A stretch of DNA of 64,000 nucleotides from an uncultured Gammaproteobacteria bacterium (lineage in GTDB: Bacteria > Pseudomonadota > Gammaproteobacteria > JAURND01): assembly GCA_963714975.1 (NCBI GenBank), contig CAVQQD010000001.1:192001-256000 (forward strand). Reading direction: 5' to 3'. The notes below the pieces were generated by a model, which was not told the origin of the DNA, ran no database searches, and worked only from the letters and a program-made list of their open reading frames with translations. Below are positions 1 to 64,000 of the stretch, piece by piece. The position numbers and the translations under genes are program-made. Numbering within the stretch: position 1 is the first letter of the stretch; each line of letters begins with the position of its first letter.

Positions 1-109
1 CAAAAACGTCATGTGGCTAACTCCGTTATGAGTTGTCATGTGGAAGTTCGGTGACGGATGGCTGAAACATCCGTACCGCGCGCCTCAGGTGTCACCACCT
101 GAGGTTCAC
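1..109 (+). mobile_element. Probable right end of an IS200/IS605-family element (3' tail of tnpB plus omega-RNA-like hairpins)
   Basis: Frame 2 reads KNVMWLTPL-stop, resembling the TnpB C-terminal NAAKNI region. Three hairpins follow (19-34, 54-74, 83-104 CCTCAGGTG-tcac-CACCTGAGG), ending in TTCAC. Element body lies outside the window. Confidence 0.45.
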
Positions 110-176
110 TATTATTCAACGGCTTTTAATTAAAAGCAAGCTTAGGACTCCCCAGTTAGTAAGTATTAAAAAGTAA

Positions 177-1478
177 TTAGTCGTGCACCCAAGCCTCAAT
201 GCCATATAAAGGAATTTCTCTAATAGAACCATGTTGCGAAAAAAGGTGTTCTGCAATTTTTAAACCATAAGGTGAGTTTGGATGCGACTCCAGGTACAGG
301 TGTAGACTGCGCATACGACCCTCTTTGGCGGATTTTACTTCGACAGGAATAATCGCATTATTCTGTTCTACTAAAAAATCAACTTCCGCATTACTACCGC
401 GCGATTCTCGATGCCAATAATATAACCCAGCTTTTTTATGTGACCCACCATAGGCAATTAATTCTTGTGCCACCAGTTGCTCCATAATCGGGCCAATATT
501 CGCAACAGATAGAGAAGTTGATAACCAATTTCGAGTATCCAAACCTAACAATCGTTGTGCTAAACCGATATCAAAGAAAAACATTTTAAATTTTCGTTCA
601 TTACTTTCAGCGCCTAAAGGTTGTTTATGGGCAGAAGTGTGGTAACAATAATGGACGACTCCTGCTTTTTCTAGCAACATTAGGGCGTGTTTTAATGGCA
701 GGGTATGAGTATCGGAATCTATGCTCGTAAATTTAAATTTGCTACCTAATTGTCTTGGAACAGACATCAGTACCTTACTTAAATGAGGAATCTGACGGTT
801 GGTGGCGTATTTATGAAAATCTTGCTGATAGGCTTCTAGGATTTCATCTTGAATTTCGTGACATAAAACTGGATCTTTCTGCTTAAGCCAAGCAGCAACT
901 ACTGCGGGCATTCCTCCCAACCAACAATATATCTTTAAATATTCCAGGATTTTTTGGTGGATCACCGCATCCACTTTCTGCGTTAAAATGTATTGTCTCA
1001 AATCATCACGATCATTAGCGCTTAAAAATTCGGAAAAAGAAAGAGGATAAAGATACATAAATTGCACTCTTCCTACGGGTATGCCAATTTGTTGCAAAAT
1101 AAAATCAATGAGTGAGCCTGCGGCAATGACATGTAATTCTGGGAATTCTTCCTTGAAATAACGTAACGCAACTAGGGCATTAGGACATTCTTGTACTTCA
1201 TCAAAGAATACCAGTGTTTGACCTGGGATTATTTTTTGATGGGCATACAAAGCTAATTTTTCTAAGATGGCAGCTGCCTCTAAATCCCCAGAAAAAATAT
1301 CATGTGCAGTTTGGTCCCTTTCAAAATTAATTTCTAGGTAATTGGCGAATTGCTTGGAAAATTCCCGGACAACCCAGGATTTCCCCACTTGCCTTGCGCC
1401 ACGCAGAATGAGCGGTTTTCGGTAAGGATGGTTGATCCAAGTATTAAGTTCTAAGAGAAGGTCACGGTTCATTTGCAA
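177..1478 (-). CDS. AAA-family ATPase with C-terminal DUF4143 (PD-(D/E)xK-like) domain
   Basis: Walker A GARQVGKS, Walker B FFDEVQ, C-terminal EVDFLVEQ...PVEVKS. Confidence 0.85.
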   Translation of the reverse strand: MQMNRDLLLELNTWINHPYRKPLILRGARQVGKSWVVREFSKQFANYLEINFERDQTAHDIFSGDLEAAAILEKLALYAHQKIIPGQTLVFFDEVQECPNALVALRYFKEEFPELHVIAAGSLIDFILQQIGIPVGRVQFMYLYPLSFSEFLSANDRDDLRQYILTQKVDAVIHQKILEYLKIYCWLGGMPAVVAAWLKQKDPVLCHEIQDEILEAYQQDFHKYATNRQIPHLSKVLMSVPRQLGSKFKFTSIDSDTHTLPLKHALMLLEKAGVVHYCYHTSAHKQPLGAESNERKFKMFFFDIGLAQRLLGLDTRNWLSTSLSVANIGPIMEQLVAQELIAYGGSHKKAGLYYWHRESRGSNAEVDFLVEQNNAIIPVEVKSAKEGRMRSLHLYLESHPNSPYGLKIAEHLFSQHGSIREIPLYGIEAWVHD

Positions 1479-1554
1479 AAAATCAAGGTTATTTTGAACA
1501 AGAACTTACTGAAAATCAGGGTTAATATGAGACGAAACATACTAAAAGTCAAGG

Positions 1555-3303
1555 TTAACCGTCCCTCGGCCTGTCCGCGGGATCCAAGTCCCACACGATC
1601 AACTGCGCGCCTTCTTCCACTAAATCATCGGGTTTAAACAATAACTCTTTAATAGTTCCATCTATGGGTGCATATAAGGTGTGCTGCATTTTCATCGCCT
1701 CTAGCATGAGTAAACGCTCGCCTTTTCGTACCATTTGTCCTGGTTGAATAAATACCGCAGCAACCCTGCTCGGCATTGGAGCCAGGACATGTTGAGCACT
1801 ATCGGTCTCCGCTGCATGTGCTGGGTGATCATTTAGGCTTCGTTCCTGCAAAATATTATACTGCGGCGCCGGTAAGTTTAAGCGCCAGCTATCGCCTAAA
1901 TTCCAAGGGGAATTCGCTAGCTCGGACGTTGCTGTCAGGCGAGGTTCACAGAGCAAATCCTTGTGATGAATCGCAATAAAATTGCTAGTAATTTTCGCTT
2001 GAACAAAAGCAGGATATTGCACTATGGCTTTGAGTAAAGCTAGATTGGTGTGGACCCCATTAATTTGTACTTGCGTTAAAGCTTGAGTCAATTGAGCAAT
2101 GGCCATTTCACGATCATCACCCCAGGCAATCAATTTAGCTAGCAGTGGATCATAGTATATGCTGACCTTATCTCCTGCCTGCACTCCAGTGTCCACTCGC
2201 ACTTGGGAGTTTTCTTGGGGAAATTGGCAGTGTTTTAACACGCCAGTGGCAGGCATAAAATTTTTCCGTGGATTTTCGGCATAAATACGCGCTTCAATAG
2301 CATGGCCTTTGATGTGTAATTCATTTTGCCTAGTAATGGGCAGATTTTCGCCGAATGCGACGCGAATTTGCCATTCGACCAGATCGAGCCCAGTAATCAT
2401 TTCTGTGATGGGATGTTCCACCTGTAAACGCGTGTTCATCTCCATAAAATAAAATTGCTGGTCTGCATCCAAAAGAAATTCGACCGTACCTGCCCCCTCA
2501 TAATGAATAGCACGCGCTGCTTGTACTGCTGCTTCACCGAGTGCTTGACGTAACGTTCCACTGACGCCAGAGGCAGGCGCTTCTTCGATAATTTTTTGTA
2601 AGCGACGCTGAATAGAGCAATCACGCTCAAATAGATAAACGACATGACCATGGGTATCGGCAAAAATTTGTACTTCAATATGGCGAGCTTGTTGCAGATA
2701 TTTCTCAATTAATACCCGATCGTTGCCAAAACTAGCTTTGGCTTCGCTTTTGGCTTGTGCTAAATATTCTGCAAATTCCGTTGCTTGGTTTACTACTCGC
2801 ACCCCTTTACCGCCACCACCGGCGGTAGCTTTAATTAATACCGGGTAACCAATTTGAGTAGCTGCAGCTTGTAAAGTGGTGGGATGCTGATTTTCTGCAT
2901 TGGATCCAGGAATGACGGGCACTCCTGCTGCTTGCATTATTTGTTTTGCGTGGTCTTTTTCACCCATGGCTTGAATCGCTTCGGGAGATGGACCAATAAA
3001 ACAAAATCCAGATTCTTGGCATCGTGCTGCAAAATCAGCATTTTCGGAAAGGAATCCGTATCCAGGATGAATGGCTTCTGCCCCCGCTTCCTTTGCTGCC
3101 TGAATAATAGCAGCGCCATTCAGATAACTTTCCTGCGCAGGCGCGGGACCAATGCAAAAAGCTTCGTCAGCTAATTTAACGTGAGTAGCTTGAGTATCTG
3201 CCGAGGAATACACCACGACGGCCTTAATCCCAAGACGTTTTACGGTTTTGATTATGCGACAAGCAATTTCCCCGCGATTGGCGATTAATATCTTTTTAAA
3301 CAT
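1555..3303 (-). CDS. Acyl-CoA carboxylase alpha subunit (biotin carboxylase + biotin carrier; MCC/PCC-alpha-like)
   Basis: KILIANRGEIA, HPGYGFLSEN, ERDCSIQRR, EMNTRLQVEHP, biotinylation motif EAMKMQ. Confidence 0.9.
   Translation of the reverse strand: MFKKILIANRGEIACRIIKTVKRLGIKAVVVYSSADTQATHVKLADEAFCIGPAPAQESYLNGAAIIQAAKEAGAEAIHPGYGFLSENADFAARCQESGFCFIGPSPEAIQAMGEKDHAKQIMQAAGVPVIPGSNAENQHPTTLQAAATQIGYPVLIKATAGGGGKGVRVVNQATEFAEYLAQAKSEAKASFGNDRVLIEKYLQQARHIEVQIFADTHGHVVYLFERDCSIQRRLQKIIEEAPASGVSGTLRQALGEAAVQAARAIHYEGAGTVEFLLDADQQFYFMEMNTRLQVEHPITEMITGLDLVEWQIRVAFGENLPITRQNELHIKGHAIEARIYAENPRKNFMPATGVLKHCQFPQENSQVRVDTGVQAGDKVSIYYDPLLAKLIAWGDDREMAIAQLTQALTQVQINGVHTNLALLKAIVQYPAFVQAKITSNFIAIHHKDLLCEPRLTATSELANSPWNLGDSWRLNLPAPQYNILQERSLNDHPAHAAETDSAQHVLAPMPSRVAAVFIQPGQMVRKGERLLMLEAMKMQHTLYAPIDGTIKELLFKPDDLVEEGAQLIVWDLDPADRPRDG
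1559..1586. repeat. Single arm of RPE-like palindrome, inside the carboxylase 3' end
   Basis: ccgtccctcggcctgtccgcgggatcc resembles the arms of the 42071-42192 element; encodes DPADRPRDG. Confidence 0.6.
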
Positions 3304-3416
3304 GGCGACAATCTAATATAATCTTTGGGGAATTGCTACGGAAAATGTAACTATTCACCGCATTGCCAAAGTTGGCAAAAACAGGCAGCTATGAGCCGAA
3401 AATTAGGGGCTACGAA

Positions 3417-4076
3417 ATGGAACTACTGCAGCTACTACAAACGATTTTAATCTATGCCATCCCGATTTTATTTGCTATTACCGTCCATGAAGTCGCTCAT
3501 GGCTGGGTGGCTAATAAATTGGGCGACCCCACTGCCCGTCAAGAAGGGCGCTTAACCCTCAATCCACTCAAGCATATCGATTTGATTGGCACGGTAATAG
3601 TGCCACTACTCTTGTTGCTATTTGCTGGTTTTGTTTTTGGTTGGGCAAAGCCGGTACCCGTGAATTGGTCTAACTTACGGCATCCCAAACGGGACTCCGC
3701 GGTGGTGGCAATGGCAGGACCAAGTGCAAACTTGGTGATGACGTTTTTTTGGGCGCTAATTTTAAAATTGGGAACCGTCCTCTATTCTGCTTGGACACCC
3801 GCTACTACTTTAGTCTTGTTGGGTCAAATTGGTATGCAGATAAATTTAGTTCTATTGGTGTTAAATTTAATCCCAATACCCCCGCTGGATGGCAGCCGTG
3901 TAGTTGCGAGCATTCTTCCGGTGCAATTGTCACTCGCTTACAGTCGGCTAGAACCATTTGGGTTTTTTATTTTATTGGCCCTGATTGCTTTTGGCGTACT
4001 GTCGTGGTTGATCCTTCCTGTGGTTATTTATCTGCAGCAGACAATAATGCATTTGCTAGCGATTACCTCTGTCTAG
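3417..4076 (+). CDS. Site-2 protease family (M50) membrane metalloprotease
   Basis: HEVAH zinc motif, NLIPIPPLDG motif, multiple TM segments; ATG at 3417 preferred to the track start at 3363. Confidence 0.9.
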   Translation: MELLQLLQTILIYAIPILFAITVHEVAHGWVANKLGDPTARQEGRLTLNPLKHIDLIGTVIVPLLLLLFAGFVFGWAKPVPVNWSNLRHPKRDSAVVAMAGPSANLVMTFFWALILKLGTVLYSAWTPATTLVLLGQIGMQINLVLLVLNLIPIPPLDGSRVVASILPVQLSLAYSRLEPFGFFILLALIAFGVLSWLILPVVIYLQQTIMHLLAITSV

Positions 4077-4169
4077 AAAAAATCCAGGCGCTAGGGGGAA
4101 ATTATTTTTGTCCTCTACAGAGAAATCCAGGGCCGCCTCAATAATTGTTAATTTTCCTTTAATCTAGCA

Positions 4170-5297
4170 GTGATACAATCTGTTTTTGACGATGAGCAGA
4201 GAGTGTTAAAAATGAGCGAAGAACAGCCCAGGGAATTATGTGAGGCGATCCTACAGGATGATCCAGGCAGAATTAGGGAGATAATTAACTCAAAGAAAGA
4301 GGATGTTAATAAAATATTTAATATATTCCCTCACGACGATTTAGTTCCTTTAACCTATGCAATCATTACAGGAAAACCAAACGCTGTAAAGGCTTTATTA
4401 GCCGTAGAGAATATAATTGTAAACCCCAAAGTAGGGACCTATCCTCCCTTAACTTGCGCAATGCACTATAGGCAATTCGAATGCTTCAAAATTTTATTAA
4501 CCGATCTAAGAGTTGATATCAATGCGTCTGACAAGAGTGAATACAAACACACTCCATTGACTTATAGTATTTGTAATACACGAAAACAATTTTTCGAGGC
4601 TTTATTAGAATCAAAAAGAGAAATTGATGTAAATAAACCTAGTGATTCTCTCATACCCACAGCAATTGAGCTTGCTGTCCAATATCGTGACCTAGATTAT
4701 CTGAAAAAATTATTACGCCAACCCGGAATAAAAGTACAGGGAGCAGCAAACTTATACGACGTTTCTTCACCTCCACTGGCTGAATTAATCAGATCCAAGC
4801 TTGATAATGATCAAAATCTCTCAAGAGCTGATGATTTGAGATTTTTAGAGCAGGCCATTGCATGTGGAAAATCAGATACAAATGAAAATAAATTAACAAC
4901 GCTCAAGCATGGCGGCACTACTTCATCATCAAAATTTTTTTCCAGCTCATCTCCCCCCAAAGATAGTCGCGATGTATTCACAGCTTCCCCTGGCAAATGT
5001 AAACGTGTACTGGGCACTTTCATAGTTGTAGTAACTCCTTTAATTTATATCACTGGGGGTATTGGCATCCCCTTGGGATTTATACGCAAACCTCAAGAGA
5101 CTTATGAAGCATTTGAAAAATTACATTTAAACGGGTTAATAGATAACATTTCGGAATCGACAGTGAACCAAGTGATGGCTGGGATGATAGCGGGGATTAT
5201 CTTCCTTGTATTGTTAGCTAGCGCTTATGCTTTAATTAAGAATAAGCCAGCTCCCACAGCAGGAATTGCGAATGATAATACTGCTTTTTTTTGTTAA
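4170..5297 (+). CDS. Ankyrin-repeat protein with two C-terminal TM helices (effector-like)
   Basis: Repeats PLTYAI/PLTCAM/PLTYSI...DVN/DIN; Ser-rich linker; two hydrophobic helices. Start may be ATG 4212. Confidence 0.8.
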   Translation: MIQSVFDDEQRVLKMSEEQPRELCEAILQDDPGRIREIINSKKEDVNKIFNIFPHDDLVPLTYAIITGKPNAVKALLAVENIIVNPKVGTYPPLTCAMHYRQFECFKILLTDLRVDINASDKSEYKHTPLTYSICNTRKQFFEALLESKREIDVNKPSDSLIPTAIELAVQYRDLDYLKKLLRQPGIKVQGAANLYDVSSPPLAELIRSKLDNDQNLSRADDLRFLEQAIACGKSDTNENKLTTLKHGGTTSSSKFFSSSSPPKDSRDVFTASPGKCKRVLGTFIVVVTPLIYITGGIGIPLGFIRKPQETYEAFEKLHLNGLIDNISESTVNQVMAGMIAGIIFLVLLASAYALIKNKPAPTAGIANDNTAFFC

Positions 5298-5300
5298 AAG

Positions 5301-5662
5301 GCGAGTTAGCCGATAAGCCGGGTTCTGTCGAGGACAATCATTTATCTGGGATGTATGTCACCACACACCTCAAGCAGCCTACCCGGATTCAATGCGGGCC
5401 GCATTTGCGTTGCTATAAATAGCAAGCGTGGATCCCTATTTGGTCTTGCTCCAGATGGGGTTTACCCTGCCACGACTGTTGCCACTCGCGCGGTGCGCTC
5501 TTACCGCACCATTTCACCCTTACCCTCGAAGAGGGCGGTATATTTTCTGTGGCACTTTCCGTAGGCTTGCACCTCCCAGGCGTTACCTGGCGTCTTGCCC
5601 TATGGAGCCCGGACTTTCCTCTACTCTGAGGTATTCAGAATAGCGACTGTCTAGCTAACTCG
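5301..5662 (-). ncRNA. rnpB: RNase P RNA, class A
   Basis: Minus strand contains GAGGAAAGTCCGGGCTCC and the 3' ACAGAACCCGGCTTA; the termini pair (P1). Confidence 0.97.
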
Positions 5663-5700
5663 GGTTGGCAGTCTAGCATGAAGCTGTGCTAAAGGGGAAG

Positions 5701-6315
5701 CTAGGAGCACGGCGCCCGAGGCACTTGCTCCACTACACGAGAAGATTGCAAATCGAATATTACAATTCGTTTCAGGGGAATGTCCCAAGGTTGCGGGGTC
5801 AGCAAAGGTGTTTGTTGCAACGAATAAGCTAAGCCCACCAATTCCGGCTTTTGGTGATGTAACCGATAGCGTAAATAAGCAAAAGTTTTATCATAATAAC
5901 CTTTTCCAGAACCAAGACGATTGCCTCGCTCGTCAAATCCAACTAAAGGAGTAATGACTATATCCAATGCAAAAGGCTTGCAGGGATAATTCCGATTTAA
6001 ATAGGGCTCCAAGATACCATAGCGATTATGAATAAGTGGCTCATCTGAGCGATAGCGGACAAACCAAAGCGGCTGGTTTTTTAGCGGGTGACAAATGGGT
6101 AAATAACAAGCTTTACCCATAGTAAAAGCGCGTTCCAGCAGCGGGCTGGGATCAATTTCACCGCGGGTTGGTAAATAAAACCCAATGCGATCACTGCGTT
6201 GAAACCAAGCAGTACTGGCGATATACCCACATAGGCTAGCAGAGGCTAAGAGACGTTGAGAAAAAGAAAGCTGACGACGTTTAGCTAATAAAACTTGTCT
6301 TATTGGCTGGGTCAC
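5701..6315 (-). CDS. ygfA: 5-formyltetrahydrofolate cyclo-ligase
   Basis: PLVGFDERGNRLGSGKGYYD motif; conserved position downstream of 6S RNA. Confidence 0.92.
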   Translation of the reverse strand: MTQPIRQVLLAKRRQLSFSQRLLASASLCGYIASTAWFQRSDRIGFYLPTRGEIDPSPLLERAFTMGKACYLPICHPLKNQPLWFVRYRSDEPLIHNRYGILEPYLNRNYPCKPFALDIVITPLVGFDERGNRLGSGKGYYDKTFAYLRYRLHHQKPELVGLAYSLQQTPLLTPQPWDIPLKRIVIFDLQSSRVVEQVPRAPCS

Positions 6316-6320
6316 TGCGT

Positions 6321-6495
6321 GCCTCCAGAGTACCGCCGCAGGGGGATCTTCTGAACCATTAAGTTCAGGTGGGGATATCGGATATGCATCAGGCTTAACC
6401 TACGCAGGTCATGCTCAACAGCAATATTCACGCAAAACCCCAAGGATCAAATATTGGTTCAAGAATAGTCACCTACTCGCAAATACCACAGAGGC
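6321..6495 (-). ncRNA. ssrS: 6S RNA
   Basis: Lies between zapA and ygfA; termini pair; contains TGAGCATG, CACCTGAAC...GGTTCAG and CCTGCGGCGG as in gammaproteobacterial 6S. Confidence 0.9.
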
Positions 6496-6515
6496 GGGGC
6501 TCATTATACTGGAGA

Positions 6516-6788
6516 TCATTCAATGGGAGAAGGAATACTTGCTTTGGTAATCATTGCGTAGAGTTTTTCTAGGCGCTGATTGGTGGATAACAATTCATGA
6601 GCCAGATTTAGCGCCGTAATCACCACGAGTTTCTCTATATTTAATATCTTATTAGAATTTTGCGTGTCACACAGTTTTGTTTCTAAGTATTGAGCGCAAG
6701 CGCGGAGCTCGGCAATGTTTTCCTGCTGACATTTAATTTGATACTCTTTACCCAATAGAATCAGAGAAATAACGTTAGCTTCACTCAT
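6516..6788 (-). CDS. zapA: Cell division protein ZapA
   Basis: ILLGKEYQIKC...VITALNLAHELL; synteny with 6S RNA. Confidence 0.85.
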   Translation of the reverse strand: MSEANVISLILLGKEYQIKCQQENIAELRACAQYLETKLCDTQNSNKILNIEKLVVITALNLAHELLSTNQRLEKLYAMITKASIPSPIE

Positions 6789-6993
6789 GAATGTTTTCCT
6801 TTAAATGGCTAATGGTGGTTTTTATTTTTTTTATCGCCAGCTGATTGGTTTCTATCAGTTTTTCATGCTCATTTTTTAAGCTGGCAAGTTGCTGGCGCAA
6901 TTGTTGATTTTCGCACGATAATTGCTGAAGTTGATTGATTAATTTTTCCAACTGAAGTTCTAGGTTATCAAAAAGCAAAGCAGACATAATCAT
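6781..6993 (-). CDS. Short coiled-coil protein upstream of zapA (ZapB-like/TIGR02449-like)
   Basis: Heptad coiled coil; overlaps zapA start. Confidence 0.7.
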   Translation of the reverse strand: MIMSALLFDNLELQLEKLINQLQQLSCENQQLRQQLASLKNEHEKLIETNQLAIKKIKTTISHLKENIHE

Positions 6994-7007
6994 TCGCTAG
7001 AGAAAGT

Positions 7008-7037
7008 CAGCAGCCTGGAAAAAATAACAGGCTGCCG
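7008..7037 (-). terminator. Probable hairpin terminator after the HU gene
   Basis: gcagcctg...caggctgc stem just downstream of the stop; U-tract weak. Confidence 0.45.
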
Positions 7038-7054
7038 ACCCAGTTTTTCGTGGC

Positions 7055-7474
7055 TTAAGAGACAATTTCTTTTAACTTTTTGAGTGGACGAATCTTTAAT
7101 ACGTTGCGAGCAGGTTTAGCAGGGAAAACTGTGGGTTGACCATTGAAAGGATTAATACCGCTGCGAGCTTTGGTAGCGGGTTTGCGGATAACTCGACACT
7201 TAAAAAGACCTGCAAAGTTGAATTCGCCCGGTCCTTTTGAGCTTAAATGAGCTTCCATGAGATGAACCACATGATCTAAGAGATTTTCAATTTCTTTTTT
7301 CTTAATATCTGTGAAAGATGCTAAGTGACTCATAATTTGCGACTTGGTGTAAGGCTTTTTGATCGATAAGGCTGCTTTTTTTACGGTTCCTTTCGGTTTA
7401 GCTATGGATTTGGTTTTAGTGGCTGCTTTCTGTGCAGGTTTTTTAGCCGCTTTTTTGGCTTTTTTAGCTACCAT
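7055..7474 (-). CDS. HU-family DNA-binding protein with Lys/Ala-rich N-terminal extension
   Basis: KPATKARSGINPFNGQ...PAKPARNVLKIRPLKKLKE; histone-H1-like N-terminus. Confidence 0.88.
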   Translation of the reverse strand: MVAKKAKKAAKKPAQKAATKTKSIAKPKGTVKKAALSIKKPYTKSQIMSHLASFTDIKKKEIENLLDHVVHLMEAHLSSKGPGEFNFAGLFKCRVIRKPATKARSGINPFNGQPTVFPAKPARNVLKIRPLKKLKEIVS

Positions 7475-7617
7475 AAGTAAAAACTCCTCTAAAGTTGATG
7501 GAATGGGGTGACCCTAGTTACTTTTGTCCTATAAAAATAGGGCATTCAGATACTAAATCTAGATTCAGGCGAAACATACCACTTATGTAAGGAATTTGCA
7601 CGTAAATTATTGTAATA

Positions 7618-7660
7618 AAATCCCCCCTACCCCTCTTTGGAAAAGGGGGGTAGGGGGGGT
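7618..7660. repeat. REP-like palindrome, family B (CCCCCTTT...AAAGGGGGG)
   Basis: aaatcccccctacccctctttggaaaaggggggtagggggg; inverted relative found at 24347-24380. Confidence 0.75.
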
Positions 7661-7661
7661 T

Positions 7662-9263
7662 TTATTTTAACGCTCGATAGCGTCTTATAAGTTTATTAGT
7701 AGAGCTATCGTGCTCAAGCTCTGGTTCTGCAGGGCTTTCAAGCTCAGGAATGATGCACGCAGCAAGTTCTTTGCCTAACTCTACTCCCCACTGATCAAAA
7801 GAGTTGATTTGCCAAATGACTCCCTGGGTAAACACGCTATGTTCATAGAGTGCAACTAATTTGCCTAAATTAGCCGGCGTTAGTACATCCATGAACAAAA
7901 TACTGGAGGGGCGATTGCCGCTAAAACTGCGGTATGGTTCAGCATTTTCAATTTTGCCAAACGCTAAGGCTTCTGCTTGAGCCAGCATATTGGCAATCAA
8001 CAAATCATGGTGGCGACCCAGTGGGTTTAGTGATTTGCCAAAAGCAATAAAGTCGCAGGGAATGAGCTTGGTGCCCTGATGGATTAATTGATAAAACGAA
8101 TGCTGTCCGTTGGTTCCAGGTTCTCCCCAATAAATAGGTCCAGTTTGATAATTTACTGTTTTTCCCGTCAAAGTCGTAGATTTACCGTTACTTTCCATAG
8201 TTAATTGCTGCAAATAGGCTGGAAAATACTTCAGATATTGTTCATAGGGCAGTACCGCTACCGTCTCCGTCTGAAAAAAATTGTTGTACCAAATACTAAT
8301 CAATGCCATCAACACGGGTAAATTTTGACTAAAAGGCGCTGTGCGAAAATGTTCATCCATTTGATGAAAGCCATCTAGCATCTCATAAAAGTGGTCTGGA
8401 CCGATCGCAATCATAGTAGAAAGGCCAATTGCAGAATCCATGGAGTAACGGCCGCCCACCCAATCCCAAAACTCAAACATATGATTAATATCAATCCCAA
8501 ATTCTTGTACCAGCTGCGCATTAGTTGAAACGGCAACAAAATGCCTAGCAATCGCCGGAGTATCTTTTAATCTAGCGAGTAACCAATCACGCGCGGTACG
8601 AGCATTGGTCATCGTTTCCAGCGTGGTAAAGGTTTTGGAGGAAATAATAAATAAGGTTTCTTCTGGATTCAGATCCTGAGTGGCTTCGACAAAATCGGTG
8701 CTATCGACATTGGAAATAAACCGGAAATTAAGATTACGCTGGCTATAGTGGCGTAAAGCTTCATAGCTCATTGCCGGACCTAGCTCAGAGCCACCAATGC
8801 CAATATTAATGATATTACGCACTGGTTTACCGGTGTACCCTTGCCATTCCCCTGCACGTACTTGCCTGGCAAATGCCGACATTTTTTGCAAAACCGCATG
8901 AACCTGAGCCACCACATCAACCCCATCAACCCACAGGGAGCTTGCGCTAGGTAATCGTAATGCCACATGCAACACCGGGCGCTGCTCCGTGACATTGATT
9001 TTCGCCCCTTGAAACATAGCTTCGATATGAGATGCTAGTTGAGATTCTTCAGCGAGCTGAATGAGTAATTGCAAGGTTTGCTGGTTGAGTCGGTGCTTAG
9101 AATAATCAAAGTAAATGCCCACTGCTTCAACCGCCATGGATTCCCCACGCTTAGGATCTTCAGCAAATAGCTGACGCAGGTGAACATCACGCATTTGTGT
9201 ATAATGCGCATTCAGCGCCTGCCATGCATGCAACTTTGTGGGCAAAAGGGGTTCTATGATCAT
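7662..9263 (-). CDS. pgi: Glucose-6-phosphate isomerase
   Basis: [39 protein letters not shown]; ATG 9263 preferred. Confidence 0.96.
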
Positions 9264-9380
9264 TTGAGGCTCCTCTAAAAAGCAAAATTGTAGCACCTCG
9301 TAGACAAGCTGCCACTTGTTTCTTTTGAGTGACTAGGGTAAGATTTGCTCCCTTTTTAGTCTTTATTGGAGTCAATGGTT

Positions 9381-9818
9381 ATGCGAACGTACAGCGCCAA
9401 TGCGGCCACTGCCACGCAACAATGGGTTCTAGTTGATGCCAGCAATCAAATCTTAGGTCGTTTGGCCTCGAAGATTGCCCATCGATTGCGAGGAAAACAT
9501 AAGGCAATTTATACCCCTCATGTTGATACAGGAGATTTCATCGTCGTCATCAACGCTGAGAAACTTACTGTCACTGGCAATAAACGCCAGGATAAAATGT
9601 ACCACCACAACACCGGCTACCCAGGAGGGATGCGCTCAATTAATTTTAAAGACCGCATGGCGAAAAAGCCGGTGACAATATTAGAACACGCCGTCAAAGG
9701 TATGCTACCCAAAGGTCCTTTGGGAGCAAAAATGTTTAGCAAATTGAAAGTTTATGTGGGCTCTAAGCATCCCCATCAAGCACAAGCTCCACAACCCTTA
9801 GCAGAGAAAGAGGCATAA
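9381..9818 (+). CDS. rplM: 50S ribosomal protein L13
   Basis: [32 protein letters not shown]. Confidence 0.97.
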
Positions 9819-9819
9819 A

Positions 9820-10251
9820 ATGGCAACAGCTATTAACCAAAATTATGGCACTGGTCGCCGCAAAACAGCTACCGCACGGGTTTTTGTTAGACCAGGCCGT
9901 GGCAACATTATGATTAATCATCGTGCCTTAGACCAATACTTTGGTCGCGAAACCTCGCGCATGATCGTGCGCCAACCTTTAGTGCTGTTGGATATTTTAA
10001 ATAAATTTGACCTATACATCACGGTTAAAGGTGGCGGAGGTAGTGGTCAAGCAGGCGCTATTCGTCACGGTATTGCCCGAGCACTAATTGAATACGACGA
10101 ACAAGAAGGCAATGATCGGTCTGAGTCTGATTCCTCTTGGCGAAAACTATTACGTCGCGCTGGATTTGTCACCCGTAATTCCCGCATGGTAGAAAGAAAG
10201 AAGATCGGCTTACACAAAGCGAGAAAGAGACCGCAATACTCTAAACGCTAG
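9820..10251 (+). CDS. rpsI: 30S ribosomal protein S9
   Basis: [26 protein letters not shown]...[10 protein letters not shown]. Confidence 0.97.
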
Positions 10252-10274
10252 AACCATAAATCTCCGGCATTATT

Positions 10275-10319
10275 CCTTCTGCCCTTGCGGGAGAAGGTGG
10301 CCGTAGGCCGGATGAGGGG
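10275..10319. repeat. REP-like palindrome, family A (CCTTCTCCC...GGGAGAAGG...GATGAGGGG)
   Basis: Near-identical units at 47590, 48289, 49622 (inverted), 51309 and 59478. Confidence 0.85.
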
Positions 10320-10347
10320 CTTAGGAGAGGGGGGGGGGATATATCCT

Positions 10348-10421
10348 TGGGGGATCGTCTAGCGGTAGGACTGTGGACTCTGACTCCACCAACCTAGGTT
10401 CGAATCCTAGTCCCCCAGCCA
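10348..10421 (+). tRNA. tRNA-Gln (anticodon CTG)
   Basis: Acceptor TGGGGGA/TCCCCCA, anticodon arm GTGGA-CTCTGAC-TCCAC, T-loop GGTTCGAATCC, encoded CCA. Confidence 0.97.
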
Positions 10422-10452
10422 TCATTGAAAATAAGAAAATTAGGAGAACAAA

Positions 10453-11085
10453 GTGACTACAGTAAGACGATCCGTTATGACACTTTATTCTGCTGATATG
10501 GATCTTCATAGCCATCGTGTCCGCATTGTACTGGCAGAAAAGGATGTCACTGTCGACATCTTAAACGTAATCAATCATGAATTACCTGAAGATTTGATCC
10601 ATCTCAATCCCTACAACACACTGCCAACCCTCGTCGACCGTGATTTGGTGTTATATAACTCCAACATCATTATGGAATATTTGGATGAGCGTTTTCCCCA
10701 CCCCCCTTTACTTCCGGTGTACCCCGTGGCTCGCGCCAAAAGCCGCTTGATGATGTATCGCATTGATCAAGATTGGTATACCTTGGTGGATCAAATTGAT
10801 CGCGGAAATAAAAAAGATTCTGATGCAGCACGCAAAGAACTGCAAGAAAGCCTTGCCAGGCTAGCCCCCGTGTTTGGCGATTCAGCTTATTTTTTAAGCG
10901 ATGAGTTTTCCCTAATTGATTGTTGTATCGCGCCGATTTTATGGCGCTTGCCGCAACTCAAAGTTGTTTTACCTCCCCAAGCTAAATCCGTATGGAGTTA
11001 TGCGAAACGAATTTTCAAGAAAAGTTCTTTTCAATTAAGCCTCACTGAAGCGGAACGAGAGTTAAAAGCGTTACATGACTTCTAA
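10453..11085 (+). CDS. sspA: Stringent starvation protein A
   Basis: LNPYNTLPTLVDRDLVLY, EYLDERFPHPPLLPVYPVARA. Confidence 0.95.
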   Translation: MTTVRRSVMTLYSADMDLHSHRVRIVLAEKDVTVDILNVINHELPEDLIHLNPYNTLPTLVDRDLVLYNSNIIMEYLDERFPHPPLLPVYPVARAKSRLMMYRIDQDWYTLVDQIDRGNKKDSDAARKELQESLARLAPVFGDSAYFLSDEFSLIDCCIAPILWRLPQLKVVLPPQAKSVWSYAKRIFKKSSFQLSLTEAERELKALHDF

Positions 11086-11473
11086 TAAACCCTATTTAAT
11101 CCGCGCGATGTATGAGTGGATCAGCGATAATGGCTGGACTCCCTATATAGTATTAAATACCCAAATTTTTGGCTGCATGGCGCCTCAAGAAAATATGCAA
11201 AAAGAACAAGTGGTATTTAATATCGCCATGCCAGTGGTGAAGGATTTAGTGCTTGGTAATGACGCCATTGAATTTAAAGCACGCTTTTCCGGAGTAATAC
11301 GTTCGATCTATGCCCCGATCAGTGCAGTTGTAGCTATCTATGCTAAGGAAAATAACCAAGGCATGAGTTTTCATCCTGAAGCACCCAGTGATGGTGAAAC
11401 GGATGGCGGAGAAAGCGGTCAACAGTCTAAGAAAAAGAAACCAGGCAAGCCGCATTTGCAGATTGTTAAATAG
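11075..11473 (+). CDS. sspB: ClpXP specificity factor SspB
   Basis: PYLIRAMYEWISDNGWTP; C-terminal KPHLQIVK. Confidence 0.93.
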   Translation: MTSNKPYLIRAMYEWISDNGWTPYIVLNTQIFGCMAPQENMQKEQVVFNIAMPVVKDLVLGNDAIEFKARFSGVIRSIYAPISAVVAIYAKENNQGMSFHPEAPSDGETDGGESGQQSKKKKPGKPHLQIVK

Positions 11474-12158
11474 TGGAAAGAGTCTCCACCCTAGCATTTC
11501 TTACGGTTTGTCCGATTTCGCTAAGTTGTTTCCAATCTGCGAAAGCTTCTTGCACTGGGCTGAGCTGAGAGCGGTAGTAAATATACCAGGCTAAACCACC
11601 TAAGCTTAATGCTAAAAATACATCGGCCGCTATTGCTTTGCCATCGGAGAACATAGATTCTTGAAATTGATTGAAAAAATCTATGTTAGTAGGATTGGAT
11701 GGTAAGCTATTGGCATAGGCAATATAGCAAGACGCCGAAATTAATGCATTTAAAATAAATGAGCGCTTAGCCACATCTCGTCCATCTACCACTTCATGAT
11801 AATTTTGTGGTATTTCACCCTGGTAATTTTCTGCCTCTTCGGTAATAACACTGGATCGATATTTTAAGTAAAGGGCTAATAGTAGCATCAAAGCTCCAAT
11901 ACAAACACTCCCTGTGTTTTTCCAAAGTCGCCAAGAATTCGTATCTCCAAGCTCTAAATAAGTTTTTAAAGCAATTATCCCTGAAACAAACATTGTACTC
12001 GCTCCGATTGTAGACAAAATGCCCACTTCACCGCCCCAGTAGGGATGTGAATATTTGGGGTCAAGTTGGGAGGCACTTGACGAGGAGGTTTGTTGTGACA
12101 CTATTACAGTGACTGAATTTGTAGACGCAGTTTGCACAAAAGCTGCAGATTGTTTCAT
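11466..12158 (-). CDS. Hypothetical 4-TM protein (divergent member of local paralog family)
   Basis: Four hydrophobic segments; shares SCYIA...DFFN..ESMF..K.IAAD..LA..Y...R.Q..P with 21091-21657. Confidence 0.7.
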   Translation of the reverse strand: MKQSAAFVQTASTNSVTVIVSQQTSSSSASQLDPKYSHPYWGGEVGILSTIGASTMFVSGIIALKTYLELGDTNSWRLWKNTGSVCIGALMLLLALYLKYRSSVITEEAENYQGEIPQNYHEVVDGRDVAKRSFILNALISASCYIAYANSLPSNPTNIDFFNQFQESMFSDGKAIAADVFLALSLGGLAWYIYYRSQLSPVQEAFADWKQLSEIGQTVRNARVETLSTI

Positions 12159-12286
12159 AATCTACTCCTATCAAAAATTTGGTTCATTGTAGCAAGCGAA
12201 TATGAAGGATATATTGAGCCACTTCCTCGCAGAAGCCTTCCGCTTCCGCCTACTTTTAACTTTTGTCAAAGAACTCGGCAGGCATA

Positions 12287-12697
12287 TTAAAGTATCTTAG
12301 AACAAAAAAATGCAGGGGTAACAATTTTTACATGTTGAATTTTAGCTTGCTGCAATAATCCCGATCGATGATCACCAGTAATCAAGTAATCTGCATTGCC
12401 TGTGATTGCCATACTAACAAGAAAAGCATCATTAGGGTCGTTTACTTCGTGGTCAATGGTTAATTGCTTTAATATAACCGCACTATGTAGATTATTAATC
12501 ATTGTACCAACTAAGGCAGGCTGCAAAATTTTCTTGAACTTTGGGTAACGACTAGCCCGACGCAATTCATCGAGCTGCAGGGTAGATGTGACCAACTCAA
12601 ATTTAGCAGTTCGCCATCCACGATAAATAATATCCGAATGACCATGCGGCGAAATAAGTGCGCTTAAGAATATATTAGTATCAAGCACCACCCTCAT
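12287..12697 (-). CDS. PIN-domain toxin (VapC-like)
   Basis: MRVVLDTNIFLSA, DPNDAFL, ADYLITGD. Confidence 0.88.
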   Translation of the reverse strand: MRVVLDTNIFLSALISPHGHSDIIYRGWRTAKFELVTSTLQLDELRRASRYPKFKKILQPALVGTMINNLHSAVILKQLTIDHEVNDPNDAFLVSMAITGNADYLITGDHRSGLLQQAKIQHVKIVTPAFFCSKIL

Positions 12698-12945
12698 TCG
12701 TCATCGTCTCTGCTAGCCCAATCAAGTGCCTCCTTAACGATCTCTGTTAATTTATTTTCACTGACACTTATGTTAGCAGCTTTAGCCTGTTCCACTGTTA
12801 AATCCATAATATAGGCACGGACGGCTTGTTCAACAAATCGTGATAGGTCACCTTTTTTTTCGCCACCCTGACTTGCCAAAAATAAACGAAGCGCGTGATC
12901 AGTATCCCGAGATACTGCAATATTCCAATGAATAGGATTGTTCAT
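12694..12945 (-). CDS. Ribbon-helix-helix antitoxin
   Basis: WNIAVSRDTDHALRLFLA...KGDLSRFVEQAV; ATGA overlap with the PIN gene. Confidence 0.8.
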   Translation of the reverse strand: MNNPIHWNIAVSRDTDHALRLFLASQGGEKKGDLSRFVEQAVRAYIMDLTVEQAKAANISVSENKLTEIVKEALDWASRDDDE

Positions 12946-13035
12946 AAAAACCTCTACAGTAAAAGCTTATACATAAGCACAATTATAGCAGCACTCGCCT
13001 AGACAAGTCTCCCTCGCAAAAGCCTGTCCTGGGCT

Positions 13036-14223
13036 TTAAGCGATTAATTCTCCCGCCCAAAGTTTTTTTAAAAAAATTCTCCAGGGCCAAATGTTTATTC
13101 CATCATGAGTCAAACGCTCGTTGCGATCCAGGCTAATCACAGTATAATTTTGGACTAATCCTTCCTCTTTGAGGGCTCTGATGCCCTTGAGGTGTTTATC
13201 AGTCACAAGATCAGTGCCTTTGATCTCAATTGCTAGCTTATTTCCAAGCACAATATCCACTTCGAAGTGTGAAGTAGAACGCCAATATTGTAATGGCAAG
13301 TCTACACCATGATAGGCGAGAAATGCTCGAAATTCTAAGACAATGAAATGCTCAAAAAGTCGACCAAAAAGTTCTGATTTAGATTCAACTCGGCCACGTC
13401 TGGTAAGAAAATTCACCACACCGATATCAAATAAATAATATTTTGCACGGGTAATGGCCTTGCGCTTTTTGCTGGCTAGAAATGGGGGAACACTAAATCC
13501 AATCAGCGTATCGTTTAAAATTTTGAAATAGGCTTCAACGGTGCGTACCGCCACTCCACAATCACTTGAAATATTGCTGTAATTAATTTCCTCGCCATTG
13601 CAAAGCGCCACCACTTCTAAGAAACGAACAAAACCGGATAAATTACGCGTAAGTGCCTCTGCTTTAATTTCTTCCTGGAGGTAAGTACCTACATAAGCGC
13701 TGAGATAATCACTGACCCCGTCTTGGCCATAAAATTCTGGCAAACCGGTGGTATTCAAATAGGTTAGGAGATCAAAATCGGGAATTTCTTGAAAGGTCAG
13801 TGGGAACAACGATGCTTGATAAGCACGACCTGCCAACAAATTTGCACCACCCTTGCGTAATTTTCTCGCGCTACTGCCGGTCAGTAAAAATTTTTGTTTC
13901 CGTTTTACAATTAACCGCTGCACTTCGTCTAACAAGAGAGGGAGTTTTTGAATTTCATCAATCACCACTAAAGTAGTTGATTTTGTTTCCTGACTGATTA
14001 AGGTAGGGTCTCGGACCAGCCGCTGAAAGACTGATGCATCAAGCAAGTCATAGACTTCAGCATCTGGAAGAGTCTCTGCGATCAGGGTACTTTTTCCAAC
14101 TCCGCGCGGACCGAAGAGAAAATGGCTTCGTTTGCTGAGCAGTTTTGTTAAATCTAAATATCTTGGGTACATTTTATCTCCATATTCAGCTTGTAAGTCG
14201 CTGAATATCATTATAATCGGCAA
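13036..14223 (-). CDS. AAA-family ATPase with DUF4143 domain (second, divergent copy)
   Basis: GPRGVGKS, VIDEIQK, LTGSSARKL, EVDIVL...AIEIK; true start probably internal (MYPRYL). Confidence 0.85.
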   Translation of the reverse strand: MPIIMIFSDLQAEYGDKMYPRYLDLTKLLSKRSHFLFGPRGVGKSTLIAETLPDAEVYDLLDASVFQRLVRDPTLISQETKSTTLVVIDEIQKLPLLLDEVQRLIVKRKQKFLLTGSSARKLRKGGANLLAGRAYQASLFPLTFQEIPDFDLLTYLNTTGLPEFYGQDGVSDYLSAYVGTYLQEEIKAEALTRNLSGFVRFLEVVALCNGEEINYSNISSDCGVAVRTVEAYFKILNDTLIGFSVPPFLASKKRKAITRAKYYLFDIGVVNFLTRRGRVESKSELFGRLFEHFIVLEFRAFLAYHGVDLPLQYWRSTSHFEVDIVLGNKLAIEIKGTDLVTDKHLKGIRALKEEGLVQNYTVISLDRNERLTHDGINIWPWRIFLKKLWAGELIA

Positions 14224-14297
14224 CTTAAGAGATAGTCAAACTCGTCTGAGACCGTCGTTGCGAGGACGAGGACGGTCGACAGTGACCAGTGGGGTAC

Positions 14298-14930
14298 TTA
14301 ACCTTGGGATGATGAAACAGAAAACTCAGGATTAGGATCCGGGTGTAGATCGAACCAAACCTCCTTTGCAGGTTCGGATTTCGCCAAATAATACATATAA
14401 TATGTTGCGACAAATAAAAATAGGGCTGAACCCAGATGGCCTGCTATTAATTCGAAATCGAGATAATTAGGATCTGCACTCATGAGTTTGTTCAAGCTAG
14501 GTGCATAAAAACATATGGCCCAAAAGAGTGCAAAGATAAGCCATATAGAGGCACATCCCCGATGGTTTTTATTAATTCTAATCGCCACTTTTTCTGCATC
14601 GGTAAGTTCTGTAAGTTTAGCAGAAACCTCTTTGATTTCTTTAGACTTCCGAGACAGGCATACTGATAGTGCGATAAGTAATGCTCCGGCCACTAGCAGC
14701 GCAGCCGAGGAAATCCATAAGTGGCTGAGGATATCACGAGTTACCTCCATGGGTATTTCAACATCAAGAATCCCATGGTTATGGAGATATTGGTGATAAC
14801 TGGCAGCGCTCAGGAAGAGCAGCCCCGCGGAACTCGAAACCACTCCTGCTGAGGCGCTTATTCCCGTATGGTAGTGGTAAAAGCCCTTGGGCTCCTGTGC
14901 ATTGTTCTCCACTAGTTCTACACTTGGCAT
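14298..14930 (-). CDS. Unknown 4-TM protein, tandem family member lacking the N-terminal domain
   Basis: YHYHT, SYHQYLHNHG, SADPNYL, YYMYYLAKSEP. Confidence 0.75.
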   Translation of the reverse strand: MPSVELVENNAQEPKGFYHYHTGISASAGVVSSSAGLLFLSAASYHQYLHNHGILDVEIPMEVTRDILSHLWISSAALLVAGALLIALSVCLSRKSKEIKEVSAKLTELTDAEKVAIRINKNHRGCASIWLIFALFWAICFYAPSLNKLMSADPNYLDFELIAGHLGSALFLFVATYYMYYLAKSEPAKEVWFDLHPDPNPEFSVSSSQG

Positions 14931-15850
14931 AAGCTCTCCCGCAGCTCGGTTTCGTGTTTCTCAGCATCGTCTTTTTCCAGTAAAATTTCAGTTTCGGGCT
15001 GGGCTTTTACCAATGCATAGTACAAATAAATTGAGGTCGCTATAACGCATACCGCTGCAAAAAAATGGGCCACCATCAGCTTGGGATGAAGATAATTAGG
15101 ATCGGCACTTAATAGATTTTCTGCATTAGGGGGATAACAGAATGCAGACAGGATGAACCCCACTAGACTCAACCCTACCGCCCAGTGTCTGCGCTTAACA
15201 TCAGCTCTAAGTTGACTATAGTCTTGTGAGGGATCTAGTGTTGTGGTAGCAACCTTTGCTTCAATCTCTTGCTGCTTATGATACAAGTGTATAGCTAATG
15301 TGATGAGTAATGCACCTGCCACCATTAATACAGAAGAGCCAACCCAGTAGTTGGTGAGGCTATCAATAGCCTCATTGGTAATGCTATCAAGGTCCGGGAT
15401 TTGTTGGTTTTTTAAATATTGATAATAGCTGGCTGCCGCCGTCAAGAGGAGCCCGCCTATAACCAACCATGGCCCAGTTCCGCCACTGAGTTTGATTTGA
15501 TCTTCGTAGTACCCTGCTAATAGCCCGTCGTTTTGTTTTTGTTTTGGTAAATTAGATCCTTGTTTTTCGGCACCACGGTTCTCTGCTTCCTCGGCTTCAG
15601 CTTCAGCTCTTCTACTCAATTCGTTTTTATAAAGACTTGCTGCTATAGAATTACTAAGTATTGCCTGCGCAATAGGATAAAAATGGCTCTCTGGATGGTC
15701 CTGTGCTGTTATGTCAGACAACTTGTTCGCGCTATCTACAAAGAATTCTACCTCAACTTGCTTAAAAGTAGGCTTTTCCTCTGCAAGATAACCCCATATT
15801 TGTCGTGCTACAGCTATTCTCTTGAAACCCTCCTGATCTTGCCCTTGCAT
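14918..15850 (-). CDS. Unknown 4-TM protein, tandem family member
   Basis: AQAILSN, SYYQYLKNQ, SADPNYLHP, YLYYALVKAQPE. Confidence 0.78.
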   Translation of the reverse strand: MQGQDQEGFKRIAVARQIWGYLAEEKPTFKQVEVEFFVDSANKLSDITAQDHPESHFYPIAQAILSNSIAASLYKNELSRRAEAEAEEAENRGAEKQGSNLPKQKQNDGLLAGYYEDQIKLSGGTGPWLVIGGLLLTAAASYYQYLKNQQIPDLDSITNEAIDSLTNYWVGSSVLMVAGALLITLAIHLYHKQQEIEAKVATTTLDPSQDYSQLRADVKRRHWAVGLSLVGFILSAFCYPPNAENLLSADPNYLHPKLMVAHFFAAVCVIATSIYLYYALVKAQPETEILLEKDDAEKHETELRESLCQV

Positions 15851-15861
15851 AATCGCACCTC

Positions 15862-16953
15862 CTACACATTAAACCTAAAATGAATAATATCCCCATCTTG
15901 GACCAAATACTCCTTGCCTTCTAAGCGTAGTTTACCGGCTTCTTTAGCGCCTTGTTCTCCCTGATAGCGGATAAAATCTGCATAGGAAATGACTTCCGCG
16001 CGAATAAAACCCCGCTCAAAATCAGTATGAATAATCCCAGCGGTTTGTGGGGCGGTGTAGCCACAAGGAAAGGTCCAAGCCCGTACTTCTTTGGGTCCCG
16101 CGGTAAAATAAGTGGCTAAGCCGAGCAAGGCATAGCCCGCACGGATCACCCGATTTAGACCCGGCTCTGCCAAACCCATGCTGGCTAAAAATTCTAATTT
16201 TTCCTCGTCTTTTAACTCGGCAATTTCAGACTCTAAGGCCGCGCAAATCGTCACTACCGCAGCGCCTTCTCGTTTCGCCAGCTCTTCTACCTGCTCCAGA
16301 TAAGGATTATTTTCGAAACCATTTTCAGCTACATTGGCGATATACAGGGTGGGCTTGGCTGTCAAAAGTTGCAGGGGCTGCAGTATTGCTATTGCTGCTT
16401 CCGCTAATTTTAAGCTGCGGACCGGTAAACCTTGATTAAGCTGCTCGCGCACAGTTTGTAAGATCTGTTGCTCTATAAAAGCATTGCGTTGCCCGCTTTT
16501 GACCAGCTTAGCGACTTTATTCAAGGCTTTATCTACGGATTCCAGATCAGCCAAGGCGAGCTCGGTATTCACCACTTCAATATCCGCTACCGGATCCACC
16601 TTCCCTGCCACATGCACCACATCGCTGCCCTCAAAGCAACGGACCACATGCGCAATTGCTTGAGTTTCGCGGATATTCGCCAAAAATTGGTTCCCCAAAC
16701 CTTCCCCTTGCGCAGCGCCTGCTACCAGTCCAGCAATGTCAACAAAGGTCATGGTCGTCGGCACGACACATTGTGGTTTCACTATTGCTGCAATATGTTC
16801 TTGACGCGGATCAGGTACTGGCACGATATCGATATTCGGTTCAATCGTGCAAAACGGATAATTAGCGGCCTCAATTCCCGCTTGGGTGATTGCATTAAAT
16901 AAAGTGGATTTCCCCACATTCGGCAAACCCACGATCCCGCATTTAAATCCCAT
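15862..16953 (-). CDS. ychF: Redox-regulated ATPase YchF
   Basis: [48 protein letters not shown]. Confidence 0.97.
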
Positions 16954-16976
16954 AAAAATTAACCTTGTTTAAAAGC

Positions 16977-17897
16977 TTATAGATTGCTTTTGTGCCGCTC
17001 TTGCTGTCTCTCTAGTGCGACCTCCGCTTCGGGTTGGGCTTTCCGCACTGCACAGTACAGATAAACCATGAACGCCATTAAGCATAGAGCTGCGGTAGCT
17101 AAAACTGCTGTTTTCACGGGGTTAAGCTGGAACGGGTTGAATGGGCTGGGGTCATCTATACCCATACAACATCCTCCACATGCTATGAGAGCTAGTACAC
17201 TCAACCCAGCCGCCACGTGTCGTCGGGTCATATTAGTTTTAAGTACTTTAGCCTCCTCCTCCTCTGGCTGAATGTTAGCAAAACTCCGAGGATCTGCTGC
17301 AATTTCAGCGGACCGGCGATACAAATGCTTTGCCAATACGAGTAATGTTATCCCCAGCATCAGGAGCGCAGCCGTGCCAGACCAATAGCTGGTCATGGCA
17401 TCACTTACGGGCACCCCTGCCTCAGGGATAGGCATCCCCTGGTTTTGCAAATATTGGTAATAACTGGATACCGCTATCATGCCTAACCCACCAAAAGTCA
17501 GACCTACACCAGTCCCAAAGCTTAGTTTAGTGTGCAGCTCGTAATATGGTTCGGGGGAGTACTCTTGTGTACGTCGCTTTTTTATTGCTTGTTGCGCCTC
17601 TTCAGCTATTTTACTGTAAGCTACTACCTCTGGCGAAGCAGAGAAAGCCTCATCATCTCCAGCCGCAGCTTGTGTCTTTAGGTACTGATCATAGATACCT
17701 TTTGCAAGGTCGTTAGTTAATATGGCCTGCGCAACCTCACAATCAACCGACTCTGTATTGCCGTCGTTTACCTCATATAAAGATTCGCGACAGCGTAGAG
17801 TTCTCACCAAGCTGTCTTCAGTGAGCCCGAGATGATCCTCATGTAATAAACCATATAATTGCTTTGCCAATGCTTGCTCAGCGGTTTGTTGTCCCAT
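16977..17897 (-). CDS. Unknown 4-TM protein, tandem family member
   Basis: EQALAKQL, AQAILTN, SSYYQYLQNQG, YLYCAVRKAQPEAEV. Confidence 0.78.
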   Translation of the reverse strand: MGQQTAEQALAKQLYGLLHEDHLGLTEDSLVRTLRCRESLYEVNDGNTESVDCEVAQAILTNDLAKGIYDQYLKTQAAAGDDEAFSASPEVVAYSKIAEEAQQAIKKRRTQEYSPEPYYELHTKLSFGTGVGLTFGGLGMIAVSSYYQYLQNQGMPIPEAGVPVSDAMTSYWSGTAALLMLGITLLVLAKHLYRRSAEIAADPRSFANIQPEEEEAKVLKTNMTRRHVAAGLSVLALIACGGCCMGIDDPSPFNPFQLNPVKTAVLATAALCLMAFMVYLYCAVRKAQPEAEVALERQQERHKSNL

Positions 17898-17957
17898 AGT
17901 CCACCTCTCATAGTGATTTGTAAAAACCCTTCTACCGCTTGCGGGAGAAGATCCTCA

Positions 17958-18893
17958 TTAAACGTGCGTTTGTGCTACGAGCCGTCTATCCTGCGCTTCA
18001 AGTGAGACCTCCGCTTCGGGATTGGCTTTTATCGCATAGTACAGATAAGCCATAAAAGCAATTACACATAGGGCTGCAGTAGTATGAGCCGCTATTGTCG
18101 TGGGGTCGAGGTGGTTTGGATTGGGGCTTACTAAGTTATCTAAGCCCGCTATATAACAGCCCACAGAGGCTATGCCGCTTAGTATACTCAACCCAAATGC
18201 CCAACGTCGATGGGTTACATTAGTTTTCATTGTTTTAGCAGCATCTGAATTTGGGTCAATTTCTACTAGAGGGCTCTGTTTGATTTGATCGGACCTATGA
18301 GACAGACGCACTGCCAAGGCAACTAACGCCACCCCCACCACCAGGAACACAGCAGTGCTAATCCAACAGCTAGTCATGGCATCACCTACAGGTACCTCTG
18401 GGATCGGAGTTCCATGATTTTGCAAGTATTGGTAATAACTGGAGATCCCGATTAACGCCAGCCCTGTTACAGTAAAAGCTGCGCCAATTCCTCCGCTGCA
18501 AAAGGTATGAACCTGGTAATATGCTTCGGAAGGACGCACATGAATATGCGCGTTTTGTGTATCTTCTTGCTTTGTATGGTCTGTTAGTTTCCAAACCTTT
18601 TGCCCTGTATGGACTATATCTTCCCGACGCACTTCCGCCTCCGAATCTGCGGCTGCAGTATTTTCCTTATTTAGAAGGTACTTATCATAAAGCCCTCTTG
18701 TAATGGAATTGTTTAATACAGCCTGCGCAGCGCCATAAGCAACCTTTGTGTGTTCTGGGGTTATATTATGTAAAGTTCCTAGGGGATAGTTTAAAACCCG
18801 CAGCAATCTGGCTTCAGTAAGCTCAGGATGATCGTCTTTTAACAAATTGAATAATTGCTTTGCCAATGCTTGTTCAGTGGTTTGTTGCGTCAT
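17958..18893 (-). CDS. Unknown 4-TM protein, tandem family member
   Basis: EQALAKQL, AQAVLNN, SSYYQYLQNHG, YLYYAIKANPEAEV. Confidence 0.78.
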   Translation of the reverse strand: MTQQTTEQALAKQLFNLLKDDHPELTEARLLRVLNYPLGTLHNITPEHTKVAYGAAQAVLNNSITRGLYDKYLLNKENTAAADSEAEVRREDIVHTGQKVWKLTDHTKQEDTQNAHIHVRPSEAYYQVHTFCSGGIGAAFTVTGLALIGISSYYQYLQNHGTPIPEVPVGDAMTSCWISTAVFLVVGVALVALAVRLSHRSDQIKQSPLVEIDPNSDAAKTMKTNVTHRRWAFGLSILSGIASVGCYIAGLDNLVSPNPNHLDPTTIAAHTTAALCVIAFMAYLYYAIKANPEAEVSLEAQDRRLVAQTHV

Positions 18894-18927
18894 AGTCTAT
18901 CTCTCATAGTGATTTGTAAAACTCCTG

Positions 18928-19533
18928 CTACCGCTTGTTCGACCTATCGGCTCTAACCTGAGCCACCTCCCGGGTTTTTTCGGCAGTTGAAAGATCTAAT
19001 ATTTTATTATCAGTTGTTACTGAAATCGCATTGGACCTACGAATCAGGTGCACTGTCAATGCGAGCAAGGCTACCCCCGTTGTCAGCGCCGCAGCAGAGA
19101 GAATCCAGCCGTGGTTAAGACTGTCACCAGTAAATATCGTATCTGGAGTTCCGTGATTTTGCAGATACTGATAATTACTGAGATTACCTATCATGAACAA
19201 GCCACTTACGACAAAAACTCCAGCTGATAGCGCGCTTAATTGGGTGTGGTCATGATCATAGCCCTGGCCTGATTTTATCGGAAGCTTAGTATTTTTTGCT
19301 GCCCCGCTAAAATACTCAACATAAATAATTAATGCATCTACATTTTCGCACATTTTTTGAGCAATCTGATCTGAATCCTTTCGTAGCGCTTCTATTGTAT
19401 TTACTTGTGTATTTACTTGCTTAAGTAAAAAAATTTTTAATTTTTCTTCTGAAATTTGCTCTTCCTGTCTATCCTTTAAACAAACTGCCAGCTTCCTTGC
19501 CACCGCATCAATTTCTGTTGTTTGCTGTGACAT
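18928..19533 (-). CDS. Tandem family member truncated after TM2 (possible pseudogene)
   Basis: NYQYLQNHGTP and two TMs present; stops at RADRSNKR where paralogs continue into TM3-4. Confidence 0.65.
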   Translation of the reverse strand: MSQQTTEIDAVARKLAVCLKDRQEEQISEEKLKIFLLKQVNTQVNTIEALRKDSDQIAQKMCENVDALIIYVEYFSGAAKNTKLPIKSGQGYDHDHTQLSALSAGVFVVSGLFMIGNLSNYQYLQNHGTPDTIFTGDSLNHGWILSAAALTTGVALLALTVHLIRRSNAISVTTDNKILDLSTAEKTREVAQVRADRSNKR

Positions 19534-19750
19534 AATCTATCTCTCTATATCTCATTGCCTGTTTGCAAGGCTCCCTTCTACCGCCTTCCGTCATTTCGAG
19601 CGAAACCGTCATCCCGAGCGAGCCATGGCAATTGTATCAAGTTTACTCAGTTCTTTGTAGTAAATTATTTTATTTTTATACTGATATATCCTATACTGCT
19701 ATCCGATTCAAACATCTCATTTAAGACTCGTCGTCTCGAAGAGAAAAAAT

Positions 19751-21094
19751 ATGTCTCAAATCGTTTGGCAGCGTGTTAGAAGTATCAGCATCTACGTTAG
19801 CGGATTGCTGTTTGCTAGCAGCGCTTTTGCTTTTTCCATCCCCTCGTCCAAACCGCTGACTTTGATGGAAATCACTAATTTTGCCTTGCAACATAACCCA
19901 GCGACCCACCAAGCTTGGGCGCAGGCTAAGCTGGCTGCAGCCAATGTGGGCAGTGCGCACTCAGCTTATTTTCCTCAAGTGGCGGCGGGGGCAAGTGTTG
20001 AATATAGCGCCAATATTTTTTCTAATCCGGGCAATACGCCTAATTCGCGGGTGGCTTCTGGGCCTAACATTAGCTTGAATTATTTATTGCTGGATTTTGG
20101 CAGTCGGGCTAATAATGCGCGGGCGGCAGGTTATAACTTAATTGCTGCTAATTTGAGCCAAGATACCGTTATTCAACAAGTCATCCTGCAAGTGCAACAA
20201 GCCTATTATCAATTGCTCGGCCAGCAAGCACTGTTAACGGCCAATGAAACCAGCGTGAAAGAGGCCAACACCAGTCTTGATGCAGCCCAAGCATTGCGCC
20301 ACAATGGCTTGGCGACGATTGGCGATGTCTATCAAGCACGAGCTTCTTTAGCTCAAGCACAATTGAATCTACAACAGAGTCAGGGCAGCTACCAAACTGC
20401 TTTGGGGCAACTGGCGACAACGATGGGCTTGCCAGTCACTAGCAAGCTAGAAGTGGTTCCTTTAGCTGAAGAAGTTCCGACAGCTAAGGTGCGGGAATTT
20501 TGGGGGAATTTTCCACCACATTTATTGCAAAAAGCACGCCAAGCGCGGCCAGATTTATTAGCAGCGCAAGCGCAGGTGCAAGCTGCGCAGACTCAATTAG
20601 CGGCGACGAAAGCTGCTGCTTTACCCACCATCCAGTTTGCCGCAGTGGCCACACCGGAGGGGAATAGTTATAGCGTGAATAATGCGGCGATTAGCTTAAA
20701 TGTGTCTATTCCTTTATTTACCGGGTTCGCGCAAACCTATAGTGAACGCCATGCAGCAGCCCAGGTGATGTCGGCGCAAGCCAATCGGGATCAATTGCTA
20801 CAACAAGTAGAGTGGCAGGTGTGGCAAGCTTACTTTTCGCTGCAAACTGCGGAAAAGGCCATTAGTACCACTGCAGTTTTGTTGCAAAGCAACACCCAAG
20901 CAGCGCAGCAGGCGCAGGGACAATACAAGGCGGGGGTGGGGAATATTCTTGCTGTACTGACGACCCAAAGCGATTTAGCCAGGGCGCGGGTGCAAAATAT
21001 TCAGGCAAAATTGAATTGGTATATAGCCTTAGCGCAATTGTCGGCGGCGATGGGCAGTGCTGAGCATTCGGCACTGAAAACTTTGCGACATTAA
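19751..21094 (+). CDS. TolC-family outer membrane efflux protein
   Basis: Signal peptide, ALQHNP, duplicated OEP helical repeats, QYKAGVGNILAV. Confidence 0.9.
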   Translation: MSQIVWQRVRSISIYVSGLLFASSAFAFSIPSSKPLTLMEITNFALQHNPATHQAWAQAKLAAANVGSAHSAYFPQVAAGASVEYSANIFSNPGNTPNSRVASGPNISLNYLLLDFGSRANNARAAGYNLIAANLSQDTVIQQVILQVQQAYYQLLGQQALLTANETSVKEANTSLDAAQALRHNGLATIGDVYQARASLAQAQLNLQQSQGSYQTALGQLATTMGLPVTSKLEVVPLAEEVPTAKVREFWGNFPPHLLQKARQARPDLLAAQAQVQAAQTQLAATKAAALPTIQFAAVATPEGNSYSVNNAAISLNVSIPLFTGFAQTYSERHAAAQVMSAQANRDQLLQQVEWQVWQAYFSLQTAEKAISTTAVLLQSNTQAAQQAQGQYKAGVGNILAVLTTQSDLARARVQNIQAKLNWYIALAQLSAAMGSAEHSALKTLRH

Positions 21095-21657
21095 AGCTTG
21101 TTTTCTGCCCGCGCTATCTCCAATTCTCGCCCCGGACCTACTTGATAACGACAGAAAGCGTACGCAGCTAAGCAAACTAAACTGGCGATAAAAAGTGCAT
21201 CTCCAGCGATAAATTTTGGAGCTTTGAATATAAACAAAGAATCTCCGATACGATTAAAAAGATCCGGAGCTGTGAGGTCCACAGGTACTATGGCGGCAAT
21301 ATAACAGCCGATGGAGGCAGCCGCGAGCACTATACCGCCTACTTTTGCTAAGGTTCGTCCGGAAAGGCAAATTTCCTCCTTAACATCACTTCCTAATGCG
21401 TGGAACGAAATTGTTTCATATTTGAGGGTGCGAGAATTGGCTCTGAGAGCCAGGCCAATTAACATCATCACCAAAGCAGCAGCACCCAATCCCATAATAG
21501 TGGTTGTAGTGTCAAGCTGAGGGAATGGATTTACATTATCGGCTAGTTTCAGGGTTACCGCCCCCCCGAACAAAATTGTTGCGGTGGTAAAGCAGATACA
21601 TTCTTCAATGAGCCAATAATGCTGCTTATTTGGTCTGGGAGTCAGTATGTTTGGCAC
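21091..21657 (-). CDS. Hypothetical 4-TM protein (paralog of 11466-12158) inserted in the efflux cluster
   Basis: GCYIAA...DLFNRIGDSLF...KFIAGDALF...RYQVGP. Confidence 0.7.
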   Translation of the reverse strand: MPNILTPRPNKQHYWLIEECICFTTATILFGGAVTLKLADNVNPFPQLDTTTTIMGLGAAALVMMLIGLALRANSRTLKYETISFHALGSDVKEEICLSGRTLAKVGGIVLAAASIGCYIAAIVPVDLTAPDLFNRIGDSLFIFKAPKFIAGDALFIASLVCLAAYAFCRYQVGPGRELEIARAENKL

Positions 21658-21781
21658 GTTAATCCTCTTTATTATTTTTCCGGAATGGGGATACGCGGAA
21701 CTTGGGATTATACCAACTCTAAATAATTGTGGGTAGCAAATTACGTTTATTTTGAGGCAAATATCCTATACTCTAGCCACT

Positions 21782-22891
21782 ATGAAATCTTCTACCCTCC
21801 GAATTTTGCTGGTTTTGTTAGCTTTAGTGCTGCTGTGTATTTATATTTGGTTAAGCACGAAACCCAAACTAACTCCTGAGGTGGGTCATGGCCATAACAG
21901 GACGTTTGTGGTTAAACTCGTTGCGCCGGTGATTAAGCCGATGCCTGTGACGCTGCAGCAAGTCGGCAGTGTCGAGGCAGAACAAACGGTCAATATCCTG
22001 CCGCAAGCGTCCGGTGTGTTACGCAACATTGGCTTTACTCCGGGACGTCGGGTGAAACAAGGGCAATTGCTGTTTGAGCTTGATCCCGGGGTGTATGCCA
22101 CCAGTGTTGAGCAAGCAAGAGCGAATCTCGCCCGAGATCAAGCGCAATTAAGTTTGCTCCAAGCAACTGCCAATCGTTTTGCCAATCTGGCGCAATTAGA
22201 ATATGTGACTCAGCAACAATATGAAGAAGCCAAATCTGCTGCCGTAGCGCAAGCAGCGGTGGTAGCTTCGGACCAAGCTCTCCTCAAGCAAGCCGAAATT
22301 CAGTTGGGTTATACGCAAATTCTTGCCCCCATCTCGGGAAAAACCAGCACCATCAATGTGCATATTGGCGATTTGATTTCGGCGAATAGTAGCAGTCCGT
22401 TGGTAGTTATTAATAAGTTGGATCCGGTGTGGGTGAATTTTGCCGTCCCTCAAGCTCAGTTAGCTGAGGTACGCCAATATCGGCGGCAAAATACCTTAAA
22501 AGTGGAGATTTTTGCCGAAGGCAGTGAGCAAATATTGGGTCAAGGGCAATTGGTGGTGATTAATAATGTCGTGAATGCGCAGACCGGGACCGTGCAATTC
22601 AAAGCCCGAGTGCCAAACCCACAGCGCAGTCTGTGGCCTGGCCAACTGGTGTCGGTGCGGTTAATTCTCAGCACGCAGCCAAACGCTCTAGTCATTCCGA
22701 CCTCTGCGGTGCAAATCGGGCAACAAGGTAACTTTGTCTATCGGGTTCAGGAAGGCAAGGCGATGGCGCAGCCAATAAAAATAAGCCTAGAAGCACAGGG
22801 CGAGGTAGTGGTAAGCCAAGGATTACAACCAGGCGAGTCTGTTATTGTCGAGGTCCCAGTAGGGCTCCGTGCCGGGAGCAAAGTGCAATGA
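21782..22891 (+). CDS. RND efflux periplasmic adaptor (MdtA-like)
   Basis: N-terminal anchor, VKQGQLLFELDP, TQILAPISG, TGTVQFKARVPN...LWPGQ. Confidence 0.9.
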   Translation: MKSSTLRILLVLLALVLLCIYIWLSTKPKLTPEVGHGHNRTFVVKLVAPVIKPMPVTLQQVGSVEAEQTVNILPQASGVLRNIGFTPGRRVKQGQLLFELDPGVYATSVEQARANLARDQAQLSLLQATANRFANLAQLEYVTQQQYEEAKSAAVAQAAVVASDQALLKQAEIQLGYTQILAPISGKTSTINVHIGDLISANSSSPLVVINKLDPVWVNFAVPQAQLAEVRQYRRQNTLKVEIFAEGSEQILGQGQLVVINNVVNAQTGTVQFKARVPNPQRSLWPGQLVSVRLILSTQPNALVIPTSAVQIGQQGNFVYRVQEGKAMAQPIKISLEAQGEVVVSQGLQPGESVIVEVPVGLRAGSKVQ

Positions 22892-25800
22892 ACCTGTTTA
22901 TTCAACGGCCAGTAGCAACCCTCGTGCTCACTTTGGCGCTGGTTGTTTTTGGCTGGATCGCTTATTTGACCTTGCCGGTGAGTGAATTGCCGGAAGTGGA
23001 TTTTGCCACCATTCGGGTGAGCGCCAGCCTGCCTGGGGCAGATCCAGAAACCGTGGCCAATGCGCTAGCCACCCCACTCGAGAAACAATTTAGCAGCATT
23101 GCTGGCCTGGATTCGATGAGCTCAGTCAGTTCTAGTGGACAAACAGCTATTACCCTACAATTTTCCTTGGCCCGCGATATCGATGTCGCCGCCCAAGATG
23201 TACAAACTGCCATCGCAGCAGCCGTACGCTCCTTACCTGCCGATATGCCCAATCCACCGCAACTGCGCAAAATAAATCCCGCAGCAGCGCCGATTATGCT
23301 GCTAGCCATTACCGGAGATCAGCTCCCCCTGACCAAACTCAATGAATATGCTGAAACCTATGTCGCCCAACGCTTATCGATGCTAGCAGGTGTCGCTCAG
23401 GTGCAAGTCTTTGGTAATCAGCACTATGCGGTCAGGATTCATCTCAATCCCAGCGCCATGACGGCGCGTAATCTCAGCAGTACCGAGGTAATTGGCGCCA
23501 TTCAAGCTGCTAATACCAATCAACCGGCAGGAGTGTTACGCACCAATGAACGGAATTATTCGTTAAAAGCCACCAGCGCCTTTCACGATGCCAAGACTTT
23601 CAATCAAGCCATTATTGGTTACAGCGCGGGAGCACCGATTCGATTGCAAGATGTGGGCTATGCCGAAGACAGTGTCGCGAATAATCAAGTAGGCGCCTGG
23701 TTCGACAATCAGCGCGCCATTATTTTAGCCGTGCAACGCCAAGCGGGGTCAAACACGGTAGCAATCAGCAAGGAAATTCAAAAAGTTTTACCGGAACTCA
23801 CGCAACGCCTGCAAGGCGCGCAATTACAAGTTGTCTACGATCGCTCCACTTTTATCCAAGCCTCATTACATGAAATGAAATTTACCTTAGTACTGGCCAT
23901 TATCTTAGTGGCAGCAGTTATTTGGCTATTTTTAGGCCGAATCGGACCAAGCCTAATTGCCATGGCGTCCTTGCCAGTCTCGTTATTGGCGACCTTCGCG
24001 GTCATGTATTTATTAGATTTCAGCTTAAATACGTTATCGTTACTGGGTCTAGTGTTAGCGGTTGGATTTATTGTCGATGATGCCATTGTCGTATTAGAAA
24101 ATATCGAGCGGCAAAGAGAGCTGGGTTATGATCGTCTCCAGGCCGCCCTCAAAGGGAGCCGACAAATTGTCTTTACTGTCATTTCTATGACTCTTTCCTT
24201 AGTGGCGGTTTTTATCCCCATCTTATTGATGGGCGGATTGTTAGGTCGCTTATTTCATGAATTTGCCTTGGTGGTGGGAATTTCCATCTTAATTTCCGGG
24301 GTGGTTTCTTTAAGCCTAATACCTATGTTATGCGGAGCATTGAATTCTCCCCCTTTGAAAAAGGGGGGTAGGGGGGATTTTCCCTTCCCTTGGTTCGAGC
24401 GATTTTTTTCCGCCACGAACACTTGGTATGACAGCAGTTTACGTTGGTCACTTGAGCATCGCAAAATCATGATGAGTATGATTGGACTGAGCTTGCTGCT
24501 GAGCTGCGTGATGTTTGCCGTGGTGACCAAGGGCTTTATTCCCGCAGAAGATACTGGCCTCATTACTGGGGATACTAAAGTTTCCGTAGGATTACCTATC
24601 AACGAGTTTTTTGCGCGCCAACAGGCCGTGGCTGAAATCATTCGTGCTAATCCCAATGTGGCGAGTGTACTCTCAAGCGTTGGCCAACGGCGCGATGGCA
24701 ATGGCGCCAGCAACAGCGGTTCGCTGAACATTCGGTTACAGCCTTTTTCTGAACGCAAAGCAACCGCGGAGGAAATTATTGCCGAATTGCGACGCTCGTT
24801 GCGATCAGTGCCTGGTATTCAAGTCTCGTTACGCAATCCACCCGCATTGCAATTAGGGAGTGCCGTAACCAGTGGCAATTATCAATATGTACTCCAAGGC
24901 AGTGATTTGTCGCAATTGTTGCCGGTGGCACAAGCTTTTCAAGGTAAATTAATGACTTTGCCACAGCTGCAAGATGTCAATACTGATTTAGATTTAACGA
25001 ATCCCGAAATACGGCTAAAAATTTTATTAGATCGCGCTGCGGCTTTGGGTGTGACTCCAGCAGAAATTCAGAAGAGCTTGTACAATGCTTTTGGGCAGCG
25101 GCAAATTAGCTCGATTTATACTGCTACAGATGAATTTCAAGTCATTGCGGATGTTGACCCACGTTTTCAGCAAAATATTAATTCGCTCAATGCCCTGGCA
25201 GTGCGATCCGCTAATGGCAATCTCGTGCCCCTCAATGCCGTGGTGCATTTAGAGCCAGGAGTCGGTCCTTTAGCCATTCACCACTACGGCCAACTCCCGG
25301 CGGTGATTGTTTCTTTTAATTTAACTCCTGGCGCTTCACTCGGCAGCGTTACCGATGCAATCGAAAAATTAGCGCAAGCAGAATTACCTTTAGGAATTAC
25401 CGGAACTTTTGCCGGCTCGGCGCAAGCTTTTAAAGCTTCCTTACACACCCTACCCTGGTTGTTGGTCATGACTATTTTTGTGATTTATATCGTCTTGGCC
25501 GTGCTTTATGAGCACTTTATCCACCCGCTGACAATTTTAACTGCGTTGCCTTTTGCAGGTTTTGGTGCTTTATTTATGTTGTTTTTATTTCACTTGGAAT
25601 TGGATCTTTTTAGTTTTATTGGCATCATTATGTTGGTGGGTCTGGTCAAGAAAAATGGCATTATGATGATTGATTGTGCACTCAAATTGCAACGCTCCCA
25701 GCAACTCACAGCACATGAAGCTATTTTGCAAGCCTGTCTTACCCGGTTTCGACCGATTATAATGACAACGCTAGCAGCACTGTTAGCAACTTTGCCACTG

Positions 25801-26037
25801 GCTTTAGGTTGGGGTGTGGGCAGCGATGTCAGACGGTCACTGGGGGTCGCTGTGGTAGGAGGATTATTATTTTCACAATTTTTGACATTATACGCGACCC
25901 CGGTGTTTTATTTGGTGTTTAGCAGATTCTCCCCCACTTCTGGGAGAGGAACTGCCGAAGGCTACCAGCTACCTCCCCTCTCCCGCTTGCGGGAGAGGGT
26001 GCCAAAGGCGGGTGAGGGATTGACGAGAAATACCTAG
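22888..26037 (+). CDS. RND efflux permease (MdtB/MdtC-like)
   Basis: FIQRPVAT, GFIVDDAIVVLENI, GLVKKNGIMMID, RFRPIIMTT. Confidence 0.93.
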   Translation: MNLFIQRPVATLVLTLALVVFGWIAYLTLPVSELPEVDFATIRVSASLPGADPETVANALATPLEKQFSSIAGLDSMSSVSSSGQTAITLQFSLARDIDVAAQDVQTAIAAAVRSLPADMPNPPQLRKINPAAAPIMLLAITGDQLPLTKLNEYAETYVAQRLSMLAGVAQVQVFGNQHYAVRIHLNPSAMTARNLSSTEVIGAIQAANTNQPAGVLRTNERNYSLKATSAFHDAKTFNQAIIGYSAGAPIRLQDVGYAEDSVANNQVGAWFDNQRAIILAVQRQAGSNTVAISKEIQKVLPELTQRLQGAQLQVVYDRSTFIQASLHEMKFTLVLAIILVAAVIWLFLGRIGPSLIAMASLPVSLLATFAVMYLLDFSLNTLSLLGLVLAVGFIVDDAIVVLENIERQRELGYDRLQAALKGSRQIVFTVISMTLSLVAVFIPILLMGGLLGRLFHEFALVVGISILISGVVSLSLIPMLCGALNSPPLKKGGRGDFPFPWFERFFSATNTWYDSSLRWSLEHRKIMMSMIGLSLLLSCVMFAVVTKGFIPAEDTGLITGDTKVSVGLPINEFFARQQAVAEIIRANPNVASVLSSVGQRRDGNGASNSGSLNIRLQPFSERKATAEEIIAELRRSLRSVPGIQVSLRNPPALQLGSAVTSGNYQYVLQGSDLSQLLPVAQAFQGKLMTLPQLQDVNTDLDLTNPEIRLKILLDRAAALGVTPAEIQKSLYNAFGQRQISSIYTATDEFQVIADVDPRFQQNINSLNALAVRSANGNLVPLNAVVHLEPGVGPLAIHHYGQLPAVIVSFNLTPGASLGSVTDAIEKLAQAELPLGITGTFAGSAQAFKASLHTLPWLLVMTIFVIYIVLAVLYEHFIHPLTILTALPFAGFGALFMLFLFHLELDLFSFIGIIMLVGLVKKNGIMMIDCALKLQRSQQLTAHEAILQACLTRFRPIIMTTLAALLATLPLALGWGVGSDVRRSLGVAVVGGLLFSQFLTLYATPVFYLVFSRFSPTSGRGTAEGYQLPPLSRLRERVPKAGEGLTRNT
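24347..24380. repeat. Family B REP-like palindrome inserted in frame in the RND permease
   Basis: ctccccctttgaaaaaggggggtaggggggattt encodes SPPLKKGGRGDF; inverted match to the intergenic copy at 7618. Confidence 0.8.
25930..26018. repeat. Family A REP-like units forming the RND permease C-terminus
   Basis: cccctctcccgcttgcgggagagggtgccaaaggcgggtgaggg encodes PLSRLRERVPKAGEG. Confidence 0.8.
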
Positions 26038-26237
26038 GCGATTTGCCTCTCTTTCAAGGGATAAAATCATCCACTCAGGAAAACCTACATTAATATATTT
26101 CACTTCCAGTCCCGGACGTCTTGCTTTTTTAGGTCAAGTAGCTCACTAATGTCGTTACCAGAGTCAAATTTTTCATCAAAATTCGATGCTTCCATAAAGG
26201 GTTACCTCTTCATCTCTTGAGCGTCTGACAGAAATCA
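26019..26237 (-). pseudogene. Degraded BrnT/BrnA-type toxin-antitoxin pair
   Basis: Minus strand ISVRRSRDEEVTLY (BrnT C-terminus). Then from ATG 26195: MEASNFDEKFDSGNDISELLDL / frameshift in A6 run / ARRPGLEVKYINVGFPEWMILSLEREANRLGISRQS, cut by the REP unit. Confidence 0.75.
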
Positions 26238-26450
26238 AAATGTTCGTTTTCGACTGCAGGACTCTGCAAATTGGTTGACTAATTCAAACCACTTATACCA
26301 TAATTCCATACAATCCCTTTTTTTAATTTGTTTTAATTTTTCTTCGGTGGTGAACGAATTAAAAACTTATTCTAATTAGAAAAGAGATCACTTTAAATCG
26401 TTTTTTAAGGCTTGATTAACAAAAATTTCAGAACGCTTAAAAGTTAAGGG

Positions 26451-26577
26451 TGTAGGAGAGCGGTTTTAGATTTAGGAGCTGGGGGGTGGCTAAGCAAACC
26501 GTAGGTTTCAGGGACGTATTCACAGCGTGTTTGCTTAGCCACCCCCCAGCTCCTAAATCTAAAACCGCTCTCCTACA
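26451..26577. repeat. Perfect 49-bp inverted repeat with 29-nt spacer (MITE-like hairpin)
   Basis: 26451-26499 is the exact reverse complement of 26529-26577. Confidence 0.92.
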
Positions 26578-26613
26578 TCCTGGATTTGTGGCTAGAACTT
26601 AGGACTCTCCAGT

Positions 26614-27420
26614 ATGCTTATTTATCCTGCAATTAATCCCATAGCGGTCAAGCTAGGGCCATTCAGCATCCATTGGTATGGCATCATGTACCTGGTGGGT
26701 TTTGGAATCGCCTGGTATTTAGCTTGGCTCAGAGCACGACGCCCACACAGTGGTTGGACCACTTCCCAAGTGAGCGATCTAATTTTTTATTGCGCCATCG
26801 GGGTCATTGTTGGGGGGCGTTTAGGCTATATGCTCTTTTACGACTGGTCTGGATTGGTCGCCGACCCCCTTTCGCTATTTAAAATTTGGAATGGTGGTAT
26901 GTCTTTTCATGGAGGGCTATTAGGAGTGACAGTGGCCGTGCTATTATTTGCCCGCAGAATCCACAGGCCGGTGTTTATTGTTTCGGATTTTTTAGCGCCG
27001 TTGGTTCCCTTGGGTCTGGCCGCCGGGCGCGTAGGCAATTTTATCAACGGCGAATTATGGGGCAGAATCACCGACGTACCCTGGGGAATGGTTTATCCCC
27101 ACGCCGGCCCAGAGCCCAGGCATCCTTCCGTTGTATATGAATTTTTCCTGGAAGGCATTGTCTTATTTATTATTTTATGGCTTTATTCCTCTAAGCCACG
27201 ACCCACCATGGCGGTGAGTGGCTTGTTTTTGCTGGGTTACGGCTGTTTTCGTTTTATGATTGAGTTTTTCCGCCAACCCGATGTCCAGCTGGGATTTGTG
27301 GCTTTTGATTGGCTCACCATGGGGCAGTTGTTATCGATCCCCATGATTTTAGTGGGGGCGGGGTTGATGATTGCTGCTTATTGTCGGTGCAGCCCTGTGT
27401 ATAAGACCCCCTCACCCTAA
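26614..27420 (+). CDS. lgt: Prolipoprotein diacylglyceryl transferase
   Basis: [40 protein letters not shown]. Confidence 0.96.
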
Positions 27421-27458
27421 CCCTCTCCCCTACCCAAGCGCCAACGAGGGAGAGGGGA
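27407..27458. repeat. Family A REP-like unit overlapping the lgt stop codon
   Basis: cccctcaccctaaccctctccc...gggagagggg. Confidence 0.75.
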
Positions 27459-27476
27459 ATAATTGGAAAGGTAACT

Positions 27477-28643
27477 ATGAACTTACATGAATATCAAGCA
27501 AAACATTTATTAGCAACCTATGGAATTCCTGTTCCCCAAGGAGAGGTGGCAGCCAGTGTCGAGGAAGCGGTTGAAATTTCGCAAAAAATTAATGGCAGCC
27601 GTTGGGTGGTAAAAGCGCAAGTCCATGCCGGAGGACGGGGCAAGGCGGGCGGAGTTCGCATCGTAAAAGATAATTCAGAACTGATGCAAGCGGTAAAAAA
27701 CTTATTAGGCACGCGATTAGTGACTTATCAAACCACTGCAGAAGGCCAACCAGTCACTCGAGTGCTGATTGAGGAACCTTCGGCGATTCAGCAAGAACTT
27801 TATCTAGGAGCGCTTATCGATCGGGCTCAGCAGCGTTTTGTGATTATGGCTTCTACTGAGGGGGGCGTCGACATTGAAAAAGTAGCTCATGATACGCCAG
27901 AAAAAATTTTAACCACCACAGTAGAACCCTTAATTGGCTTGCAGCCTTACCAATGTCGAGACTTAGCTTTTGCGCTTGGGCTGAATACTGAGCAAACCAA
28001 GCAATTTACTACGTTGCTGCTCAATCTGTATCGTTTGTTCCTGGAGCGTGATTTAAGTCTGTTAGAAATTAATCCGTTAGTCATTACCCAACAAGGCTAC
28101 CTGCTGTGCCTGGACGCCAAAATCAATATTGATGACAATGCTCTTTACCGTCAAACTGAATTACGGGAAATGCGCGATACGTCTCAAGAAGAAGAACGAG
28201 AAACTCGAGCCCAGCAATGGGATCTTAACTACATCGCCCTGGATGGCGATATTGGCTGTATGGTCAATGGCGCCGGCCTGGCGATGGCCACGATGGATTT
28301 AATCAAACTCCATGGCGGCAATCCAGCTAATTTCTTGGATGTGGGCGGTGGCGCCACTAAAGAGCGTGTCACCGAAGCTTTTAAAATTATTTTATCAGAC
28401 CCCAAGGTGAAAGGAATTTTGGTTAATATTTTTGGCGGGATTGTCCGTTGTGATTTAATTGCCGAAGGCATTATTGCCGCAGTGGCTGAAGTGGGCACAA
28501 AGTTGCCGGTGGTGGTGCGTCTCGAAGGCAATAATGCAGAAATTGGCGCCTATAAGCTTAGTCATAGTGGTTTGAATATTATTGCTGCCCAGGGTTTTGC
28601 TGAGGCAGCGCAGCAGGTGGTGAAGGTAGTGGAGGAGTCATGA
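27477..28643 (+). CDS. sucC: Succinyl-CoA synthetase beta subunit
   Basis: [42 protein letters not shown]. Confidence 0.97.
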
Positions 28644-29512
28644 GCATCTTAATAGATAAAAATACCAAAGTAATTTGCCAAGGTTTTACCGGCAAGCAAG
28701 GCAGTTTTCATTCGGAACAAGCATTAGAATATGGCACCCAATTAGTAGGTGGGGTCACTCCAGGCCGGGGTGGAGAAACCCATCTCGGATTGCCAGTATT
28801 TAATACCGTGCATGAAGCAGTGCAAGAAACTGGCGCCGACGCCAGCGTCATTTATGTGCCCGCGCCTTTTTGTAAAGACTCAATTGCTGAAGCCGCGGAT
28901 GCCGGGGTTTCTTTGATCGTCTGTATTACCGAAGGAATTCCCGTACTCGATATGTTAGTGATTAAAGCCTATGTCCAACAAAAAGGAGTGCGGTTGATTG
29001 GGCCTAATTGCCCTGGCGTCATCACTCCTGGCCAATGTAAAATTGGCATCATGCCCGGGAACATTCATTTACCCGGGAAAGTAGGCATTGTGTCGCGTTC
29101 CGGGACGCTAACTTACGAAGCCGTAAAGCAAACCACTGATTTAGGTTTTGGCCAGACTACCTGCGTCGGCATTGGCGGTGACCCTATTCCAGGCATGAGC
29201 TTTGTCGACGTCTTGGCGTTATTCCAGGAAGATCCTGCCACTGAAGCGATTGTCATGGTGGGTGAAATTGGCGGCAGTGGCGAAGAAGAAGCTGCCAGCT
29301 TTATCAAGCAGCATATTACTAAACCGGTTATTTCATATATAGCCGGAGTTACTGCACCCTCGGGTAAGCGCATGGGTCATGCGGGAGCAATTATTGCCGG
29401 TGGCAAAGGCACTGCGGCAGAAAAATTTGCTGCTTTAGAAGCAGCTGGAGTGCATACCGTAAAATCTCCCGCTGCCATTGGCCAGAAAGTGGGAGAAGTG
29501 ATGGGGTGGTGA
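28640..29512 (+). CDS. sucD: Succinyl-CoA synthetase alpha subunit
   Basis: [31 protein letters not shown]. Confidence 0.97.
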
Positions 29513-29516
29513 ATGG

Positions 29517-30518
29517 TTACCTCGGAATTAACTGCTGATCGCGTTGTACAAATACTCCCGGCAAATAGGCTGCAGAATGACTGGCCCACTGAATTAAATC
29601 ACATTCAATATCTCCACGGAAACAAAGTGGCAAGAACTGACTGGATGGTTGTGAGCCACCCCACTGGTAGGTCAGACTTAAGCCAATAATATTTTCATCA
29701 TGCGCCGGCAAAATGCTACTATGCAAATGACTGGCGGCTAGCTGCAGGCCCAGGCTACGCGAGGAGCTGTGGTACACGGGCCAATGAATATTAGCAGAAT
29801 ACTGCTGATAAGGTTTCCGATGGGCAACTGCCACTTCCAAGGTGATATCGTAGATAAATTTTTGCAAGAAAGTTGCATTTTGACCAAAGCCCGAACTATT
29901 TTTTGCTGATTCATGCTTGGTACTAAAGTGCACTTGATCGTAAGCAATCCCTAGATCAATTTGAGCTCCAGGCCACAGCCGCCAACGTGGGCCCAAATTA
30001 ATTCCTCCACCCATGCCGCCGGTCAAAAACCGCTGATTGATACTACCCTCCACGGTCGGAACATCGCTTAAACGACTACCGTTTGCCTGAAAATAATAGC
30101 CCCGGAAGATAAAAGCCTCTAAATATTTTTTAGTGGCTGCATATTCATACTGCAGCCCAAATTGATTCTGGCCGCTAAAATTCCCATCGGGGTAAGCAGC
30201 AAAATCGAAGGTATTCTCCTGGGCAAAATGTTCGACGGAGAGTTTAATTCGTTGGGTAGGTGTTAACACCCGCCCCCAAGTGAGCCCTAAACGAAATTCG
30301 TTACTGCCATAATCTAACAATAATACTGCAGCATCCCGCGGCGACAGGTAGTTTGCATACTCACTATGTGCTATAAATCCATAAACACTGCTGTCAATGC
30401 CTCCCAGTTCAATACGAGGTAGTAATTCTGCAGAACTTAAGTGCGGAAAAAGTAGGACAGCCAGGACTTGAAACCTTAGCTTTATAACGATTTTCATATG
30501 GTAACTACCAAAACCCAA
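29517..30518 (-). CDS. Hypothetical secreted/outer-membrane beta-barrel-like protein
   Basis: Signal peptide (LSSA-E); alternating amphipathic strands such as GLQYEY, LGIAYD, IGLSLTYQWG. Confidence 0.6.
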   Translation of the reverse strand: MGFGSYHMKIVIKLRFQVLAVLLFPHLSSAELLPRIELGGIDSSVYGFIAHSEYANYLSPRDAAVLLLDYGSNEFRLGLTWGRVLTPTQRIKLSVEHFAQENTFDFAAYPDGNFSGQNQFGLQYEYAATKKYLEAFIFRGYYFQANGSRLSDVPTVEGSINQRFLTGGMGGGINLGPRWRLWPGAQIDLGIAYDQVHFSTKHESAKNSSGFGQNATFLQKFIYDITLEVAVAHRKPYQQYSANIHWPVYHSSSRSLGLQLAASHLHSSILPAHDENIIGLSLTYQWGGSQPSSQFLPLCFRGDIECDLIQWASHSAAYLPGVFVQRDQQLIPR

Positions 30519-31073
30519 CGCCTATTTTTTGCTATTGAATTAACCCCTACTTTACGCCGAGCAATCCTGCGCGCCACCCGCCATTTTGCAACGCAAAAAT
30601 ATGGCCGTCCTATTCAATGGACACCTGAGGAAAAACTACATATTACTCTGCGATTTTTAGGGTCCGTGAATGAAGAAAAAATTCCTGATTGCCTAGACGC
30701 AGCAGCACAAAATCTCCGCGACATCAGTCCATTTGAGATTACCCTGGGAACTCTCGTGGTTTTACCCAAAAGGCACCCTCGAGTGATTGCACTTAGCGTG
30801 CCACTATCCGTGGAAATTGCTAGTTTATATTATCAGCTCGAAATAGCAATGACCAGATTAGAATTTTCTCCGGAAAATCGACCTTTTTTCCCTCATATTA
30901 CCTTGGGTCAGACTAAAAGTTTACTCACTCCGGCAGCTTGCTCAGCATTGCTTGCCGAAGACCTAACCCACCTCCACCATAACAAACAACGAGTGCGCTC
31001 TATTACTTTATTTCGTAGCGACAGTTCTGCCGCAGGCAGTATCTACACCTCACTGGGGCGCTTGTGCTTGTGA
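30498..31073 (+). CDS. thpR: RNA 2',3'-cyclic phosphodiesterase (2H family)
   Basis: RLFFAI, two HITL motifs (LHITLRFLG, PHITLG). Confidence 0.9.
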   Translation: MVTTKTQRLFFAIELTPTLRRAILRATRHFATQKYGRPIQWTPEEKLHITLRFLGSVNEEKIPDCLDAAAQNLRDISPFEITLGTLVVLPKRHPRVIALSVPLSVEIASLYYQLEIAMTRLEFSPENRPFFPHITLGQTKSLLTPAACSALLAEDLTHLHHNKQRVRSITLFRSDSSAAGSIYTSLGRLCL

Positions 31074-31095
31074 TCCCAGGTAAATCGCTAAACTT

Positions 31096-31935
31096 ATGCT
31101 ATACTCTCAAAAGTCTTTCGTTGGGTGGTGCACTATGGAATTTCTAAAACGCCTAAGCTGGTTTATTTTATGCTTAGTAATCACAGCCTCTGCTTATGCT
31201 ACCAATCACCACCAGGCGGTAAAACCCCAAACCCACGAATATCGTCCCGTGACTTACTTCTCCTCGATCGAAGTAGGAGAAAGTTTTAAGGTCTTCGTCA
31301 CTCACAAGGCCGGTAAGCAAGAATTAGAACTAATCGGTTTTCCTGACGCTTTGCAGCAAGTCATCGTCGCTGTAGAGGGTCACCGCCTAACTCTGCAATT
31401 AGAGCGCCCAGATCTGATTCCTCCCCCACATCGCCATATCATAGTGCGAGTAACTACCCCAGGCACTTTATCCAGCATTTATGCCTTTGGTAGTGCAGAA
31501 GTGATTATCAGTGATATTTACTGCCCGAACTTAGCCATTTATGCCAAAGACTGGGGGCAAGTCATTGTCCATGGCAAGGTGGTGTTACAGAAAATTGAAA
31601 CCTGCAGCGCCCGCAATGTTGTCGTCGATTGGACTAATTCCCGTCATGTGATTATCGCCGCCAGCGGACTTGGGCGCGTCTATGTGCATGGCCATACCGG
31701 CGTACTTAGTGCACGTACCCGAGGCAATGCTTGCCTAGAAGCCCAGCACCTGCGCGCCTACCAGGTGTATGTTGAAGCATTCCAAACCTCCATCGCTAAA
31801 GTCTTCCCCATTTATAGCTTGTATGCCTTTGCGGGACAGAGTGGCAATATCTTTTATTATCATAAACCCAGAATCCTCATGCGGCATACCGAACAATCAG
31901 GCAATGTATTGCAAGTGGCAAATAGGCCACTCTAG
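31096..31935 (+). CDS. DUF2807/GIN-domain beta-helix protein, secreted
   Basis: Signal peptide from MEFLKR (31135); FSSIEVGESFKVFV; terminal SGNIFYYHKP. Confidence 0.7.
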   Translation: MLYSQKSFVGWCTMEFLKRLSWFILCLVITASAYATNHHQAVKPQTHEYRPVTYFSSIEVGESFKVFVTHKAGKQELELIGFPDALQQVIVAVEGHRLTLQLERPDLIPPPHRHIIVRVTTPGTLSSIYAFGSAEVIISDIYCPNLAIYAKDWGQVIVHGKVVLQKIETCSARNVVVDWTNSRHVIIAASGLGRVYVHGHTGVLSARTRGNACLEAQHLRAYQVYVEAFQTSIAKVFPIYSLYAFAGQSGNIFYYHKPRILMRHTEQSGNVLQVANRPL

Positions 31936-31991
31936 GAGCCTTTGTCGGACTGACAAGCTCTCTCTATTGGCCTAGTCCAGCCAAGGTCGCA

Positions 31992-32239
31992 CTGAGGGCA
32001 ACTCTGCCAGGGCCGGCCAAGTCGGTGAACATGCTAATTTTACTCCATAGGTGTGGGGTGGATAGCAGACGCAGCCGTAGGGGTGACGCGTGGGGAAACC
32101 ACGCCGCGCGCAGCGTGCGAGCACGGCGGGTGACCGCGCGGCAGGACCCCGAAGGCGTTGCGTCTGCCCCATCCCCCTCTCCCTAAGGAAATTTGGAGCT
32201 GTTCACCGACTTGGCCGGCCCTGGCAGAGTTGCCCTCAG
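31992..32239. repeat. GC-rich structured element: perfect 40-bp terminal inverted repeats enclosing a multibranch hairpin
   Basis: 31992-32031 is the exact reverse complement of 32200-32239; inner stems gcagacgca/tgcgtctgc, gcgtgg/ccacgc, cgtg/cacg. Confidence 0.88.
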
Positions 32240-33297
32240 CCGAGGCTGCCCTGCAGCTCTGTGATTTCTATCAGATAATTTGCAAATTCATCTAATTTTA
32301 ATTCGCGATCGACAGCTCCCATCGCCTTAGCAACAGCGGCGATCCCAAAAACCACAGACGATTCGGGATCCTGAATCAAGGTATGGCCATGCGCATTTTT
32401 TAACTCCATCAAACCTTGGGCGCCATCATTACCCATGCCTGTTAATAAAATACCGATAGCATTTGCACCACAGATTCTAGCAACGGACTTTAACATCACC
32501 GTAATTGAAGGGCAGAACCCACTTACTTGATCACCAGACACAAGTCTTGAGATAAGTTTATCTTGAACGCGATCAATTTCTAGATGAACTCCATCTGGAG
32601 CAACATAAATGCTGCCTTTTTCCAATTCTTGCAGATTAGTGGCGTCTTTAACTGGCAAAGCAGTACTCTCGTTTAGCCACTTGGTAAAGCCACTGATAAA
32701 ACCAAAACTCATATGCTGCACGACTATAATAGGGAGAGGAAAATTGGGTGGTAGCTTCGAAAAAATAGTTTTTAGCGCCAAGGGACCGCCTACTGAAGTA
32801 CCCACCGCAACTAACTCATAATTTCGAAATTGCGACTTAATAAAAGTTATTTTGCTAGGTTGTGGAACTTGAATCGTGGGAAATCCTCGCTTAACGACTT
32901 TAATTGTTGCCATGCTGCGTAGGGTATCTACAATGCGTTGACGAGTTTCCTCGAATGAAGCTGCCAAAATGTTACTCGGTTTGGCGAGGGCAGTTAATGC
33001 TCCCGCTTCGAGGATATGGAAAGTGGCTTTGACTGATTCATCACTGACAGTGGAACTAATTACCACGATAGGAGTTGGGTTTTGTTCTACGATAATACGA
33101 GTTGCTTCAAGCCCATTCATTATGGGCATTTCAATGTCCATAGTAATCAAGTCGGGTTTTAACTGCGCGGCAAGCTCAACCCCCTCTCTGCCATTTCGAG
33201 CATTACCAACCACAATCATATCCGATTCTGGCTCGATGATATGTTTAATTAATGCAGTTTCGGTATCTGAGTCATCCACAATGAGAATTCGTATCAT
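32236..33297 (-). CDS. cheB: Chemotaxis methylesterase CheB (REC + methylesterase)
   Basis: ILIVDDS, DLITMDIEMP; catalytic GTSVGGP, VQHM, LTGMGNDG. Confidence 0.93.
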   Translation of the reverse strand: MIRILIVDDSDTETALIKHIIEPESDMIVVGNARNGREGVELAAQLKPDLITMDIEMPIMNGLEATRIIVEQNPTPIVVISSTVSDESVKATFHILEAGALTALAKPSNILAASFEETRQRIVDTLRSMATIKVVKRGFPTIQVPQPSKITFIKSQFRNYELVAVGTSVGGPLALKTIFSKLPPNFPLPIIVVQHMSFGFISGFTKWLNESTALPVKDATNLQELEKGSIYVAPDGVHLEIDRVQDKLISRLVSGDQVSGFCPSITVMLKSVARICGANAIGILLTGMGNDGAQGLMELKNAHGHTLIQDPESSVVFGIAAVAKAMGAVDRELKLDEFANYLIEITELQGSLG

Positions 33298-33301
33298 AGG
33301 T

Positions 33302-35548
33302 TTATACCCGTTGCGCTTCAAGATGAAGTGCATTATAAATGAGATCAGCTGAATTCAATACAATAATAATTTGCCCATTACCTGATAAGGTGGCGCCTGC
33401 AATACAGGGCACATTAATTAACGGGAATTGTAACGGTTTTATCACAATTTCTCGTTCGCCGATAACTTCATCGACAAGAATGGCGACAGAGTCCCGCTCT
33501 TTTTTAATCACCACTACGGGCAGTTGTTCGTCGGACGAAAATTTTCTAGCTGGAAGCTGCAATATTTCAGACAGAGCGCATAAATAAATCGGATGATTGT
33601 CCATTAAAATACCTTGGCTACCTTGCATACTAATGACGTCGGCAATACCCAATAACAATACTCGTTCCACTGAGTTAGTAGACATAACAAATAGTTGGTG
33701 ATTGCTACTTACAATCAAACCTCGCTCAGTAGCAAGCGTGAGGGGAACACGCAAATGAAAAGTTGTGCCTTTCCCCAGCTCCGTGGTCACAGTCACTCGA
33801 CCTTTTAAACTAGCAAGATTTGCTTTAACTACGTCAAGACCTACACCACGACCAGAAATTTCCGAGACGATTTCTTTGGTGGAAAATCCAGGGCGAAAAA
33901 TTAATTCGATAATTTCATCTTTCGCCAGGGTCTCGAGATCGGCTTTGGCTAAAATAGTTTTTTTCAAGGCATTTTCAGCCACTTTATTAATATCAATTCC
34001 TCCTCCATCATCAGAAATATTAAAAATAATTTGGTTACCTTCCTCCAGCACCTCAATGCTGATCCGACCCATTTCTGGCTTGCCACTTTTTTTCCGCCAC
34101 TCAACGCTTTCGATACCGTGGTCAATAGCATTGCGAAGGATATGAATAATCGGATCTTTTAAACCCTCCAGGACCATTTTATCAATCTTGACATCATTAT
34201 CTTTGATTACCAGCTCTACAGATTTCCTCAGGCTTTGTGCTATATCACGGACTACCCGGGGTAAATTGCGCAGCAAAGTTGCCACAGGAATCAGGCGTAA
34301 CATCCGCACTTCATCTTGGAGTGCGCTGAATAACACGGTATATTCATTAATGTGTACCTGCATTTCTTTATGCATTTGACTAATGTTATGGGCAATATCC
34401 TCGAGGAGATAGGTATTTTCGCCGTTACGGCTATTGTTAAATTCTAAGCTATTTTTCCTCCAATTAAGCATAAATTGCTTCATTCTATTATTTAACTTAA
34501 CCAGCTGATTAAAATCATCGTCCATAGCAATTTTGTTAACTTGCATTTCTTCCATGTAAGCAGATACACGGTCTAAATTATCAACCGCTACGCGGATGGT
34601 CTCATATTCGCTGGTTTTAGCGGCAGGCGCCTGAGGTTCTGTAATTGGCACTTGTGGAAGAGGCGGTTGCTTTTTTTCCAACTTGCCAGCAGCAGCTTGT
34701 TGTAACCGTAATAAAAGATCTTCAAGATCAAATTCAGGGGGTTTATTTTCCAAAAAACACTGCATGGCCTCTCGCATACAGTCAACTGCCCATAAACAAA
34801 GATTAATCATATCAGCAGAAACTTCTATACTTTTTTTTTGGACTGCAGCAAACAACGTCTCAACATGATGCGCAATTTCGCCGATGTTGGTCAGCCCAAT
34901 ACCGCGCGCAGACCCTTTTACGTTGTGTGCCGCCCTAAAAATAGCTTCAATCGTTTTAGTAGAATCCATTCCTTGTTTTTCATTTTGCTCGAATTCAAGC
35001 AAGGCATTGGTAATTAATTCTAGCCGCTCTTCCAACTCTGCCTTAAAGATTTCCATCACTTGTTGTTGAAATTCGTCAGGCTTAGGCTTGGTTTCCGTTG
35101 GTTTATGGGGTGTTTCTGGCGTAGATGGGAGTTTAAGTCCCGGAGCAGTTTGCCCCTGTTCCAGCTGTTTTAATAACTTTTTCAAGTCAAAAAGCAAGGG
35201 TTTTTCGTCAATGAAACATTGCATGGCTTCGCGCATACGGTCGACTGCTTGCAAACAAAGCGTGATAATTTCAGGAGAAATAGCCAGGGTCTGGGTTTGG
35301 ATGGATGAAAAAAGAGTTTCGACATGGTGGGCAATCTCTCCAACATCTGCAATACCAATTCCATGAGCTGCGCCTTTAATATTATGGGCTGCGCGAAAAA
35401 TTTCATTGATAGTTGGCGAAAGATCTACACCCTCAGGACTGCCCCTTTCTAATGCAAGTAGCCCATCAGTAATAGTTTGCAGTCTCTCTTCAAGCTCGGC
35501 TTTGAATGTGACTACTATTTGTTTTAAAAATTCAGCATTTGACCCCAT
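33302..35548 (-). CDS. cheA: CheA-like histidine kinase with two Hpt domains, no C-terminal receiver
   Basis: IFRAAHNIKG and IFRAAHNVKG, HILRNAIDHGIE, SGRGVGLDVV, C-terminal CheW domain. Confidence 0.93.
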   Translation of the reverse strand: MGSNAEFLKQIVVTFKAELEERLQTITDGLLALERGSPEGVDLSPTINEIFRAAHNIKGAAHGIGIADVGEIAHHVETLFSSIQTQTLAISPEIITLCLQAVDRMREAMQCFIDEKPLLFDLKKLLKQLEQGQTAPGLKLPSTPETPHKPTETKPKPDEFQQQVMEIFKAELEERLELITNALLEFEQNEKQGMDSTKTIEAIFRAAHNVKGSARGIGLTNIGEIAHHVETLFAAVQKKSIEVSADMINLCLWAVDCMREAMQCFLENKPPEFDLEDLLLRLQQAAAGKLEKKQPPLPQVPITEPQAPAAKTSEYETIRVAVDNLDRVSAYMEEMQVNKIAMDDDFNQLVKLNNRMKQFMLNWRKNSLEFNNSRNGENTYLLEDIAHNISQMHKEMQVHINEYTVLFSALQDEVRMLRLIPVATLLRNLPRVVRDIAQSLRKSVELVIKDNDVKIDKMVLEGLKDPIIHILRNAIDHGIESVEWRKKSGKPEMGRISIEVLEEGNQIIFNISDDGGGIDINKVAENALKKTILAKADLETLAKDEIIELIFRPGFSTKEIVSEISGRGVGLDVVKANLASLKGRVTVTTELGKGTTFHLRVPLTLATERGLIVSSNHQLFVMSTNSVERVLLLGIADVISMQGSQGILMDNHPIYLCALSEILQLPARKFSSDEQLPVVVIKKERDSVAILVDEVIGEREIVIKPLQFPLINVPCIAGATLSGNGQIIIVLNSADLIYNALHLEAQRV

Positions 35549-35559
35549 TGCCGTACGTC

Positions 35560-37275
35560 CTAAGCATGGCCTCTCAATCCTTCGGCAATTTCAGCTAACT
35601 GATTGATAGCAGTGCTGGTTTGTTTGACACTATTGACGAATGCGGCGGTCACTTGGTTGATTTCACTCATACCTACAGTAATTTGTTCAATACCGATCGC
35701 TTCCTGGCGAATTGCAGCTTCAATATGCTGACTGGCAATGGAAGCTTCGTGGGTCATCTCACTTAAACTTTTAATGACTTCTCCGGCTTTTTCAATTAGT
35801 TTACTGCCATTATCAACTCCTTTAGTGCCTTCTTCAGTGACCAAAACTGCTTCTTCTGCGGCATGGCGGATATCTTCTAAAATTTTCTGCACTTGGGTTG
35901 TGGATTGTTCTGATTGTTCGGCTAAATTTTTTACTTCAATCGCGACCACAGCAAACCCCCTACCTGCTTCGCCTGCTTTTGCTGCTTCAATGGATGCATT
36001 CAGTGCCAACATTTTAGATTGTTGCGCTAAGGCATTAACAACAGCAGTAATTTCTCCTACTTGTTGAGTTTGATTACTTAAGTCAAGAATGGTTTGGGCA
36101 ATAATCTGTACCTTATCACGTAACTCCCGCATTCCCTGAATACTTTGTTCCACAGATTCCATGCCAAGCTTAGCTTTTTCGCGAGTTTGTCTTGCCATCT
36201 CACCCAGGGTCTGTGCTTTTTCACTGGTTTGTTTTGAGCTCTTATCGATTTGCTCTAATGACGCGGTAATTTCATTAATAGACGAAGCCTGCTCTGTAAT
36301 ACCCGTGGATTGTTCATTAGCTGATGACCTTACTTCCTTTAAGGTTTCAATCATGCTATTACTTGTCTCCACGATTCTGACATTTACTGTTTTCATCCTC
36401 TCTTCATTCCGCTTGATTTCATCTTCATTTTCTCGAATAGCGACTTGCATCACGCCTAAAGAATGCAATAAATCGCCAGTCTCATCATTAGAGATCGTGG
36501 TAATTTCAAGATTACGCTCACCTGCAGCAATTCTTTGGGCGATATTGATAGCGTTTTGTAAGGGAGGAACTATTTTCGTAGCGGTAACCAGTGCAATAGC
36601 AATGGAAGCAAGGATTACAATGACTAATATGAGGATTTCTAGTAATTCTAAGACGGTCATACTGTTTGCTATTGTGACGCTACCCTGTTGTAATTTTTGA
36701 TATTGAATATCAAGTAATCCGCCACTGGGATTATTGGCAGGACCTTCTATGATATTCATGATCTTATTAAATAACGGCAATGTTTCAGCACCTAAAATCT
36801 CGGTTGCGGCCGCTGGAGTGCTGGCGTTTTCTACCTTCTCTTGTGCGATTTTAAATGCAAGGAGCAAAGGCTTGATATTTTGCCATCCTGAAACAAAATT
36901 TCGCGACCAATAAGCGGATAAATTATCTAAAATTAGTCGCAGATGATCAATGGCGACCGAGGCAGCAACTCGTCCGGATTTAAACTTAGGATCGTGAAAT
37001 AAAATCCAGCTCCGATTCATTGAGGAAGATTCCCACAAGTTATTTTCTAAGCTGATCATATTATTGTAAGTGGGTAAGTCTGATGTTATGAACTTATTAA
37101 CTGAATTTTTAGTGTGGGCAATGATAAAAAAAGTGATTATAGCGGCGACTATTAAAATAATGATGATGGTAGTATAACCCAGGAGTAAACGTTTACGGAT
37201 ACCTAGACGGGCGAAGTGAGGCTCATCTACCCAATGCCGTGCGTTATTTTGCGGAAATTTGCTTATTCCATTCAT
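35560..37275 (-). CDS. Methyl-accepting chemotaxis protein (2 TM, HAMP)
   Basis: QSKMLALNASIEAAKAGEAGRGFAVVA; HAMP DETGDLLHSL. Confidence 0.93.
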   Translation of the reverse strand: MNGISKFPQNNARHWVDEPHFARLGIRKRLLLGYTTIIIILIVAAIITFFIIAHTKNSVNKFITSDLPTYNNMISLENNLWESSSMNRSWILFHDPKFKSGRVAASVAIDHLRLILDNLSAYWSRNFVSGWQNIKPLLLAFKIAQEKVENASTPAAATEILGAETLPLFNKIMNIIEGPANNPSGGLLDIQYQKLQQGSVTIANSMTVLELLEILILVIVILASIAIALVTATKIVPPLQNAINIAQRIAAGERNLEITTISNDETGDLLHSLGVMQVAIRENEDEIKRNEERMKTVNVRIVETSNSMIETLKEVRSSANEQSTGITEQASSINEITASLEQIDKSSKQTSEKAQTLGEMARQTREKAKLGMESVEQSIQGMRELRDKVQIIAQTILDLSNQTQQVGEITAVVNALAQQSKMLALNASIEAAKAGEAGRGFAVVAIEVKNLAEQSEQSTTQVQKILEDIRHAAEEAVLVTEEGTKGVDNGSKLIEKAGEVIKSLSEMTHEASIASQHIEAAIRQEAIGIEQITVGMSEINQVTAAFVNSVKQTSTAINQLAEIAEGLRGHA

Positions 37276-37318
37276 TCAATATCCCTCCTGGAAACTTATT
37301 TAGACTACACCTGCGAAA

Positions 37319-37891
37319 TTAAGCTTGCAATAGCTGAGGATCTTTCATGATCGCTTCAATATTAATAATAGCAATAACTCCGCGGTGAAGTCCAATAACA
37401 TACTCAGTTTTAATCGCGCTAAGCGAGGGAAGGCCAGTGGCTAAGTTGACTGGCTCATAGGTATCACTGTCTTCGATGTTGTCTGCCAATATCCCCAAGG
37501 TAATGCCTTTGGTTGTAACAACTATTACTTGTGCTTTAGCCGTTTTTGTTTCCACACTCTGCAAAGTAAAGAACTGTTTAAGGTCTAAAATAGCAATCAA
37601 AGCGCCATGACGATTAATGATACCTTTGATAAACTGGCGTGAACGTGGCAAGGGAGTAATAAGTACATTACGCATTACCTCCTTAACAAATTCATAGGGA
37701 ATCCCATACGTCTCATTTTCGCCTAATTTAAACCGCACATACGCAACACCTGCCACGTGTTTTACCGTCTCAACTTTCAGCATTGCTAATTGCTTAGCGC
37801 GCTCATGCAAAATTTGCAGTTCTGTCTCATTTCGTGGCATGAGGTTGCTGGCATGTAGCTTGTGATGTCTCCTAGGGGAATGCATGATCAA
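37319..37891 (-). CDS. cheW: CheW-family coupling protein (WspD-like position)
   Basis: ETYGIPYEFVKEV, GIINRHGALIAILDL, GILADNI. Confidence 0.85.
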   Translation of the reverse strand: MIMHSPRRHHKLHASNLMPRNETELQILHERAKQLAMLKVETVKHVAGVAYVRFKLGENETYGIPYEFVKEVMRNVLITPLPRSRQFIKGIINRHGALIAILDLKQFFTLQSVETKTAKAQVIVVTTKGITLGILADNIEDSDTYEPVNLATGLPSLSAIKTEYVIGLHRGVIAIINIEAIMKDPQLLQA

Positions 37892-37915
37892 TACTCCTTA
37901 ACCATGGGCTCACCT

Positions 37916-38794
37916 TCATGGTTTTATAAAATATATTCCTTGATTATCTATATATTGCAGACCGGAATCTGCAACATTAATTGGATCAGAGGCACCTAAT
38001 AATAGATACCCGCCCTCCACCAGGCAGGCACTAATTTTTTTCATAATGCTAATAATACGTTCTTTATCAAAATAGATCAGCACATTTCGACATAAAATCA
38101 AATCTTGGGCATTAGTTCCGTTTAAAATAGCGGGGTATTTATTTGCATTTAAGTTAAGATAAGAAAACTTAACCAGGTTGCGGATTCTGGACGAAAGAAT
38201 ATACCCATGATTCTCTTTAGCAAAATATTTATTGAGATACTGCGGCGTTATGCTACGCATTGACCATTTCGTGTATCGACCAGAAGTTGCTTGCGCTAAT
38301 GCCATGGTATTGATATCTGTGCCCAGTAGCTGCAATGACCAAGCTTCAGGAGTGGTGAGGATTTCACAAAGTAAGATAGCGATAGTATATATTTCTTCAC
38401 CCGTTGCACAACCTGCACTCCATATTCGGATCGTTTTATTTTTTTCCCTGGTCTTTTTTGCGATAATTTCCGGAATAATGATATTTTCCAGCAGTCGTCC
38501 TTGCTGCTTATCACGAAAAAAATAGGTTTCGCCCACAGTAATGCCACCAACTAAATAATCAAATAGTGGAGAATTATCTGCTGCTTGCCGTAATTGTTCG
38601 AGATATTCTGTGGGTTGGCAATGAAATTTTTCACAGGCCTCCAGAATCGTTTTAAACAAATCATTGGTTTGATGCAGATGAATAACGATGCCTAAACGCA
38701 CTTGGATAAAGTTTAAAAAATCCGACTCGCAGGCTATCACCTTTTCGACAAGCTCTCTCGAATGTTGCTTGTAGATGCTAGCATCAATTTTCAT
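37916..38794 (-). CDS. cheR: Chemotaxis methyltransferase CheR (no TPR tail)
   Basis: TVGETYFFRD, IWSAGCATGEE, DLILCRNVLIYF. Confidence 0.93.
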   Translation of the reverse strand: MKIDASIYKQHSRELVEKVIACESDFLNFIQVRLGIVIHLHQTNDLFKTILEACEKFHCQPTEYLEQLRQAADNSPLFDYLVGGITVGETYFFRDKQQGRLLENIIIPEIIAKKTREKNKTIRIWSAGCATGEEIYTIAILLCEILTTPEAWSLQLLGTDINTMALAQATSGRYTKWSMRSITPQYLNKYFAKENHGYILSSRIRNLVKFSYLNLNANKYPAILNGTNAQDLILCRNVLIYFDKERIISIMKKISACLVEGGYLLLGASDPINVADSGLQYIDNQGIYFIKP

Positions 38795-39279
38795 ACAGCC
38801 CGTCGTCCCGGCTTCGAGCTAAGCCGAAAATCTAAAATACGTTCCATATTGATTAGTAATGAGACACCTGTATCTAAGGCAATAGCCGCAATAAAGAGGG
38901 AACTTGCGTTGTTAAATTCCTCACGCATTTGCATGATTTCCTCTTCAACATCAGCCAGCCCAAGGACTTCATCAATGATTAGACCTGCTTGAGCACCGTC
39001 AGTACAAAGTAAAATAGGGGTGGTTAATCGGTAGGGCTTATTGGGTGTAAATCCCAGTCTCATAGCTAGATCAATCACGGGGATGCTTTTGCCCGTAAGA
39101 TTCATTAATCCAGCCAAATAGGCAGGGCTATTAGGAACAGTTTCTAAAAAAACCAGTGGCAAAATTTTCTCAATATATTGAACATCCATACAGAAACGCA
39201 CATTTTGCAGCAAAAAATGCAATACTTGCAATTTGTATTTGATTGGTAAATTTGGCATACGATAAGTTCCCAAATGCAC
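38791..39279 (-). CDS. cheW: CheW-family coupling protein (WspB-like position)
   Basis: VPNSPAYLAGLMNLTGKSIPVIDL, GLIIDEV. Confidence 0.87.
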   Translation of the reverse strand: MHLGTYRMPNLPIKYKLQVLHFLLQNVRFCMDVQYIEKILPLVFLETVPNSPAYLAGLMNLTGKSIPVIDLAMRLGFTPNKPYRLTTPILLCTDGAQAGLIIDEVLGLADVEEEIMQMREEFNNASSLFIAAIALDTGVSLLINMERILDFRLSSKPGRRAV

Positions 39280-39384
39280 GCTCGGTATTTGTGTATTATA
39301 GTTAAGTATGCGCTAAAAGCGAATCAATGCTTAGACTGCGCCCGTGGCCTGAATCCACGGGGCTTTTCAAAATAGGATTCAACC

Positions 39385-40734
39385 ATGCAGAAAAATACTC
39401 CGCCAGATGAACTCTACCAATTTGCCAATGAAAGGATCGAAGAACGAAAATCAGCATTAATTGGTTGGAAAATATTAATAGTGGATGATAAAAAAGCTAT
39501 CCATGAGGTAATTCAATTAGCCCTAAAGGATTTTATTTTTGCAGATAAAATTTTGATTTTTTTACATGCCTATTCAGGACAGGAAGCAAGACAAATTCTT
39601 AATGAAAATTCTAACATTGCCATAATACTGTTGGATGTAACCATGGAACAGGAAGATGCAGGATTACAGATAGTTAAATTTACCCGGGAAGAATTAAAAA
39701 ATTTTTCTACACGAATAATCTTATGCACGGGTCAATTGGATTATGCTCTCGAAACGAAAATAGTCATAGACTATGATGTCAATGAGTATATAGCAAACAC
39801 ACAATTATCTTCAAATCGACTATTTACTGCTATATTAGCCAATTTACGTGCTTATCGTAATATACAACGACTTTCAGAGCAGCAACGCCAATTAGAAAAA
39901 ATTAATGAAGCAGCGTCACGCTTTATTCCAGCGGGATTTTTGCAGCTATTGAACAAACAGAGCATTATTGAACTAGCGCTTGATGATCATATTGAGCAAG
40001 AAATGACAATATTATTTTTGGACATTCGTTCATTTACCACGATCAGTGAGTTTTTATTGCCATTAGAAACCATCAAATTTATTAATAATTTTGTATCATA
40101 CCTAGAGCCTGTCATTGTGGCAAATAAGGGTTTTGTGGATAAATACATTGGTGATGGCTTAATGGCCATATTTGCTACTAAAGCTGATGATGCGGTAAAC
40201 GCAGCAATTGCCATGCTTAAGTCACTAGGAGATTATAATTACACTCGTTTAACCAAGCATCAAATACCTATTAAAATTGGGGTTGGAATTAATACGGGGA
40301 AAACATGTGTTGGAGTAGTAGGTTTCGAGGATCGGATGGATTGCACGGTTATTAGCACCGCAGTTAATGTTGCCTCGCGGATAGAAGATTTAACTAAAAA
40401 ATTGGGGACTCATCTACTGATTAGTTCCGATACTTTTTTGTCCCTTGAAAACTCCAAACAATTTCATTTTCGCTTCATTGGGAAAATGACAGTTAAGGGA
40501 AAACACGAGCCTGTGGGTATCTACGAAATTTTTGATATGGATCCAGAATCTATATTGCAATTTAAAGAACAAACTAAAGAAGAATTCGAAGCAGCGATTA
40601 GCTTATACATGACACGAGAATTCGAAGCAGCGAACAAAATTTTTAGCAAAATTGTTGCTCATAATTCCCACGATGCGCCAGCTAAATATTTTTTAGCAAA
40701 AACCGAGGAATTGCTAAGGTACTCACATAAATAG
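39385..40734 (+). CDS. Receiver-domain class III adenylate cyclase with short TPR-like tail
   Basis: REC (ILIVDD, ILLDVTME); catalytic LFLDIRSFT, VDKYIGDG, CTVISTAVNVASRIE, VKGK. Confidence 0.9.
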   Translation: MQKNTPPDELYQFANERIEERKSALIGWKILIVDDKKAIHEVIQLALKDFIFADKILIFLHAYSGQEARQILNENSNIAIILLDVTMEQEDAGLQIVKFTREELKNFSTRIILCTGQLDYALETKIVIDYDVNEYIANTQLSSNRLFTAILANLRAYRNIQRLSEQQRQLEKINEAASRFIPAGFLQLLNKQSIIELALDDHIEQEMTILFLDIRSFTTISEFLLPLETIKFINNFVSYLEPVIVANKGFVDKYIGDGLMAIFATKADDAVNAAIAMLKSLGDYNYTRLTKHQIPIKIGVGINTGKTCVGVVGFEDRMDCTVISTAVNVASRIEDLTKKLGTHLLISSDTFLSLENSKQFHFRFIGKMTVKGKHEPVGIYEIFDMDPESILQFKEQTKEEFEAAISLYMTREFEAANKIFSKIVAHNSHDAPAKYFLAKTEELLRYSHK

Positions 40735-40742
40735 GAGCACTG

Positions 40743-42050
40743 TCAGTGCGAGGAGCGAGGAAAATTTATAATAAATGTCGTTCCCTTCCCTAAAGTGCTT
40801 TCACATTTTATGCTTCCATTTAAAACCTGGGAAATCTGATTGTAGACAATATGTAACCCTAACCCAGTGCATCCGGCTTCCCGCTTGGTAGTGAAAAAAG
40901 GCTCAAAGATTTTTTGCAGATTTTGTGATGCAATACCTTTGCCGTTATCAGAATATTTAAGCTCTACTCCCCCATTGGTACTTGAAGCTTCAATATTAAG
41001 CGTGCCTGATTGACCTGGATCAAAGCCATGGATGATAGAATTCATAACCATTACCGTAATTGCCCGAAATATTACTCCAGGATAACCATAAACCAGCAAA
41101 TCTTCAGGGCATTCGATCATGGTTTTTAGGGCGGTATCTTTTAAAGCAGGGGCTAAACTAAAAATGATTTCCTCTAAATATTCTTTCAATGAAAACTGAC
41201 GACTTTGTTCTGTTACTTGGTCGACAGACACTTGCTTGAAATTGACAATGAGATCGACAGCTCTATTCAGGTTAATTTTTAATAACTCAATAGCTTCTTG
41301 GATTTTTGCAAAAAAATCAGTTAATTCCGATTTTTTTAAAAGATTTTGGGTGAAGGAACGATAAATAGGCTCCAAGGTTTCATTTAATTGGGTAACCGCT
41401 AAGACACTAATGCCTAAGGGAGTATTGACCTCGTGCGCAACACCAGCAACAAGGTTACCTAAAGAAGCCATTTTTTCTGATTCAATTAATTGCTTTTGGG
41501 TGCTTTTCAATGAATCAATGGTGGCCACAAGTTCATCATTAGCTTTGCGCAATTCTTCCGTTCTTAACTCGACTCTTTGCTCTAACTCAAGATTTAACTT
41601 TTTTAGCTCTTGCTGCGTTTTTTGCAAATCTATTTTCTTTTCTTGCAATTCGAAATAGTCACGGCTATTGCGGATGATATATCGCACGCGATGACCCAGT
41701 AGATCCCAGTTGATGGGCTTGGTAATGAAGTCAGTTGCTTTTACATTAAAAGCTCTATCAATTGAACTTACATCTTCGGAAGCCGTAGTAATTACTATAG
41801 GAACATGCTCACCACCAGGTAATTCTCGCAACTTGGCACAGGCAGTAAAACCATCCATGCCAGCCATAACCAGGTCAAGCAAGATTATGTCTGGCTTTGT
41901 TTCAGCAAATACTGTTAGCGCACTGGCGCCATCTTCTGCTTCATAAACGACAAATCCGGCAGATTCAAGAGCCGAACGCATCAGCAGCCGCATAGTGCGG
42001 CTATCATCAACCACCAGAGCAATATCTTTATCAAGGTTTTGATTTGACAT
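40743..42050 (-). CDS. Cytoplasmic hybrid REC-histidine kinase
   Basis: REC (VVDDS, LLD, TKP), coiled coil, H-box HEVNTPLG, DNGKG, FEPFFTTK, TGLGL. Confidence 0.92.
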   Translation of the reverse strand: MSNQNLDKDIALVVDDSRTMRLLMRSALESAGFVVYEAEDGASALTVFAETKPDIILLDLVMAGMDGFTACAKLRELPGGEHVPIVITTASEDVSSIDRAFNVKATDFITKPINWDLLGHRVRYIIRNSRDYFELQEKKIDLQKTQQELKKLNLELEQRVELRTEELRKANDELVATIDSLKSTQKQLIESEKMASLGNLVAGVAHEVNTPLGISVLAVTQLNETLEPIYRSFTQNLLKKSELTDFFAKIQEAIELLKINLNRAVDLIVNFKQVSVDQVTEQSRQFSLKEYLEEIIFSLAPALKDTALKTMIECPEDLLVYGYPGVIFRAITVMVMNSIIHGFDPGQSGTLNIEASSTNGGVELKYSDNGKGIASQNLQKIFEPFFTTKREAGCTGLGLHIVYNQISQVLNGSIKCESTLGKGTTFIINFPRSSH

Positions 42051-42070
42051 AATTGCAACGCTCTCACACC

Positions 42071-42192
42071 GTCGTCCCGCTCCCGCGACTTGATCGCGGG
42101 ATTGTCCGCGGGATCTAGGTAAAGGCCAATAGAAACTTCATTTCTGGAGTCCCGCGGACAATCCCGCGATCAAGTCGCGGGAGCGGGACGAC
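42071..42192. repeat. RPE-like palindrome with perfect 43-bp arms, each containing an internal palindrome
   Basis: 42071-42113 is the exact reverse complement of 42150-42192; nested tcccgcga-cttga-tcgcggga. Confidence 0.9.
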
Positions 42193-42312
42193 AAAGCTAA
42201 TTAAGCATAATCGAGTTTACCCGTTTGTCAAAGTCTTATTGACAAAATAGGAGGATAAGATTAGGGTTACTGGCATTAGTAGAGGAAGGAACCATGCTAA
42301 AAGGAACGCAAA

Positions 42313-44124
42313 ATGGATGATATGGAATTACTTTCTTCAGTAAAAGCTTGTGATCTGTTTGCTCATTTAACCGATGAAAAAATTTTTTCTATCCTACCTT
42401 TTTTTAAAAAAATCAGCCTCCTCGAAAGTGAAGTTTTATTTCAACAAGGCACAGAACCCGACGGTTTTTATGTGCTTGTTTCTGGTAAGCTAGTAAGCTC
42501 TTTAGAAACTCCCACAGCGGGAAAGAAAATTATTGGTATGGCTTACCCTGGTGAAACCATAGGCGAATTAGGGGTGATTTCCGGAGAACCGCGCAGCTTG
42601 ACGGTTTCAGCATTGACCGACTCTGAGCTATGGAAACTTTCCGCTGAAGCTTTTTTTCGGATTACCACAGAAAATCCAGATATTTCATCGCAAATAATGC
42701 AGGTTATCACCAAAAGATCCCTGAAAACTCTTAAATTAATTGCTAGTACTAATAAAGCAAAATTCCTAGTATTTTTCAAAGGAAACGAACTGATACCTAT
42801 AGAACAGTTAAAGGAATTTATTCAAACGCAATCCGCTGAAAAGAAAATTGAATTTTGGGATGAAGAATCTTTATCGGCAGAGAAAGTAAGCCGAGTTATT
42901 GAAAGTTCAAGCTATGATGACTATATCATCGTTACTTTAATTACCAATATTAATGCGTTGGTTTTTCAATTAATAGAAAAACAATCCCTCTACTTTTACC
43001 TAATAATACAAAACAACTTGCCAATTACCTTAACTACTCAAATTCAACAAATTTTAAATTATGCCCGAAAAAATAACATTAGAGTAGAACTCATAATATT
43101 GCGAGACAATTTTCAACCAACAGAGCTAAGCACTGAAAAATGGTTGAATCTAGCAGATTTTTGGTTTTATCATAACTTGAACATCCATGACACTACTAGC
43201 TTACAACGTTTTTGGCGCTTTATCCTTGGAAAACCCAACGCCTTAGTTCTTGGTGGCGGAGGAGTAAGAGGATATTGCCATTTTGGCGTCATCAAAGCGT
43301 TGCTAGAACATAATATTCCTATTGATATTATTGGCGGAACTAGTGTTGGCGCTATTGTGGGAGGCCTTTATGCTTTTACCTTGGATTACGCCAAAGCATT
43401 AGAGATTTTTAGCCAAGGAACCGACCTTATCGCAAGCACAGTCTCATTTAAAAATATTACTTTACCTTTAGTGTCTATTTTTAGCGGCAATCCTTTAAAC
43501 GATTTTAACCGAGAAATATTTGGTTCAACCCGAATTGAAAATTTATCCTTGCCATTTTTTTGTGTCTCTGCAAATCTTTCTTCTAAAAGTGAGTATATGC
43601 ATAAATCAGGTTTGCTTTGGCAGGCTGTGCGCAGTAGCTCCTCCATTCCTGGTTTATGGCCACCCGTGCTGCTTAACGGCGATGTACATTTCGATGGTGG
43701 CTTGTTGAATCAACTGCCAGTGGATGCCATGCGTGCATTGCTAGGCCCCAATGCAAAAATTATTGCCTCTCAAGCTTCCGTCACTAAACAGGATTATATC
43801 TATTACAATTTCCCTTCCACAATTAGTTTAAAAGAGGCGTTGCTATATAAGCTAGGATTTAAAAAAAATCAGTATAACTACCCTCCTTTCTTAGAAATTT
43901 TTTTATCAGCCATATTTTTGGGAGCTTCACATGTCGAAGAAAAAAATAGTGCTTTGTGCGATATTCATATTAAGCCCGATCTTACCGATTTTGGTAGATT
44001 TAAGTTAAATCCTGGGCAGGCAGAGCAATTAATTAATATTGGCTACGAATACACAAACAAGTTTTTGCAGAATAAAGAGGAATTATTTAGCAAAAACCAC
44101 CAGGGTTTGTTTACAATTCGCTAG
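42313..44124 (+). CDS. Cyclic-nucleotide-binding patatin-like phospholipase (NTE-like)
   Basis: CNBD with GETIGELGVISGEPRS; patatin GGGGVRG, GTSVG, DGG all intact. Confidence 0.92.
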   Translation: MDDMELLSSVKACDLFAHLTDEKIFSILPFFKKISLLESEVLFQQGTEPDGFYVLVSGKLVSSLETPTAGKKIIGMAYPGETIGELGVISGEPRSLTVSALTDSELWKLSAEAFFRITTENPDISSQIMQVITKRSLKTLKLIASTNKAKFLVFFKGNELIPIEQLKEFIQTQSAEKKIEFWDEESLSAEKVSRVIESSSYDDYIIVTLITNINALVFQLIEKQSLYFYLIIQNNLPITLTTQIQQILNYARKNNIRVELIILRDNFQPTELSTEKWLNLADFWFYHNLNIHDTTSLQRFWRFILGKPNALVLGGGGVRGYCHFGVIKALLEHNIPIDIIGGTSVGAIVGGLYAFTLDYAKALEIFSQGTDLIASTVSFKNITLPLVSIFSGNPLNDFNREIFGSTRIENLSLPFFCVSANLSSKSEYMHKSGLLWQAVRSSSSIPGLWPPVLLNGDVHFDGGLLNQLPVDAMRALLGPNAKIIASQASVTKQDYIYYNFPSTISLKEALLYKLGFKKNQYNYPPFLEIFLSAIFLGASHVEEKNSALCDIHIKPDLTDFGRFKLNPGQAEQLINIGYEYTNKFLQNKEELFSKNHQGLFTIR

Positions 44125-44221
44125 GCTTGAGCAGAAATCATTGAATTCTGAGCACCGTAGCGCAGTTTACGTGGGTGTAAATGAGCAACGGAGCACAAGA
44201 AATCAATGATTTATGCCAAGC
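44125..44221. repeat. Imperfect ~97-bp palindromic element between convergent genes
   Basis: gcttg..aaatcattga / tcaatgattt..caagc arms, central tttac-gtgggt-gtaaa. Confidence 0.7.
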
Positions 44222-44243
44222 ATAGTAGAATTGTAAATAAACC

Positions 44244-45011
44244 CTAAAATGTAAACTCCTGACCACGCCTAACAAATCCCAAAAAACCATAAGCTTTGGC
44301 ATCTGGTAAATCAGCGGCATCATAGTGATATAACCACATTTTAGATTTTATGTCCGAATCTAAGGTGATTAATTGGTCAAAATGAGCATGAAGCCCACTG
44401 GCAGGCGTGGTTAATTCGCAATCTTGAAAAATAATATCCACAGTACGGTAAAAATCAATTAGCTGCTTAGGAGCAAGTTGGGTATCCGTCGTGATAAAAA
44501 TTTTAGTCTGTTTAATATTAAAAATTAACCCATGGCTGGATATTAAAGAATAACCGGACATGGCATGAATGGTTTGTACAGTTTGAAAACTAATATTCTG
44601 CCATTGGAAGATGCCGTTTTTAGATATTGCATGCAGATTAAAAAAACTGCTTAATGAGGCTTGTTCTATCTGCAATGTACTCAAGCCTGCTGAAAGGGCT
44701 TTTTCCCATAAGTCATTAACTAATTCAGAGCTAATATATAAATTGGGTTTTTTGCAGTTAACATCAAACTTAGTGCTAAATGCTAGCCATTCGAGACCGC
44801 CGATATGATCCGCGTGTAAATGACTAATATAAACATCAGTAATATCGCGGTAAGAATAATGCAATCTAGCTAAGGCATGTCGGGCATCAGAGCCGCAGTC
44901 AATCAGCAATTTCTCCGGTATGTTTTCATCCAAAAGTAACATATTGGACTGATAGTTATCATTGAGCGTGAAGGCTGAGCCTGAACCAATGAAGATGAGT
45001 TTCATGTCCAA
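44244..45011 (-). CDS. MBL-fold metallohydrolase, Apyc1-like cyclic nucleotide phosphodiesterase
   Basis: GSGSAF, LLIDCG, SHLHADHIGGLE, LWEKALSAGL, FQDCE...GLHA, WLYHY parallel the Apyc1 motifs as recalled. Confidence 0.78.
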   Translation of the reverse strand: MDMKLIFIGSGSAFTLNDNYQSNMLLLDENIPEKLLIDCGSDARHALARLHYSYRDITDVYISHLHADHIGGLEWLAFSTKFDVNCKKPNLYISSELVNDLWEKALSAGLSTLQIEQASLSSFFNLHAISKNGIFQWQNISFQTVQTIHAMSGYSLISSHGLIFNIKQTKIFITTDTQLAPKQLIDFYRTVDIIFQDCELTTPASGLHAHFDQLITLDSDIKSKMWLYHYDAADLPDAKAYGFLGFVRRGQEFTF

Positions 45012-45036
45012 TCCTATAGTTAGTATCGCCGGTGAC

Positions 45037-45603
45037 TCACCGCACTAAAATTTCAATTCGGCGATTAGCGGCACTACCATCAACAGTTTTGTTACTGGCT
45101 ACAGGTTCAGTGTCGCCACAACCAATGATCTTGATGTTTCCTAAAAGGATGCCCTGAGACCATAAATAGGCCGCGATAGTATTAGCTTGCTGATAAGATC
45201 TGGCAAATTTCGAACGGTCTGACCCCACTTCATCAGTATGTCCAACCACAATAACTCGATGATAACCATGCAGCCGAATTAAAGCAGCAATACCATCTAG
45301 GGTCATCACACGATGCTGGGCAATTAGCAGCGAACTGCGGTATCGGAAAAATCGATCTACACCGATGATGATATCCAATTGATCACCCCGCATATTTATT
45401 TCCACTCCATCAGCCTCAAGTTTGGCGATAAGATCACGCAGGTACATTCTAGGGGTATAGCAACCATTTCCCTTACAGACGGTTTTAGGTAGGCAAAAGC
45501 CATTAAGACAAGGCGCGGTTACAACTAGCGGGTCTGAGGCAAGTGTGGGAAGAGCTAAACCCAGCAAGCAAAAAACGCTCATTACTTTAAGCAACCGGCG
45601 CAT
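45037..45603 (-). CDS. OmpA-family protein, DotK/IcmN-like
   Basis: GDQLDIIIGVDRFF, GHTDEVGS, AAYLWSQGI, SAANRRIEI. Confidence 0.75.
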   Translation of the reverse strand: MRRLLKVMSVFCLLGLALPTLASDPLVVTAPCLNGFCLPKTVCKGNGCYTPRMYLRDLIAKLEADGVEINMRGDQLDIIIGVDRFFRYRSSLLIAQHRVMTLDGIAALIRLHGYHRVIVVGHTDEVGSDRSKFARSYQQANTIAAYLWSQGILLGNIKIIGCGDTEPVASNKTVDGSAANRRIEILVR

Positions 45604-45626
45604 ATTCCTATCCCTCTTTACCCTAT

Positions 45627-45653
45627 AAAAAAGGCGCCTTCTTGACGCCTTTT
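45627..45653. terminator. Intrinsic terminator downstream of the cold-shock gene
   Basis: aaaaaaggcg-ccttcttga-cgcctttt. Confidence 0.7.
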
Positions 45654-45670
45654 GGTACTACAAAATTTGA

Positions 45671-45889
45671 TTAATCGTCAGCGGGAGTTACCTCTTCTGC
45701 TTGCCAACCCTTTGGCCCTCGCACTGCTTTAAATGTAACCTTTTGACCGTCTGTTAAAGAACGATGGCCCTGTCCTTGAATTTGGCTAAAGTGGACAAAC
45801 ACATCATCGCCACTAGCACGCGCAATAAAACCAAAACCTTTGGCATTGTTAAACCACTTAACAGTACCCGTTTCACGAACATCTGACAT
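45671..45889 (-). CDS. Cold-shock protein
   Basis: [22 protein letters not shown]; ATG 45889 preceded by GAGG. Confidence 0.95.
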
Positions 45890-46050
45890 AAAAAAACCTC
45901 TTAAAAAATAAAAATTCAAACCTTGCGCTTTAGCCAAAAACCACAGAAAATAGCAGCTTCTTTAAAACGCGTAAGTGGGCAAAAGCCATACAGCCCCTTC
46001 CCACCGGTAGCATTATCCTACATTTTCATGGGATTTGTCCAGCAAAAATT

Positions 46051-46866
46051 ATGCATACATCAACTATTGGCGTTTTTGATTCAGGGGTAGGAGGCCTTAC
46101 CGCCCTAAGTAAGCTAGTGGAGCTGCTTCCTTCCTGCAATTTACTTTACCTAGGAGATACGGCGCGTGTGCCATACGGCAATCGCTCGCCCCTGACCATT
46201 GAGTACTATGCCAGGGAGTGCGTGGAATTTCTCTTAAAGCAATCAGTAGAATTGATATTAGTGGCCTGTAATACTATTTCGTCCGTGGCATTGCCGAAAA
46301 TCGAGCAAATATCTTCAGTCCCCGTGGTGGGAGTAATAGACCCAGCCGCTGCAGCCGCCTTAAAATATAGTGATCAGGGCGCAATCGGTATTATTGGTAC
46401 CAGAGCTACGATTACAGCCCAAGCCTATGAACAAGCTATACGTCGGCTAGCAGGACCTGAACGCCGCTTGGCGCTCTATTCTCAAGCTTGCCCCTTGTTT
46501 GTGCCACTGGTGGAAGAAGGCTTCCAGGATCATGCGGCAACTTATGCTATTGCTAAAGAATACTTGCTCCCCTTGCAACAAACCAACATTCAATCATTAA
46601 TTTTAGGGTGCACGCATTATCCTTTACTAAAAAAGGTCATTAGCGATATTATGCCGGAGGTACGTTTGATTGATTCAGGAGAGGAGGCGGCTTTACAAAT
46701 TGTGCAAAAACTTGCGGGAATCGCTGCGGGACAAGAAACATTAGTTGCAGGAAAACGCTCGATTGAGTGTTATGTCACCGATGTAACCCCAACCTTTCTG
46801 CGCCTAGCTCAGCATTTCCTCGGAGTGGCGCCTGATAAGGTGCACCAGGTGTCGATTTCCCAATAA
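46051..46866 (+). CDS. murI: Glutamate racemase
   Basis: FDSGVGGL, ACNT, LGCTHYP. Confidence 0.95.
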   Translation: MHTSTIGVFDSGVGGLTALSKLVELLPSCNLLYLGDTARVPYGNRSPLTIEYYARECVEFLLKQSVELILVACNTISSVALPKIEQISSVPVVGVIDPAAAAALKYSDQGAIGIIGTRATITAQAYEQAIRRLAGPERRLALYSQACPLFVPLVEEGFQDHAATYAIAKEYLLPLQQTNIQSLILGCTHYPLLKKVISDIMPEVRLIDSGEEAALQIVQKLAGIAAGQETLVAGKRSIECYVTDVTPTFLRLAQHFLGVAPDKVHQVSISQ

Positions 46867-46917
46867 ATTCGTTTTCCCCTTGTGGGAGCAGGAAAACAGT
46901 TGCTATGAGAGTGACGC

Positions 46918-47553
46918 ATGAAAGAAAAATTCATTGAGTTTGCCCTGGAAAATAAAGCCCTGCTTTTTGGTGAGTATAAGTTAAATAGCGGTCGAGTGAG
47001 CCCGTATTTTTTTAATGCCGGTTGTTTTAACACTGGAGCGGCGGTAGCGCGCCTCGGGCAGTTTTATGCCGATACCATTGCAAAATCTGGCCTGGCATTT
47101 GATATTCTATTCGGCCCTGCTTACAAGGGCATCACCTTGGTAACCAGTGTTGCCATTGCCCTAGCGGAACATTTTGGCATTAATAAACCCTACTGTTTTA
47201 ATCGCAAAGAGCCCAAGGACCATGGCGAAGGTGGGCTTATGGTCGGCGCACCGCTGCAAGGTCGAGTGCTGATTATTGATGACGTGGTGAGTACCGGACT
47301 CACCATGCAGAAAACCATGGATCTCATTCATAATGCAGGCGCCACGGTAGTAGGCCTGATTATTTCATTGGATCGACAAGAACGAGGCTTGAATCATCTT
47401 TCAGCCGTGCAAGAAGTCAAAAAAAAATATCAAATTCCTGTAATTAATGTGATAGACTTACAAAACTTGATGGATTATTTACAGGGCCAGGGATCTTTCC
47501 AGCAATTAGAGCTAATGCAAAATTATCAGAATCAGTATGGGGTTAATGTTTAA
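46918..47553 (+). CDS. pyrE: Orotate phosphoribosyltransferase
   Basis: SGRVSPYFFNAG, FGPAYKGI, NRKEPKDHGEGG, IIDDVVSTG. Confidence 0.96.
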   Translation: MKEKFIEFALENKALLFGEYKLNSGRVSPYFFNAGCFNTGAAVARLGQFYADTIAKSGLAFDILFGPAYKGITLVTSVAIALAEHFGINKPYCFNRKEPKDHGEGGLMVGAPLQGRVLIIDDVVSTGLTMQKTMDLIHNAGATVVGLIISLDRQERGLNHLSAVQEVKKKYQIPVINVIDLQNLMDYLQGQGSFQQLELMQNYQNQYGVNV

Positions 47554-47559
47554 GCAATA

Positions 47560-47765
47560 TAACTATTCACCACCTTTGTGCGTAAAAATCCTTCTCCCCT
47601 TGTGGGAGAAGGTGCCCGAAAGGGCGGATGAGGGGTAAACTTGAAACCATCAAGAAGCATTTTATTAGCTAAATGCTAACTGTTGCTTACCCCTCACCCG
47701 CGCACCTTACGGCGCGGCGGCCTCTCCCACAAGGGGAGAGAGGCAAAATCGTGGTGAATAGCTAC
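47560..47765. mobile_element. ~205-bp MITE/REPIN-like element, copy 1
   Basis: Terminal inverted repeats taactattcaccac / gtggtgaatagcta enclosing two inverted family A REP units. Confidence 0.8.
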
Positions 47766-47800
47766 ATAAGTAATTACTATTAATTTAGAGGATTAATATT

Positions 47801-48232
47801 ATGTCAGCACAACCAATAAACCGCAGAGATCCAAATCGTTGGAATGAAGGTCTAACAGCCGCGCAAGAAAAACATATCAAGGCGATGGCCAATCAACCCG
47901 GGATGGGTAGCGCCGTGGGATCTCTATTGCTACTGTTAGGAGGTGGCGCCGCGAGTGCTACTGGAGGAGGAGCAGCACCAGTCTTGCCAAGAACAACAGA
48001 GTTAACTCTAGAAGTTGTTGGAGCAGCATGTGCAGTATTAGGACTCATATGGGCCCTCTGTGCTTACTATAAGCTTCGACGTGCTGAGGCAGCCGAACAC
48101 TTTTTTCTACCAGGCCATAACAATAGAATAGATCAACAAGGTAATCAAATTAACATTACACAAGCGGTGGAGGGTTATGAAAAGGCCCAAAAGGCCACAA
48201 GCTGCTGGACGGGGGAATCTGCCCATCCATAG
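47801..48232 (+). CDS. Small unknown membrane protein, paralog A
   Basis: AGAGG RBS; RWNEGLT, PGMG, RTTE + TM, EGYEKAQK..SC. Confidence 0.7.
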   Translation: MSAQPINRRDPNRWNEGLTAAQEKHIKAMANQPGMGSAVGSLLLLLGGGAASATGGGAAPVLPRTTELTLEVVGAACAVLGLIWALCAYYKLRRAEAAEHFFLPGHNNRIDQQGNQINITQAVEGYEKAQKATSCWTGESAHP

Positions 48233-48255
48233 GTGGCAATTAGGTGGGGAAAATT

Positions 48256-48463
48256 GTAATCATTCACACCACCTTTGTGTGCAAAAATCCTTCTCCCCTT
48301 GTGGGAGAAGGTGCCCGAAAGGGCGGATGAGGGGTAAGCTTGAAAACAGCAAGAAGCATTTTATTAGCTAAATGCTAACCGTTGCTTACCCCTCACCCGC
48401 GCGCCTTACGGCGCGGCGGCCTCTCCCACAAGGGGGAGAGGCAAAGTCGTGGTGAATAGTTAC
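48256..48463. mobile_element. ~205-bp MITE/REPIN-like element, copy 2
   Basis: Near-identical to 47560-47765, same orientation; ends ggtgaatagttac. Confidence 0.8.
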
Positions 48464-48503
48464 GGAAAATTTTTTTATACGCACAATAATTAAGAGGCAC
48501 ATA

Positions 48504-48926
48504 ATGTCAAACAACAAAAAGGAGCAGGTGAAGACGTGGAATACAAACATAACTGAAGAGCAACGGCGTCACGTCATGGACATAGTCCATAGTCCCGGCT
48601 TGGGCACTGTCCTAGAAGTTGGAATTCTGGTTACAGCGGGCAGCCTTTTGATTGACGACGCGCGAGGGCGTGGACCCTTCAACATCGCTGAGCATATTCC
48701 TCCTAATTTATATGAGATTGACACACGGACGATGGAGTACGCTGCCGGAGGAATGCTTTTGGTATTAGGCGTCCTGCTTGCTTTATGGGCTGGTTATAAA
48801 TATGGGGATGCCAGCTTAAAATATGATGCGGTGAAAAAGCAATTAGAGGACGGCGGAGAGACTAACATTAAGGATGAGTTAAGAATATATAAGGAATTTG
48901 CGACCACACCCTGGTGCTGTTGTTAA
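48504..48926 (+). CDS. Small unknown membrane protein, paralog B (ends WCCC)
   Basis: AGAGG RBS; TWNTNIT, PGLG, AGSLLI, RTMEY..GGMLL. Confidence 0.7.
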   Translation: MSNNKKEQVKTWNTNITEEQRRHVMDIVHSPGLGTVLEVGILVTAGSLLIDDARGRGPFNIAEHIPPNLYEIDTRTMEYAAGGMLLVLGVLLALWAGYKYGDASLKYDAVKKQLEDGGETNIKDELRIYKEFATTPWCCC

Positions 48927-48930
48927 GCTG

Positions 48931-48992
48931 CGATTTTGCCTCCCGGGGTAAGGGGAGAAGGATTTTTACGCACAAGGAGGGTGGATGATTAT
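48931..48992. mobile_element. Inverted, internally deleted copy of the MITE-like element
   Basis: Reverse complement joins the left end (ttgtgcgtaaaaatccttctcccctt) to the right end (gaggcaaaatcg). Confidence 0.7.
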
Positions 48993-49022
48993 ATATTTTT
49001 AAGATAACAAGAGGATTTAGCT

Positions 49023-49496
49023 ATGAGTAGCCAGCGCCAGTATCGCCAACAACCCGATGATCTATATGATCACTACAAAAATGCAGACCGTTGGAAAATC
49101 AACCTTAATGCGTCTAAACGAGATGCTTTTGCAGCTATAGCTGATAAGCCCACCAAGGGTACTGGCATCTATATTTTGGCTTTCTTTGCAGCAGGTAGTC
49201 TGTTAATTGCTGACGGAAAGTTAGATTTAAGCACCCTGGGGTTACCCGTCAGCACTCATACGTGGTTAGAGCCCAGGACAGAAATAGTAGACTACTCCGT
49301 GGGAGGAATGCTGCTCTTAATAGGCCTCTTGGCAGCTGGATATGCCTGGTTGAGGCAAAGAGCAGGTAATGCAAGTTATCAATCTTTGACGGAAAACCGA
49401 GATAACAATCAGCCCATGCAAGCAGCAGAAGTTGCGGCCAGGCTAGAGGGTTATAAAGCTTCACAAAAATGCGCTTGCTTTGGTGGAGGGGACTAA
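49023..49496 (+). CDS. Small unknown membrane protein, paralog C
   Basis: AGAGG RBS; RWKINLN, AGSLLI, RTEI..GGMLL, EGYKASQKCAC. Confidence 0.7.
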   Translation: MSSQRQYRQQPDDLYDHYKNADRWKINLNASKRDAFAAIADKPTKGTGIYILAFFAAGSLLIADGKLDLSTLGLPVSTHTWLEPRTEIVDYSVGGMLLLIGLLAAGYAWLRQRAGNASYQSLTENRDNNQPMQAAEVAARLEGYKASQKCACFGGGD

Positions 49497-49523
49497 GTGC
49501 AAAGGGACCGCTTGAACTAGCAT

Positions 49524-49665
49524 CCCCTCTCCCTAACCCTCTCCCACCAACAAAAACGATTGGGGGAGAGGGGACTTAAGGCGGGGATGGTGTTTCAAAA
49601 CACTGAAAGCCATTTCAAACACCCTCATCCGGCCTACGGCCACCTTCTCCCACAAGGGGAGAAGG
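49524..49665. repeat. Two family A REP-like units
   Basis: cccctctccctaaccctctccc...gggagaggg and ccctcatccggcctacggccaccttctcccacaaggggagaagg. Confidence 0.8.
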
Positions 49666-49680
49666 AATAATGTCGTAGGT

Positions 49681-50451
49681 TTATAGGAGCTGCTGATAAG
49701 CTGCCCACCCCGCTTCCTGATATTCCTTGGCGGCTGCTTGCGGATTGGCGGCTGCATAAATCCCGCGCCCCACAATCATCACGTCGCATCCACGTCGCAA
49801 AATGGCTTCTTCTGGCGTAGTGTATTGCTGGCCTAACGGGTCGCCTTCTTGCGACAAATGAATGCCTGGCATGAAATGAATAAAGAAGGGGTCTGGGGTC
49901 AGCCGATGTTGGGCAATAAAACCAATCACAAATTCGGGATAAGCTTTAGCCATTTCCACCACCGCAGTAGTATAGTCTGCAGTAATTAAATTCCCCTGCG
50001 AACTCATTTCTGCTAGCAACAACAACGCATTTCCCTTGCTAAGACCGACCGATTGCAAGCCCTCAATAATGCCGGGGCCTGGTAGGGGATGCGCATTGGT
50101 AATTGTGGCCCACTCGGCAATTTGATACAGGCCTGCTGCATATTGCAATCTTACGGTATTGCCAATATCCGCAAACTTCCGATCCTCAAAAATTAAAAAT
50201 TGCTGATCATGCGCCAATTGCTTCAATTCAGTGATGAAACGAAAATCAAAATTCTCCACGATATCGATATGGGTCTTCAGGACACAAATATGCGGGCCAA
50301 TTTGCCGAACCAATGCGAGCAGGGAGGCTTTATCTAGCAAATCCGCCGAAACAGCCAAGTTGGATTTTTTGGTTTCGATGAGCTGCAACAGCTTTTGTGC
50401 TGTTGGGTTGGTGTGCAGGGAAGCTCGTTGAGTATAAGTCAACAAGCTCAT
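49681..50451 (-). CDS. pyrF: Orotidine-5'-phosphate decarboxylase, eukaryote (URA3/UMPS)-type
   Basis: LKTHIDI, FEDRKFADIGNTV, LLAEMSS, GDPLGQQY, IVGRG. Confidence 0.95.
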   Translation of the reverse strand: MSLLTYTQRASLHTNPTAQKLLQLIETKKSNLAVSADLLDKASLLALVRQIGPHICVLKTHIDIVENFDFRFITELKQLAHDQQFLIFEDRKFADIGNTVRLQYAAGLYQIAEWATITNAHPLPGPGIIEGLQSVGLSKGNALLLLAEMSSQGNLITADYTTAVVEMAKAYPEFVIGFIAQHRLTPDPFFIHFMPGIHLSQEGDPLGQQYTTPEEAILRRGCDVMIVGRGIYAAANPQAAAKEYQEAGWAAYQQLL

Positions 50452-51146
50452 GTAGGGTTTTCCTGCGCCACATCATGACGACGATGCCAAATAACCGGGG
50501 CAGCGCTAATTAATTCTTGATCATAAAGTGTTGAGTTAGCTACGTTAGTATCTGGATTAATGCAGATTAAATTGTAGAGCCCGCTTTTAGTCCCTGGCTT
50601 AACACGACGAAAGAGAATTTCATTATGTGAAGTTTCAATAATACAATCCTTCCCTACTAATGCCGCAATATCAGCCCCACGGCGACGTTTGCCGGCCACT
50701 AAATCGTTTGGACTGAAGTAAGGTTTCATCCCATCGTCACGGATAATATAGTCAATCGCATTGGGATGTAAGTCGCGGAAGTGTAACAATTCTTGGATGA
50801 TTGTTTTGTCTTCTGGCGCTCCGACTGGCATAGTCGTTGCAGTGGTCCTTGGTATGGATGTCGTTCCTCCTTTGGGTTGCGGCGGAGTACCTATGCCATA
50901 CAGCAGCCAATCTATGGGGCAAATAATTCCTTCTTGGCTGAGAATAGGCGCAATGCGTTGCGCGCCGCGTTCCGTCAAGCCACCTGCTTTGGCTGCCTCC
51001 CAAGATTGAATGGTGCTCGCACTAATCCCATATTTGTCTTCCAAGCCATTCCGAGTGAGCTCAGCCATCATGCGAGCTGTTTTAAGACGCTTCCCTCGAG
51101 CAGAAGGACTGGATTTAGGGTCGTTATTGGTAGTTTTGTTTACCAT
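50448..51146 (-). CDS. XRE-family HTH regulator with S24-like C-terminal domain
   Basis: RGKRLKTAR...ISASTIQSWE...WLLYGIG; DDGMKPYFSPND. Confidence 0.75.
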   Translation of the reverse strand: MVNKTTNNDPKSSPSARGKRLKTARMMAELTRNGLEDKYGISASTIQSWEAAKAGGLTERGAQRIAPILSQEGIICPIDWLLYGIGTPPQPKGGTTSIPRTTATTMPVGAPEDKTIIQELLHFRDLHPNAIDYIIRDDGMKPYFSPNDLVAGKRRRGADIAALVGKDCIIETSHNEILFRRVKPGTKSGLYNLICINPDTNVANSTLYDQELISAAPVIWHRRHDVAQENPT

Positions 51147-51308
51147 GATTTGCCTTACCTTAATAGTGTAAAAATGGGAATTTCAAATATCACATTGCTA
51201 ATTGTTTAGGACTTTATTATGATGCTTGCTAATAATCACAATGTGAATAAGTTGAATTATAACAAAATAACAATATAAGCCAACCTATAACTATTCAGCA
51301 TCATTATT

Positions 51309-51352
51309 CCTTCTCCTCTGGTGGGAGAAGGTGCCGAAGGCGGATGAGGGGT
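51309..51352. repeat. Family A REP-like unit, preceded by a MITE-end-like taactattcagc at ~51288
   Basis: ccttctcctctggtgggagaaggtgccgaaggcggatgagggg. Confidence 0.8.
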
Positions 51353-51366
51353 AAGCTGGAACTCAA

Positions 51367-53637
51367 ATGAACTTTTTCCGTTATACTGCAAAGCATCTCA
51401 TCATGACCATCCTCAGCCTGCTATTTAGCCTGTTGATTGTAGCTGGTTGCACGTATTTTTACATGATATTTCAGTTAGAAGATGTGGAGGCGCTCAAAGA
51501 CATGCGCCTGCAAACTCCCCTACGCATTTACAGCAGCGATGGCCAGTTAATTGGCGAATATGGTTCCATGCGGCGCAATCCGATCACCCTGGCCCAAGTC
51601 CCGAAACCATTACTAGCAGCGATTATTGCCACCGAAGATCAACGTTTCTTTGAGCATAATGGCGTTGATTTGATCGGTATTGTGCGTGCCACCCGTGAAC
51701 TGTTAATCACCGGACAACGCAATCAAGGAGCCAGCACCATCACCATGCAAGTGGCACGCAATTTTTTTCTGACCCGCGAAAAAACCTTCAGCCGCAAAAT
51801 TAACGAAATCCTGTTAGCTCTTAAAATCAATAGTACCCTGAGTAAAGAAAAAATCCTGGAACTGTATCTCAACAAAATTTATCTAGGACAACGCGCCTAT
51901 GGGGTCTCAGCGGCGGCAGAAATTTACTATGGGAAACGCCTGGATCAACTGAATTTAAGCGAAATGGCCATGATCGCAGGCCTTCCCCAATCACCCTCTA
52001 AAGAAAATCCGATCACTAATCCAAGTGCAGCCAAGGAGCGCCGTAACCACGTGTTAGCGCGCATGTTGGAATTAGGTTACATCGATCAAAAAGCTTATGC
52101 TGAAGCCAGCAGCGCTCCGGCCGCTACCTATTATCATGGTCCTAAAATTACCTTGTATGCCCCGCATGTGGCCGAGATGGTGCGCAATGTCATTTATCAA
52201 CAATATGGTGAGGACGGCTATACCAGCGGCCTGCAGGTCTATACCACCCTGAACTCTGGCTTACAACAGGCAGCAAACCTGGCCTTGCAACATGGCCTAA
52301 TTGCGTATGAGCGCCGACACAGTGGCTATCGTGGCCCAGAAAAAAACTTGGGCCGAGCTCCTCGAACCGAGTGGCAAGACATCTTGGCCAGTTTACCCGC
52401 CCAAATGGATTTAATTCCGGCAGCCATCATTCAGTTAGGAAAAAATTCTGCACGCGGGATGCTTGCCAATGGTGCTACGATCCCCATCGCCCTACCGCAA
52501 CGCGGATTTAAAATCGGCGATGTCGTGCGGGTGATTCAAAAAGAGGAGCAATGGGAATTGGCGCAATTGCCTAAGATCGAGGGCGCTTTGGTCGCGCTTA
52601 ATCCCGATACTGGCGCCATTTTGGCATTAAATGGCGGTTTTGATAATGCCAACAACGGCTTTAATCGAGCTGTCCAAGCCTACCGTCAACCTGGCTCCAG
52701 CTTTAAGCCTTTCATTTATGCCGCTGCTTTAGCTAAGGGCTATAACTTAGCCACCATTGTTAACGATGAACCCATTGCGATCAATGACACCGGCGATCCT
52801 AATAATCTGTGGCAGCCGCAAAATTCCGACAATCAATTTCATGGGCCGACGCGCTTACGCGTCGGATTAGTGCGGTCCATTAACGTCATGACGGTACGTT
52901 TATTGCAAATGCTGGGAGTTCCTTACGCCATCAACTACATCACCCAGTTTGGTTTTAGCCGCGACAGCCTGCCCCCCTCACTGTCGCTGGCGCTGGGCAC
53001 TGCCCTAGAAACACCATTGCAAATGGCTTCGGCTTATGCGGTATTTGCCAATGGCGGCTATCGAGTAATCCCTTATTTTATCGAGAGAATTGAAAGCGCG
53101 GACGAGAAATTATTGTATCAAGCAAAACCCACAGCACCATTTCTCACCATCAATCCTGAAATTGCTTATTTGATTACCAATGTCCTGCAAGATGTGGTGC
53201 AACATGGCACTGCGGCCGCGGCCGCGGCAAAATTAGGGCGAGGCGATTTAGCAGGAAAAACCGGCACCACCAATCGTCAAATAGATGCCTGGTTTTCGGG
53301 ATACAACCGCCGTCTAGTCGCCACGGTGTGGGTGGGCTACAATCAACCCAAGCCCTTGTACGAATATGGCGCCCAAGCTGCCCTGCCCATTTGGGTCGAT
53401 TTTATGAAGGAAGCACTGGAAGGAAAACCTGAAGAAAGCCTACCTCCCCCCAGCAATATCGTGACAGTCCGCATCAATCGTGAAACTGGCTTGCTGGCCG
53501 ACCCCGAAGATGCAGATAGCTTCTTCGAAGTATTTGTGGCCAATAATGTGCCCCAGGAAGAGCAGACTGAAGCTGAGGATGCAGAGGCCCCAGTCGTCGT
53601 CAATGATGGGATGATCCCTTGGCCGTGGCGCCACTAA
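51367..53637 (+). CDS. mrcA: Penicillin-binding protein 1A
   Basis: EDQRFFEHNG, GASTITMQVARN, transpeptidase SSFK, SIN, KTG. Confidence 0.94.
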   Translation: MNFFRYTAKHLIMTILSLLFSLLIVAGCTYFYMIFQLEDVEALKDMRLQTPLRIYSSDGQLIGEYGSMRRNPITLAQVPKPLLAAIIATEDQRFFEHNGVDLIGIVRATRELLITGQRNQGASTITMQVARNFFLTREKTFSRKINEILLALKINSTLSKEKILELYLNKIYLGQRAYGVSAAAEIYYGKRLDQLNLSEMAMIAGLPQSPSKENPITNPSAAKERRNHVLARMLELGYIDQKAYAEASSAPAATYYHGPKITLYAPHVAEMVRNVIYQQYGEDGYTSGLQVYTTLNSGLQQAANLALQHGLIAYERRHSGYRGPEKNLGRAPRTEWQDILASLPAQMDLIPAAIIQLGKNSARGMLANGATIPIALPQRGFKIGDVVRVIQKEEQWELAQLPKIEGALVALNPDTGAILALNGGFDNANNGFNRAVQAYRQPGSSFKPFIYAAALAKGYNLATIVNDEPIAINDTGDPNNLWQPQNSDNQFHGPTRLRVGLVRSINVMTVRLLQMLGVPYAINYITQFGFSRDSLPPSLSLALGTALETPLQMASAYAVFANGGYRVIPYFIERIESADEKLLYQAKPTAPFLTINPEIAYLITNVLQDVVQHGTAAAAAAKLGRGDLAGKTGTTNRQIDAWFSGYNRRLVATVWVGYNQPKPLYEYGAQAALPIWVDFMKEALEGKPEESLPPPSNIVTVRINRETGLLADPEDADSFFEVFVANNVPQEEQTEAEDAEAPVVVNDGMIPWPWRH

Positions 53638-53730
53638 CTTTGAGCGTAAGTCGATGAAATCTGGGATTCGGTAGTGATACCTTGTTGCACTGTCGCCACT
53701 TCACCACTACTGCCCTGCGCCGTGGATCAG

Positions 53731-53991
53731 CTAAAACAACTCTTCTAAAAATGGCAATAATTTTCTAATTTCAATGCCATCGCTTATTTTTTCTTGTCGC
53801 AACTCTTTTACCAGCTGCATGGAAGGCCAATGATATTTGCTGCAAAAATATTTTAATGAACTGCTGATAGTATTGTTAGCTTGTTTTACTTCTAAAATCT
53901 TCTCTACTATTCTCAGCCATGATGGCTGCTTTTTGACGTCGATACATCCGACTATTCTGCAATAGCTTGCAGAATAGTCGGGGCTCATCAC
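53731..53991 (-). CDS. Hypothetical small protein or gene fragment
   Basis: ORF overlapping the gpmI stop; no recognisable motif. Confidence 0.35.
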   Translation of the reverse strand: MMSPDYSASYCRIVGCIDVKKQPSWLRIVEKILEVKQANNTISSSLKYFCSKYHWPSMQLVKELRQEKISDGIEIRKLLPFLEELF

Positions 53992-55601
53992 TCAAGATTG
54001 AACAAATTCTTCCCAGTCATTTCTGCCGGTTGTGGCAAACCCATTAATTGCAATAACGTCGGCGCAACGTCTTGCAAGCTTCCTTCAGCGGTGGTGGGTT
54101 TTGCTTTACGACCGACATAAATAATCGGCACTAAATTAGTGGTATGAGCGGTGTGCGGTTGTTGGGTATTGGGATCGTACATAAATTCGGCGTTACCATG
54201 ATCTGCGGTAATTAACGCTTCACCTCCTCCCTCCTGAAGGGCGGTAATCACTTGCTTTAGGCAATGATCAATCACTTCAATGGCTTTGACCGTGGCTTGA
54301 AAATCTCCGGTATGTCCCACCATGTCGGGATTAGCAAAATTACAGACAATTAATGCAAACTTCCCTTGCTGAATTTCTTTCACTAAGCGCGTCGCCAAAG
54401 GATAAGCGCTCATTTCAGGATGTAAATCATAAGTGGCCACTTTCGGTGACGGAATTAAATCGCGCACTTCGCCCGGATATAATTTTTCTTCTCCCCCGTT
54501 GAAAAAAAATGTGACATGCGCGTATTTTTCCGTTTCAGCAATCCGCAGCTGCGTCAATCCCAAATGGGAAATGTATTCGCCTAAGTTATTTTTCAGGGAA
54601 ATGGGAGTATAAGCCACCTCAGCCGGAATATCGGCCGCATATTGAGTGAGAGTGACAAAATGGCTCAGTTTGGGTACACGTTTACGTGGAAAACCCTCGA
54701 AGTTGGGGTCGGTGAATGCTCGCGTCAGTTGCCGTGCGCGGTCGGCTCTAAAGTTCATGAATACCACCGCATCTCCATCTTGGACGATGAGGGGATGATC
54801 CTGCGGATAAATGGCGGTTGGCTGCACAAATTCATCATTTTCCCCACGCGCATACGCCTGATGCAACCCTGCTAGTGCCGATGCGGCATGAAAAGTAGTG
54901 TCACCCGCAGCCAATAAATCATAAGCGCGCGCGGTGCGTTCCCAGCGGGTATCTCGGTCCATCGCATAATAACGCCCGGTGATGGAAGCAATTTGACCAC
55001 AACCTTCTGCCTGGAAGGTTTTTTCCAAAGCTTCAAGAGAGGCTTCTGCTGATTTTGGCGGGGTATCGCGACCATCCAGAAACGCATGTAAATAAATCTT
55101 CCGCAACCCGCGCTCTGCAGCTAATTTTACTAGTGCCTGGATATGCCGTTGATGGCTATGCACTCCCCCGGGAGAGAGCAAGCCAAAAATATGCAAGGAA
55201 TGCTGGGTTTTAATCAGTTGGTCCACTGTTTGAGTGAATACCGGATTGCGATAAAAATCTCCTGAATCAATCGCCAAATCAATACGCGTTAAATCTTGGG
55301 AAACCAAACGACCCGCCCCGATATGCAGATGCCCCACTTCTGAGTTACCCATCTGACCCTTAGGCAAGCCCACCGCTAATCCTGAGGCATCAAGCAAAGT
55401 ATGGGGATAGTGATTCCACAATTTATGCCAAAAAGGCGCATGGGCTGCAGCGATGGCATTATATTGGGTATCTTCGCGATAGCCCCAACCATCTAAAACA
55501 ATTAACACGAAAGGGGAATGGGGGAGAGGCAAACCCCTCTCCCCCGCCTGAGCGCCAGCGAGGGAAGGTGGGAGAGGGTTAGGGAGAGGGGGTTTAATCA
55601 T
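53988..55601 (-). CDS. gpmI: 2,3-bisphosphoglycerate-independent phosphoglycerate mutase
   Basis: VLIVLDGWG, GQMGNSEVGH, GRYYAMDRD, AETEKYAHVT, ITADHGNAE. Alternative TTG start at 55532. Confidence 0.96.
   Translation of the reverse strand: MIKPPLPNPLPPSLAGAQAGERGLPLPHSPFVLIVLDGWGYREDTQYNAIAAAHAPFWHKLWNHYPHTLLDASGLAVGLPKGQMGNSEVGHLHIGAGRLVSQDLTRIDLAIDSGDFYRNPVFTQTVDQLIKTQHSLHIFGLLSPGGVHSHQRHIQALVKLAAERGLRKIYLHAFLDGRDTPPKSAEASLEALEKTFQAEGCGQIASITGRYYAMDRDTRWERTARAYDLLAAGDTTFHAASALAGLHQAYARGENDEFVQPTAIYPQDHPLIVQDGDAVVFMNFRADRARQLTRAFTDPNFEGFPRKRVPKLSHFVTLTQYAADIPAEVAYTPISLKNNLGEYISHLGLTQLRIAETEKYAHVTFFFNGGEEKLYPGEVRDLIPSPKVATYDLHPEMSAYPLATRLVKEIQQGKFALIVCNFANPDMVGHTGDFQATVKAIEVIDHCLKQVITALQEGGGEALITADHGNAEFMYDPNTQQPHTAHTTNLVPIIYVGRKAKPTTAEGSLQDVAPTLLQLMGLPQPAEMTGKNLFNLE
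55513..55592. repeat. Family A REP-like unit at the gpmI 5' end
   Basis: Minus strand cccctctccctaaccctctccc...gggggagagggg, as at 27407 and 49524. Confidence 0.8.
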
Positions 55602-56185
55602 ATATTCTCTACTGTATGTAATTTTTGCATGGCCTTTTCAATGACGCCAATTAATAGTTCGGGGATGATGGACAGGGCCTGGTCAATCGCCTCAAGAATT
55701 AAGGTGTAATCCTGCTTAGAAGGCTTATTGAGCACATAGTCATGGACTTGGCTTCTATCTCCCGGATGCCCAATACCCAAGCGGAGGCGATAAAAATTAT
55801 CCGTATGCAGGTGATGCATAATATCGCGTAAGCCATTATGTCCACCATGCCCCCCACCTCGTTTTAACCGAACGACACCTGGGGGGAAATCGAGTTCATC
55901 ATGAGCTACTAAAATACTAGTCGGAGGAATTTGGTAAAACTGCGTGATTGCTCGAACCGCTTGGCCGCTCAAATTCATAAAGGTGCTGGGAATCAACACC
56001 AGCACTTTATGTTCAGCTGAGGTATACGCAGCTAATTGCCCCTGGAATTTATTCTCGAACCGTAATGCCAATTGCCATTGCTTAGCCAGGCGCTCAGCAA
56101 ACCAAGCACCCGCATTGTGGCGCGTCGCCGCATACTCTGGCCCAGGATTGCCTAAGCCAACGATTAAACGAATAGGGTCTGGCAC
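55598..56185 (-). CDS. pth: Peptidyl-tRNA hydrolase
   Basis: VGLGNPG, TRHNAG, HDELD, GGHNGL, RLRLGIGHPG. Confidence 0.96.
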   Translation of the reverse strand: MPDPIRLIVGLGNPGPEYAATRHNAGAWFAERLAKQWQLALRFENKFQGQLAAYTSAEHKVLVLIPSTFMNLSGQAVRAITQFYQIPPTSILVAHDELDFPPGVVRLKRGGGHGGHNGLRDIMHHLHTDNFYRLRLGIGHPGDRSQVHDYVLNKPSKQDYTLILEAIDQALSIIPELLIGVIEKAMQKLHTVENI

Positions 56186-56202
56186 GATACGGAATTCTTT
56201 AA

Positions 56203-56868
56203 CTATTCTTCGCCTTCTTTTTCTTCCTTACCCACCAATGGGACTTCGGCGGCAGGAACTACAATCGGCGCTTCTGGCTCTTCGCTAACGACTCGGCGAT
56301 GAATACTCGCTACAGGCCGATCTTCTCCTCCGTGCAATAAAGCTACAATTTCTACCCCTTCAGGAACTTTCAATCCTGACAAGTGCACAGCTTCATCATT
56401 TCGAAGATCGGCCATATCGACTTCAATGAATTCAGGCAAATCTGCAGGCAAACAGCGAATTTCAACCTCATTCATTAAATGAGAGACGACCCCGCCTTCA
56501 ATTTTCACGCCATAGGCAGTGTCTTCATTAATAAATTGCAACGGAACATTCATCTGCAATTTTTCGGTAGCGCTGATTCGTAAAAAATCCGCGTGGAGAA
56601 TTTGCGGTTTACTCGGATGACGCTGTAAGGCTTTCAATATGACTTTTTCGGCGTTATCGTTCACATTGATGGTTAAGATATGAGAATAAAAAGCCTGATT
56701 CTTGAGCGCATTACTGATATGGTGATGATTAATCAAAATCGCGAGAGGGTCCTTTTTGGCGCCATAGATGATGGCAGGCACCTGATTATGCACGCGGCGT
56801 GCCCGTCGGCTTGCCCCTTTGCCGCGATGTTCGCGTACTTCTGCTGAAAGTTCAAATAGATTCGCCAT
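56203..56868 (-). CDS. rplY: 50S ribosomal protein L25/Ctc
   Basis: GKGASRR, VPAIIYG, HADFLR, CLPADLPEFIEVD; ATG 56868 after GGAGG. Confidence 0.94.
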   Translation of the reverse strand: MANLFELSAEVREHRGKGASRRARRVHNQVPAIIYGAKKDPLAILINHHHISNALKNQAFYSHILTINVNDNAEKVILKALQRHPSKPQILHADFLRISATEKLQMNVPLQFINEDTAYGVKIEGGVVSHLMNEVEIRCLPADLPEFIEVDMADLRNDEAVHLSGLKVPEGVEIVALLHGGEDRPVASIHRRVVSEEPEAPIVVPAAEVPLVGKEEKEGEE

Positions 56869-57185
56869 GGTTGTTTTCCTCAATAAAAAGCAAGGGTAGC
56901 GATTCTACCGGAGGGGCGGTCTCGAGTAAAGCGGCCTCTGCTACATTACGTATACACCAGTTCTTTCCGTCATCAGCGCTGTTATTCCAAACGAACATTT
57001 GTGAAAATTGAACGTCATTTGACAATCGCAGCAATCATTCGCTAAGCTACAAGAAGCCGAGGCTCCCACCCAGGCGACGATTCTCAGATAAGCTGCGATG
57101 ACCTCTGTGCTATCCACTCACTCTCTTTTGTTGCGACCCAAAGATCCCCATTTACAAAAACAATAAAAACAAGAGGAGCAATGCT

Positions 57186-59399
57186 ATGACCGACTCCAAA
57201 TCCGCTGAAGCCACGCCCAAATCCCCTACTAAGATCGTAGGTACTCCCTCCCATTCTTCTTCACCTATCGGACCTACCAATCAATCGACCTTCTTTGCGA
57301 GGAGCAGCAGTTCTTCCAGCACATCGCCGACACTCAAGATAGAGGAGCAAAAGTCTCCACTATTTCAATTAACAGAAGGGGAACTCAATGGCTATCGAGA
57401 AGGGGAGAAATTCTATCTGCTAGGAAATTACTCTAAGGCATTACCTGGGTTAGAACAAGCCGCTAAGTTGAATTATCCCCCCGCTTTACTGCTCTTATGG
57501 CGTATTTATAGCGCTCCTCGTTATGGCATCCCTCAAGATGAAAAACGCGCTCAAACCTACCGTGTCGCAGCCGCTCGATGCTACCCATGGTTCGAAGAGC
57601 AAGCCAGTAAGTGGTACGCAGAGGAACAGTATTATTTGGGCTTGTGCTACGAGTATGGAATAGGGGTTACCCAAGATGCCGAGCAGGCCGTGCATTGGTA
57701 TCGCGCTGCCGCGGGACAAAAAAATGCGCGAGGGCAATGCAAATTTGGCGAGTCCTACGCTACGGGAAGAGGGCTTGCCAAAAAAGATACCAGGGAGGCC
57801 GTGCGTTGGTATCGCGCTAGCGCGGAACAGGGGGATGCACAAGGGCAATGCAATTTGGGCTCGTGCTACGCTACAGGAGAAGGGGTTCCCCAAGATTACA
57901 AGGAGGCCCTGCGTTGGTTTCAGGCTAGCGCGGCACAGGAGCATGCGTCAGGGCAACTCAATTTGGGCTGGTGCTACGCCAATTGGATAGGGGTAACCCA
58001 AAATTACGAGGACGCCGTGCGTTGGTATCGCGCTGCCGCGGAACAGGGGCATGCGTCAGGACAATTCCATTTGGGCTGGTCCTACGAAAGGGCACGAGGA
58101 ATTCACCAAGATGCCAAAGAGGCCATGCGTTGGTATCGCGCTGCCGCGGAACAGGGGCATGCGTCAGGGCAATTCCATTTGGGCTTGTGCTACCGAGACG
58201 GAACTGGCGTGGCTAAAGATCGAGCAAGAGCCCTTTATTGGTTTGAATTGGCTGCAAAACAGGGAAATACAGGGGCTCAAGGCCAACTGAAAGCATTGCG
58301 GGCTCAGTGCCCCACTTTGACCCCTAGGCCGCCCTCACCCTTAGTAGGGACTCAACACCCCCTTGTGCCAATAGGGGAGCAAAAGTCTCCACTATTTCAA
58401 TTAACAGAAGAGGCACTCAATGGCTATCGAGAAGGGGAGAAATTCTATCTGCTAGAAAATTACTCTAAGGCGTTACCTGGGTTAGTACAAGCCGCTGAGT
58501 TGAATTATCCCCCCGCTTTACTGCGCTTAGCGCATATTTATAGCGCTCCTCGTTATAAAATCCCTAAAGATGAAAAACGCGCTCAAACCTACCGTGCCGC
58601 AGCCGCTCTATGCTTCCCATGGTTCAAAGAGCAAGCCGGTAAGGAGCACGCAGAGGAACAGTATTATTTGGGCTTGTGCTACGACCATGGAATAGGGGTT
58701 ACCCAAGATGCCAAGCAGGCCGTGCGTTGGTATCGCGCTGCCGCGGAACAAGGCTATGCGTCAGGGCAATGCAATTTGGGCCACTGCTACACCCAGGGGA
58801 GAGGGATTCCCCAAGATTACATAGAGGCCGTGCGTTGGTATCGCGCTGCCGCGGACCAAGGGCATGTGCGAGGGCAATACTATCTGGGCTGGTGCTACGA
58901 TCTGGGAAAAGGGGTTCCCGAGGATTACAAGGAGGCCGTGCGTTGGTATCGCGCTGCCGCGGAACAAGGCTATGCGTCAGGGCAATGCAATTTGGGCTAC
59001 TGCTACACCCAGGGGAGAGGGATTCCCCAAGATTACATAGAGGCCGTGCGTTGGTATCGCGCTGCCGCGGACCAAGGGCATGTGCGAGGGCAATACTATC
59101 TGGGCTTGTGCTACCGAAACGGAGCTGGCGTGGCTAAAGATCCAGCAAAAGCCCTTTATTGGTTTGAATTGGCTGCAACACAGGGAAATAAAGAGGCTCA
59201 AAACCAACTGAAAGCATTGCAGGCTCAGTACCCCAGTTTGACCCCTAGACCGCCCACACCCCTGGCAGGGGCGCAACACCTTTTTTTGCCACCACCCGAT
59301 AAAAAAAACAGCACCGACACCGACCAAGCTTCTTCGCAATCTGTTTCTATTACTCAACCCACCACAACAGTCACGCCTGGGTTAGGAAACCCTCCATAA
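57186..59399 (+). CDS. Sel1-like repeat protein with internal duplication (effector-like)
   Basis: 36-aa repeats EAVRWYRAAAEQG...QxxLGxCY..GxGV; Ser/Thr/Pro-rich termini; no signal peptide. Confidence 0.92.
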   Translation: MTDSKSAEATPKSPTKIVGTPSHSSSPIGPTNQSTFFARSSSSSSTSPTLKIEEQKSPLFQLTEGELNGYREGEKFYLLGNYSKALPGLEQAAKLNYPPALLLLWRIYSAPRYGIPQDEKRAQTYRVAAARCYPWFEEQASKWYAEEQYYLGLCYEYGIGVTQDAEQAVHWYRAAAGQKNARGQCKFGESYATGRGLAKKDTREAVRWYRASAEQGDAQGQCNLGSCYATGEGVPQDYKEALRWFQASAAQEHASGQLNLGWCYANWIGVTQNYEDAVRWYRAAAEQGHASGQFHLGWSYERARGIHQDAKEAMRWYRAAAEQGHASGQFHLGLCYRDGTGVAKDRARALYWFELAAKQGNTGAQGQLKALRAQCPTLTPRPPSPLVGTQHPLVPIGEQKSPLFQLTEEALNGYREGEKFYLLENYSKALPGLVQAAELNYPPALLRLAHIYSAPRYKIPKDEKRAQTYRAAAALCFPWFKEQAGKEHAEEQYYLGLCYDHGIGVTQDAKQAVRWYRAAAEQGYASGQCNLGHCYTQGRGIPQDYIEAVRWYRAAADQGHVRGQYYLGWCYDLGKGVPEDYKEAVRWYRAAAEQGYASGQCNLGYCYTQGRGIPQDYIEAVRWYRAAADQGHVRGQYYLGLCYRNGAGVAKDPAKALYWFELAATQGNKEAQNQLKALQAQYPSLTPRPPTPLAGAQHLFLPPPDKKNSTDTDQASSQSVSITQPTTTVTPGLGNPP

Positions 59400-59477
59400 T
59401 TCAGGAGGTAACCATGGCATCTGACTCTGTGCACTAGACAAAAATTGGTTCTATGTAGAATCGAGTGGGTAGATTTT

Positions 59478-59520
59478 CCTTCTCCCCTTGTGGGAGAAGG
59501 TGCCGAAGGTGGATGAGGGG
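59478..59520. repeat. Family A REP-like unit
   Basis: ccttctccccttgtgggagaaggtgccgaaggtggatgagggg. Confidence 0.85.
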
Positions 59521-59635
59521 TCGTCATCCCAACCCTACCACGGAGGGTTGATACTGCTGCGTTTCTTGAGACGAAGTTCCATCGGCAGGAAATAAGCAAG
59601 GATAGCAACATACTAAAATTAACTAAATATTAAGC

Positions 59636-60523
59636 TTAAGCACGTAGTTTTTCCGCTAATTCTCGACCAAGACGCTCAGCTGCTGAGGAAGGACCCGTTA
59701 CTCGAGCTGTAGCAACGGTATAAGTTTCAGGATTGCCCAGCAAACCCCGAACCGTCATTTGCTGACCTTGCATGGTCGCATAAGCGCCAATCGGCATCTG
59801 ACAGCCGCCATTCAGAGCAAGGTTCATCGCACGCTCTGCAGTAATACACAGCCGCGCTACTGGGTCTTCTAATGTGGCCAGCCAATCCAGCACTACTTGA
59901 TTCGACTCATGGCATTCAATGCCAATCGCACCCTGACCTACGGCAGGAATCCACACTTCCGGATTGAGATAGCTGCGAATTCGTACTTCTTGTTGCAAGC
60001 GCTTAAGACCTGCAGCCGCTAAAATAATCGCGTCATAGCGCCCTTGATCTAATTTTTGCAGTCTAGTCCCCACATTCCCACGCAAGTTTTCCACATTTAT
60101 ATCAGGGCGCAGCGCTTTTAGCTGGCAAGTACGCCGGCTGCTGGAAGTACCCACCGTGGCTCCGTGAGGTAACTCTTCTACAGCAGAAAATTGATGTGAA
60201 ATAAAAACATCCCGTGGATCCTCTCGAGGGCAGACCGCCGCTAGTATTAATCGATCCGTCAGCTCCGCAGGCATATCCTTGATGGAGTGGACGGCAATAT
60301 CGGCACGACGCTCCAAAATAGCTTTTTCCAATTCCTTAACAAACAACCCTTTGCCCCCAATCTGCGACAACGGGGTGGTCAATAATTTATCTCCCTCAGT
60401 CATTAAGCCAATGATTTCAACCACAAGCCCCGGATGCGCTGCCTCTACAGCTGTTTTCACATAATGGGCTTGCCATAGGGCCAGGGGGCTTTTGCGCGTA
60501 GCAATTCTTAGTACGGAATTCAT
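59636..60523 (-). CDS. hemC: Porphobilinogen deaminase
   Basis: RIATRKSPLALWQA, GGKGLFVKELE, GTSSSRR, LRGNVGTRL, GGCQMP. Confidence 0.96.
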   Translation of the reverse strand: MNSVLRIATRKSPLALWQAHYVKTAVEAAHPGLVVEIIGLMTEGDKLLTTPLSQIGGKGLFVKELEKAILERRADIAVHSIKDMPAELTDRLILAAVCPREDPRDVFISHQFSAVEELPHGATVGTSSSRRTCQLKALRPDINVENLRGNVGTRLQKLDQGRYDAIILAAAGLKRLQQEVRIRSYLNPEVWIPAVGQGAIGIECHESNQVVLDWLATLEDPVARLCITAERAMNLALNGGCQMPIGAYATMQGQQMTVRGLLGNPETYTVATARVTGPSSAAERLGRELAEKLRA

Positions 60524-60530
60524 ATTAAGT

Positions 60531-61037
60531 TCACTTTTTAGGCGCCGGCTTGAGCTTAAACAGCTCTAATTCTTCATAGACATTCTCTGGCTTCACCGAA
60601 ATCGCCAACTGAAACGCGCAAGCATCGGGGGTGATAGCTTCACAGTTTTTATAACCGCCTTTATCCGCAGTCCAGTTCCCTCCCACTGGAGACTGCACTA
60701 ACGACGGACGTTGCAATTCCACAGGAAAATCATAACTTTCTGCCGTAATATAGACACAAATCACTTCCCCAAAAGTCACCCCCACCCATTGTGCCCCCGC
60801 AAATTTTTGCAACGACTTAACAAAAAAAGGCGTCGTGCTTTTCCAACCATTAGACGCCCCCCATGTGTTGTCCGGATTTTTCTTCACCCTCTCCACCGGC
60901 GGACAAGTCTCCCGCTTAAAGGTGATGTCTTTAATCGCCACTGGAGCATGGGCAATGGGGGGGCTTTTTTGGGCCAAGGCTGGGGCAAATACCGATAACG
61001 CGACTGCCACAGTGACTAATTGATAAAAATACTTCAT
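60531..61037 (-). CDS. Secreted Cys-containing protein resembling Coxiella EirA (T4SS-associated)
   Basis: Signal peptide; CPP..KNP..TW...GWKS, GAQWVG...VICVY, FPV.LQR, KGGYK.C match my recollection of EirA; adjacent to hemC. Confidence 0.65.
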   Translation of the reverse strand: MKYFYQLVTVAVALSVFAPALAQKSPPIAHAPVAIKDITFKRETCPPVERVKKNPDNTWGASNGWKSTTPFFVKSLQKFAGAQWVGVTFGEVICVYITAESYDFPVELQRPSLVQSPVGGNWTADKGGYKNCEAITPDACAFQLAISVKPENVYEELELFKLKPAPKK

Positions 61038-61063
61038 GCAGAACCTCTCTTTCTTTTGCTAGA

Positions 61064-63007
61064 ATGCAGAATATGCAAAGTACTCTTATTTTAGACTCTC
61101 TCAATCCGGCTCAGCAAGCAGCAGTGACTGCACCTGCCGAGCATCACTTAATTCTCGCCGGCGCGGGCAGCGGTAAAACACGGGTATTGGTGCATCGGAT
61201 TGCTTGGCTGGTCATTGAGCAACGAATTTCCCCAGAACGTATTTTAGCCGTCACCTTCACCAACAAAGCAGCACAGCAAATGCATGAACGCATTGAAGGA
61301 TTGCTCCACGTGCCAGTATCTCATCTTTGGATCGGGACTTTTCATGGCATGGCGCATCGCTTGTTGCGCCGCCATTGGCAAGCGGCGGAACTCCCCAACA
61401 CCTTCCAAGTCATTGATAGTGACGACCAGCAACGACTCATCCGGCGGGTAATGAAAAATCAAAAACTCGATGACGATCGCTGGCCACCGAAACAAGCCCA
61501 ATGGTTTATCAATACCCAAAAAGAAGAAGGAATCCGCTCCCAGCAGGTGGATCACACAGCAAGCCCGCTGAGCCGGGCTTACGCACCCATTTATCAAGAA
61601 TACGAGCAAATTTGCCGGAGTTCTGGTCTGGTCGATTTCTCAGAATTGTTGCTACGCAGCTATGAATTGCTCCAGCAAAACCCAGAATTGCTTACGCATT
61701 ATCAGGAACGATTTCAACATATTTTAGTGGATGAATTTCAAGACACCAATCAGATTCAATATCGCTGGTTGCAGTTGCTCGCCGGTACGCAAAGTAAGCT
61801 GATGATGGTAGGTGATGATGATCAGTCTATTTATAGCTGGCGTGGCGCTAAGGCCGAACATCTGCAGCGCTTCATTAAAGACTATCCCAGAGTACAAACG
61901 GTGCGCTTAGAAGAAAACTACCGTTCTACCGGCAGGATTTTAGCTGCGGCCAATGGGGTTATTTCCCATAATCAACAGCGGCTTGGGAAAAATTTGTGGA
62001 CCCAGGCTCAGCCGGGGGAAAAAATAAACCTCTATGCCGCCATAAGAGATCGGGATGAGGCGCAATTTGTCATCAACCAAGTGTATCGTTGGATAGAAGG
62101 CGGGGGCAGTCAACGTGATGCGGCGGTCTTGTATCGATCCAATGCCCAATCGCGGGTGTTAGAAGAAGCCCTGCTGCAGGCCGGCATGTCCTACCGAATT
62201 TATGGGGGATTACGCTTTTTTGAGCGCGCGGAAATAAAAGACGCTCTGGCTTATTTACGTTTGATAGTCAATCCTGCTGACGACGGCGCTTTTGAACGGG
62301 TCGTGAATTTGCCCGCCCGTGGTATCGGAGAAACTACGCTCGCCACCATCCAAGATTGCGCCCGGCAACAGCGTACTTCATTTTGGCACGCCGGAGAAAT
62401 TTTGTTGCAGGCGGGAACTTTGGCTGCCCGCTCAGCAACCGCTATTCGTGGTTTTATGCAATTAATTCAAGACCTACGAACCGCCAGCAGCCACATGGCT
62501 TTGCCAGAGCAGGTAAGCTATGTGTTAGAAAAAAGTGGCTTGCTGTATTATTACCGCCAAGATGCTTCCGAAAAAGGCCGGGGGCGGGTGGAAAACCTGG
62601 AGGAATTAATCAATGGCATCTATCAATTTACCCCTCAACAGGATCCAGAAAGTGCCACTCCTTTGACGGCGTATTTAGCGCATGTCACTTTAAATTCGGG
62701 AGAAGAAGCCGGAGATCCGATGGCAGATAGTATTCATTTGATGACGTTGCATTCGGCCAAAGGCTTGGAATTTCCTCTGGTATTTTTAACCGGCATGGAA
62801 GAAGGTTTATTCCCGCATGCGATGTCAGCACGTGATCCCAGACAGCTCGAAGAGGAGCGGCGATTGTGCTATGTGGGGATGACGCGAGCGATGGGTAAAT
62901 TGTATATGACTTATGCGCAAAGCCGTTATTTAAATGGCAAAGAGATGTACCAACGTCCCTCTCGATTTTTAAAAGAAATTCCGCGGGAGTGTATTGCTTA
63001 TGCCTGA
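61064..63007 (+). CDS. uvrD: DNA helicase II (UvrD), lacking the usual C-terminal extension
   Basis: AGAGSGKT, VDEFQDTN, LEENYRST, TLHSAKGLEF, EEERRLCYVGMTRA. Confidence 0.93.
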   Translation: MQNMQSTLILDSLNPAQQAAVTAPAEHHLILAGAGSGKTRVLVHRIAWLVIEQRISPERILAVTFTNKAAQQMHERIEGLLHVPVSHLWIGTFHGMAHRLLRRHWQAAELPNTFQVIDSDDQQRLIRRVMKNQKLDDDRWPPKQAQWFINTQKEEGIRSQQVDHTASPLSRAYAPIYQEYEQICRSSGLVDFSELLLRSYELLQQNPELLTHYQERFQHILVDEFQDTNQIQYRWLQLLAGTQSKLMMVGDDDQSIYSWRGAKAEHLQRFIKDYPRVQTVRLEENYRSTGRILAAANGVISHNQQRLGKNLWTQAQPGEKINLYAAIRDRDEAQFVINQVYRWIEGGGSQRDAAVLYRSNAQSRVLEEALLQAGMSYRIYGGLRFFERAEIKDALAYLRLIVNPADDGAFERVVNLPARGIGETTLATIQDCARQQRTSFWHAGEILLQAGTLAARSATAIRGFMQLIQDLRTASSHMALPEQVSYVLEKSGLLYYYRQDASEKGRGRVENLEELINGIYQFTPQQDPESATPLTAYLAHVTLNSGEEAGDPMADSIHLMTLHSAKGLEFPLVFLTGMEEGLFPHAMSARDPRQLEEERRLCYVGMTRAMGKLYMTYAQSRYLNGKEMYQRPSRFLKEIPRECIAYA

Positions 63008-63968
63008 AGAAACAACCTCTCAACCCAAACAGCCCGGTTTATTGGCAAAAATAATTGCCCTAATCGCACTAGTGATTGCAGTCGCTTGCGCCATCGCACT
63101 GCTCTATTTTGGGCAACGCATTGCTTTCATGCAAAATACTTTGGCCACAGAACCTAAGCTGCATCAACAACTGACAGCACAAGCCACTGCCATCCAAAAT
63201 CTCCAGCAGCAAATGCAGCGCTCTCAGTTGGAGATTCAGCAAGCCCAACAGGCCAGGGCCACTGATAATCATTTGGCGCTCATTGAAGCGGATTACTTAG
63301 TCAATCTCGCCGCATTTAACTTGCTGGCTGAAAATAATGTGAGTTTAGCTCGACAATTACTGAGAAGTGCCGATCAACGCATTGCGATGCACGGCGATTC
63401 GCGATTACTACCGGTGCGAGAAGCTCTGGGCGCTGATTTGGCTGAGCTCGATGCCGTGCCTACTATTGATGTAGCCGGGCTCATCATTCAGCTCAATGCA
63501 CTCACAGCGCAGGTAGAGCAATTACCGCGCGTCCCTTTGCTGAATAAACAGGCTCCCCCGACAACAGTAGCACCCGCCAAGCCAGCCCATCCATCCTGGA
63601 AAGAACAAGCAAAGCAATTCCTAGAACAAGTAGGAAAAACTTTGGAAAGTTTGTTCGTGGTACGTTACGAAACAGGACAAGTAGCGCCCCTATTACCTCC
63701 TGACCACTATGTATTTATCGTCGCTAATATTCAATCGCAATTAGCAATAGCACAATGGGCAGTACTGCATCGCCAGCCTGAAGTATACCAACAAGCTCTC
63801 AACCAGGCCGCCACTTGGATCCAGCGCTATTTTCCAGCAGATAATCCTGTCGTACAGGCGCTATTAAAGAACTTACATGAATTATTAACCATCCCCGTGA
63901 AGTCACCCTTACCGAATTTAGATCGCAGCGTTCAAGCCATTTTGCAAGCTTTAAAATCCGCGGGTTAG
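62994..63968 (+). CDS. hemX: HemX-family membrane protein
   Basis: N-terminal TM, coiled coil, EADYLVNLA, LRSADQRI, APLLPP, WIQRYF. Confidence 0.85.
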   Translation: MLMPEETTSQPKQPGLLAKIIALIALVIAVACAIALLYFGQRIAFMQNTLATEPKLHQQLTAQATAIQNLQQQMQRSQLEIQQAQQARATDNHLALIEADYLVNLAAFNLLAENNVSLARQLLRSADQRIAMHGDSRLLPVREALGADLAELDAVPTIDVAGLIIQLNALTAQVEQLPRVPLLNKQAPPTTVAPAKPAHPSWKEQAKQFLEQVGKTLESLFVVRYETGQVAPLLPPDHYVFIVANIQSQLAIAQWAVLHRQPEVYQQALNQAATWIQRYFPADNPVVQALLKNLHELLTIPVKSPLPNLDRSVQAILQALKSAG

Positions 63969-63981
63969 GGAGAGGGGGCTT

Positions 63982-64000
63982 ATGAAAAAACTACTCATCC
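63982..64000 (+). CDS. Start of next gene, probably hemY (truncated by window edge)
   Basis: ATG AAA AAA CTA CTC ATC after GGAGAGG; identity inferred from synteny only. Confidence 0.4.

Follow-up and report, generated by a model that had tools for sequence, protein, structure and literature searches.

The gene cluster described here, from a Legionella-like bacterium that lacks flagella, may encode a chemosensory array that alone would govern cAMP in the cell, through a phosphorelay. The relay would control a cAMP-gated NTE-type lipase on the cell's own membrane, and an Apyc1-type hydrolase would reset the signal. We give this reading as a whole a probability of roughly 40%. If correct, it would describe a complete, self-contained sense-make-read-erase circuit and the first case in which a chemosensory pathway is wired to cAMP directly at the biochemical level, and it would supply the long-sought function of the che operon in non-flagellated Legionella. 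The ten genes lie at positions 32236-45011 of the window, which is the whole stretch of 64,000 nucleotides analysed. All ten open reading frames reported by the first-pass annotation were present with the domains it had assigned (open reading frame list and Pfam), and the catalytic motifs of the cyclase, patatin and hydrolase were intact. The features are as follows.

32236..33333, minus strand: cheB, receiver and methylesterase (adaptation); Pfam Response_reg 76.3 bits, CheB_methylest 183.1 bits
33302..35548, minus strand: cheA, two tandem Hpt (P1) domains, without a fused receiver; Pfam Hpt (2 stretches), HATPase_c, CheW
35560..37275, minus strand: che-linked chemoreceptor (MCP); Pfam MCPsignal 124.5 bits
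37319..37891, minus strand: cheW, second coupling protein; Pfam CheW 69.1 bits
37916..38794, minus strand: cheR methyltransferase, without a TPR extension; Pfam CheR 163.2 bits
38791..39279, minus strand: cheW, first coupling protein, at the head of the che operon; Pfam CheW 77.6 bits
39280..39384, no strand: divergent intergenic region of 105 bp separating the cyclase gene from the che operon; from coordinates and sequence
39385..40734, plus strand: REC-class III (IIIb-like) cyclase, predicted adenylate cyclase; Pfam Guanylate_cyc 77 bits, Response_reg 33.3 bits
40743..42050, minus strand: REC-histidine kinase, proposed relay from CheA to the cyclase; Pfam Response_reg 95.7 bits, HATPase_c 71.9 bits
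42051..42312, no strand: divergent region of 262 bp between the REC-kinase and patatin genes, with a palindromic repeat element of ~130 bp; from sequence
42313..44124, plus strand: CNBD-patatin (NTE-like lipase); Pfam cNMP_binding 65.8 bits, Patatin 115.9 bits
44244..45011, minus strand: Apyc1-family MBL hydrolase, probable cAMP phosphodiesterase; PF23023 Anti-Pycsar_Apyc1, 92.5 bits vs cut-off 50

The genome studied is referred to as G000, a genome of a sister genus as G008, and a che locus inside genome G406 as L061. MCP, CheA, CheW and the adaptation enzymes CheR and CheB are encoded in one operon, which corresponds to the core of a non-motility (ACF/Wsp-like) system (Pfam). CheB falls into subfamily NF001965 (NCBIfam, 322.5 bits vs cut-off 293). 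All three CheW-domain matches of the genome lie within the cluster, which is the sole che cluster in G000. FliG was not found in G000, and the PilT family gave no match above cut-off in this genome. The chemoreceptor has two membrane segments, seen as hydropathy windows around residues 28-56 and 200-239; its periplasmic part (~145 residues) has no family match. The two Hpt copies of CheA are 52.6% identical to each other, and the His of AAHN[IV]KG is retained in both. The single membrane chemoreceptor, the two CheW proteins and CheA would form the array, which CheR and CheB would adapt by methylation.

The Wsp pathway of Pseudomonas, composed of WspA-F and the REC-GGDEF protein WspR (PMC5907407), is likewise a non-motility operon with one MCP, two CheW, CheR, CheA and CheB. 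In Wsp, a receiver-enzyme gene for a nucleotide second messenger follows cheB, as does the REC-cyclase gene in G008 and L061; in G000, too, the REC-cyclase gene adjoins the che operon. However, the Wsp output is a diguanylate cyclase and not a class III adenylate cyclase (Guanylate_cyc). WspE is a CheA fused to a receiver and the Wsp CheR carries TPR, neither of which is seen here (Pfam). Moreover, an extra REC-kinase is interposed in the present system, and the output genes of G000 are inverted relative to the operon. A second comparison is offered by Pil-Chp of P. aeruginosa, which, as Fulcher et al. reportedly described in 2010, controls cAMP through CyaB. Pil-Chp is likewise a chemosensory system that sets cAMP from a class IIIb cyclase, and there, too, CheA has at least two Hpt domains. 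Chp, however, acts on CyaB indirectly and in connection with type IV pili. CyaB lacks a receiver, whereas the cyclase here has one and is encoded with the che genes.

No single-domain receiver is encoded inside the cluster, and ~20 small stand-alone receiver open reading frames elsewhere in G000 leave room for a separate CheY-like target of CheA. We consider it somewhat better than an even bet that the genes encode a novel kind of non-motility chemosensory system acting through cAMP, with the relay, lipase and hydrolase roles set out below, its biochemical steps all being predicted from sequence. The known non-motility outputs are c-di-GMP (Wsp) and developmental kinases (Che3). A receiver-coupled cAMP output would be a third type and would offer a clean system for studying how an array signal is turned into a second messenger.

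The link that the first-pass annotation had drawn between the che operon and the REC-cyclase and REC-kinase genes recurs in other genomes. In G008, cheW-cheR-cheW-mcp-cheA-cheB-RECcyc-RECHK form one row of eight genes on one strand (L024, 7295-16890). L061, from a third gammaproteobacterium, has the same che row with the REC-cyclase gene directly after it and without a REC-kinase gene. In Legionella longbeachae, an organism without flagella, the tags are cheW llo3298, cheR llo3299, cheW llo3300, cheA llo3302 and 'cheY' llo3303, with Llo3304 entered as a class III cyclase (PMC2824747, PMC5655016). The series cheW-cheR-cheW-(one unnamed tag)-cheA-'cheY'-cyclase suggests the same gene order, the adjacency being read from consecutive locus tags alone. 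The conserved unit is cheW-cheR-cheW-mcp-cheA-cheB together with the REC-cyclase.

In L. longbeachae and related species, the che operon has been on record without a function since 2010 and has been described as a paradox that calls for experiments (PMC2824747, PMC5655016). Neither of these papers connects the che genes with the cyclase, and the role of the operon is given as unknown in the 2017 review (PMC5655016). The arrangement may explain why che genes are retained in flagella-less Legionella, and it yields a testable proposal for this puzzle, namely that the operon signals through the cyclase whose gene follows cheB. A described che-to-cyclase wiring was not found in the literature covered, most subscription journals lying outside it. 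As a control, 80 listed metagenomic cheB loci (≤43% identity) were inspected, and one had a cyclase-domain match, weak and 8 kb off; among the matches listed in this CheB scan none exceeded 43% identity, and the scan served as a control alone. CheA orthologues at E ≤ 1e-120 were found in one of 400 genomes of the class sample, G000 itself, with two candidates scored per genome. Close orthologues are rare in this sample, and the cut-off is too strict for more distant che systems.

The catalytic residues of the cyclase, read from the translation, are intact (two metal Asp, Lys253, Asn328, Arg332). Lys253, together with the Thr located seven positions ahead of Asn328, corresponds to the class IIIb Lys/Thr pair. 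The best solved relatives of the cyclase domain are adenylate cyclases, namely bPAC, Cya1, CyaC and CyaB of P. aeruginosa itself (3R5G). The protein is the sole PF00211 match in G000 (genome 93.75% complete). A class I cyclase was not found in this genome, and class IV (CYTH-type) enzymes were outside the search. Through the relay proposed below, the state of the receptor would set the output of this enzyme, predicted to be cAMP. The cyclase receiver is 48-52% identical to the receivers of cyanobacterial REC-cyclases. It keeps the residues DD, D and T; the conserved Lys is absent (YIAN vs YKEK/YKTK in G008 and L030), which could impair the switch in G000.

The first-pass annotation had CheA signalling to either the REC-cyclase or the REC-kinase. 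Receiver typing and kinase-core pairing refine this to a serial relay through both. Phosphorylated CheA would pass its phosphate to the CheY-like N-terminal receiver of the REC-kinase, this receiver would gate the kinase, and the kinase would in turn be the cognate partner of the class IIIb adenylate cyclase's atypical receiver. We consider this route the most likely one because of two observations. Firstly, the REC-kinase receiver shares 51-58% identity with the receiver domain of the che-linked L061 cyclase and gives just 24-25 bits with the G000 cyclase's own receiver. Conversely, the L061 cyclase receiver scores 130-143 bits against the REC-kinase receiver vs 30 bits against the G000 cyclase receiver. 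Secondly, 12 of the 80 REC-cyclase loci have, next to the cyclase gene, a kinase gene whose product shares 42-48% identity with the REC-kinase in its core. Among the G000 paralogues of this core, the best reaches ≤28% over >190 residues (≤56 bits).

CheA might also phosphorylate the cyclase receiver directly, in a branched wiring where the REC-kinase is a phosphate sink, a phosphatase or a second input that integrates another signal. L061, with che genes and a REC-cyclase and no REC-kinase, points to a direct CheA-to-cyclase route in nature, and the two intact Hpt domains of the G000 CheA could serve different receivers. However, the L061 cyclase receiver is orthologous to the REC-kinase receiver rather than to the G000 cyclase receiver, whose subfamily is the one paired with this kinase type in the 12 loci. 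We therefore regard branching as rather unlikely and favour the serial relay.

Further support for the serial relay is provided by precedents. In the Che3 cascade of Rhodospirillum centenum (CheA3 -> CheS3 -> CheY3), a REC-histidine kinase, CheS3, is encoded with the che genes and its receiver is phosphorylated by CheA (PMC3868531). The final regulator there is a single-domain CheY, whereas here it would be a cyclase, and the CheA here is not hybrid. For the second half, CyaC of Spirulina and Anabaena combines receiver, GAF, kinase, receiver and class IIIb cyclase, and its kinase phosphorylates and activates the neighbouring cyclase receiver (PMC3009899). An N-terminal receiver upstream of a kinase, and a kinase accompanied by a receiver with a class IIIb cyclase domain, are also present here, in two adjacent genes. 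CyaC, however, is one polypeptide with GAF domains and a HisKA-type kinase, whereas the two genes here lack GAF and encode another kinase-core subfamily; the REC-kinase has no Pfam HisKA match, which the fused forms have. Nearer than CyaC are split pairs of a Pkinase-AAA_16-GAF-kinase and a REC-cyclase (L030-L041).

The candidate reader of the signal is the CNBD-patatin. Its motifs are intact in the translation (GGGxRG, GTSVG and DGG in the patatin domain, GELG...PRS in the CNBD). With an N-terminal CNBD that has the phosphate-binding Arg and a patatin domain that contains both GxSxG and a DG[AG] dyad, it is NTE/PNPLA6-like. The P-loop-like middle domain of NTE (PF24179) is unreported in the G000 and G008 proteins and gives 28.9-41.8 bits in the orthologues of L014-L017. 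G000 (93.75% complete) has two PF00027 matches. The other one has Tyr in place of the phosphate-binding Arg, and the patatin is the sole CNBD protein of the genome with this Arg. Neither a membrane-like segment nor a signal peptide was seen in the protein, which appears to be soluble. cAMP would bind this sole canonical CNBD and activate the lipase, which would then deacylate, and so remodel, the phospholipids of the cell's own membrane. A cAMP-controlled bacterial NTE-like lipase would bear on the role of the cyclic-nucleotide-binding domains of NTE/PNPLA6. In the same literature, again without most subscription journals, a biochemical study of any bacterial CNBD-patatin was not found.

Legionella patatin effectors raise the question whether the protein is exported and senses host-cell cAMP, not acting on the membrane of the bacterium at all. 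A weak NCBIfam match to the Dot/Icm effector VpdC (40.7 bits vs cut-off 1000) would fit such a role. Yet 15 of the 401 genomes sampled from the class carry an orthologue, those of two relatives (G006 and G003) adjoin bacterial sensor cyclases of the dCache type, and the lack of a visible signal peptide or membrane-like segment also argues against export. We regard an exported effector as very improbable and retain the lipase acting on the bacterium's own membrane.

The hydrolase, described as Apyc1-like in the first-pass annotation, is a member of the Apyc1 family. It aligns full-length to the Apyc1 structures 7U2R, 7U2S and 7T28 (E about 1e-25; 7U2R residues 3-244 vs hydrolase residues 3-254, E 4.6e-25). 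Its HLHADH aligns to HIHGDH (HxHxDH), and the later His, Asp, His, His columns are conserved. It is the sole Apyc1-like match in G000. cAMP is an in vitro substrate of bacterial Apyc1 homologues (10.1101/2024.08.21.608784, PMC9117128), and >80% of homologues are chromosomal and proposed to be housekeeping enzymes (10.1101/2024.08.21.608784). The G000 enzyme resembles these proposed cNMP housekeeping phosphodiesterases in family (PF23023), HxHxDH motif and chromosomal site; it differs in lying beside the genome's sole class III cyclase and sole canonical CNBD protein. It is probably a cAMP phosphodiesterase, which would degrade cAMP and thereby reset the signal.

That Apyc1 homologues are 'occasionally adjacent to a cyclase' is already in print (10.1101/2024.08.21.608784, PMC9117128). 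The association seen here is much stronger. A cyclase or CNBD gene was close by in 12 of 20 loci of hydrolase orthologues from other families (cyclase 10, CNBD 6), and three cyclase-CNBD-hydrolase trios were among these associations. In G008 the orthologue has a 4-base overlap with the end of a Pkinase-AAA_16-GAF-cyclase gene. The association gives physiological partners for the chromosomal Apyc1 homologues.

The combination of all ten genes did not prove to be a conserved module. In G008, the patatin and hydrolase genes are on contigs C6 and C19 and the che genes on C9. A patatin or MBL homologue was present in none of the 80 REC-cyclase loci and none of the 80 listed metagenomic cheB loci. 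Conversely, MBL or che genes were near none of the 17 CNBD-patatin loci outside G000; two of these had an adjacent cyclase gene, one had a cyclase gene 3.4 kb off, and 14 had none nearby. A conserved ten-gene module was thus not found elsewhere in these three sets. G406, which has the che-REC-cyclase unit, gave no CNBD-patatin match at E ≤ 1e-10; therefore the lipase cannot be the general output. Neighbourhood comparison divides the earlier proposal: che and cyclase genes are linked (G008, L061), whereas patatin and hydrolase are not che-linked in the other loci compared.

For G000, we uphold the link of the lipase and the hydrolase to the circuit, because cyclase, canonical CNBD-patatin and hydrolase are each the sole one of their kind found in the 93.75% complete genome and because hydrolase loci so often lie beside cyclase or CNBD genes. 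All three genes fall inside a 5.6-kb stretch of the 2.56-Mb genome, for which a post hoc estimate gives a chance of the order of 1e-5. The che, cyclase and kinase genes could nevertheless be one system, with patatin and hydrolase as housekeeping neighbours placed there by a rearrangement, possibly repeat-mediated. The distribution of the three parts over three G008 contigs fits this, as do the mostly solitary patatin orthologues (14/17 loci without a cyclase nearby) and the position of the hydrolase gene 25 bases downstream of a same-strand OmpA-like gene. Palindromic repeat elements in intergenic regions fit as well; the one at 42051..42312 gave 23 blastn pieces of ≥30 bases across the genome. 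However, G000 has a single cyclase and a single canonical CNBD, so that the lipase would be left without another evident cNMP source, three singletons inside 5.6 kb are unlikely by chance, and the 12/20 association of the hydrolase orthologues speaks for a functional tie. Mere co-location is in our judgement distinctly unlikely, and a shared circuit in G000 is preferred.

The earlier suggestion of a Pycsar-type or defence-like lysis fared worse. In a Pycsar/CBASS-like abortive infection, phage would trigger cNMP synthesis, the patatin would lyse the cell and the hydrolase would keep the system off. PADLOC models for PycC reach up to 69.9 bits on the cyclase domain, effector models give 40.2 bits with the CNBD and 31.7 bits with the patatin domain, and the hydrolase is in the Apyc1 family. 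These matches are at the level of domains only (PycC on the catalytic domain; effectors 24-40 bits), however, and the Apyc1 family is itself largely chromosomal and presumed housekeeping, as cited above. The cyclase is receiver-controlled, resembles class IIIb adenylate cyclases and is the genome's only class III cyclase. Pycsar operons have two genes, one for a cyclase and one for an effector in which a cNMP sensor is joined to a TM or TIR killing domain, whereas the effector domain here is a patatin. The cyclase and patatin genes are neither adjacent nor co-stranded, and they cannot share a transcript because the REC-kinase gene separates them. Phage or mobile genes were not seen flanking the cluster (Pfam). 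Nothing supports a Pycsar or defence reading of the cluster, which we consider extremely improbable.

The five genes at 39385-45011 alternate in strand and form separate transcription units. Promoter and terminator scans did not exceed shuffles (34 vs 37.0 ± 6.7 and 13 vs 13.5 ± 4.4, respectively), and NCBIfam gave no equivalog-level name for any output protein. The AT-richness noted earlier is real relative to the flanks, with a GC content of 0.397 (32236-45011) vs 0.464 in the remainder of the window, and modest against the whole genome (mean 0.430, sd 0.028 in same-size windows). Horizontal transfer argued from AT-richness is a weak case, the cluster lying just ~1.2 sd below the genome mean; 11% of the windows have a GC content as low as the cluster or lower.

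Ten contiguous ORFs were found in the window, matching in coordinates those of the first-pass annotation. All domains named there were recovered by Pfam, and the catalytic and ligand-binding motifs of the proteins are readable in the translations. The Pfam assignments, including the ordinary flanking genes, are as follows.

39279 down to 32236, minus strand: cheW, cheR, cheW, mcp, cheA and cheB, in that order
39385-40734, plus strand: receiver and class III cyclase (REC-cyclase)
40743-42050, minus strand: receiver and histidine kinase (REC-kinase)
42313-44124, plus strand: cNMP-binding domain (CNBD) and patatin
44244-45011, minus strand: MBL hydrolase of the Apyc1 family (PF23023; 92.5 bits, curated cut-off 50)
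Flank, one side: sucCD, LigT-like esterase, DUF2807
Flank, other side: OmpA-like, csp, racemase, phosphoribosyltransferase

As had been claimed, the cluster is AT-richer than its flanks (GC 0.397 vs. 0.464 in the remainder of the window). Cluster-sized windows across the genome, G000, average 0.430 ± 0.028 and 11% of them are equal to or below the cluster; as a sign of foreign origin its AT-richness is weak. GC-rich palindromic repeat elements occupy two intergenic regions, one bordering the cluster on its left (31936-32235) and the other between the REC-kinase and patatin genes (42051-42312). In the genome, blastn returned 29 and 23 pieces of at least 30 bases for these elements, respectively. 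The inversions by which G000 differs from the sister-genus genome G008 may have been mediated by such repeats. Just left of the cluster, two ORFs on opposite strands (29517-30518 and 30498-31073) overlap by 21 bases, a 333-residue ORF without Pfam match being paired with the LigT-like 2H phosphoesterase gene. Substrates of 2H-family enzymes are 2',3'-cyclic phosphates.

The che array, cyclase, patatin and phosphodiesterase had been proposed to form one linked circuit. In other genomes linkage to the che genes was found for the REC-cyclase and, in G008, for the REC-kinase, but not for the patatin or the hydrolase. In G008 (67% complete), cheW-cheR-cheW-mcp-cheA-cheB-REC-cyclase-REC-kinase form a single row on the same strand of contig C9, with 41-62% identity to the window proteins, while the patatin (contig C6, far from the other circuit genes) and the hydrolase orthologue (contig C19, 60% identity) lie elsewhere. 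The cheB of this row consists of two overlapping ORFs (receiver and methylesterase; locus L024, 13135-13578 and 13550-14209), owing to a frameshift or else to misassembly of this incomplete genome. Scanning a REC-cyclase alignment against one genome per species returned 80 loci. One of these, L061 from an uncultured gammaproteobacterial MAG (G406), carries the same che row directly followed by a REC-cyclase; the REC-kinase is absent from this locus. Among 80 metagenomic cheB loci (identity 43% or less), which served as a control, there was one weak cyclase match, 8 kb off. At E ≤ 1e-120, CheA returned only the query among 400 sampled genomes of the class (two candidates per genome scored); the collection used holds just nine species genomes from the order of G000. 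The Legionella longbeachae genome paper lists cheW llo3298, cheR llo3299, cheW llo3300, cheA llo3302 and 'cheY' llo3303, and in another place it classes Llo3304 as a class III cyclase (PMC2824747). Judged from these published locus tags alone, the order matches the che-cyclase row. Operon and cyclase are not connected in the parts available of that paper or of the 2017 Legionella flagellar regulon review (PMC5655016), which calls for experiments on the role of the che operon.

The receivers and kinases suggest how the array could reach the cyclase. Two kinds of receiver occur in the che-cyclase systems compared. The REC-kinase receivers of G000 and G008 share 51-58% identity with the cyclase-fused receiver of L061, and reach only 24-25 bits when compared with the receiver that the G000 cyclase itself carries. 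The latter is 43% identical to its G008 counterpart and 48% to one cyanobacterial REC-cyclase receiver. On our reading, the che-cognate receiver would be the CheY-like one, carried by the cyclase in L061 and by the kinase in G000 and G008. Of the 80 loci, 12 (L030-L039, L041, L042) have a kinase gene adjoining the REC-cyclase orthologue. The cores of these kinases, several of which are Pkinase-AAA_16-GAF-kinase giants, are 42-48% identical to the REC-kinase core over 220-284 residues, compared with 28% or less over >190 residues (56 bits or less) for its best G000 paralogue. The REC-kinase of G000 and G008 would thus be read as the cognate kinase for the atypical receiver on the cyclase. The original proposal of CheA signaling to the cyclase or kinase is thereby partly upheld and refined to a putative relay from CheA through the REC-kinase to the REC-cyclase. 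For both halves there are experimental precedents: CheA3 phosphorylates the REC-kinase CheS3 on a receiver (PMC3868531), and the kinase intrinsic to CyaC activates its cyclase via the proximal receiver (PMC3009899). Absence of the conserved receiver Lys from the G000 cyclase receiver calls for caution. Branched wiring, in place of a serial relay, is also left room, because the G000 CheA (33302-35548) has two intact phospho-accepting Hpt domains, a tandem duplication with 52.6% identity and the His in both copies; the first copy of L061 carries Arg for His, and G008 has one copy. The cluster at L134 (G027, 4510-10603) combines an Apyc1-like hydrolase and a REC-cyclase with a REC-DUF3369-HD-GYP protein and a kinase whose core is of the REC-kinase type (182 bits); there, one kinase would stand over an enzyme for cAMP and another that is likely to act on c-di-GMP.

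The likely product of the cyclase is cAMP. Among proteins of solved structure, those closest to the cyclase domain are adenylate cyclases (bPAC, P. aeruginosa CyaB, Cya1, CyaC), and the substrate-side Lys together with a Thr located seven positions ahead of the catalytic Asn is what we take to be the class IIIb pattern. Genome-wide searches of G000 (2.56 Mb, three contigs, 93.75% complete) located three CheW-domain genes, all inside the cluster; FliG was not found and PilT-family matches were all under the family cut-off. The REC-cyclase is the one PF00211 match, no class I cyclase was found, and the hydrolase search matched only the hydrolase itself. Two CNBD proteins were detected, the patatin and a 145-residue protein on contig C3 with Tyr in place of the expected Arg in the phosphate-binding cassette. 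With one cyclase, one Arg-bearing CNBD and one hydrolase found, the visible cAMP signaling of G000 is encoded within 5.6 kb, and the patatin would be its sole evident cAMP receiver. Every part of this circuit is of a known kind, and each biochemical step is predicted from sequence. The combination of a chemosensory array that has a receiver-coupled, relay-driven cAMP output with a sole reader and an eraser in one genome was not found described in the literature searched.

The patatin is predicted to be soluble and appears from its sequence to belong with the NTE-like proteins of bacteria; the NTE P-loop-like domain is present in its orthologues from four relatives. Patatin orthologues were found in 15 of 401 sampled genomes. 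At the 17 patatin loci outside G000, che genes or the hydrolase were never nearby; a dCache-cyclase is adjacent in two (G006 and G003, same family) and a cyclase lies 3.4 kb away in one. G406 has the hydrolase and no CNBD-patatin match. The lipase is therefore not a general output of che-cyclase systems. Near the CNBD-patatin of L014 (G028) lies, at 11838-12464, a gene for a DOT1-like histone methyltransferase, of a eukaryote-like type that is characteristic of intracellular bacteria. Defence-like lysis had also been considered as an output. That the cluster is a Pycsar or other defence module is very improbable, since PADLOC matches are at domain level only, the flanking genes are ordinary and a two-component system is predicted to control the cyclase.

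Over its full length the hydrolase can be aligned to solved Apyc1 proteins (7U2R, 7U2S, 7T28; E about 1e-25), and the metal ligands are kept. Its gene follows that of an OmpA/CmpA-like lipoprotein, in the same orientation, after 25 bases (gap 45012-45036), so it may share a transcript with that gene and not with the signaling genes. Orthologues are present in 21 of 400 genomes of the class sample. Neighbourhoods were analyzed at 20 of 21 places outside G000, omitting a weak match situated at the end of a contig; at three loci flagged in a prior neighbourhood search, ORFs past the two nearest neighbours were added. By Pfam, a class III cyclase lies nearby at 10 loci, a CNBD gene at 6 and either at 12 of 20, and the directly adjacent ORF alone is a cyclase or CNBD gene in 10 of 20. 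These neighbourhoods agree with published work in which chromosomal Apyc1 homologues are seen as housekeeping phosphodiesterases for cNMPs; in vitro such homologues cleave cAMP, and their genes are described as 'occasionally adjacent to a cyclase' (10.1101/2024.08.21.608784, PMC9117128). Similar neighbourhoods may already be shown in supplementary figures of the Apyc1 papers. Compact trios of a dCache-cyclase, a stand-alone CNBD protein (163-178 aa) and the hydrolase occur at L116, L118 and L122 (G291, G109, G062), the last interrupted by a glutamate dehydrogenase gene; they are a recurrent make-sense-erase set without effector domain. Giant Pkinase-AAA_16-GAF-cyclases lie directly upstream of Apyc1-like hydrolases at L111 (G008, 10445-15805, 1786 aa), where the two genes overlap by four bases, and at L115 (G234, 8807-13897, 1697 aa). 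The same N-terminal architecture ends in a histidine kinase at cyanobacterial L030, with a REC-cyclase gene next. At L129 (G061, 6617-7831), an Apyc1-like hydrolase adjoins a patatin with DUF3734 and without CNBD.

Across the 2.56 Mb of G000 there are 42 receiver-domain matches, about 20 of them in short ORFs (119-187 residues). Several of these are almost equal in length, and the short ORFs look as if a family of stand-alone receivers has expanded.
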